Positions 1-45,867 of a DNA stretch of 45,867 nucleotides are shown here, piece after piece. Each line of letters starts with the position of its first letter. The stretch's first letter is position 1. The notes under the pieces were generated by a model. That model saw only the letters and a list, made by a program, of their open reading frames with translations. It did no database searches and was not told the origin of the DNA. This stretch comes from Octopus sinensis (Eukaryota): the NCBI RefSeq assembly GCF_006345805.1, contig NW_021834696.1, positions 1-45,867 on the forward strand, written 5' to 3'. Both the position numbers and the translations under genes were made by a program.

Positions 1-676
1 TGATAGGATATTTTTAGTTCGTTAATCAGAAGAGAATGGTTGATGTTCATTTTTCGTTCTTCAACATTAGGGAGATTGTTGTGACAGTCGCTTAACCAGG
101 ACATCCGCAGTGAAAACATGGGCCAAGAGGTACTGTAGCTAAGAAATATGTTTTGTTTGTTTGCAACAGATATCCAAGGTACAACATGCGACAGACAAAA
201 ACTTCCTGTGTTTTAAAGGCCAAGGATGTGCATTTAGTGAAGTTAGAGAGATGGTAATAGTATTTTTATGTAGCTTGTGTTTTATTTTTTTTCAGTTACC
301 ATCATGGTTTGAACCGACGCATATCATAGGTTTGCTATTGAAACATGTATCAAGAATGGTAATCGAGAAGGTTTTTTTTAGCTGTATCTTGTATTATAAT
401 TGAACGACGTTTAAGAGCTGTGATTTGACAAGTCAGTGAATGAATATTTGCACACGGAAATCATCTGCGGGAGGTAATTCAGCACAAACTACTCTAAGTT
501 CTTCACAAGGACATTTGCGATCTTCCATTGATCCATAAATTACAGATATAATCCATTTTTGAAGTTAAGAGCATTTCTTAGAATTTCTAAGAGATCTGCT
601 TCTGATTTAAATGTGCTCATTAAGTAGAAAGAAAATGGCTTCATTAGCTGAAAATAACTCTTTTCTTATATTTCTT

Positions 677-680
<4 letters not shown>

Positions 681-721
<41 letters not shown>
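681..721. repeat. (CT)n microsatellite
   Basis: Pure TC dinucleotide run. Confidence 0.95.
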
Positions 722-722
<1 letters not shown>

Positions 723-835
723 TCTTATAGTCTCTTTCATCGCTCTTTCACTATCTCCTTGTCTCTATTTCTCTCAATTTCCCTCAAGGCTTTCCGTCTG
801 GGGAGGTAAAGTAGGCGGTATATACCCCACTGAAA

Positions 836-1249
836 GGCGGCGAGCTGGCAGAAACGTTAGCACGCCGGGCGAAATGCGTAGCCGTATTTCGTCTGTCGTT
901 ACGTTCTGAGTTCAAATTCCGCCGAGGTCGACTTTGTCTTTCATCCTTTCGGGGTCGATAAATTAAGTACCAGTTACGCACTGGGGTCGATGTAATCGAC
1001 TTAATACCTATGTCTGTCCTTGTTTGTCCCCTCTGTGTTTAGCCCCTTGTGGGTAATAAAGAAATAGGTATTTCGTCTGCGTTACGTTGTGAGTTCAAAT
1101 TCCTCCGAGGTCGACATTGCCTTTCATCCTTTCTGGGTCGATAAATTAAGTACCAGTTACGCACTGGGGTCGATGTAATCGACTTAATACCTATGTCTGT
1201 CCTTGTTTGTCCCCTCTGTGTTTAGCCCCTTGTGGGTAATAAAGAAATA
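836..1249 (+). mobile_element. tRNA-derived SINE family A with tandem 184-bp body duplication
   Basis: Head GGCGGCGAGCTGGCAGAAACG, B-box-like GAGTTCAAATTCC, body units starting at 884 and 1068; 19-bp TSD GGTATATACCCCACTGAAA at 817-835 and 1250-1268. Confidence 0.9.
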
Positions 1250-1756
1250 GGTATATACCCCACTGAAACTGTAATAGTGTTTCTGATTTAGGCATAAAGA
1301 CGTCAGCATTGAAGGAAGTGAATTTGTCCCTAGAATCGATCCCAGTAGTATTTGTCTAGAACTTTATTCTATCCACCCCAAAAGGATGTCAGGAAAAGTT
1401 GACCAAAGCTGAATTTGAATTCAGAATGTAATTTGAACTCATTCTAATGGCGTCGTCCATAGCATAGGGTCTATCTACTGAATGACCGCACAATCTTTCT
1501 AGTTGGATCTATCAATTGCAGGACTGAGATGTCATCCTAATTGCATCTAACAACTCAAGTGCTAGGATGTTAGCTTTGTTGTGTCTACAAACTGATGCAC
1601 TGTAATGTAACCTTAATAGGGTCTACCGGGGAACCGCTGTCCGCAACAATCCAAACATTAAATATAAGTTACGTCCTATGTAAACAAACAATTTTGTTTT
1701 CCAAGCATTGAAGCGTATTGTAGAACAAGTAGAAAGATAAATAAAATTTATCTTTC

Positions 1757-2033
1757 TACTTTTTACTCTTTCACTTTTACTCTTTTACTTGTTTCAGTCA
1801 TTTGACTGCGGCCATGCTGGAGCACCACCTTTTTGTCGAGCAAAAGCCTGGTACTTATTCTATCGGTGTCTTTGGCTGAACCGCTAAGTTACGGGGATGT
1901 AAACACACCAGCATCGGTTTCGGTTGTTAAGCGATATTGTGGGGGGACAAACACAGACACACAAACACATGCACACACACACATATATATATACATATAC
2001 GTTTATACGAGGGGCTTATTTCAGTTTCCGTCT
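1757..2033 (-). mobile_element. SINE family B, 5'-truncated
   Basis: Matches the 3' half of the other B copies (GCTCCAGCATGGCCGCAGTCAAATGACTGAAACAAGTAAAAGAG tail). Confidence 0.85.
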
Positions 2034-2174
2034 GAATAATAAAAAGCCTCGTACCTTTTAGCATTAGTGTGGAGCCAAACGTTCAAATTACATCTTCCTT
2101 TGATAAAGTCATTGAAACATGCAAAGTTAAAAGCATTGAGTGAGCAGAATTTAGTGGTTTAATTTAATTTACAC

Positions 2175-2561
2175 TGTGGAGGCGCAATGGCCCAGTGGTT
2201 AGGGCAGCGGACTCGCGGTCGTAGGATCGCGGTTTCGATTCCCAGACCGGGCGTTGTGAGTGTTTATTGAGCAGAAAACACCTAAAAGCTCCACGAGGCT
2301 CCGGCAGGGGATGGTGGTGATCCCTGCTGTACTCTTTCACCCACCACTTTCTCTCACTCTTACTTCCTGTTTCTGTTGTACCTGTATTTCAAAGGGCCGG
2401 CCTTGCCACTCTCTGTGTCACGCTGAATATCCCCGAGAACTACGTTAAGGGTACACGTGTCTGTGGAGTGCTCAGCCACTTACACGTTAATTTCACGAGC
2501 AGGCTGTTCCGTTGATCGGATCAACCGGAACCCTCGTCGTCGTAACCGACGGAGTGCTTCC
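2175..2561 (+). mobile_element. tRNA-derived SINE family C
   Basis: Head GGAGGCGCAATGGCCCAGTGGTTAGGGCAGCGGACTCGCGG...GGTTTCGATTCCC; homologous copy at 43775-44085. Confidence 0.85.
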
Positions 2562-3468
2562 ATATATATATATATATACACACTATTGTTAAAGCTGCCA
2601 AATATTCACAAAACTGTTACTCAGAGTTTCACGTTCCCGTTCGTCGGACAGATGTGATGAAAGCTGAATTAAAATTGATTGCATATTTAATATAATGTTA
2701 AGTAATATGAATCAAATCAACGAATAAGCATTTTAATCTGATTAGGTGGAAGGTTTTTTAAACCATAACGGTGTAATTTTCGTTAGAGGTTGGGTGGTTG
2801 GGGGATGTGAAAATTAACAGTCACGCACAAATATAAATATCATGATAAAATCGAAAAAAGAAACTTGCGTGGAACGGGTGGGGGGTGTCGAGAAAATAAA
2901 TAATGAATCACCGAGTACTATTTTTTCCACCTTGTTTTGCATTTATGTATTCATCTCTGTGTGTATAAATGTGTGTTTGTGAGTAATATATATATATATA
3001 TATATATAGGCGCAGGAGTGGCTGTGTGGTAAGTAGCTTGCTTACAGATTGCTTCTGCGCATGTGCAAGTCAGTGTTGTACTTGACGCCGTCTTAAATTG
3101 AAGACTTTTGAATACTCAGCCGTAAGGTAAGAATTTTGGGGGTCTAGTGGGGACCTGTTGTATGTTTCAAATTATTTTTACAAGCAACAAGTCCTCAGTA
3201 GGCTCTAGTCTGCCGGAGGCTGAGTGAAAATATTATTCACTTAATTGTGAAAATTATTGGTTTGGTAGGCGTATCCTGCCAAACTTTTGTTTGAAAATAG
3301 TGTTGTTCCTGTTAAGGAGTACCTAGAAGAAATTTAGAATGATTTTTTAACTGTTTTACAGTTGTGTTAAATTTTGGCCGTAACGGTAAATTGAGAATTT
3401 TTGTTTGAGAGTTCTTCTTATGAATTCTAGTCGGCGTATCTCGCCAGAAAAATAAGAATAAGCCATTT

Positions 3469-3516
3469 GGATTACCTTTTGGATTACCTTTTGGATTACC
3501 TTTTGGATTACCTTTT
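3469..3516 (+). repeat. 12-bp tandem repeat (GGATTACCTTTT)x4 in the 5' UTR of E1
   Basis: Four exact units read directly. Confidence 0.95.
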
Positions 3517-3796
3517 TGGAGTATTATACAAAGGATTCCTGTCTGTGCCATTTGTGAGGTTTTTCTTTTACTTTCCCCTTCTCCTATTTTTCTTTCTTTC
3601 TAAATATTGGTTCATTCTTTTCATTACTTTAATTTCAGTTTCCTCCCCTCCTCTTTTATTTTGTTTTATTTTTATTCGATTTAATTTTTTTGGCAGACTG
3701 TCTTTTGAACTACTTTTGAACTGTTTTTTGACATGGCAGAGAAGGAACTCTGTCTCAGAGTGGGAAATTAACCCGCCTAAGCAATGGTTAAAAGAT

Positions 3797-4942
3797 ATGG
3801 AGGAGAAGACGGTGGTACTTAGAACGTATTCTCAAGTTCTTAATTCCATCACCGTCTTCCCAAAACAAGTCATAAAAAATGAACTTAAAGAACATTTGTC
3901 CTCTGTAAAATATATATCCCGTGGTGTCAAACATGCAACCGTATGGTTGCTGTTTGACAACGGGGAAAAGGCTCGCCAGTTTGCGAGTCAGCTTTTAGAA
4001 GGCAATGAAATTTTGTTTCTCCCGTCATATTGTGGAAGAAAATTCATACGAGCCTGGGTATGTGGGCTTCCCCCGGGCACCGAAGCGGATTGGATTGAAG
4101 ATACCATCCGACGGGGACTGGGGTATGGCGGGCCCAGGCTCTTAAATGTAAGGGTATTGCCGGCGGTCGATTGGGAAGGGTCAAAAGCGATTTTGACCCT
4201 GTGGACCCCATCGGCCGCAACAGAACTGGTTTTTCCAGATTTCTTGAAAATGGCTAGCTGCAGGTATCCAGTGATACTTGAGGGACGTCCCCCAAAGTGT
4301 CACTCGTGCCTGCAGCCAGGCTACATTAAAAGGAACTGCCCCCAGGACCATGGTAAGGTCCTGGAACAGTCACCAGATGCCACCTCCCCTACTCGGTCAA
4401 AGGGAGAGGTGGATGTGGTCGAGGAAGATTCAGCCTCCTCAACTCAAAAAGGATTAAAAAGGAAGAAGACGGGCAACAATAGTTGCCCGCCGAAGGAACC
4501 TAAGGCTTCGGGAGGCGGGGGAGAGTCTCCGGACAAAGCGGAAGAGCTCCACTCTCCCGAAGCCAGGAAGAAAAGAAAAAAAAGAAAGAAGAAGAACGGG
4601 TCATCTCAGCAGGGAGATGATGTGCCGACTGCATGCCCCGAAGTTGTGCCATGCACGGTGGAAGAAACCATCCCCACCCTTAAAAATGATCAATTGATTA
4701 TCTTTTTCTACAAGGGCGGGGAGGTGGAAAAAATAGTAGAAGAACATATAGAAACAGTAGATATGCCCTTCACACGGGATCCCGAATGGCGACCGCAGAT
4801 AGCTGTGGAGGTCATAATGTTTCCCTCGTGGGAAAGGCTTAAAGCGTTTGGGGAGGAGTGTCGCATATGGCCGGGTGGCCCTTACACGACTTACATGTCC
4901 TACATGAGTGAGGTATGGGGAATGGCGGGATACAGGAAATAA
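3797..4942 (+). CDS. LINE ORF1/gag-like nucleic-acid-binding protein (381 aa from ATG 3797) with zinc knuckle
   Basis: CHSCLQPGYIKRNC at 4298-4339 (CX2CX4HX4C with H>Y, CAC>TAC); basic KKRKKRKKK tract; homologous to the E2 protein (TVVLRTYS vs TVVYRTYS). The listed 3467 TTG start lies in T-rich UTR; ATG 3733 plus a frameshift is an alternative start. Confidence 0.75.
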   Translation: MEEKTVVLRTYSQVLNSITVFPKQVIKNELKEHLSSVKYISRGVKHATVWLLFDNGEKARQFASQLLEGNEILFLPSYCGRKFIRAWVCGLPPGTEADWIEDTIRRGLGYGGPRLLNVRVLPAVDWEGSKAILTLWTPSAATELVFPDFLKMASCRYPVILEGRPPKCHSCLQPGYIKRNCPQDHGKVLEQSPDATSPTRSKGEVDVVEEDSASSTQKGLKRKKTGNNSCPPKEPKASGGGGESPDKAEELHSPEARKKRKKRKKKNGSSQQGDDVPTACPEVVPCTVEETIPTLKNDQLIIFFYKGGEVEKIVEEHIETVDMPFTRDPEWRPQIAVEVIMFPSWERLKAFGEECRIWPGGPYTTYMSYMSEVWGMAGYRK

Positions 4943-6116
4943 AGCGGCATTGAAGATAATGATGAATATATCGATAGATATATCGAAGAGTAGGAGGTGA
5001 AAGACCCTCGTTACAGAGTTTGAAACCTCACCTTATTGGACTATTTTGTAGTGGTTTATAACCTCAATTTTGAAAATATGTTAAGTAAGAGGTTTTAGTG
5101 CCTCCTTCTTGTAAAAGGTTTGAAACCTTAGATTGATTTAGGAAAAAAAAAGAAGAAAATATGTTTTCGAGAAAAATCCAATCGGCGGGTGTTGGGTTTC
5201 GTCTCTCATCTATTCATTATAATTCATTTCATTCATTAATGTGTTTGTCCAGCCCGCAAAGCTCTTTGTACTGTCTATATGACAAATTTTCGAAATAAAG
5301 TAGCTTGCTCACCAACCACATGCTTCCGGGGTCATTCCCACCGCGTGGCACCTTGGGCAAATGTCTTCTACTATAGCGTCGGGCCAACCAAAGCTTTGTG
5401 AGTGGATTTGGTAGACGGAAACTGTAAGAAGCCCGTCGTATATATGTATGTATATATGTATATATATGTGTGTATGTATGTTTGTGTGTCTGTGTTTGTC
5501 CCCCCAACATCGCTTGACAGCCGATGGTCCCCATAATCTAGCGGTTCGGCAAAAGAGACCGATAGAATAAGTACTAGGCTTCCAAAGAATAAGTCCTGGG
5601 GTCGATGTGCTTGACTAAAGGCGGTGCTCCAGCATGGCCGCAGTCAAATGACTAAAACAAGTAAAAGAGTAAAAGAGTAAAGAGTATATATATGTACAAA
5701 GTGAGATAAGGGTTGTAAATGCAACCCTCCATGGGATATCATATATCCAATTTACTGCTAGTGAAGTACCCAACAAAGTTAATACATAAATGTTAAGGAT
5801 TGCGATGCAATCAATTCATTTACTGTGTTATATGGGCTAAGGTAAAATGATTTACCACAAATTACTAATACAAGATAAGAAAATGGAGAAAAACATCTAA
5901 ATCAAATATCAATTACCAGATAATACTCAATCACATACTTTATTAAACCACCACATAAGAGACTGTAGGGTTAAACATAAAAAAGTAGAACAAATCAGTG
6001 TACATAAAGGAATGTACATAAAAAAGTGTACATAAAAGAGTAATGTTGTATAATAAGTAGAATATATATAAAACAGAGAATATAAATATAAGTAAATATA
6101 AATATAAGTATAGATT

Positions 6117-6301
6117 ACATCTTACAGCTGTTTCGGCCATGTAGATAAGTATGTCTCATTTTACCAATATTAGCCTTACCAATATTAGCCTTTTATGATA
6201 TGCACTCATATGTATATGTATATCTCCGAAGAGGCCCTATGATAATTTTGTAAATGTCTCATTTATATCTATATATTGACCTACCATAAAAGGCTAATAT
6301 T
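6117..6301. other. Hammerhead-bearing element with the ribozyme split across an inversion
   Basis: + strand ATATCT-CCGAAGA-GGCC (6220-6236); - strand GGCC-GAAA-CAGCTG-TA-AGATGT (6138-6117); inverted overlap AATATTAGCCTTTTATG / CATAAAAGGCTAATATT. Confidence 0.55.
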
Positions 6302-6323
6302 GTATTTCTCTATTTTCTTATCT

Positions 6324-6406
<83 letters not shown>

Positions 6407-6440
6407 TGTCTGGTGTGTGTGTGTATATATATATATATGT

Positions 6441-6923
6441 AAATTAATAGTTATCGCCATACTAATATGGCAGTCTTATAAATATAAGACTATAACTATT
6501 AATTTCCAGTAACGCTGCCGTAATCTCCTTTAGAGAGACTTAGTAATTTTAATATTTCTATTATTGAAAACAAGTGGATGTATTCCACTGAAACTAGGTA
6601 AATAGATTCTTCGAACAGGGACAGTCAGTAGCGACACCTGCTGGGTCTGACTAAGCTGCATTGATAAAGGGCAAATACCCTGAAACATGTCTGCAGCTGT
6701 CTGACTGGCAGGATGAAGCGGCTGACCTCCCCTGTTCGAAAGTTTATAATGGACGCAGGTTGTGTGTCAACTAGCTAGCTTGAGGCGGTGGTCTCATGGA
6801 GCTAATCAGCGACAGCTTTAGTCTTATATTTATAAGACTGCCATATTTGTATGGCGATAACTATTAATTTCCAGTAACGCTGCTGTAATCTCCTTTAGAG
6901 AGACTTAGTAATTTTGATATTTT

Positions 6924-6929
<6 letters not shown>
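6441..6929 (+). mobile_element. Retrozyme-like element: 365-bp monomer, 73-bp direct repeat and 51-bp 5' inverted segment
   Basis: Direct repeat 6492-6564 / 6857-6929 (3 mismatches); inverted repeat 6441-6491 / 6820-6870 (1 mismatch); internal hammerhead; flanked by (TA)n. Confidence 0.75.
6654..6698 (+). ncRNA. Type I hammerhead ribozyme motif (U3-A8 core variant)
   Basis: AGCTGCA-TTGATAA-AGGG CAAATA CCCT-GAAA-CATG-TC-TGCAGCT: 7-bp stem I, 4-bp stem II, palindromic stem III ACATGT, GUC cleavage triplet. Confidence 0.8.
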
Positions 6930-6965
<36 letters not shown>

Positions 6966-7033
6966 CATAGATATAGTAAACTCAGTTACCACGTCAAAGT
7001 GGCGGTTGAATGTTACTGCTAGTATCAGGATTC

Positions 7034-7075
7034 CAAGACTGAATCAGTTTCGAGCTATTTGCTTATCCTCAGTCG
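7034..7075 (-). ncRNA. Minimal type I hammerhead ribozyme motif
   Basis: CGA-CTGAGGA-T AAGC AAATA GCTC-GAAA-CTGA T TCAG-TC-TTG: canonical core, near-palindromic stem III, GUC site, 3-bp stem I. Confidence 0.7.
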
Positions 7076-7155
7076 CGAGCACCGCTTTGATGTGGCCGCT
7101 GGCTTTACTGTTTATTATAGTTACTACTCTGGTCTCTTCGTAAGATTTTACAACT

Positions 7156-7235
<80 letters not shown>

Positions 7236-7343
7236 CATACATACATACATACATACATACATACATGCATACATATATATACACGCATACACACACACAT
7301 GCCAGCATGGGAAAAAAAACCTTCAAAGGTAATAATTATTATT

Positions 7344-7508
7344 AAAATTATAATTTAGGGTATCTAAGAGACACCTTAACGCTGGAAATAGCAGCCAAAA
7401 CGTGACTCTAAAAACACATTAAAGGAACATTTAATGTAGTTTTAAAGTCAAGTTTTGGCTGCTATTTCCAGCGTGGAGTTATCTCTTAAATACCCTAAAT
7501 TATAATTT

Positions 7509-7509
<1 letters not shown>
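7344..7509. mobile_element. Palindromic foldback/MITE-like element
   Basis: AAAATTATAATTTAGGGTAT...ACGCTGGAAATAGCAGCCAAAAC pairs with GTTTTGGCTGCTATTTCCAGCGT...ATACCCTAAATTATAATTTT around a short loop. Confidence 0.75.
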
Positions 7510-7541
<32 letters not shown>

Positions 7542-7571
7542 GTATATATATATGTATGTGCGTGTGTGTGT

Positions 7572-7798
7572 GTGTGTTGTGTGTGTCGTTGTGTCTGTAG
7601 TTCCCCACCGATTGACAAATGGTGTTGATGCCTTTACGTCCCCGTAACTTAGAAGTTCAACAAAAGAAACCGAGAGGATAACTCCTAGATATAAACGGAA
7701 CATAAGTACTGGGATCGATTGATTCGACTAAAATTCCTCAAGGTGTTGCCCCAGCAGGGCCGCAGTCTAATGACTGAAATAAGTTAAAGATAAAAGAT
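7572..7798 (+). mobile_element. SINE family B 3' half, diverged
   Basis: GTCCCGTAACTTAG...GGCCGCAGTCTAATGACTGAAATAAG tail. Confidence 0.75.
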
Positions 7799-9044
7799 TA
7801 AAAAAATATATAAATGTATGTACGTATTTAGTTCAAATATATATTCAATTAAACCTTTATTGTAATTGAATTTTACTTCAAATTAATACAATTTCGACAT
7901 AATTTACTCTTGTGTTTTTTTTTTATTTCTTTTATTCCTATTTCCCCGCAAAAGATTCGTTTAAATTTACACTCGATGAAATGATGACACTTGTGAGAAA
8001 AGAAAAATTTAACTGATTAGAAATCAATCTGTGATAGTTCCACCGGCATCGTTATTCATCAATCGATTCGTTCGTTAGTAAGTTGCATTACTGTGAACTT
8101 AACTAATTCGATCGCCGAGTAGCGCAATAAGCTTAAGAAAAAGGCAAATGAAATATGTCGTCCTCAGGTGACTACCTTAAACTGATTGAAAAATAAAGCT
8201 GGTACTGCATTCTTATGTTCTTCTTCATTCCGAAAGGACATAATGTTCGAGGCGTAAATTTTGCATTAGGTTCATTAAAAACTGACTACTTATGGCAAAC
8301 TCCAAACAGTATGCACATTTATTACTGGAAACCTTAAAATAAATTTTATAGGCAGCTTCTACTGTAAATTTTGAATATCCTTTCGTACACGAAATTGTTC
8401 ATTGACTTTATTCAGTATTTATTGAAAATTAAAGAGCCTTTAATGAAACCCTAGTTGGTTGGATTATTGTACGTTATTCACGGACATCATACAATCTTGT
8501 AGTGATAACAGTTCTTCAACTGGATCGCTTAAGGCCGTTATTATGGACATTTGAAAAGAAAATGAAACGCGTTAAAACGAAATTTGTAATTTCAAACCGT
8601 TGACTATCTTATAATCATTGGCTGATATTGTGTATGTTCAACAATATGTTAGAAATTATATGCAATGGCTTAACGAATATATGTAGTGTTAGGTAACGTA
8701 AGATACTGTATTAAGTTGTTGGCGTATCGAGAAAAATGCTTAGTAGCATTTAGTCCGTCTCTGCGTTCTGAATTCAAATTTTTCTTACTTTCCATTTGTC
8801 TTGCTCGCTTACGTTTCTGGTGTTTGCAAAATTTTCTAGAGAACAATTCTTAGTGGTAAGAACATAGCGGATCTTCTTCTAGCATAAGGATTTCCACATA
8901 GTGGTAATTCCCTCTTATATGTATGTAATACTATTTATTGAACCTCATGTTTTTAATATGCTAGACCACTGCTGTTAAATTGATGTTATCAAATAATATC
9001 CAATTTTTTCACCTCATTTTAAAATTTAATTATATATATATATA

Positions 9045-9111
<67 letters not shown>

Positions 9112-9440
9112 GTATGTATGTATTATGTATATATATATATGTAGTATAGTATGTATGTATGTATGTATGTATGTATTTATATATATGCATTTAAATGGAG
9201 TCTGGATAGATTCCTTCAAGGATACCAGATAAGCCACCCATAATTGGATACAACTCACCTACAAAAACTCACTACTTGAATGGACCATAAACAAAACTTG
9301 ACTTAAACAGGATTCAAATAATCCTATCAGGTGGTGCTATTAAGTTAGACGTGGCCTGGACCAATCTTTGGTCGAAACATATCTAAGTTTATCTAAGTTT
9401 ATATATGTATATATATAATATGTGTATAATTATATATATG

Positions 9441-9509
<69 letters not shown>

Positions 9510-9715
9510 TTCGGTGCGAATGGTTTTTTATACGGCGCCGGGTTTACAATCCTGTAAATAATAATGATGGTATTTTTATATAGGCTCGAAGCCTATGGTG
9601 ACCAGCGTGCAATGACGAAGGAAAATAGTCTATTAAAGGGTCATATAAGCCCTCGACAAAAAAAAGAAGGCTTTCCTACCCCCCCCCCCCCCCCCACACC
9701 ACATACATATATATA

Positions 9716-10551
9716 CAGGGTGCGTAAGATAATTGAGGATAAATTTATGTTTATAAAACGAACAGATATTATATTAACAGATAATAACTTCATTTATCAA
9801 AATATGCTATAAGAATAAAAATAAAGCTTCTCTATAATGTTATTCAATAAAGCCACCTTCGATTTCAACAACTGTTTCTATATGAGTTCTAAATCATCTA
9901 CATGCTCAAATCACATGGTCCTGGTTCATTTTGGACATTACTCTGTCTATGGCAGCTTTCAAAGAATATTTGGTGTAATGAGCGTGTTCATTGAACTCTC
10001 TCTCAACAACGCTCCACGTGTAATAGTCTAATTGATTGAAATCTGGAGAATTAGGAAACCAAATGCTGGGTGTTATGTGATCATGAAAATTTTTAGCCAT
10101 GTATTCCTGTGTTACTAGAGCCATAGGTGATAGTGCAGAGTCTTACTAAAACATATATTACCTTCCATTGCATATATTGTCTATCCAGGACTTAACAATT
10201 ATCTCCAGGACCGCAACGTGGGCGGCAGAGTTAACTCTAAGGCTTTGTGGAAAGAAGTAAGGAGGCATCACATATCCTTCGTTGCTGACAACCCCTAAAA
10301 CCATGACACTTGGAACCTCCGAAGCGTCTGCACATAACCATCTGTCATTTCTTCTGTTAACTTTTTGATCTTGGTCGACATTTTTCTCGTTTGAGAAATA
10401 CCATAATAACAGCATGCCTCTTCATTTCATGAGTAAACCGAGGGTCTGCCATTATTATTTTCTGAAACAAAGATTATATCGAGTTGCAAAACATGCAGCA
10501 ATGACCCCAAAAAGCAAAAGAGGTATGTCCTCAAATACCTTACACTCCCTA
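9716..10551 (-). mobile_element. Internally deleted maT-type (DD37D) Tc1/mariner transposon relic
   Basis: Imperfect TIRs CAGGGTGCGTAAGATAATTGAGGA vs rc TAGGGAGTGTAAGGTATTTGAGGA, TA flanks; FSNEKN, VMVLGVVSNEG, D-SALS...NSPDFNQL-D with 37 residues between the second and third D; multiple stops. Confidence 0.85.
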
Positions 10552-10983
10552 TATATATATATACATATATATATATAACGCATGTACCCCAGCATGGCGA
10601 CAGTCAAAGGACAGAAATAAGTAAAAGAATAAAAGAATAAAAAATATATATATACGTACATGTATATGCACGGAAATGCAACTAGACATATAAACGCACC
10701 TTTATATGACACGTTCGAGCAGATAATGCGTATAATTGTTCATACACAGATATAAGGTTGGACACTCATAAGAACATACATATATCTATGTGTGCAAGAA
10801 CCATGCAAATGAAACTACGTTAAATAAAAAGGTATTAATCATGTTTATCTGAGTGTAAAACTTTAATGAAAGATAAGTAAAATATGAACAAACGTAAAAT
10901 GAAATGTATATAACAAAATGAAATGGAACGTGATGAAAGTCATATATACACATATAACAAACTTATGGGCATGTGTGTGTATC

Positions 10984-11015
<32 letters not shown>

Positions 11016-11117
11016 ATATGTATACCTGTGTGTAGAAAGATAGATATAGATAAATAAATATATATTCATAAATACAGCCACACACACATGTATATGCATG
11101 CATGTAAATATATATGT

Positions 11118-11161
<44 letters not shown>

Positions 11162-11164
<3 letters not shown>

Positions 11165-11550
11165 TGGCTGTGTGATACGTAGCTTACTTACAAACCACAT
11201 GGTTCTGGGTTCAGTCCCACTGCGTGGAACCTTGGAGAAGTGTCTTCTACTATAGTCTCGGGCCGACCAAGGCCTTGTAAGTGAATTTGGTTGACGGAAA
11301 CTGAAAGAAGCCCGTCGTATATATGTATATATGCGTGTGTATATGTATGTGTGTGTGTATGTTTGTGTGTCTGTGCTTGTCCCTCCCTGGTGTGTTTATA
11401 TCCCCGTAACATAGCGGTTCGGCATAAGAGACCCTTAGAATAAGTACTAGACGTACAAAGAATAAGTCGTGGGGTCAATTTGCTCGACTAAAGGCGGTGC
11501 TCCAGTATGGTCACAGTCAAATGACTGAAGCAAGTAAAAGAGTAAAAGAG
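11162..11550 (+). mobile_element. SINE family B, near full length
   Basis: tRNA-like head, internal (TA/TG)n, (GTAAAAGA)n tail. Confidence 0.9.
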
Positions 11551-11559
11551 TATATGCTT

Positions 11560-11625
11560 ATATACAGATATATGCATCAGTGTGTATGTACGTATGTATA
11601 TGTATATATAAATGCATACACATAC

Positions 11626-11661
<36 letters not shown>

Positions 11662-12189
11662 ATACATATATATACATATGCCAATACATGCACACAAATA
11701 TATGTATGTATATATATGTATATATGTGTGTATATATATGTGTATATATATGTACACAATATATGTATATATATCTTTATGCATATATGTGTGTAAATAT
11801 ACGCATATACATATACATACGTGTATACATAAATACACTGGCATCCATGCGTGTACACATACATAGTTAATACATAGAATAGAGCTTATAATAATACTAA
11901 CAGCAATTAAAATATTTTCTTATCAGTCAGAAGAGCAGGGGCGTTATCAATTCAATTTTGTAGGCCTCACCAGACTGGTTAGATTGAAGTGTCTGATACT
12001 AATGATCTGAAAGGGGGAAAAAAATCTGTTTTGATTGGTATTATATATATATGTACACATATGTATATATACACCATGTAACCATACAGTTATATATGTA
12101 ATTATATATACAGTCAGAGACAACATTATGCATTCGCAAGTCAAATACATACACAAACACTTAAACATATATGTGTGTGCACATATGTG

Positions 12190-12246
<57 letters not shown>

Positions 12247-12260
12247 CATACATACATACA

Positions 12261-12324
<64 letters not shown>

Positions 12325-12347
12325 GATATACATATACATATATATAT

Positions 12348-12430
<83 letters not shown>

Positions 12431-12435
12431 CATAT

Positions 12436-12468
<33 letters not shown>

Positions 12469-12470
12469 TA
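11560..12470. repeat. Compound (TA)n/(TG)n/(TACA)n microsatellite field
   Basis: Low-complexity runs that give the YI/CV-rich spurious ORFs; a short unique stretch lies near 11870-12040. Confidence 0.85.
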
Positions 12471-12842
12471 CACGTGTACAGTGTTTTTCCTTTCTTTTAT
12501 ACTGGTGTCAAAATTAGATTTGACGAAAAAATATGCTAAATAATATCTGTTAGATTTGAATAATATTATTTATTATAACTAAACTATTGTGAGTCTCCAC
12601 TCAGATTCAAAATTCTTTAAACTGTTTACTAGGATTCATTATAGAAGTGTCCAAAAACTTTTCTATAGAAAATCACTCTAACTACAATTGTTGTTCCATA
12701 GACAATTTTATGTAATTTTAGATATAATCGATTAAAACTTACAGTTGTTTTGCACATTTTTATGAGTCTATACGATATACTAATAATTCCTGAGTGCTTG
12801 TCTGCTGTGATATCCGAGCATAATGCTTCTAGAAATATGACG

Positions 12843-12888
12843 TTGGACGCCTGAAGATTGCGAACAGGAAATTCCGAGTAGTGAACAA
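12843..12888 (+). ncRNA. Candidate minimal type I hammerhead
   Basis: TTGGACGC-CTGAAGA-TTG CGAA CAG-GAAA-TTC C GAG-TA-GTGAACAA: canonical core, weak stems with G-U pairs and mismatches. Confidence 0.5.
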
Positions 12889-13160
12889 TGCACTCACGAA
12901 TGCGTACAATATATATATATATGCATGTGTGTGTGCGTGTGTGTGTGTGTGTGTGTGGTGTGTGTGTGGTGTGTGTGTGTGTGTGTGTGCGTGTGTGTGC
13001 GTGTGTGTGCCTGCGCGCGCGCGCGTGTGTGTGTTTGTATGATTGTTTGAGTTTGTGTGTGTGTATATATCTATCTATCTATCTATCTACGTACAGATAG
13101 ACACATTTACATATATATACATACACACATACATATTTTTTAAATATATATATATATATG

Positions 13161-13258
<98 letters not shown>

Positions 13259-13819
13259 CATCAAGACGCTTCCAAATAGGAAAGCCCTGTGCTAGAAAGA
13301 GCTGTAGAAAACTCAAACCACCAATTAAGGATAAATTCTCGAAAGGAATGAAAATTAAAAACGTTTACCATCTCAATTATTTCCAAGACCATGGTTTCTA
13401 ACTATTTCCAGCAAAAAAATATTCACTGAGGCCAGTTTTTGTTAGTGGAAAAGCCTTTGGATTTCAAATATACACACAGCCAGATCCACATGTAAAACTA
13501 ACTGCCTGTATATCCTAACTTTTCAGACCACTGCGCAGATGCAAATTATAATTTCTTATTACCCTATTGTTATTATATATATATAATATATATATTATAT
13601 ATATATATAGTATAGAAGAATCAGTAAGTTGTCATAATAGAACCCAGAGTTTCAAATACCAGAACTAAAAGCTTCGAGGCATTTTCATCGGCTATTTAGA
13701 CAATAGTCGCTACGAAAAAAAACCCCGTTGAATAAAAGGGAAGTTACTCTAATAGGCATGAAAAAGTATAAAAGATATATAATACAAAAATATAAAAATT
13801 ATAAAAAATATAAAAAATA

Positions 13820-13920
13820 CACGTAACCACATCTCACAACCTTCTAAAGATGTCTCATCTATGTATATCATGTCCTTGTCTTTACAAGCATCTTCTATGC
13901 ACCTTATGCTGTAGATTACA
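13820..13920 (-). pseudogene. Penelope-like GIY-YIG endonuclease fragment
   Basis: IYSIRCIEDACKDKDMIYIDET; nucleotide-similar to 15241-15305. Confidence 0.7.
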
Positions 13921-13954
13921 CACACACACACACATATATATATATGCATTATAT

Positions 13955-14554
13955 TAATCAAAGGACACATTTAAGTGTCTACCTGCTAGAAATAAGAGTT
14001 AAAACCCTTATTTGGACCACCAAAATATTACACTGAAAATAACAGATTCAATAGTATATGGACGAGCGAACCGAAAAAGATCTCTCACCGTTATAGCATA
14101 AAGCTACATATTTAATGGAACATGTATATATGTGGACCGGTTTCTGGTTTGACCTTCCTCAGCACATCTTAACCCTTAGAAACATCTTTCCAGTCTGCCA
14201 CGTTGATATCTGCTGGTGTCCTTAATTGCTTAGCGCCAAAATGTGGGCAGCCTCAGTGTGAAAAATACTAATCAGCAGCAAAAATATCCAGAATGGAATA
14301 TTTGCAAGATATTTATGTTGTTATTATTATCAATATAACTCAATATAAATAGTCCAGAATAACAACAATATTGATATAGTTGGTTGCAGGCCTAAATTAG
14401 CGTTATATTGCTATAGAATAAAAAAAATATACTAATCAAGGGACACAGTGAAATGTCTACTCGCTCGAAATAATGGCTAAAACCCCTCATTTGGACCACC
14501 AAAATCTTACAGTGAAAATAACAGATATGGCAGTATACGGATAAGCGAACGGAA
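13955..14554 (-). mobile_element. Retrozyme-like element: ~478-bp monomer plus ~120-bp diverged direct repeat
   Basis: Direct repeats 13955-14075 and 14433-14554 (shared ATTTGGACCACCAAAAT...GAAAATAACAGAT); internal hammerhead. Confidence 0.7.
14130..14167 (-). ncRNA. Minimal type I hammerhead ribozyme motif
   Basis: ATGTG-CTGAGGA-A GG TCAAA CC A-GAAA-CCGG-TC-CACAT: canonical core, palindromic stem III ACCGGT, GUC site, 5-bp stem I. Confidence 0.75.
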
Positions 14555-14558
14555 TGTT

Positions 14559-17056
14559 TATGCATGTGTTGACATTTGTATGTATGTATTTATTCTGCAT
14601 AGTCCTGTGTTTCTGTGTTCATGTTTGTGTGCTTGGATGCGTGTGTGGGTTTGTGTGTTTGTATGTGTGAGTATATTTGTGTGTGTACTTCTGCCTCCTT
14701 GTGTGTCTATGTTTGAGTGTGTCTATACGTATGGGCTTGTGTGTCTATTAACGTGCGTCTGTCACATGTTGTTTCGTGTCTCAATTCGTGTCCTTGTGTG
14801 TGCGTGTCTATGGTCATGTGTTTCAGTTTTCATTTGTGTATGTATGTGTGTGTGCTTGTTTGTCTGTATTACCTATATACCTATCTATCTGTTTATCTAT
14901 CTGTTTATTTACATATCCATTTACCTACATATATATATACGTATACATAGCAGCCTACTAACAATTCTACCTGTGTATATATAAGTTGTGGGTATTGAGG
15001 TATAACTTCCTTCTACGTATATTTCCTATTTAGTACTGAGGATGTTTCATTTAAGAGAACCGACTCCTGTACTTTTCTGAGTATTGGGTCCTTCGGGTGC
15101 TTGGATAAAATGCGGATGTCAAGTTCACCCAGTGTGCCTCCATATTGGTCTTTGGCATGTTGGTAGAGTATGGAGGACTATTTTTTGTTGTTATATTGTC
15201 TCAAATCTCCATTTAGTCTCTCGGCAATGCTTCTAGATGGCTCACCTATGTATATCATTTCTTGCCTCTACAAGCACCTTCTATGCAACTTATGCTGTAA
15301 ACTACATTTCTAGTTCTACAATTAATGTCCGCGTTAATCTTACATACCATGCAGTTATTATTGGTGCATGTGGTATTCTCAAAGGAGTAGTCCTACATTG
15401 TTGTGATCTGATGGAGCTCCCTGGCTTTTCAACGATCTTAATGTTGAGTTTGACCTCTTTCAGAGCTTTCCTAACTCTTAGGGCAAGTTCTTCATGGTCT
15501 GTGGCTTCTACAAACAAAACTCCTTGATATGTGTTGGTCTTGTAACACGTGTTCACACTATTTGCTTTGTCACAAGCTCTTTGTATCCTATTCCAATCTG
15601 CAATCAGTATGTTGATTTTTATGTTGTGTGAGAATGCTGAGTTCTTGTGAACAACATATTTAGAAGCTATTGGTTTCAGGTAATAATAGCGAGGAGCTGC
15701 GCTCTGTTGTTCACAGTCTCTAACCAAAGTTCAATGTCAAGGACAGGAAGCTATTGTTAGGGTGCATAGTGGGTAATCTATAGTTACCTTGATACTTTGA
15801 TGGATCGAGTTCGCTATTTGCTGGATGCTTTCCATTATGTTCCTCTCAGTTTGTACATTATAGTTACTAGAGTTTGTCCTAACTAGAATATTTAATGTCA
15901 TCTACATACCTACAAAGCAGTTGTGGATTGTTTCGTTAAGGATTGTTTAAGTTTTCTGTCCCATGAGGTCATGAAGAGGGCAGCCACATCTCCATTCACA
16001 GCGACACCAATAGCTGCAACTTGAACCTGCATGTATACTTTCCTGTTAAACTTTACTATGTGGTTCTTCAAGGTGGTTCTTATGCTAGCCCCTATTGCAT
16101 GTGCAATCATTCTTTTCACCTGACTGTTGTTCCCAGGGTCCTGTGTGGGTATGGCCCAGCCACTCCACCGCTCCGTGGTGCTTTTCTTTACTGCCGAGGT
16201 GTTGGTGGGTGGTCTTCCCCTCTGTGATCTGATGGGGCAGAATCTACTAAGGTCATGGTTGTCTGGGTAGTTACAGTCATATGTTAGTTTAAGGAAGAGG
16301 CCCAGTTGCCCCGTGCTGACTTCGTGGAACTCTACTTCAATCTCACAGATAATCTCAATGCATTTTTCCACAGTAAAATCTGTCTTTAGATGGGTAGGGT
16401 GAAACTACATCCATACAACCCACTACACAACCTGTGAGGTCGCTGGAGTGGTTGCAACTACTGATTCTATTGAGGAGATCCTCCATTCTCAAACAGGCAT
16501 CTGGGGACATTTCAATGAGTGGTCGTAACACCTGTCAGAGGAAGTAGGACAGTCTTTAATTAGAGGGGGTATTCGCTGCGGAAACTGGCCGGGCTGGGGA
16601 TCCCATAACAGGGTTTACGTAGAGTTTATGGTTTTTACGTAACCTGTATAGTGTAGGGTGTCATGTAGACGTCTCTCTCTCCCCCTCCACCCCCTCTCTC
16701 TCTCTGTATATATATATATATGTAGGTGATTGAATTTGTAAGTAAACAGATAGATCGGTACATAGGTAATACGAACAGACAAGCACACACGCATATACAT
16801 ACAGAAATGAAAGCTGAAACACATGACCACATACACATACAAATACTTCACGCACACAAACAAGGACACATAAAAACGCACATCCATACGTAATAGATGC
16901 ACGTACATAGTCACACAGACCCATACACATAGACACACTTAAACACATGTGCACACAAAGAGACAAAGGTACACACATAAATACGCATAAACATGAATAC
17001 ACAAACACATGAATATGCAGAATACATACATACATACAACTGTACACACATGCATA
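14559..17056. repeat. Diverged inverted repeat arms (14559-14940 and 16697-17056) of cryptic TG-rich sequence
   Basis: Shared non-periodic words in opposite orientation, e.g. GGTCATGTGTTTCAG, TATTACCTAT and ATTCTGCATA. Confidence 0.7.
15010..16400 (-). mobile_element. Penelope-like retroelement relic (RT, thumb, Cys linker, GIY-YIG)
   Basis: NHIVKFNRKVYMQ...AIG..V.GDVAALFM; RYVDDI at ~15896-15913; YLKPIASKYVVH; NNCMVC...CRTRNVVYSISC...YIGE; many frameshifts and stops. Confidence 0.85.
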
Positions 17057-17068
17057 CATATATATATA

Positions 17069-17488
17069 CTCTTTTACTCTTTTACTTGTTTCAGTCATTT
17101 GACTGCGGCCATGCTGGAGCACCGCCTTTAATCGAGCAACTCGACCCCAGGACTTATTCTTTTGTAAGCCTAGTACTTATTCTATCGCTATCTTTTGCCG
17201 AACCGCTTAGTAACGGGGGCATAAGCACACCAGCATCGGTTGTCAAGCAATGCTAGGGGGACAAATACAGACACACAAATACACACAGACATATATATAT
17301 ATATATTATATATATATACATATATACGACGGGCTTCTTTCAGTTTCCGTCTACCAAATACACTTACAAGGCTTTGGTCGGCCCGAGGCTATAGTAGAAG
17401 ACACTCGCCCAAGGTGCCACGCAGTGGGAATGAACCCGGAACCATGTGGTTGGTAAACAAGCTACTTACCACACAGCCACTCCTGCGC
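17069..17488 (-). mobile_element. SINE family B, full length
   Basis: Complete head to tail on the minus strand. Confidence 0.92.
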
Positions 17489-18024
17489 ATCACACACACG
17501 CACAAACACACACATGCATATATATATGCATACACATACATGCATACACACATACATATACGCATACATAGATACATAGATACCTACATATGTGTATACA
17601 CATGCACACACACGCAAACAAACAAACAAGCAAAAAGAACGAAGCTCGGATAACGAACAGAGTCAACGTCTATTGGAAAGGTTACAAGACGCAACAAAAA
17701 TTTTAGAAAAAAAACAAATAAGTAAATGAGTGGAAATCGAACCGGTGAGTGTGTTAAATAATAAAGCAGTAAAAGAGAATGACTCTCCCCAGACACAATA
17801 AAATATGCTTCAACAAACGAATTCACATAATCTTGCAAACCAAACACATAAGCCAAATATATATATATATGTTCATTTTTATACTTTTTGAGATCTAGTT
17901 ATATGTTTTATAAAAATATATTTTATTTGTTATTTATGTTTTGGTTTATATTTATCACTGTTTGAGTTGCATAATAGTGGTTTTATCTCTAATTTATATA
18001 TTATATATATAGTATATTATATAT

Positions 18025-18059
<35 letters not shown>

Positions 18060-18180
18060 GGTATGATAGGCATATAAACATCCATAATATACATATATAT
18101 ATATAGATATATATATATATATTATATATATATATATATATATTCTATATATATATACACACAGACATATAATTATATAT

Positions 18181-18272
<92 letters not shown>

Positions 18273-18633
18273 GGTGTCTATATACTTACCATGCCACGTA
18301 CTTTGAAATTGAAAGGACTATTCAGAAATTGTGATGGACCCAAATTTTCTGATCTGATGCTTGATTTAGACAGAAATTGAACTGCGAATGTTAAGACTAA
18401 CCTAAATTTGGAAAGGTCATTTTATCTGTCACTGTACTGATTTTGTAGGACCCCTATTCTTTGTCAGTACATTATTTGTGAGAACACATAGTCAGAAGAA
18501 ATTAAATGGTGGTGTAATGTATCTTTTCTGAAAGGTTGCTAAAGAAAATTTTGAACGTTCGATCGGCGAAAATTGAACACTCAAGCGTCACCTTCGGCAG
18601 ATGAGTCCATCACACACACACACACAAACACAC

Positions 18634-18683
<50 letters not shown>

Positions 18684-18816
18684 GGTCTTTCAGTTCCATC
18701 TACCAAATCAATTCACGTGGCTTTGGTCGACTTCAGGGTATATAGTAAAAGATAAATGCCTAAGGTGTCATGCAGTGGAACTGAACACGCACAACCATGT
18801 GGTTGGGAAGTAAGCT

Positions 18817-20564
18817 CCATTATTTTATGAAATTGGCCATGAAGGCCTTACATAGAAGGGACAGCATAAGGTGGAGACAAAAGAAAACGAAACGAATGAA
18901 GGGAATGAATTTCTATCATGAAAGATAAAATGAAGCCGCTCAGCCCCAGCCCCGAGCGACTTCATTCAACCTGTTTATGCAACCTTTTTCTAAACTAGTT
19001 TATAATGCTACTTTTTCTTTTTAGCAACAGCTAATTACCATCCTTCTGAAGAATGTTTACGTTATATATTTTTTTAAATATCCTGAAAACTTACTTGTTT
19101 CTGAATTGAGCTGGTGTCCAACTTCTTGACCCACCACCTATAGTCTTGATTTACCTCGTAGTCCTTCAATTCTGACATATATTCTGGGTCTGCCACTACA
19201 CAACGAATGTACTCGGGTACCCACTTCACTCCTGATACATCCATTTTTGTAGCATTGTTCCACAAGTCTATTTTGTCATACAGTTCTTCGTTTTCTGCAT
19301 TGTACAATTTATGTTTTTTTCATGGGCGAGAGTGGGAAAATTTGGGGCTCCTGTGTGCTTGTGTTTGCCTTCATGTCAGGAGAGGCATGGAGAGGGCTGG
19401 TGTCTGTAGGGGTTGGTTTGGGTATATTTGGGTGTGGGTGGAAGTCGGGTGGGTGTTGTTTGGTAGACATCCTTCACCATATGTGTCCTCTTCCTCCTCT
19501 TCCTGCTCTTCTTCTTCACCGTTTCCCAGCTGGTATTCGATTCCTCCTCCTCGACGCTGGTGCCTATCTTCTGCCGTTCCACCGCACATACTTCTTCTTC
19601 CACAGGAAGTGTAGCATCAACCACTTCTTCCTTCTGTCTCTTCTTGTCTTTTTCTAGTGATGGAGGACATTCCGCTTTAACGTGGCCTGAAAGGCCACAT
19701 TTATAACATCGCAGAATCCTCCCTTCCACTCTGACCTTTAAATTCGTCTCTCCCACTGTGATACTTTCGACCATTTTTTCGATGTCCTCCACCGCGATAT
19801 ACACTACCATGTCAAGGGTTTGTCCCTTCTAGTTCTTATGAGGTGTTCTGGTGGCCTGTAGGACCACCACCTTCTCCTCCATTCCAAGTAGTATAGCAGC
19901 CACCAGACAGGCTTCATCCACCTCTGGGGGTATTTCCTCCACCCTAACCCTACTAGCACGTCTCCCAAGGTATACAGTTAGAAGAACTACCTCATTCGTT
20001 TTCAGCGGTGTTGCCGAGTGCAGCCTGGCGATAGCTACCTTTTCGAACTGCACCTCTATCGTTCCAACCTTTTTACCTCTGGCAGAGTACGAAATCCCTT
20101 GCCAGACTGGTCTTAATACCTTTTCTATCTGTACCGTAGACATGTTCTCAGTTTTTCCATCTGCCACCGAATACGTCCTATAAACTACCGTTCTTTCCGC
20201 TGTTTTCTTTAAGACTTCTTCGTGTGGTGGGGAGAAACACCTTCACTTCGTTCCCCCCACTTTTCAGCATTCCCTTATACTTGCTTGCATCTTCCAGCCT
20301 TAAGTCTTTGTACTTCGCTGCAGCATAACTTCTATTTTCCATAGCTTTGTCTATTTTCTTCAAATACTCTACCATTTCTTCCTCAGACGACACATAGTCC
20401 GAGGGAGGGTAGCTTTCTACGTTTGATACAGAACAACTTAAACTTTCGCAACTCCTCACTCGATACCTCTCCATTACTCAAGAGGAAAAATGTCGCACAG
20501 TAAAAAAAAAGAAAACACGTCTATCTCACATAAATACAACGAAACAAATAAACCATGGTAAACC
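18817..20564 (-). mobile_element. ORF1-only non-autonomous retroelement E2
   Basis: TSD GGAAGTAAGCT at 18806-18816 and 20565-20575; decayed ORF1 homologous to E1; 3' end AAAATAA. Confidence 0.85.
19074..20474 (-). pseudogene. Disrupted ORF1/gag-like zinc-knuckle protein of E2
   Basis: Fragments 20178-20474, 19829-20167, 19376-19810 and 19074-19307; canonical CYKCGLSGHVKAEC; TAG at 19829 aligns with W of E1 (DWEG vs N*KG); frameshifts near 20225 and 19320-19380. Confidence 0.8.
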
Positions 20565-20580
20565 GGAAGTAAGCTTCTTA

Positions 20581-20810
20581 TTTCTTTACTGCCCACAAGG
20601 GGCTACACACAGAGGGGACAAACAACGACAGACAAAACGGATTAAGTCGATTATATCGACCCTAGTGCGTAACTGGTACTTAATTTACCGGCCCCGAAAG
20701 GATGAAAAGCAAAGTCAACCTCGGTTGAATTTGAACTCAGAACGTAGCGACAGACAAAATACCGCTAAGCATTTCGCCGGGTGTGCTTACGTTTCTGCTA
20801 GTTCATCGCC
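20581..20810 (-). mobile_element. SINE family A nested in a SINE-B head
   Basis: Full head and body; flanking CTTCTTA at 20574-20580 and 20810-20816. Confidence 0.88.
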
Positions 20811-20839
20811 TTCTTACTACACAGCAGCGCCTGCACTTA

Positions 20840-20880
20840 TATATAATTATATATTATATATAATATATATATATATATAT

Positions 20881-20915
<35 letters not shown>

Positions 20916-20926
20916 GTATATATAGA

Positions 20927-20967
<41 letters not shown>

Positions 20968-21077
20968 TATATGTATGTATGTATATATATACTATATATA
21001 TATATATATATATATATGTAATATATATATATACATATATTTATATATATATATATATATATTATATATATTATATA

Positions 21078-21115
<38 letters not shown>

Positions 21116-21132
21116 TTATATATATATATTAT

Positions 21133-21191
<59 letters not shown>

Positions 21192-21210
21192 TATATATGT
21201 ACATATGCAC
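20840..21210. repeat. Long interrupted (TA)n microsatellite
   Basis: Direct reading. Confidence 0.9.
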
Positions 21211-21794
21211 ATATATATTCCTTCTACTAGAATGCTGAATTCACTTCTGTTTTAGATATTTTAGAACACTTCACCGTATATCTAGGTTAATACTTCTTAA
21301 CATTTTGTGTCTCGTAACTGGGATTTGCTTTAGTGAAATTACCTTGAGAGAATTTGTATATATATTTCCAATCCGTCTTCATTATTGAATAAAATACATC
21401 GTACCAATGTATTACGTGTTTTGTCATCGGTCTGTTGAATCAATGTCTGAAAGGGAATTATTATTGACTAATGTGTTGATGGCTCAGCATGGAGAGTAAA
21501 CTCGTGTCTGGAGCCAGTAAAAAAGTAAAACTATAGGGAAACTAGAAGGTACTATTACATATATATAAGGTAATATTACAGATCAGTCAGATATCAATGA
21601 GTATACAAGACAAGGGACACTGAAAACATTGGGAAATCAACAGAATAAAGTATTTCCTGCTTGTATAATGTATCTCGTTGTTATATGGTCGTCGTTGTTC
21701 TCGTTTATCCCAGGTCATCTTCACTAGAGCAGACCCATAGTTAAATGTATTCAAGACATGATCAACTCGTAATTTTTGTCTTCTAGATCAACAT

Positions 21795-22095
21795 TGTGGA
21801 GGCACATGGCCTCGTGGTTAGAGCAGCGGACTCGCGGTCGAAGGATCACGGGTGCGAATCTCAGACCGGGCGACGTGTGTGCTTATGAGCAAAACACCTA
21901 AGCTCCACGCGGCTCCGGCAGAAGGTAATAGCGAACTTCTGCTGACTCTTTCGCCACAACTTTCTCTCACTCTTTCCTCCTGTGTCTTGCAGCTCACCTG
22001 CGACGGACCGGCGTCCTGTCCAGGTGGGGAACCTATACGCCTAGGAAACCGGGAAACCGGCCCTTATGAGCCAGGCATGGCTCGAGAAGGAACAA
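21795..22095 (+). mobile_element. SINE family C-related variant (same head, different 3' body)
   Basis: TGTGGAGGCACATGGCCTCGTGGTTAGAGCAGCGGACTCGCGG head, shared AAAACACCTAAAGCTCCAC. Confidence 0.75.
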
Positions 22096-22134
22096 ATAGA
22101 TCTACATGAGCCAGTAACTTTGATAATTTATGTG

Positions 22135-22356
22135 TTTCAGTCATTGGACTGCGGCCATTCTAGGACTCTGCCTTGGGATGTTTAGTTCAACAAATCGAGC
22201 CCCGCTAGGACTAATTCTTTGTAAGCCTAGTACTTATACTATCTGTCTCTTTTGCCGAACCGCTAAGCTACGGGTACGCAAACACACCAGCATCGGTTGT
22301 CAAGTGATGATGGGGGAACAAACACAGACACACATATACATGTATGTATATATATG

Positions 22357-22388
<32 letters not shown>

Positions 22389-22996
22389 GTGTGTGTGTGT
22401 GTGTGTGTGTGCGTGTGTGTGTCTGAAAGGCGCAGGAGTGGCTGTGTGGTAAGTAGCTTCCTTACCAACCACATAGTTCCGGGTCCAGTCCCACTGTGTG
22501 GGAGTTTGGGCAAGTGTCTTCTACTGTAGCCTCGAGTCAACCAAAGCCTTGCGAGTGGATTTGGTAGACGGAAACTGAAAGAAGCCCGTCGTATAAATGT
22601 ATGTACGTGTGTATGTTTGTGTGTCTGTGTTTGTCCCCCAAGATCGGTTGACAACCGATGCTGGTGTGTTTACGTCCCCGTAACTTAGCGGTTCGGCAAA
22701 AGTGACCGATAGAATAAGTACTAGGCTTACAAAGAATATGTTCTGGGGTCGATTTGCTCGACTAAAGGTGGTGCTCCAGCATGGCCGCAGTCAAATGACT
22801 GAAACAAGTAAAAGAGTAAAAGAGTATATATACGATGGACTTCTTTCAGTTTCCGCCTACCAAATCTACCCACAAGGCTTTTTTTCATCCTGAGGCTATA
22901 GTAGAAGACACTTGCCCAAGATGCCACGCAAGAGGACCAAACCCGGAAACATGTGGTTGGTAAGCAGGCTACTTACCACATAGCCACTCCTGCGCC
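22135..22996. mobile_element. Minus-strand SINE-B (22135-22335 and 22832-22996) with a plus-strand SINE-B (22429-22824) nested in its internal microsatellite
   Basis: Order 3' half (-), full copy (+), 5' half (-). Confidence 0.85.
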
Positions 22997-24078
22997 TATA
23001 TATATATATACCTTATAGCGGAAACCATTTAAGATTTTGTAATGAAAGAGACGTACCAAAGTTACTAGACTGTCTTCTTTATTCCTGCATAAGACCTTCA
23101 GTTGAGTTCTTGAAACAAACATTGATAAATTCATTGCGTGGGAATCGGATAAGTATTTCTAACTGATAAATTAATTCCAATTTATATCGCGACATTAGAA
23201 TGACGTCACAATCACATGACATGTCTGCAGATGCTTCAGTATTTAGAGGCTTAACGGAAAATACACGACCACACCATATCAGCTTCGAAACACTTGCTTG
23301 ACAAAGGTTCTGTTTTGAGGAAAGATTAATCTACGAATAGATGCCATTTGTTGTTATGCCAGAATATGCTTCATTATAGATTTTTTTACCAGTCTTAGAT
23401 ATAAATTTCACCAGGGTTACATAATTTTAACTGGTTTGTGTGAAATGTTTCTTGGATAAGTATAATAATTGGTAAATATAGATTTTTTTCTAATAATTTC
23501 TTAAAGGTTCGCTCATATTTCTTTCATAAGATTTTTTTTTTATTCTTCACTAACCAAAAGCGTTATGAGCAATTTAATTTTTTATTATTTTTATTTTTTT
23601 CATATTTTTGGCAGTCAAGTTTAATATCATCTGCAAATATACACTGAACGAAATCAATTAGATTACCTACACAGAGAAAACGCTGACACTAACTTGGCAA
23701 TGTTCCAAACTCTTTGTAGTCTATGACGGAAGGAAGGAAGAAACCAAACATTTTATATGAAATATGGTATTCTGTTGTCATAAACTAACATTCACACGAA
23801 GGAGAGAAAGAAAAATATTGCAATCACTCAACACCATTTCATATCTATATTTCACTCCGTACCACTGTACCAGCCATCTAAACTACGTTACATTTTAAAC
23901 ACACGCGCGGGCGCAAACACACACACACACATGCTAAGTACATTTATATATGTTCCTCTATATTGAATCAAAACAAAACCATGAGATTATTACAAAATCT
24001 TAAGTATGTTGCAACCTAAGACGTAACACATCAACACATGATATGCATAAAACGTTGTAACGCAGAAATGCATATATA

Positions 24079-24265
24079 GGCGTAGGAGTGGCTGTGTAGT
24101 AAGTAGCTTGCTTACGAACCATATGGTTCCGGGTTCAGTCCCACTGCGTGGCAACTTGGGCAAGTGTCTTCTACAATAGCCTCGGGCTGACCAAAATTTT
24201 TTGACTAGATTTGGTAGACGAAACTGAAAGAAGCCCGTCGTATATATATATGAATATATACATAT

Positions 24266-24311
<46 letters not shown>

Positions 24312-24585
24312 ATGTATGTATGTATGTATGTATGTATGTATGTATGTATGTATGTATGTATGTGTGTGTATATATGTTTGTGTGTCTGTGTTTGTCCCGC
24401 CAACATCGCTTGACAACCGATGCTGGTGTGTTTAAGTCACCATAACTTAGCGGTTCGTTAAAAGAGACCGATAGAATAAGTACTAGGCTTACAAAGAATA
24501 AGTCCTGGGGTCGATTTGCTCGACTAAAGGTGGTGCTCCAGCATGGCCTCAGTGAAATGACTGAAACAAGTAAAAGAGTAAAAGA
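24079..24585 (+). mobile_element. SINE family B, full length with expanded internal microsatellite
   Basis: Head, long (TA)/(TATG) core, tail. Confidence 0.92.
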
Positions 24586-25049
24586 ATAATATGCAGAATT
24601 ATTCAATGTGTAAGACAAGGCGGTGAATCGTTCAAATCCTGGCGAGATTAAATTTGTTACCCATGACTTCAGGCCCGATAGCTTTATTCACTGGCCTTTC
24701 CTATCTTTATTATATGAAAGAACTCGTTTGTGTCTAGATCTGGATCGAAATGGGTTCTGACGTGTTTAAATTCCCAAGACATACCATACGTCACCAAATG
24801 TTGAGGGTGCTTGAAGGGAAAACAATATATGATATAATATATTTATAAAAAGTGTAGGTGGCATACGAGTGGGTATATATTTATAAAACAGAAGTTTGAA
24901 AACGCCACTATATAAGATAAATTTTAATTTTCTTAGAGATTTTACATGAAAAAACGAACCTTATCAAAAATATTTTAAAAAGTTAAGTGTAATAAAAAGT
25001 TCATAATTGTTTCTTACTAGTCTCAACAGAGTCCACGTGGTTCTGTTTT

Positions 25050-25335
25050 GTTGGGGGGGGGGGGGAATATTGGCTGTCTTGTGCGTTGACTAGAATCGTT
25101 GGCTGTAATCGTGAAAGTGACCGTTGGTCGTAATAGCCGTAATATAATATACTATTGGTTCCCACTTCAAAATCGACATTATCAATTTCATTCTCGTCAA
25201 CGTCAATCGCACATTCGTCATCGTCAGCCTCAGTTTCATTATTGTCAGTCGCGATTACGTTGTCAATTTTGATTTCGTCATCGTCAACATAGATGTCGTC
25301 AACGTTGCTTAGACTAATATCAATTTATTTATCCA
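25050..25335 (-). pseudogene. Acidic (D/E/N-rich) reading-frame relic, possibly a transposase N-terminus
   Basis: MDK*IDISLSNVDDIYVDDDEIKIDNVIATDNNETEADDDECAIDVDENEIDNVDFE...; no diagnostic motif. Confidence 0.3.
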
Positions 25336-25622
25336 TTTATTTGTTTTAGGAACAGACATTGACATCAGCGACTATCTGTCGCGGAATTGTGAAAGAATGT
25401 AAAAATTAAGGTATTTCGTAAAGGATTACAACTTTTGTGTAATAGAAATTATCGCACCTTACATTACCGTAAATATACACACGTACATTTGGCACATCAC
25501 ATGTAAAACCATATACCATATACATATACAATACGGCAAAGACAAAAATAAATAGTATCAGTTTAGCCTCTTATTCATTATCTCATTACCTCCATTTCTT
25601 AACTCCATTTCTAACTCTTGTA

Positions 25623-25674
<52 letters not shown>

Positions 25675-25825
25675 GTTGAAAAAAGATTATATATAGATAT
25701 ATATTATAAAAAGATAATATAGTGTTCAAAATCTAATTTTTACATATAAAAGATCGAGGTGGAAATAGCACAGACATGTTCTTGACTCTCAGACAGAAAT
25801 TTAAAATTTTTTATTAATTTTTACT

Positions 25826-25865
25826 GATATTTGATAAGATAAGATTAATCGAAACCGGTGATATC
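25826..25865 (+). ncRNA. Hammerhead-like motif (U3-A8 core, G at position 17) inside a 20-bp inverted repeat
   Basis: GATAT-TTGATAA-GAT AAGATTA ATC-GAAA-CCGG-TG-ATATC; IR GAGGTGGAAATAGCACAGAC at 25756-25775 and 25933-25952. Confidence 0.6.
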
Positions 25866-25999
25866 TTCTTTATATAATTTTAGAAAGTCATTTTATTAAA
25901 TTCTTTCTTAAATTGAAATGTCTTAAACTTACGTCTGTGCTATTTCCACCTCCATGTGTCATATATGTATGTGTGTGTATAAATATATATATATACAGA

Positions 26000-26455
26000 C
26001 ATACAGGAAGTAAATAGATATCATTAATTTTCAAAATCTTTTATTTAATACGCAAAGCGAACAATTGAAATGTAATCGATAGGTAGGACTACGTACTTTA
26101 GTATTTAGTTGACATTCCCTTTGCAGTTTTTAATTCAGAAAATCTTTCTGGCATTGAACTGATGAGCTTTGTGGTTGTCTCTTGTGGAATTTCTGCCCAC
26201 TTTTCACGCAACAATAGAAACAATTCATCTTTGGATTCAGGTTTCTGTCAAGTTTTTCGTAGAGCTCTATCTAGTATGCTCCAAAGATTTACAGTTAGGT
26301 TCATGTCAGGAGATTGGCTCGGCAAAAGAATCTTTTTGATCCCATTTTCTGTCAACCATTGTTGATTCCTTTTCGCTGTGTGGCATGGAGCCCCATCTTC
26401 CATGAATGAAAACTCATTGTATCCCTGCCGTAAGGCTTTACTTCCACACACACCA
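26000..26455 (-). mobile_element. Tc1 (DD34E) transposase 3' relic
   Basis: FMEDGAPCHTA...PSQSPDMNLTVNLWSILDR; 34 residues between D and the E position (mutated to V). Confidence 0.8.
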
Positions 26456-26794
26456 GCTTAATTTAATTCATTCCCAGTCGAAAGAGACCTGTTGTTATGT
26501 CCTGTTATTTGTATTTGTGTAACCTTCTCTGTTTTTTTCTGTCCTTGTTATCGTATACATTCGCTGCTTTCTTCCAAGGAATTTAATGCTCTTAGCTTAG
26601 TTTTTCCTAAGGGCTGGCCAGATTGGAGCAATCCCGAGTATAACCAGCCAAAATTTCAAAGATAATCTTGAACTCGACTGCGGAAAGAAAACTCCAAATG
26701 ACCCGTCCTTGTTTTCTTTGTATCGTCTATCTGAAAGTTTTGTTGTCCCTTTTTTGTATCACCTAACTGTCTGGATGTTTTGCATTCTTGTCCC

Positions 26795-26858
<64 letters not shown>

Positions 26859-26902
26859 ATATAATATACATATATATATATACATATATATATATATGCA
26901 TG

Positions 26903-27059
26903 GGCGTGGCTATGTGGTAATAAGCTTGCTTCCCAACCACATAGTTCCGGGTTCAGTCCCGCTACGTGGAACCTTGGGCAAGTGTCTTCTACTATAGCCT
27001 CGGGCGACCGGAGCCATGTGAGTGGATTTGATAGACGGAAACTGAAAGAAGCCAGTCGT
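26903..27059 (+). mobile_element. SINE family B 5' half
   Basis: Head with GCTTGCTTCCCAACCAC, uninterrupted at the E1/E2 insertion site. Confidence 0.85.
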
Positions 27060-27064
27060 ATATA

Positions 27065-27099
<35 letters not shown>

Positions 27100-27202
27100 C
27101 TATAGTATATATATATATGCACATTTCAAAATGTAACTAACGTGTGAATCGTTGGCAATTTTTTCCTCCATCTTCCCTTCTTTTGGACTATTCCATCTAT
27201 TC

Positions 27203-27229
27203 CTGAAAAAGAGCTTTGCTCGAAACGTT
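27203..27229 (+). other. Degenerate hammerhead-like motif
   Basis: CTGAAAA-A GAGC TTT GCTC-GAAA-CG-TT; G8 lost, stem I not evident. Confidence 0.45.
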
Positions 27230-28413
27230 AAATCCTCTTTCTTTCCTTGCTGGAGCGTCTGTACCTGTACCACGTCCTCGCGTTGTTGTTTTTTCATGTT
27301 TGTTCTTCTTTTCAGTCTCTGTTGCAGCCGCCCATGTCACGTCTTACAGCCTTTACAGTGTTTACAGAGAGCAATGAGCTACAGTCATGAGGTCGGTATT
27401 TTCATACTCAGCGCGAATCATCATGATATAGGTAATTGTTTTCCAATATTCAGATGGATTTCAGTCCTCCATGTCAGCTAATTTTTTCTCAACTACAGCT
27501 TTAAAGTTTATGCTCTCCAACACAACACCCTTGCCTGTTCATCAATATATCCACCTGTTCCTAAAAAAAAAAGGAGAATAAAGATTTCCAAATATGCTGT
27601 ATGTTTATACATGTGTGAGTGTTGCGTGTATGTATAATTTAAACTAAAAGGGATCTATGAGAAATAAGTGAGTGTGAAGAATGGCTCATACCAATAAATT
27701 CCGAATTTAATGAAGTTTCGTGTCTGAGTCAGAGTCATGAGACAAAAGCTTAACAGCAGTTGTAAGGATCTCTAACGGAAGAGGTGGCAATAATATCATG
27801 ATCGATAATAATTCCAAGGGTGGATTTACATGCTTGTGAAATTGCAGCCTGATCTTTGTTTGCAGGCAAAGGAAGAAAAAAAAACTATGGACATATGTCC
27901 CAGTGTAATTTATGACCTTGTCAGCATTGTTACCATTGTACAGTCTTACCATGCCTGCACATAACGCTTGTTTTTTTATGTATTTACATAAAGAAAAGTA
28001 TTTATAATCTAAATTATTCCCAGCGAAAAATAGCAAGCTCCTTTTCTTGTAAGTAAAAATATAAACAAAATAAAAAAGGAAATTACTTGCGGGTATTGAT
28101 GAGATCATAAATTAGTCTGAGCAGTATTTCCATAGTTATTTTCCATAGTTATCCTTTGCTTACAAACAAATATCTGACTATACTTTGAACAAGGAAATAA
28201 ATCCATTTAAAGAATTACTTTTTGATTTGTTGAAGTTATCTCTTTCTTTCCTTCTGAGTTATTACAACCGAGGTTACGTTTTGTCAATCCATTCACATGG
28301 GTTTGGTCGGCCTGGGACTTTAGGAGAAGACACTTGCCTAAGATGCAACTCAATGGGATTGAACCCGAAACCATGCCTGCTCTTCTCTCTCTCTCTCAAT
28401 CTCTCTCTATCCC

Positions 28414-28481
<68 letters not shown>

Positions 28482-28520
28482 ATACACATATATATATATA
28501 TATGCATATATCTATGTATC

Positions 28521-28556
<36 letters not shown>

Positions 28557-28675
28557 TGTATGTATGTTTGTATGTATATATATATATGTATATATATATA
28601 TATAATATATATATAATATATATATATATACAATTTAAAAATAGGATAAAATCTAAGAATTTATCAAGTAGTTAG

Positions 28676-28706
28676 CGTTTCGAGCCTACGCTCTTCCACA
28701 GAAAGG
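28676..28706 (-). other. Degenerate hammerhead-like motif (CTGTGGA core)
   Basis: CCTTT-CTGTGGA-A GAGC GTAG GCTC-GAAA-CG; same family as 41204-41238. Confidence 0.5.
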
Positions 28707-28763
28707 AACACAGAAAGAAACAAGGAGAGAAAATAAAGAATGTGTAGTGTCTAGCGATCTATC

Positions 28764-28831
<68 letters not shown>

Positions 28832-28950
28832 GGATGTATTATTACCGTTATTAATGGTATTAATAAGGTAATAATAAGGTGACCAGCAAGTGCACACCGT
28901 TACAGCCACAAGATAAGGCAAATTTAGATTCAGTAGGGTATATAATACTA

Positions 28951-29449
28951 CTTGTTGAAATCAGAGCCAAGGCTCCAAAACCACCATAAGGTCACAATAA
29001 AGATACACACGAGCAATGCAATGAACATATGAGAAATAGGCTTATCTTTGCGTTGAATACATCAGTGAGTAATCTATATTTCAATACCAATTGATTTCAC
29101 CCTCTGTATAACCAACATACTCTGGGATCTTCCGTTGAAAATAACATTTTAACATATATTTCTAAAATGTTCACTACATTAGCTCGTGTACGTTTAAAGT
29201 AAGGAACGCACACGAGCTAATGAAGTGAATGTTTTAGAAAGAGATGTTAAAAATGTTATTTTCGGTTGAAGTTCCTAGAGTATGTTGGTTATACAGAAGG
29301 TGAAATCAATTGCTATTGAAATATGCATTACTTACTGATGTATTCAACGCAAAGGTAAGCCTATTTCTAATGTGTTCATTGCATTGTTCGTGTGTACCTT
29401 TATTGTGAGTTTATGGTGATTTTGGAGTCTTGGTTCCGATTTTAGCAAG
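28951..29449. repeat. ~500-bp imperfect palindrome (arms ~244 bp, 10-nt loop at 29195-29204)
   Basis: The left arm matches the reverse complement of the right arm throughout, e.g. TTTGCGTTGAATACATCAGT / ACTGATGTATTCAACGCAAA. Confidence 0.9.
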
Positions 29450-29450
29450 T

Positions 29451-30250
29451 GGCGTAGTGACGCTGATAAGGAAAGACGAAAACCAGAAGGACACACTAGA
29501 TTACTTCAGGCCCATAACCCTTAGCTTGGCAGTGCTATCGAGGGTCACTGCCGGTTCGAGATAAACTCTACAGGCAAGGAAGTGCTGTCAGACAGACCTG
29601 CCGAGATGCAATCAGAGCGACGAAACGGTTCTGCACGCACTCGTCCATTGTTCTTGCATTACTGACTTGTGCAGTTATGTTGAACAGCTGTTACCACGAG
29701 TAGGACGGATCCGGCTATCGGCCGAGTCCAGAGTGAAGATCGATCTGCCGCCTTCCATCGGTCCGGAAGAGCAAGCAATTTTCCTCTGTCTGTTAGCAGT
29801 AGCGAAAGAGTTTGTATGGTGGACCAGATTGAAAGAACTGAAGACGGACTCTTTTCTCTTCGGCCAATCCCTCATTAACTGTTTCAAATTTCATTTGGGA
29901 AGGAAGATGAGGGTAGAGGGAGAAGTACATTTGCTACAAGGTGGGTGAATGTAGCGAAAATGGCCCGTGTGAGTGAACCTACTGTAATAATGCGTTTGTA
30001 GGCTAGAGAGTGAGAAGGGTGTCCTTCCCGGATACCCTCGAAGCGTCGGGTGGTTCAGTATTGGTGAGGAGCCTGAGCCAACTCCAGACGGTTATCCCAC
30101 CCTATTGGCGAACTTTCAATATTATATTCTTTCTCTTTGATATCATCGCTATTGTTTTAATAGTGTACTCGTTTTGTGCAAAATCCCCGCTGTCCATATC
30201 TGCTGTATTGTCCCCTATATGTCGGCTCTGGTGGCCAATAAATGAAATAA
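29451..30250 (+). mobile_element. Tx1/L1-clade LINE ORF2 relic with a large internal deletion and intact 3' UTR
   Basis: GVVTLIRKDENQKDTLDYFRPITL (start of RT) fused at ~29522 to AWQCYRGSLPVRDKL...C-PRC...ETVLHALVHC (C-terminal zinc-binding region); ends GGCCAATAAATGAAATAA. Confidence 0.8.
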
Positions 30251-30274
30251 TAATAGTAATAAGAATTTTTTGTA

Positions 30275-30807
30275 CTCTAGGCACAAGGCCCGAAATTTGT
30301 GGGGAGGGGGGCCAGTCGATTAGATCGATCCCAGTACACAACTGGTACTTAATCTATCGACCCCGAAAGGATGTAAGGCAAAGTCGAGCTCGGCGGAATT
30401 TGAACTCAGAACGTAAGGACAGACAAAATACCTATTTCTTCACTACCCACAAGGGGCTAAACACAGAGAGGACAAACAAGGACAGACAAACGGATTAAGT
30501 CAATTATATCGACCCCGAGAAGATGAAAGGCAAAGTCGACCTCGGCAGAATTCGAACTCAGAACGCAGCGGCGGACGAAATACCTATTTCTTTACAACCC
30601 ACAAGGGGCTAAACATAGAGGGGACAAACAATGAGAGACAAAGGATTAAGTTGATTACATCGACCCCAGTGCGTAACTCGTACTTAATTTATCGACCCCG
30701 AAAGGATGAAAGGCAAAGTCGACCTCGGCGGAATTTGAACTCAGAACGTAGCGGCAGACGAAATACCGCAAAGCATTTCGCCCGGCGTGCTAACGTTTCT
30801 GCCAGCT
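30275..30807 (-). mobile_element. SINE family A multimer
   Basis: Repeated bodies joined at rc GAAATAGGTATTT. Confidence 0.85.
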
Positions 30808-31099
30808 ATTATTAATAGTAGTAGTAGTAGTGGTGGTGGTGGTGAGAGTAGTTTCTAACTTTGGCACACGTTTTCATATTTAGAGAGAAGAGCACAGACG
30901 AGTGATTGAAGCTCAGTATTGCAATCAAAGAACAGCAAAATTTCTGCTAAATAAGTATTTGTTAATTATTGATCAAACTCTGGATGTAAATAGACATTAA
31001 TTTAGTTGATTACTTCTACCTAACTCCCCCATCACAACTCCACTCCATCACATCAGACGCACTCGCTCACATACACACACACACACACGCACATATACT

Positions 31100-31283
31100 G
31101 GTTATCACTACCACCATCACTATCCATCATCATCACCACCACCACCATCGCCACCAGCACCACCAGCACCACCACCACCACCACCGCTACAGCTACTTAC
31201 AGCATCGCATTGTTCATGATAGCCAGACACCGATACATCCTCTCACCGTACCATTATCGATGTCATAACTACTACTACTACTA

Positions 31284-31328
<45 letters not shown>

Positions 31329-31346
31329 CACCACCACCACCACCAG

Positions 31347-31388
<42 letters not shown>

Positions 31389-31488
31389 AACCACCACTAC
31401 CACCACCGCGACCATCACCACTACCGCCGCCGTAGCCCCACTACGACTACTACAACTTCCACCACAACACCATCACCACTACCTCAAT

Positions 31489-31570
<82 letters not shown>
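31100..31570. repeat. (ACT)n/(ACC)n/(ACG)n trinucleotide field
   Basis: Direct reading; source of the poly-T/Y/D ORF. Confidence 0.92.
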
Positions 31571-31571
<1 letters not shown>

Positions 31572-32129
31572 ACCATCATCACAGACAATTTAGAAAACGA
31601 CCATTCCCACCCTATTCCAACAACCGTCATATTCTCGCATTCACTGTAGGTCATGTAAACTTGTGACGCCAATTTGGACCCTGGCCAGACCTCGAAGAGA
31701 ACACACACACACACACGGACACACATACACACACACATTCACACACACGCATTCACACACATGCGTACACAGACTTACAAAATATATTCATGTACATACA
31801 CGCACACATATTCATAAAGACATACATATGTATACATAAATACACACGTATGTATTCATAAATACACATATATGAATACATACATACACTCATAAACTTG
31901 GTGACATGTATGTGCACACTGATAATGCACAGACGTAGATCATTTGTTAAGAAGCAGACGACAAATCTCTGTTATGTAGGTGTTCTATACGGCTTCATGT
32001 CGACAAAAGCTTTTTATACATTATCAGGCTAGCATCTATTCGGTTCTTATATTTCATGGCACAATACCATACCTATGAATGTTGACAGGATATATTGGAG
32101 CTGATCTTGCGTATGGTTTAGTATCATGG

Positions 32130-32360
32130 AAGCAGGTTTGACAACGATGCAGCGATGTGTTACTTTATAGAGAGACTGTTCCAAGCAATTAAAGTGACAA
32201 ACGCCCAGGTCCTTAGACGAGGTAAGACAAACAGAACGTCTCTAAACAGCATAAGACGATAAGAGACTAAGTTCATTCGTCACTGTATGAGAAGAAATAA
32301 CTTTGAGAACTCATTGATAACCGGAAAAGTAAAAGGAAGAAATTAGGGACGACACAGATA
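32130..32360 (+). pseudogene. RTE-clade LINE ORF2 C-terminal relic
   Basis: KVTNAQVLRR...RLKFIRHCMRRNNFENSLITGKVKG resembles the RTE C-terminus (TNEEVL...LxFxGHxMR...GKIEGKRxRGR). Confidence 0.6.
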
Positions 32361-32361
32361 A

Positions 32362-34976
32362 CACTGGACAACAAATATTTTGTTACTGGGGTAAAAGCAT
32401 GTGTTTTAGACTAAATCAAGGATACTGATTTCAAATCCATACTCAGAATTGTCCTAGCATGTCAGGATTTTGAGTTATGCGCATGCGAAAAATTATAACT
32501 ATACTTTCGGCTAGATATAGTCCATATTATACAATTTTCTAAAAAGAAAGTGGTCTTAATTCAAAATTAAAGAAATAACAGCAATGAAACAAACGACGAG
32601 AATGTCCATTATTTAGTTTAGCAATAGATGGCGCTGACGTATTCTGTGTAATGCCTAATACGTCAATTTGTTCTTATTTCTTATTTCTTTATTGCCCACA
32701 AGGGGCTAATCATAGAGGGGACAAACAATGAGAGACAAAGGATTAAGTCGATTACATCGACCCCAGTGCGTAACTGGTACTTAATTTATCGACCCCGAAA
32801 GGATAAAAGGCAAAGTCGACCTCGGCGGAATTTGAACTCAGAACGTAGCGGTAGACGAAATACGGCTAAGCATTTCGCCCGGCGTGCTATCGTTTTTGCC
32901 AGCTCACCGCCTTGGTAACTCTCAGTGTCGTTTGCGCTGCCGTCACGTGTGGTATCTCTCGCTCTGCGTGATTACTGTTTTAACTGTGTTCACTGTATTA
33001 GATCATGAATAGGAGCAGCTGTGTGAATCACCCAGACAACTTTTGTTATGTCTGTGGAAAATTTGCTACGCGTCACCGGCGGAAGAACTTTGCCACCAAA
33101 TTTTTAAAAATGCCTCCAAATATTATGTTGGGTGTAAAGTTGGGGACCAAGACAAGAGGTGGACACCTCATATATGCTACACCATGTGTTACTCAGGACT
33201 TACACTGTGGCTGAATGGAAAACGGAAGGGAATGCTTTTTGCTGTACCAATGGTGTGGCGTGAGCCAACCAATCATGTCTCTGATTGTTACTTTTGCATG
33301 ACTAATATTAGTGGTTTCTCAAAGAAGACCAAAGCAAAAATTGTATATGCAAATTGTGAGTTGACTCTAAAACCGGTCCCACATGACTTGAGAACTCTGT
33401 CCCAGTTCCCATCTCACATGATTGACTTGAAGACTTTGACGCGTCGCACGATGGATCCCCGCTGATTCTCCTGTACGATGGATCCCCGCTGATTCTCAAG
33501 TACGAAGAGTACGTACTTGATTCTAAGAAAAATGAGCCACGCTTGTTTAAACAAGAAGATTTGAACGATTTAGTAAGAGACCTAGCATTGTCTAAGGAGA
33601 AGGCAAAAGTTTTGGGATCCAGGCTACAGCAAGGTACAAAAATTTCCATTTTCCGTTCTCGCCATGATGGCTTATCTGTCCTTTTCAAGTAAGAAAATAA
33701 TGCTTATTTCTGTACTGACCAATAAACTTGGACGCGTGCATGGGGCTAACGAATGGAGAATGTTTATAGACTCGAGTAAGGTTAGTCTCAAAGTTGTGTT
33801 GTTACATAATGGTAATGAAAAAGTTTCCATTCCTGTGCGTCATGTTGTCCGTATGGAAGAAACTTATGAATCGATGGAACTCATTCTACAAGGTTTTAAT
33901 TACTCAGTTCATAAGTGGAATATTTGTGGTGATTTAAAGGTGATTTCCCTCCTCCTAAGACTTCAGCAGGGATATACCAAAAATAAGTGATTCTTGTGTG
34001 TTTGGAACAGCAGTGACGACAGCAATATTACACTGTAAAAGACTGGCCTAAAAGAGAAGAGCGCATAGTTGGTAGATACAATGTGCAGCATATGCTACTG
34101 GTAGACCCGCAAAAGATCTTCCTGTAACCCCTTCACCTCAACTAATTAACTAACTAACCTCAAACTTGGCCTCATGAAAAACTTCGTAAAAGCAATGAAA
34201 TACGATGGTTGTGGCTTCTAGTACCTAAAAATAAAATTTGATGCAGAGAAAAGTGACATAAAACTGAAAGCAGGCATTTTCATTGGACCTGCGATCAGAG
34301 AATTGGTATCTGGTAGCAAATTAGGAGGAAACTGAATCTAGTTGAGCTAACGGCATGGGATTCATTCGTATTAGTTGTACAGAACTTTCTTGGAAATCAC
34401 AGAGTTGAAAACTATGCTGATTTAATAAGCAACATGCTAACAGCTTATGAAAGAATGGGATGCCGAATGTCCCTTAAAATGCAATAACTTGTATTCTCAT
34501 CTCGATTCTTTTCCAACGAATCTTGGTGCCGTTAGTGATGAGTATGGTAAGATGTTCCACCAGGACATAATTAAGATGGAAACGAGGTATCAAGGCCGGT
34601 TCAGTCCACACATGATGGCTAACTACTGCTGGTTCCTACAACAGGAGACCAGCACGACGCATATGCACAAGAGCGAATGTCTCAAACATTTCTGAGCTAA
34701 GCATATCAAAAATAAAGTATTCCCTTAACAAAAATATATACCATTAAATTACAATACTATTTGTCTTGAACATAAATATACTGTATACTGTACTAATATA
34801 CTATCATAATAAATATTTAGCTTGAACTATTCCTGATTCTAATATAGTATCAATATATAATTATGTGCATAACTCAAGATGCTGACGTGCTACAGCAATT
34901 CTGAGTTCAGATTCGGAATCAGCGTATTCGATTTAGTTTAGTAGCAGATAATAAATTTGTTTGTTGTTGTCCAATG
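32362..34976 (+). mobile_element. Chapaev-like (Chapaev3-type) DNA transposon, decayed
   Basis: Termini CACTGGACAACAA and rc CATTGGACAACAA with subterminal inverted similarity (ACTCAGAATTG...TAGCA.GTCAG); transposase fragments at 33005-34695: HPDNFCYVCG, VPMVWREPTNHVSDCYFC, FIDSSKVSLK, GDLKV, SDEYGKMFHQD, YQGR, YCW. Matching TSD not seen. Confidence 0.75.
32672..32911 (-). mobile_element. SINE family A inside the Chapaev-like 5' region
   Basis: Full monomer with (rc AATAAGA)n tail. Confidence 0.9.
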
Positions 34977-35229
34977 ATGGCCTTAATACCGAGTTTCAGA
35001 AAGATTGTCTCAGTGACAAACTTGGTTGTGGGTGGAGTGAGTAGAGATCCAGGCTCATTGATATTCTGGAGGTATGGCACATAAAGTTAGATTGGTGTTA
35101 GTGAGTTTTGCCGTTTGAGATTTACGAAGCATAGTAAAGAATACTGCACTGTGATAATGGTTGTTAGTTATTCGGTTTATTGTACGACGCCGACACCCTC
35201 TTTTCAGCTCTTGTATAGAAACTGATCTA

Positions 35230-35740
35230 TCTTTTATCTTTTACATGTTTCAGTCATTCGGTGGGGCCATTCTGGAGTACTGCCTTGAAGGGTTTCGTCG
35301 AACAAATCGACCTCACTACTCATTAAGGAAAAAAAATCTCTAGTACTGATTCTATCGTTTTCTTTTTGTGGAGGCGTCAAATTTCGGGGATGTAAACAAA
35401 CAAGAACCGGTTGTCGACACACACGCACATACACACACACACACACACACTTACACACACACACACACACATACACACACACGCGCACACGCACGCACAC
35501 ACACACGCACACACACGCGCACACACACACATACACATACACACACACATACACACACGCACACATACACACACTAGCACAGATATACGATGGGGTTTCT
35601 TTCAGTTTGCGTTTACCAAATCGACTCGCAAGACTTCGATCAGCCTGAGGTTATAGCAGAAAATACTTGTACAAGGCTGAAATCAAAACCATGTTGTTGA
35701 GAAGTAAACTCCTTACCACAGGGCCACGGCTGCACCTCAA
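35230..35740 (-). mobile_element. Diverged SINE family B with internal (CA)n
   Basis: TTTCAGTCATT...GATGTAAAC and TTTCTTTCAGTTTGCGT...CCACGGCTGCACC. Confidence 0.7.
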
Positions 35741-36626
35741 CACAATGCTGCGTCTTCTTAGTTTCTTAGTTTCCACCATACATTATATATAAATCATTAA
35801 CTTCTGTCGTATTATTTTTAGTATAGTTTACAATAAATTGTTCTGTCTGAGATAAATTTTCTTTAATATTTAACTCGACTTTTCCGTTCGTAGATTTGTT
35901 TCGTATTTTTTTTCAATAAATGATCCATCACTTAGAAATTTTTCCTGATTCAATTAAATCAATCTTTGAAGCAAACATTAACCAATTCTTTCATAATTCT
36001 GAATATTGTTCAAAGAAATCATTGTAAATTTCAGTTGTTAATTGATGCTTAGATTATGAAATTTAAATATAATTTCATCAATGGACATTTTGTTTCTAAA
36101 ACCACGTTTTGCTTTGATGTCGCTTTTCACCCGAGTAGGCAGACACATCCAAAAGAGGAGATTCATTAGAAATTGTGAAAGAAAAGAAAATTCTTCCTTG
36201 TTCCCCCTTGTTTATACTTTAAACTTTATGAAATATAATTTTCATTGAAAATCATTATAGCTTACTTGAGACATTGTGATAAAGAAGTGAATTAGCAAAA
36301 CAGTGAAGACGGAGAGCTTTTTACAATTGAGAAATGGAATAAGTTTAATCATCTTTATATTTCAGGTACAAAGGCCCATCATCTGGAGTAAACAATTAAG
36401 AAATGTTAATCTATTCAGATACCGACCGTCGGCACTCTAACGAATATAACACTTTTAATCTGGTTACCTCTGAAAATGGGTCTTTGTGCCTGTAATATAT
36501 AAAATGTATTAAACTTATTCCTTTTCACATTGTAAGAAAGCGCAGGCGTAACTGTGATGAGAAGTTTGCTTTCTACCCACAAGGTTCCGAGTTCAATCCC
36601 ACCGCGTGGTACACTGAACGAGTAAC

Positions 36627-36745
<119 letters not shown>

Positions 36746-36806
36746 AGGTGGTTCCCCAGCATAGCTGCAGTCAAATGACTAGAAAGAGTAAAAGATATGC
36801 ATACAT

Positions 36807-36848
<42 letters not shown>

Positions 36849-37670
36849 CTGCCAATGTGTGTGTGTCTTTGTTTTAACCTAGCGCTTGACACCCAGCGTT
36901 GGTTTGCTTACGTCCCCGTAAATTTGAAATTCGGTAAAAGAGATACAATAAGTACCAGACCTTAAGGAAAGTACTGAGGTCGATTAATGTGACTAAAAAT
37001 TCATCAACACAGTCCAAAGAGTGAAGCAAGTAAAAGGTAAAAGATTTTAATAATATTTATATTTAACAGAATTGCTTTAATAATCATGCATGGAGGCCTT
37101 GTAAATATAACATTACAAAAGCTGCATCACAAAGACCTTTCATTTCTAATCAGTTATTGATCTTTTATGGAGGGTGTTTTAGGAACAACTTGATGTATTG
37201 ATAAATAGTCAACGACGTTGGAGAGCACGGAGATTAAAATTTAAGTTGAGGACTGGAAGCCATCTTGATACTGAAAAATATTTACCTGGGTCATGATTTA
37301 TGCCGGGTATCAAAATACAGAAATCTTGACTGGTGCTTATATGTATACATACATACATACATACATACATACATACATACATACAAACATACATACATAC
37401 ATACATACATACATACATACATACATACATACATACATGCATACATACATACATACATACATACGTGCATGCATATACATACACACATATACATACATAT
37501 CCATAGAGATGCAGGAAAAGCTGTAAAATGTGCCAACCGATGGAAACTTTGTGGAGTTCACCCTGAAGATATCACCCACATCATAAGCACTTTTCCGAAA
37601 ATGTCATTATGGTATTATCTACCGATGAGACATGATGTTGTAGCTAGGACACTCGATATAACATATATAT

Positions 37671-37723
<53 letters not shown>

Positions 37724-37763
37724 TATATATATATAATATATATATATACATACTTACATACAT

Positions 37764-37813
<50 letters not shown>

Positions 37814-38040
37814 TATGTATATGTATGTGTATCGTTTATTTTTTTACTTGTTTGTCATTAGACTGCGGCCATGGTAAGCACCGCTTTGAAGAATTTAGAG
37901 TCGAATATATCGATCTAAGTACTCTTTAAAGCCTGGTACTTATTCTATCCATTTCTATTGCCAAACCGGTAAGTTACGGAGACATAAACACACCAAGAGG
38001 GTAGGTTCTCAAACACTTTACGCATCCTGTATATATGTGC

Positions 38041-38124
<84 letters not shown>

Positions 38125-38199
38125 ATGTATATATATATATAATATATAATATATATATATATATATATATACATATATTATGGACACTTCCGTCGTTGG

Positions 38200-38437
38200 A
38201 CGACATACAAGGGTTCGGCAGATGATTTGTTTATAGTGATCAAATGTTTGTCTTCACATAAGCTCACTCCTGTACCGGTGCACCGTGTGTCACATGTCAG
38301 ATGACGAAATAATCACAGAGCAACGTAAAATGAAGTTCTTTGCTCAAGGACACAACGAAACGCCTGATCTAGGAATCGAAGCCACGTCTCTCAATCGTGC
38401 GTGCAACACCCTAACCACTTAGCCATGCGCCTTCACA
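38200..38437 (-). mobile_element. tRNA-derived SINE family D
   Basis: rc head GTGAAGGCGCATGGCTAAGTGGTTAGGGTG...GCTTCGATTCCT...TGTGTCCTTGAGCAAAG. Confidence 0.7.
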
Positions 38438-38440
38438 CAT

Positions 38441-38472
<32 letters not shown>

Positions 38473-40121
38473 TCGAACAAAACATAGAGTGTACTAACCA
38501 AAGGATTAAAATTTACCCCAACCTCTCAAAGATCTAACCAGAATGAAATTCAAGGCAATATTTCGGAATTCTGCAGAAAACTGTAAGTCACAGAAGCACT
38601 AAGTGACTACAACGTGTATGAATCACTGGTTAAAAACAAAAGCAATTATCTTCCACCTAAGGGTAGGAATAAATCCCTTCATGACTTCTGCGATCGTATC
38701 CAAAATTTCCCATATACTTTCCATAATCAAAACATTAATTGAAACCTTAACAATTTAGAATGGAAAAATCCAATTGAACTGCAAAATGTCAAAGAACTGG
38801 CAATCAAAGAAGCAGACAAAGGAAGTGCTGCAGTCCTGGTGGACACAGAATACTACAAAAACCTAGTATTATCCATGCTAGGAAACGATGCTTTCTATAA
38901 AAAAAAAATTGTAAACTATAAACAACAAAAAACAATGAAAAATTTTGCATCCCTAGTTCATCCGCATGGAGAAGGCCTTGCAGAAAAAGAAATAGATTAT
39001 ATCACGAACTTTAAATGTAAGCCTAGACTTTTTTACGGCCTGTCTAAAATATACAAGAGCAAGATAATTAATGAAGCCTGCAAACAATCACCAGGAAAAT
39101 ACATAAATATCCTAGCGCCAGAAGATTTAAAGTGAAGACCTATTATGGCTGGCCCAGGCTGTGAAACATACCACCTAAGTAACTTTGTAGACATCCTACT
39201 GAAACCTTTGATGAAATACATCAAAAGTTTCATTAGAGACGATCTAGACATGCTAGAGAACCTATCAAAAGCAACTAATGAAGAGACATTATTGGTTTCC
39301 TTCGGTGTTATTAATCTTTACACCGACATCCCACATAACTATAGAATAGAAGCAATAAAATTCTGGCAGGAAAAGCACTCTGAAGAACATCCGGAACGCA
39401 TAAACCAGGTTTTTATTATTGAAACTTTAGAATATATACTTCAGAATAATTATTTCCTATTTGATGACACCTACTACCGGCAGAATGTGGAATCGTGATA
39501 GGAACGAAAGCAGACCTGTTCTTACGAACCTAACAATGGGACATTTTGAATTCCCCATATATGAAGTCTCACTGCAAAAATATGGATATCCATTTCACCA
39601 TTATATAAGAGAGAACTGGAAAAGATATCGGGATGACTGCTTTATCATTTGGAATGAGACAATTGATACACTTTTAGAATTAACTAAATACTAAATATTA
39701 TAAACATTAACATTCAGTTTACAATGGAATATAGCAAAGGACAGCTCCCTTGTTAGATGTTCTGATGAAAAAAAGTCAGCAAATAAATTGTAACTGACAT
39801 TTATTATAAACCAACAGACTCGAAGAAATATCTTTTGTTTAGTTCATGCTACCCGAAACACATCAAAAGAAGTATTCCCTTTAATTTAGCAAAAAGGATT
39901 TGCACAATAATGTCTGATGGAAATACTCGGGACCTCCGTCTTCAAGACCTCAGAACAACATCAACCAAAAGACACTATCCATTCGCTCTTATAGATGATG
40001 GAGTTAAACGTGTCAACTAAATAGGCATTAAAACACTGAAGGAAACAAAACGAAGCACCACAGCTCATCTCAAAATACTACCGTATATATCAGCTCACAA
40101 CCCTAGAAACAATGAGACATA

Positions 40122-40514
40122 GGCGCAGGAGTGGCTGTGTGGTAAATAGCTTATTTACCAACCACATGGTTCCGGGTTCAGTCCCACTGCGTGGCATCTT
40201 GGGCAAGTGTCTTCTGCTATAGCCCCGGGCTGACCAATGCCTTGTGAGTGGATTTGGTAGACGGAAACTGAAAGAAACCTGTCGTATATATGTATATGTA
40301 TATATGTGTGTCTGTGTTTGTCCCCCTGGCATTGTTTGACAACCGATGCTGGTGTGTTTATGTCCCCGTAACTTAGCGGTTCGGCAAAAGAGACCGATAG
40401 AATAAGTACTGGGCTTACAAAAGATTAAGTCCCGGGGTCGAGTTGCTCGATTAAAGGCGGTGCTCCAGCATGGCCGCAGTCAAATGACTGAAACAAGTAA
40501 AAGAGAAAAGAGAG
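40122..40514 (+). mobile_element. SINE family B inserted in the Penelope-like ORF
   Basis: Full head-to-tail copy. Confidence 0.92.
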
Positions 40515-41203
40515 TAATACCACCCTATAGTACAAAATCTACCACTGCTCACTAGGGATCCAAAAATGAACATTCTCAAAACACATAAATTCATCAAATG
40601 TAAAAAGTAACCCAAATCACTGAATAGTCTACTGACAAATGCAAAGCTTTACACAACAACCACGCAACCAATGGTTACAAAATGTGGACGTTCAAACTGT
40701 GGAACATGCCCCAACCTACTGAAAGGCTCAGAATTCCAATTCAAACAAGAAGAGAAGTTCACAATGAAGACCAGCCTTACTTGTGCATCCGAGGATATAA
40801 TTTATGTTATAACTTGTTTAGGTTGTGGAACAGCTATATAGGACAGGCAAGTATGTTATTTAGACGGAGAACCACACTACATAAGGAACAGAATATAACA
40901 GAAAGAGGCTTGTCTTGTATGAACTTCTGTAGTTCATATAAGATAAGCCTATTTCTGTTATATTCGTTGCATTCGCCGTGTGCATTTTGATAGTGAAAAA
41001 TTTGTGGTTTCAGAGCGATAGCTCTGTTTATTATAAGTGGTGTTCTAATACCGTACTAAATTTGCTTATATTTTTATGTTTACAGGTATTAATAATGGTA
41101 ATGATACCTTATTTAATTTTATATGATTGACCATGATTGACCGTGATTGACCGCTAAATCCACAAGTTTTTTTTTTATTCTCTCTGTTTATTTCCTCGTG
41201 TTC

Positions 41204-41238
41204 CTTTCTGTTGAAAAGTTAGGCCCGAAACGTAAAAG
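41204..41238 (+). ncRNA. Minimal hammerhead-like motif (CTGTTGA core) downstream of the Penelope-like ORF
   Basis: CTTT-CTGTTGA-A AAG TTAG GCCC-GAAA-CG-TA-AAAG: 4-bp stem I, ACGT palindrome, GUA site; stem II eroded. Confidence 0.55.
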
Positions 41239-41358
41239 ACTTTCTCACCTTCCCTAGCGTCAAACTAATACACCTGCTTGTTGTTTATATACCTATTTTC
41301 GTCTTTTGTTTTCAGTAAATTTCAACTACATATATGTATATATATAATATATATATAG

Positions 41359-41409
<51 letters not shown>

Positions 41410-41422
41410 ACGTGTGTACTGA

Positions 41423-41464
<42 letters not shown>

Positions 41465-41716
41465 CTATGTACAAATTTCTACGTTCATGGAGTGGCGCAT
41501 AGGGGACGGGGAAGAAGAGAACCGAACAAAGACTGTTGTGAAACACTAGTTTTATTTTTTTGTTTTTCTTATTTGTTTTTTTTATAAAGCGCATTAGATA
41601 ATGTTGTCGTGGGGCCACTATGACAGAAAATAAGCAACGAGACGAACATGGCTCGACTGCGCTTGGTCAGAGGGATTTGCATGATAATGGTCGACTTCAA
41701 CAACTTCAACAACAAC

Positions 41717-41718
41717 AG

Positions 41719-41761
<43 letters not shown>

Positions 41762-42390
41762 ACACAAAAGCAACAATGACAACAACCTTGAAAATGTACC
41801 ATTTTAAGTGATCGGAACGTGCTAGATCAGAAAATAGATGTGAAACTCTAATGTTTAAATATTCCGGAGACAAACTTCTTGTTAATGAAAGATCTTTTTC
41901 CTGGACATGAAACTTGATTCATGGATTCAACTTGTTGGAAATTTGCCTCTCGTCTGCTCTTAATCAAATATTTGTAATATTGATTCCTAACATTGGCGGG
42001 AGGCCATACATTTTTATGGGGAGGGTAAGATCAATTATATTGATCCCCGTACTCGACATCGTTACCTCTACAACGGCGACGACCTTCCTCGTCGCTATGA
42101 TCCTCATCATCTCCGCCAATACAACTGCTACTACCACCACCACCACCCCACCACTACCACCACCACCGCCACTACAACCGCTACCACCGCTGCCGCCGTC
42201 ACCACCGCCACTGCCGCTACCGCTGCACCCGCTATCGCCACCGTTGCTATCGGCGCCGCTACTGTCAACATCACTCTCACCACCACCCCCACTGCTGTCG
42301 CCGTAGCCGCCACCACAATCATCACCACCGCCGCCTCCGCCTCCGCCATACCGCCATCATCAACATCGCCGCCATCACAATCAATCTCAT
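41717..42390. repeat. (CTA)n run at 41717-41761 and (ACC/GCC)-rich low complexity at 42120-42390
   Basis: Direct reading; source of the poly-L/P/V ORFs. Confidence 0.8.
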
Positions 42391-42794
42391 TATTCCACAA
42401 ACAGACCTCCTGTTACCAGCAACAACACCCGATTTACCATCACAATCTGGCCCTTTAGATGCTTTTAATCTCGTGCACTCCGTTACAAGTATTCAAACTA
42501 GGTCTTCGCTCAGAAATTAATTTTCGTTTTTTTTTTCTCTCTATTTTAACATGTCACGGTCACGGAGGACCCATGAAAAGTCAAAGATGTTGCCTCTCAT
42601 TTTCTGATTATGTTTTCCTCTCCATAAAAACAAGCTGCTATTTTATTTTACCGGCTGTGGAAAGATGAAAGGAAAAGTCGACCATAGTTCAGTTCCAGTG
42701 CGTGGCACATTGGGCGAGTATCTTCTAATATAGCCTCAGGCCGACCGACACCTTGTGCATGGATCTGGCAGACGGAAACTGAAAAGAGACCGCC

Positions 42795-42838
<44 letters not shown>

Positions 42839-42841
42839 TAT

Positions 42842-43538
42842 CATCACAATCAAGGAACGGCCATAATAGGCCATTCACCCACTAGAAATAACAGCCAAAA
42901 GCTTTACCGCAAATAACATCAATTCCGTAAACCAGGAGAAAATTAAAAAACATTTACCCTGTAATTTCTTATACGATGCACCGTTTCGTCTACTGTTTAA
43001 TGGTAAACTAACCTGATTAAATTAAATCAAGCCAATCTACCATAGGCCCTTAGATTCATCAGTAAGAAATAGCCAAGTCGGAACAGATATTTTTCACGAG
43101 GCATTCCCGTCCCTGCCTCGGCAATATCTGACCTAAAATTTTCAAATCATCGCACTCGCGCCAAATTTATCGGCAGCAAATAAATATAAGCCGCCGATTC
43201 CATTACGGAATTAACCAGAAAATTCATAATTAATCAATATAGGGTGGCAAAAAAAATTTTGTAGAATTTTTTTGCCACCAGCGGCCTAGTGGGAAAAAAT
43301 TAAATTAAATTAAATAGTCATAGACCATTTTTAAGTTCAACATCACAATCAAGGAACGGCCATAATAGGCCATTCACCCACTAGAAATAACAGCCAAAAG
43401 CTTTAACCGCAAAGTAACATCAATTCCGTAAACCAGGAGAAAATTAAAAAACATTTACCCTGTAATTTCTTATACGATGCACCGTTTCGTCTACTGTTTA
43501 ATGGTAAACTAACCTGATTAAATTAAATCAAGCCAATC

Positions 43539-43540
<2 letters not shown>
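42842..43540 (-). mobile_element. Young retrozyme-like element: ~499-bp monomer plus ~200-bp near-identical direct repeat
   Basis: Direct repeats 42842-43039 and 43341-43540 differ only by two small insertions; (TA)n on both sides; hammerhead inside. Confidence 0.8.
42964..43070 (-). ncRNA. Type I hammerhead ribozyme motif with long stem II
   Basis: ATTTCTTA-CTGATGA-ATCTA..(~57 nt)..GTAGAC-GAAA-CGGT GC ATCG-TA-TAAGAAAT: perfect 8-bp stem I, canonical core, GUA site. Confidence 0.8.
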
Positions 43541-43584
<44 letters not shown>

Positions 43585-43681
43585 TGTATGTATGTATGTA
43601 TGTATGTATGTATGAATACCATTGGTAACTATCTATCTGTTGTCTCTCTGTCTGTTGTTGTCTGTTTATATATATATATCT

Positions 43682-43714
<33 letters not shown>

Positions 43715-43719
43715 TATTA

Positions 43720-43774
<55 letters not shown>

Positions 43775-43776
<2 letters not shown>

Positions 43777-44085
43777 CGCAATGGCCCAGTGGCTAGGGAA
43801 GCGGACTCGCGGTTTCGATTCCAGACCGGGCGTTGTCAGTGTTTATTGAGCGAAAACACCTAAAGATCCACAGGGCTCCGGCAGTGGGTGGTGGCGAACC
43901 TTACTGTATTCTTTCCCCACAACTTTCTCTCACTCTTTCTTCCTCTTCCTATTTCTGTTGTACCTGTATTTGAAAGGGCCAGCCTTGTCACACTCTGGGT
44001 CATGCTGAATCTCCCTGAGAATAACGTTAAGGGTAAACGTGTCTGTGGAGTGCTCAGCCACTTGCACGTTAATTTCACGAGTAGG
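43775..44085 (+). mobile_element. SINE family C, 3'-truncated
   Basis: Homologous to 2175-2561. Confidence 0.85.
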
Positions 44086-44849
44086 CTGCAAATTTGTCAA
44101 AAATGCTGTTTTGATGAAAGCTATGTATATCATCTATCTGCGGGATCTTCATGGAATAGGAGTAGATGTTTTCAAGAAACAACCTGAACCCCTGCAACTC
44201 AAGGTCCCAGATGAACCTATATCATTGCAAGAAGCTCAAAAGAGAGCAGCAGTTTCGAACTCCCTCCCTCATCAAAAGCCAGTCGCATGAGAATGGCCAT
44301 TGAAAAGGTGATTACACTGATGGTGCACCAGCCTGGCCGCAGTCTCTGGGCTGAAATATATAAAAGAATATACATGCACAATGGGCCTCTACACAGTCTT
44401 TTGGTGCCACATTTTCTCTCAAAGCTTTGGTCAGCCCAGCGCTATAGTAGAAGACATTTGCATAGTGGGATTGAACTCGAAACCACGTGGCTGCAAGGCG
44501 ATCCACTTAACCACAAAGCCAACGCCGCATTTGTTTTTAAAGTAATTCTAACAGAAAGTAAAAGGGAAAAAAAAAAAAAAAAAAAAAACAGAAACAGGAG
44601 CGAAGAGAAGATAAATACCCGTCTTCACTGGATTTTTCTTTGTGTATTAAAATCCACGGCGACATCTGGTGGACGTTTTAATTCGTCTAATTAAAGTATT
44701 TCTTTTTAACACATTTGCTTTACTCCCTCATCTCCCCTTCCTCTTCTCATTACTCTCCCTCTCTCCTTTCTTCCCTTTTTTCCGATCCTTATTTAACACA
44801 TGCGTCTAATGAGGCATCCACAGAAGAAAGGAGCGATAAGTGCATTAGA

Positions 44850-45500
44850 TGTGTATGTGTGTATGTATGTGTATCTCTATGTATTTTTGTATGTGCCTGT
44901 GTGTATGTGGTTGAGTGTATGCCTGTCTATTGGTGTATGAATATTTTCATGTGCATATGTATATATGTGCGTATGTATGTATATGTATATGTGTATATGT
45001 GTATATGTATATATGTGTAAATATGTATATATGTGTTTGGATATATGTACATTTGTATATGTGTGCATATATGTGTATATGTGTATATGTGCATATATGT
45101 ATATCCTTGCATGTGTATATATGTATATGTGTGTGTGTGTAAGTGCATTATGGGCTGGTGCGTGTGCATGTTAGTGAAATTGTGCATGTGTCAATGATTG
45201 TGTATTTGTGTGCGTTTGAGAGTGTGCATGTGTGTGTGTATATGTGTATACGTATGTGTTTGAGAGCGTGTCTGTGTGTGAGAGCGTGTGTGTGTGTGCG
45301 TTTGTGCATGTATGTGTATGTAAAAATGTATATGTATGCGTTTGAGTGTGTGTGTCTGTGTAAATGTGTAAATGTGTATATGTATGCACTTGAGAGTGTG
45401 TCTGTGTGTGTTTAAGAATGTGCATGCGTGTGTATGTTTGTGTGGCTGCATATATGGGGTATTTGTATACGCGGGTGCGTATGTTTGAGTACGAGTGTGG
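44850..45500. repeat. Degenerate (TG/TA)n low-complexity field
   Basis: Direct reading. Confidence 0.85.
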
Positions 45501-45714
45501 GTGGCTTGCCTCAGGTAAGACCCGTTATATGGTGTCATGGGGTGCAATTCTCAAGGGATGAAGCGGAATGCCGGGTGTGGTGGGGGGTGGAGTGGTGGTA
45601 CAGGGTGGATGGATGGTTGGGTGGATGGGTGGATGTTGGCTCTGAGGTGGTGAAGATGGTTTTTAATTTGCCTAATTTCTCTTTTTTTTTCATCACGAAA
45701 CGATCATTACAACC

Positions 45715-45790
45715 TCTCTTCTTCTTCTTCTTCTTCTTCTTCTTCTTCTTCTTCTTCTTCTTCTTCCTTTTCTTCTTCTTCTTCGTTCTC
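45715..45790. repeat. (TTC)n microsatellite
   Basis: Direct reading. Confidence 0.95.
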
Positions 45791-45867
45791 GTCCTCTTCT
45801 TTATTCTCCTCCTCCCACTTCTCTTTTCCGCTTCTTACTCTTTCTGTCTTTTTTTCTTTCTTGTTCT

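What the first reader, a model, noticed from the sequence alone, without database searches (positions are those of the whole stretch)
3009..20846. Two divergent retroelements hit the same nucleotide of a SINE tRNA head: apparent SINE-targeting, sequence-specific retrotransposition
Seen: E1 (3046-5297, +) sits at GCTTGCTTAC|CAACCACATG with a 15-bp TSD. E2 (18817-20564, -) sits at GCTTACTTCC|CAACCACATG with a TSD of at least 11 bp. The 5' junction is identical in both host SINE-B copies. E1 and E2 share only patchy protein similarity and no obvious nucleotide alignment in their coding regions, so they are not a segmental duplication. Established: Tx1-clade LINEs include sequence-specific families that target multicopy RNA genes, microsatellites or other transposons. 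Inference: an old lineage uses an abundant SINE as a safe-harbour target. The junction lies inside the anticodon-equivalent triplet (TT AC|C AA and TT CC|C AA, Gly-like), so tRNA genes may be the ancestral target.
Basis: partly seen in the sequence, partly recalled or inferred. Interest (0 to 1): 0.88.

Follow-up and report, generated by a model that had tools for sequence, protein, structure and literature searches.

The report
SINE-head-specific ORF1-only retroposons in octopus
Two very different short retroposons in this octopus window, plus a third copy in another octopus species, sit at the same nucleotide of the same abundant SINE, so they belong to a site-specific "parasite of a parasite" family; they encode only an RNA-binding ORF1-type protein and no reverse transcriptase.

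Summary
E1 (3046-5297, +) and E2 (18817-20564, -) each split a copy of the same SINE ("SINE-B"). Both lie in the SINE's orientation, after ...GCTT(A/C)C and before CAACCACATGG. Their target-site duplications are 15 bp (14/15 identical) and 11 bp.

A third copy supports site-specificity. The only database homologue of the E1 protein lies in Octopus sinensis at a non-syntenic locus, and its 5' junction is at the same nucleotide. Chance gives about 1e-4 per event.

Spread of one SINE::E composite is unlikely. E1 and E2 are unalignable as DNA (55.7% identity, the shuffled level), their host SINE bodies are 76% identical, and the duplications differ in length.

E1 and E2 are not LINEs. They are 1.7-2.3 kb elements with one ORF: two RRM-like domains, a CCHC knuckle, a basic linker and a conserved C-terminal domain. 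They have no reverse transcriptase or endonuclease, so they must be mobilised in trans.

The ORF evolved under purifying selection (dN/dS 0.23). The family is large in Octopus and Argonauta. Tx1 membership and an ancestral tRNA-gene target remain untested. LINE families that target other transposons are already known, so this is a new variant of a known kind.

The parts
3009..3045 (+). 5' part of the SINE-B head that hosts E1 (A-box-like TGGCTGTGTGG). Its last 15 nt (3031-3045, AAGTAGCTTGCTTAC) are the upstream copy of the target-site duplication.
3046..5297 (+). E1, a 2252-bp retroposon without LTRs or TIRs. The 5' UTR is 3046-3796 and includes a 12-bp x 4.2 tandem repeat at 3466-3516. The 3' UTR is 4943-5297, ends ...TTTTCGAAATA and has no poly(A).
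3797..4942 (+). E1 ORF, 381 aa from Met 3797: two RRM-like domains, a CCHC knuckle (CHSCLQPGYIKRNC), a basic linker and a C-terminal domain. The ancestral start (ATG at 3733, as in the O. sinensis copy) is out of frame because of a 2-nt difference, so the copy is slightly damaged.
5298..5312 (+). Downstream copy of the E1 target-site duplication (AAGTAGCTTGCTCAC, 14/15 identical to 3031-3045).
5313..5690 (+). Rest of the SINE-B copy that hosts E1. It starts CAACCACATGCTTCCGGGGTCATTCCC (B-box-like), and the end is approximate.
18618..18805 (-). Body of the SINE-B copy that hosts E2. On the minus strand it starts CAACCACATGG at 18805. It is 67-77% identical to other copies, so it is an old copy, cut off at a (CA)n tract.
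18806..18816 (-). Downstream copy of the E2 target-site duplication (AGCTTACTTCC).
18817..20564 (-). E2, a 1748-bp retroposon with the same architecture as E1. Its ORF is broken into four frame pieces: 20474-20178, 20206-19829, 19825-19376 (contains the zf-CCHC) and 19316-19074 (C-terminal domain). It ends ...CATAAAATAATGG and has no poly(A).
20565..20575 (-). Upstream copy of the E2 target-site duplication (AGCTTACTTCC).
20577..20812 (-). SINE-A, an unrelated SINE nested in the same SINE-B head. Its 3' junction lies within 1 nt of the edge of E2's duplication. Other SINE-A copies in the window are not in SINE-B.
20813..20834 (-). 5' part of the SINE-B head that hosts E2 (GCAGGCGCTGCTGTGTAGTAAG), preceded by (TA)n.

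Best explanation
E1 and E2 belong to a diverse cephalopod family of short (about 1.7-2.3 kb) non-LTR-type retroposons. Each encodes only a type I ORF1-like RNA-binding protein: tandem RRM-like domains, one CCHC knuckle, a basic linker and a family-specific C-terminal domain.

They integrate site-specifically and in one orientation into the tRNA-derived head of an abundant octopus SINE. The top strand is always broken between ...GCTT(A/C)C and CAACCACATGG. The bottom strand is nicked 11-15 nt upstream. This gives 11-15 bp duplications, as expected for target-primed reverse transcription at staggered nicks.

Because they carry no reverse transcriptase or endonuclease, the enzymes must come in trans (inferred). 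The likeliest source is an autonomous, sequence-specific LINE that was not seen here. The elements' own ORF1 protein probably packages their RNA (inferred).

The insertion separates the SINE's A and B boxes by about 2 kb. It therefore lands in dispensable multicopy DNA and probably inactivates the hit SINE copy.
For: Shown directly:
- Exact junctions, duplications and restored empty sites.
- Same orientation relative to the SINE in all three cases.
- A third, non-syntenic copy in O. sinensis (CM016886.1), 71% identical to E1 in the ORF, has its 5' junction GGCTGTGTGGTAAGTAGCTTGCTTCC|TGTGCATGCG at the same nucleotide. Its element-side start differs: it has 12 nt at its 5' end that E1 lacks.
- The chance of hitting this site is about 1e-4 per event.
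- E1 and E2 coding DNA is at shuffled-level identity (55.7%), whereas their host SINE bodies are 76% identical.
- There are no LTRs or TIRs.
- There is no RT or EN: E1 holds the only ORF over 164 aa in the window. Pfam finds only zf-CCHC in E2 and in related proteins of up to 861 aa.
- The AlphaFold model has pLDDT above 90 for residues 10-180. Its best Foldseek matches are tandem-RRM proteins (PSPC1/NONO/SFPQ, hnRNP A1 UP1, IMP3 RRM12).
- dN/dS between E1 and the O. sinensis copy is 0.23, and 0.16 over the RRMs and knuckle.
- A profile search finds 588 relatives. Of the 20 relatives whose source was looked up, the named ones are all from O. bimaculoides, O. vulgaris, O. sinensis and Argonauta hians.
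- Several relatives lie on short-read contigs of 1.7-1.93 kb, about the element's own length.
- The C-terminal motif ...LK..F..D(V/I)... is shared across the family.

From the literature:
- Tx1 families target specific positions in other transposons, and non-autonomous partners share the target (PMC4494074).
- Octopus genomes carry L1-Tx1, Dong-R4, CR1, RTE and R2 LINEs (PMC13282606).
- HAL1 is a precedent for ORF1-only derivatives (PMC5753468).
Against: - Only three insertions could be examined, and the third lacks its 3' junction (the element is cut off at about L001:6975).
- No autonomous partner was found, so trans-mobilisation and the source of specificity are inferred.
- The bottom-strand nick differs by 4 nt between E1 and E2.
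- All three copies are damaged: E1 has an N-terminal frameshift, E2 has at least three frame breaks, and the O. sinensis copy has a premature stop and a truncation. Present-day activity is therefore unknown.
- The evidence that the full-length form lacks ORF2 is indirect: two divergent copies with the same layout, complete ORF1-only predicted proteins, and short contig lengths.
Confidence: 0.75

Rival explanations
1. E1 and E2 are independent internal-deletion derivatives of full-length, SINE-head-specific LINEs (ORF1 + ORF2). On this view they are not members of a stable ORF1-only lineage. The target specificity is real, but the short architecture is incidental.
For: LINE copies often carry deletions. 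No full census was possible. HAL1-type elements are known to arise repeatedly from L1 (PMC5753468). Octopus has recently active L1-Tx1 families (PMC13282606).
Against: Two families at about 30% protein identity have the same layout: 5' UTR, one ORF ending in the conserved C-terminal domain, and a 260-355 bp 3' UTR. Complete ORF1-only proteins occur in O. bimaculoides (P0012, P0048). None of the ten longest relatives has an RT or EN domain. Related ORFs sit on short-read contigs of 1.7-1.93 kb. Purifying selection acted on the ORF.
Confidence: 0.17
2. There was one ancient insertion into a SINE-B master copy. The SINE::E composite was then copied as a unit, by retrotransposition or segmental duplication, so the shared junction reflects common descent rather than targeting.
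For: In each case the SINE head upstream starts at or near the SINE's first base, as a retrotransposed composite would.
Against: - The duplication lengths differ (15 versus 11 bp).
- E1 and E2 are unalignable as DNA, whereas their supposedly co-inherited SINE flanks are 76% identical.
- The element-side 5' ends differ: the O. sinensis copy has 12 nt at its 5' end that E1 lacks.
- A pol III transcript from the SINE head would meet 34 (E1) or 8 (E2) runs of four or more T, the first within about 60 nt.
- The loci are not syntenic.
Confidence: 0.04
3. Chance, or a generic hot spot: SINE-B is so abundant, or its head so fragile (partial palindrome GGTAAG-N7-CTTACC), that unrelated elements land there.
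For: SINE-B covers 10.8% of the window. An unrelated SINE-A is nested 11-12 nt away in the E2 host head. The site lies at the 3' edge of a hairpin-forming sequence.
Against: The same phosphodiester bond and the same orientation were hit three times by members of one protein family, at about 1e-4 per event. The seven other heads in the window are uninterrupted. Other SINE-A copies are not in SINE-B.
Confidence: 0.03

Closest known systems
Tx1-clade target-specific LINEs that insert into other transposons (Tx1L into Tx1D; Tx1-Mar into Mariner-N4_AMi; Tx1-9_AMi into Harbinger), with co-targeting non-autonomous partners (SINEU) - PMC4494074
   Same: Recurrent, orientation-specific insertion at a defined position of another multicopy transposable element. 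Non-autonomous elements share the target of the autonomous LINE. The ORF1 is of the RRM/CCHC kind. Octopus genomes contain L1-Tx1 elements (PMC13282606).
   Different: The target here is a SINE head, which is not among the targets listed in the papers read. The elements found have no RT or APE, so clade membership cannot be assessed. The non-autonomous element is protein-coding rather than a SINE.
HAL1 (half-L1), the ORF1-only non-autonomous derivative of mammalian L1 - PMC5753468
   Same: It encodes only ORF1p, lacks ORF2, forms its own propagating families, and presumably uses the partner's ORF2p in trans.
   Different: HAL1 has a type II ORF1 (coiled coil, RRM, CTD), a poly(A) tail and no sequence-specific target. 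The octopus elements have tandem RRMs plus a CCHC knuckle and a different C-terminal domain, no poly(A), and a fixed target nucleotide.
tRNA-gene-specific mobile elements: NeSL-type LINEs (NeSL-1_TV in tRNA-Pro, LIN15_SM in tRNA-Arg, LIN25_SM in tRNA-Glu; PMC4640811) and Dada DNA transposons (PMC3706591)
   Same: They insert at a fixed position inside a tRNA or tRNA-like sequence, which acts as a multicopy 'safe harbour'.
   Different: Those elements target real tRNA genes and carry their own RLE+RT or DDE transposase. Here the target is a decayed tRNA-derived SINE head that tRNA detectors do not recognise. No enzyme is encoded, and the 11-15 bp duplications are unlike Dada's short fixed ones.
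Type I LINE ORF1 proteins (Khazina & Weichenrieder classification, as summarised in PMC4120745 and PMC5203782)
   Same: RRM domain(s) lie immediately upstream of a gag-like CCHC knuckle. Two RRMs occur, as in Jockey/CR1/L2 subgroups.
   Different: There is one knuckle only, followed by a long basic linker and a conserved C-terminal domain of about 80 aa with no Pfam match. No ORF2 follows.

Membership tests
Target-specific non-LTR retroposon (functional class) | Independent copies flanked by the same target sequence at the same position and in the same orientation (Kojima's working criterion: more than 20% of copies) | tested here: met
   3 of 3 examinable copies: E1, E2 and the O. sinensis copy. 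The sample is small, and no genome-wide census was possible.
Target-specific non-LTR retroposon (functional class) | TPRT hallmarks: variable-length target-site duplication, no LTR or TIR, variable 5' end | tested here: met
   The duplications are 15 and 11 bp. There are no terminal repeats. The 5' ends of E1 and the O. sinensis copy differ by 12 nt.
LINE / Tx1 clade | Element-encoded reverse transcriptase that groups with Tx1 in an RT phylogeny | tested here: not met
   There is no RT in E1 or E2. Each has a single ORF with only a zf-CCHC Pfam hit. The ten longest family relatives have no RT. The clade of the presumed partner cannot be tested here.
LINE / Tx1 clade | Element-encoded APE-type endonuclease with target specificity | tested here: not met
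   Neither element has an endonuclease domain or a second ORF.
Type I LINE ORF1p | [quoted passage not shown] | tested here: met
   The AlphaFold model has two beta-alpha-beta-beta-alpha-beta domains with pLDDT above 90. The top Foldseek hits are tandem-RRM proteins. zf-CCHC is found in E2 and in relatives. PDB sequence hits are to nucleocapsid knuckles.
HAL1-like ORF1-only non-autonomous retroposon | Intact ORF1 under selection, with no ORF2 | tested here: met
   dN/dS is 0.23, and 0.16 in the RRMs and knuckle. Two divergent families share the same single-ORF layout.
HAL1-like ORF1-only non-autonomous retroposon | Derivation from, and shared UTR ends with, an identifiable autonomous LINE | not testable with these tools
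   No octopus genome could be searched. No partner lies in the window or in the 20.8 kb of O. sinensis sequence.
tRNA-derived SINE (the host, SINE-B) | Internal pol III A and B boxes at tRNA-like spacing | tested here: met
   By eye, TGGCTGTGTGG matches 10/11 of TRGCNNAGTGG, and GGTTCAGTCCC is B-box-like. Their starts are 43 nt apart (sequences). I compared the box consensus from memory; no tool tested it.
tRNA-derived SINE (the host, SINE-B) | Head recognisable as a tRNA, with an assignable anticodon | tested here: not met
   ARAGORN finds 0 genes. Rfam gives no tRNA match at the gathering score, or at E<=10 on an intact head. 'Gly-like ACC' rests on box spacing only.

The most novel reading that the evidence does not exclude
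The E family is an old, self-sustaining lineage of protein-coding 'hyperparasites' that never carries its own RT. It has kept one target nucleotide in a SINE head while its ORF1 diverged to about 30% identity, and it spans at least Octopus and Argonauta. Either it co-evolves with a dedicated site-specific LINE, or its own tandem-RRM/knuckle protein or RNA helps to select the hairpin-forming target. The second option would be a targeting mode not described for non-LTR elements.
Probability: 0.25. Interest if true: 0.75.

Novelty: new variant of a known kind. Interest (0 to 1): 0.6.

Why it matters
Site-specific retroelements are studied as natural safe-harbour integration systems and as models of long-term coexistence between transposons and hosts. 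Known targets are rRNA, snRNA and tRNA genes, spliced-leader exons, microsatellites, telomeres and a few DNA and LTR transposons.

A family that targets one nucleotide of a SINE head would add a new target class. Octopus genomes are about 12% SINE, so this target offers a very large number of neutral landing sites. Each hit also splits the SINE's promoter, so the family may restrain the SINE.

The elements keep a selected ORF1 but no enzymes. This makes them a second, independent example of the HAL1 strategy, and the first with target specificity. It raises a testable question: what do ORF1 proteins contribute when the RT and EN come from another element?

Tried and rejected
- Word-indexed protein searches. 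E1 gave one hit, the O. sinensis protein. A frameshift-joined E2 protein gave none. A 46-sequence profile was swamped by low-complexity candidates and returned only the same hit. Only one extra genomic locus could therefore be fetched.
- Two metagenome scans with vertebrate-like distant relatives (P0124, P0155). I hoped to see a neighbouring ORF2, but they found nothing.
- A search of the window and the O. sinensis locus for further family copies with all 156 fetched proteins found only E1, E2 and the known copy. The two extra hits come from another repeat embedded in a chimeric gene model, P0045.
- A pattern scan for other interrupted SINE-B heads in the window found none.
- Rejected idea: that SINE-A shares the target. 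Its other copies lie elsewhere.
- Rejected idea: that E2's host lacks a SINE-B head. The head lies beyond SINE-A.
- The PDB sequence search matches only the knuckle. The C-terminal domain is modelled with low confidence, so no fold was assigned to it.
- I did not find the SINE's published name. The species of the window was not determined beyond 'an octopus'.
Full report
OBSERVATION

The window is octopus DNA. The only database homologue of the E1 protein is an Octopus sinensis protein, and the wider family is found in O. bimaculoides, O. vulgaris, O. sinensis and Argonauta hians.

A SINE of about 430 bp ("SINE-B") has the head consensus GGCGCAGGAGTGGCTGTGTGGTAAGTAGCTTGCTTACCAACCACATGGTTCCGGGTTCAGTCCC. 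It covers 10.8% of the window. Seven copies have an uninterrupted head.

E1 occupies 3046-5297 (+). It is flanked by AAGTAGCTTGCTTAC (3031-3045) and AAGTAGCTTGCTCAC (5298-5312). E2 occupies 18817-20564 (-). It is flanked by AGCTTACTTCC at 20565-20575 and 18806-18816.

Joining the flanks restores a normal SINE-B head in both cases. Both elements lie in the SINE's orientation, and both 5' junctions fall between ...CTT(A/C)C and CAACCAC.

Two refinements are needed. First, upstream of E2's duplication lies an unrelated SINE (SINE-A, 20577-20812) that is nested in the same head. The first 22 nt of the SINE-B head follow at 20813-20834. Second, only the 5' junction (top-strand break) is identical. 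The 3' junction, where reverse transcription would be primed, lies 15 nt upstream in E1 and 11 nt upstream in E2.

WHAT THE ELEMENTS ARE

Neither element has LTRs or terminal inverted repeats, and neither has a poly(A) tail. Each has one ORF.

In E1 the ORF is 381 aa from Met 3797 to the stop at 4942. The ancestral ATG at 3733 is out of frame by a 2-nt difference from the O. sinensis copy. In E2 the homologous ORF is broken into four frame pieces.

Pfam recognises only a CCHC zinc knuckle. An AlphaFold model built on a 46-sequence alignment is confident (pLDDT above 90) for residues 10-180. It shows two beta-alpha-beta-beta-alpha-beta domains. Its best PDB matches are tandem-RRM proteins: PSPC1/NONO/SFPQ, hnRNP A1 UP1 and IMP3 RRM12.

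RRMs directly upstream of a CCHC knuckle define the 'type I' ORF1 proteins of LINEs. These occur in the I, Jockey, R1, Tad1, L1/Tx1, L2 and CR1 clades (PMC4120745, PMC5203782). After the knuckle come a basic, disordered linker and a domain of about 80 aa. This domain has a motif (...LK..F..D(V/I)...) shared by E1, E2 and complete relatives from O. bimaculoides, O. sinensis and Argonauta.

There is no reverse transcriptase or endonuclease anywhere in E1 or E2. The window has no other ORF longer than 164 aa. None of the ten longest family relatives (up to 1041 aa) has an RT or EN domain.

A profile search of 1.84 billion representative proteins found 588 relatives, 115 of them at E<=1e-10. Several lie on short-read contigs of only 1.7-1.93 kb, about the element's own length. 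This is what one expects if the unit ends in a high-copy SINE.

Between E1 and the O. sinensis copy, dN/dS is 0.23, and 0.16 over the RRMs and knuckle. The protein was therefore under selection while the lineages diverged.

I conclude that these are ORF1-only, non-autonomous retroposons, analogous to mammalian HAL1 (PMC5753468). They are not LINEs.

AN INDEPENDENT TEST OF THE TARGET

The one additional genomic copy I could fetch is in O. sinensis chromosome record CM016886.1. It is 71% identical to E1 over the ORF, and the locus shares no synteny with the window.

Its 5' junction reads ...GGCTGTGTGGTAAGTAGCTTGCTTCC|TGTGCATGCG. This is the same nucleotide of a SINE-B head, in the same orientation. 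On the element side it has 12 nt at its 5' end that E1 lacks, as expected for independent target-primed events. Its 3' part is lost at about L001:6975, so no duplication can be read.

CHANCE AND COMMON DESCENT

The window holds about nine such oriented sites among 2 x 45867 positions. A random insertion therefore hits the site with a probability of about 1e-4. The third copy was a prediction, not a selected observation.

Spread of a single SINE::E composite is also unlikely, for five reasons:
- The inner duplications differ in length.
- E1 and E2 coding DNA is 55.7% identical, against 52-57% for shuffled controls, whereas the adjoining SINE bodies are 76% identical.
- The element-side 5' ends differ.
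- The loci are unrelated.
- A pol III transcript started in the SINE head would meet a T4 run within about 60 nt of either element.

A generic hot spot is not supported either. The other seven heads are intact, and SINE-A's other copies lie outside SINE-B. The SINE-A insertion within 1 nt of E2's duplication edge remains unexplained.

MECHANISM (inferred)

Staggered nicks 11-15 bp apart and the absence of terminal repeats fit target-primed reverse transcription. So does a fixed target breakpoint combined with variable element 5' ends.

Since the elements encode no enzymes, a sequence-specific endonuclease and RT must act in trans. Non-autonomous elements that share the target of their LINE are documented for Tx1-Mar and SINEU (PMC4494074). 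Octopus genomes contain recently active L1-Tx1, Dong-R4, CR1, RTE and R2 families (PMC13282606). A type I ORF1 argues for an APE-type partner, but it does not identify the clade.

The target lies at the 3' edge of a partial palindrome, GGTAAG-N7-CTTACC. One SINE copy carries a change on both arms that keeps the pairing (GGTAAATAGCTTATTTACC). Whether this structure matters is unknown.

Insertion separates the SINE's A-box-like and B-box-like motifs by about 2 kb, and so should silence that copy.

WHAT IS NOT ESTABLISHED

- Tx1 membership is not established, because there is no RT to place.
- The 'tRNA' nature of the junction is weak. ARAGORN and Rfam do not recognise the head. Only box spacing puts the junction between the second and third bases of a TT-ACC-AA loop equivalent.
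- An ancestral tRNA-gene target is conceivable, because NeSL-type LINEs specific for tRNA-Pro, tRNA-Arg and tRNA-Glu genes exist (PMC4640811). It was not tested.
- The age of the specificity is not established. ORF1 proteins evolve fast, so 30% identity is not a clock.

NOVELTY

Target-specific non-LTR elements that use other transposons as landing sites are known. ORF1-only derivatives are also known. In the papers I could search I found no report of a SINE head as the target, or of an ORF1-only family with a fixed target nucleotide. Repbase could not be consulted.

I rate this a real feature, a new variant of a known kind, and of moderate-to-good interest. The decisive step is a genome-wide census of flanks together with the identification of the autonomous partner.

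Noticed in passing
window 20577-20812 (-): An unrelated SINE (SINE-A, tail ...GGGCAGTAAAGAAATA) is nested in the same SINE-B head as E2. Its 3' junction lies within 1 nt of the 5' edge of E2's target-site duplication. Other SINE-A copies are not in SINE-B. This is either coincidence or re-use of a nick, and it remains unexplained.
   Followed up: partly
window 834-1249 (+) and 30314-30805 (-): Partial SINE-A units form head-to-tail arrays of about 1.8 and 3 units. They are joined at ...AAAGAAATA|GGTATTTCGTC, so an internal segment of the SINE has been tandemly amplified.
   Followed up: no
window 3000-3008, 22997-23005, 24070-24078, 26850-26905, 20835-20900; also (TG)n at 11150-11159 and 17491-17500: SINE-B copies are very often directly preceded by (TA)n or (TG)n microsatellite. 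SINE-B itself, or its LINE partner, may prefer dinucleotide repeats as targets, or may seed them.
   Followed up: no
window 3466-3516: A perfect 12-bp tandem repeat (TTTGGATTACCT x 4.2) lies in the 5' UTR of E1. It is absent from the O. sinensis relative's 5' UTR as far as the two align.
   Followed up: partly
window 2217-2515 (-) and 43799-44088 (-): Two copies of another repeat are present. Their translation matches residues 194-263 of P0045, a chimeric gene model with an LDL-receptor class A domain. That model has therefore absorbed transposon fragments, including an E-family ORF1 piece at its C-terminus.
   Followed up: partly
window 22429-22826 (+) / 22826-22996 (-): Two SINE-B copies in opposite orientation abut at 22826, forming an inverted pair. 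The minus copy is cut at SINE position ~181.
   Followed up: no
window 33043-33465 (+): A 140-aa ORF with a Cys/His-rich stretch (...HICYTMCYSG...HVSDCYFCMTN...) looks like a fragment of another transposon protein. It was not identified.
   Followed up: no
window 40138-40161 and other SINE-B heads: The SINE-B head contains a hairpin-forming partial palindrome (GGTAAGTAGCTTGCTTACC). Copy 40140 has changes on both arms that keep the pairing (GGTAAATAGCTTATTTACC). The E insertion point is at the 3' foot of this hairpin.
   Followed up: partly
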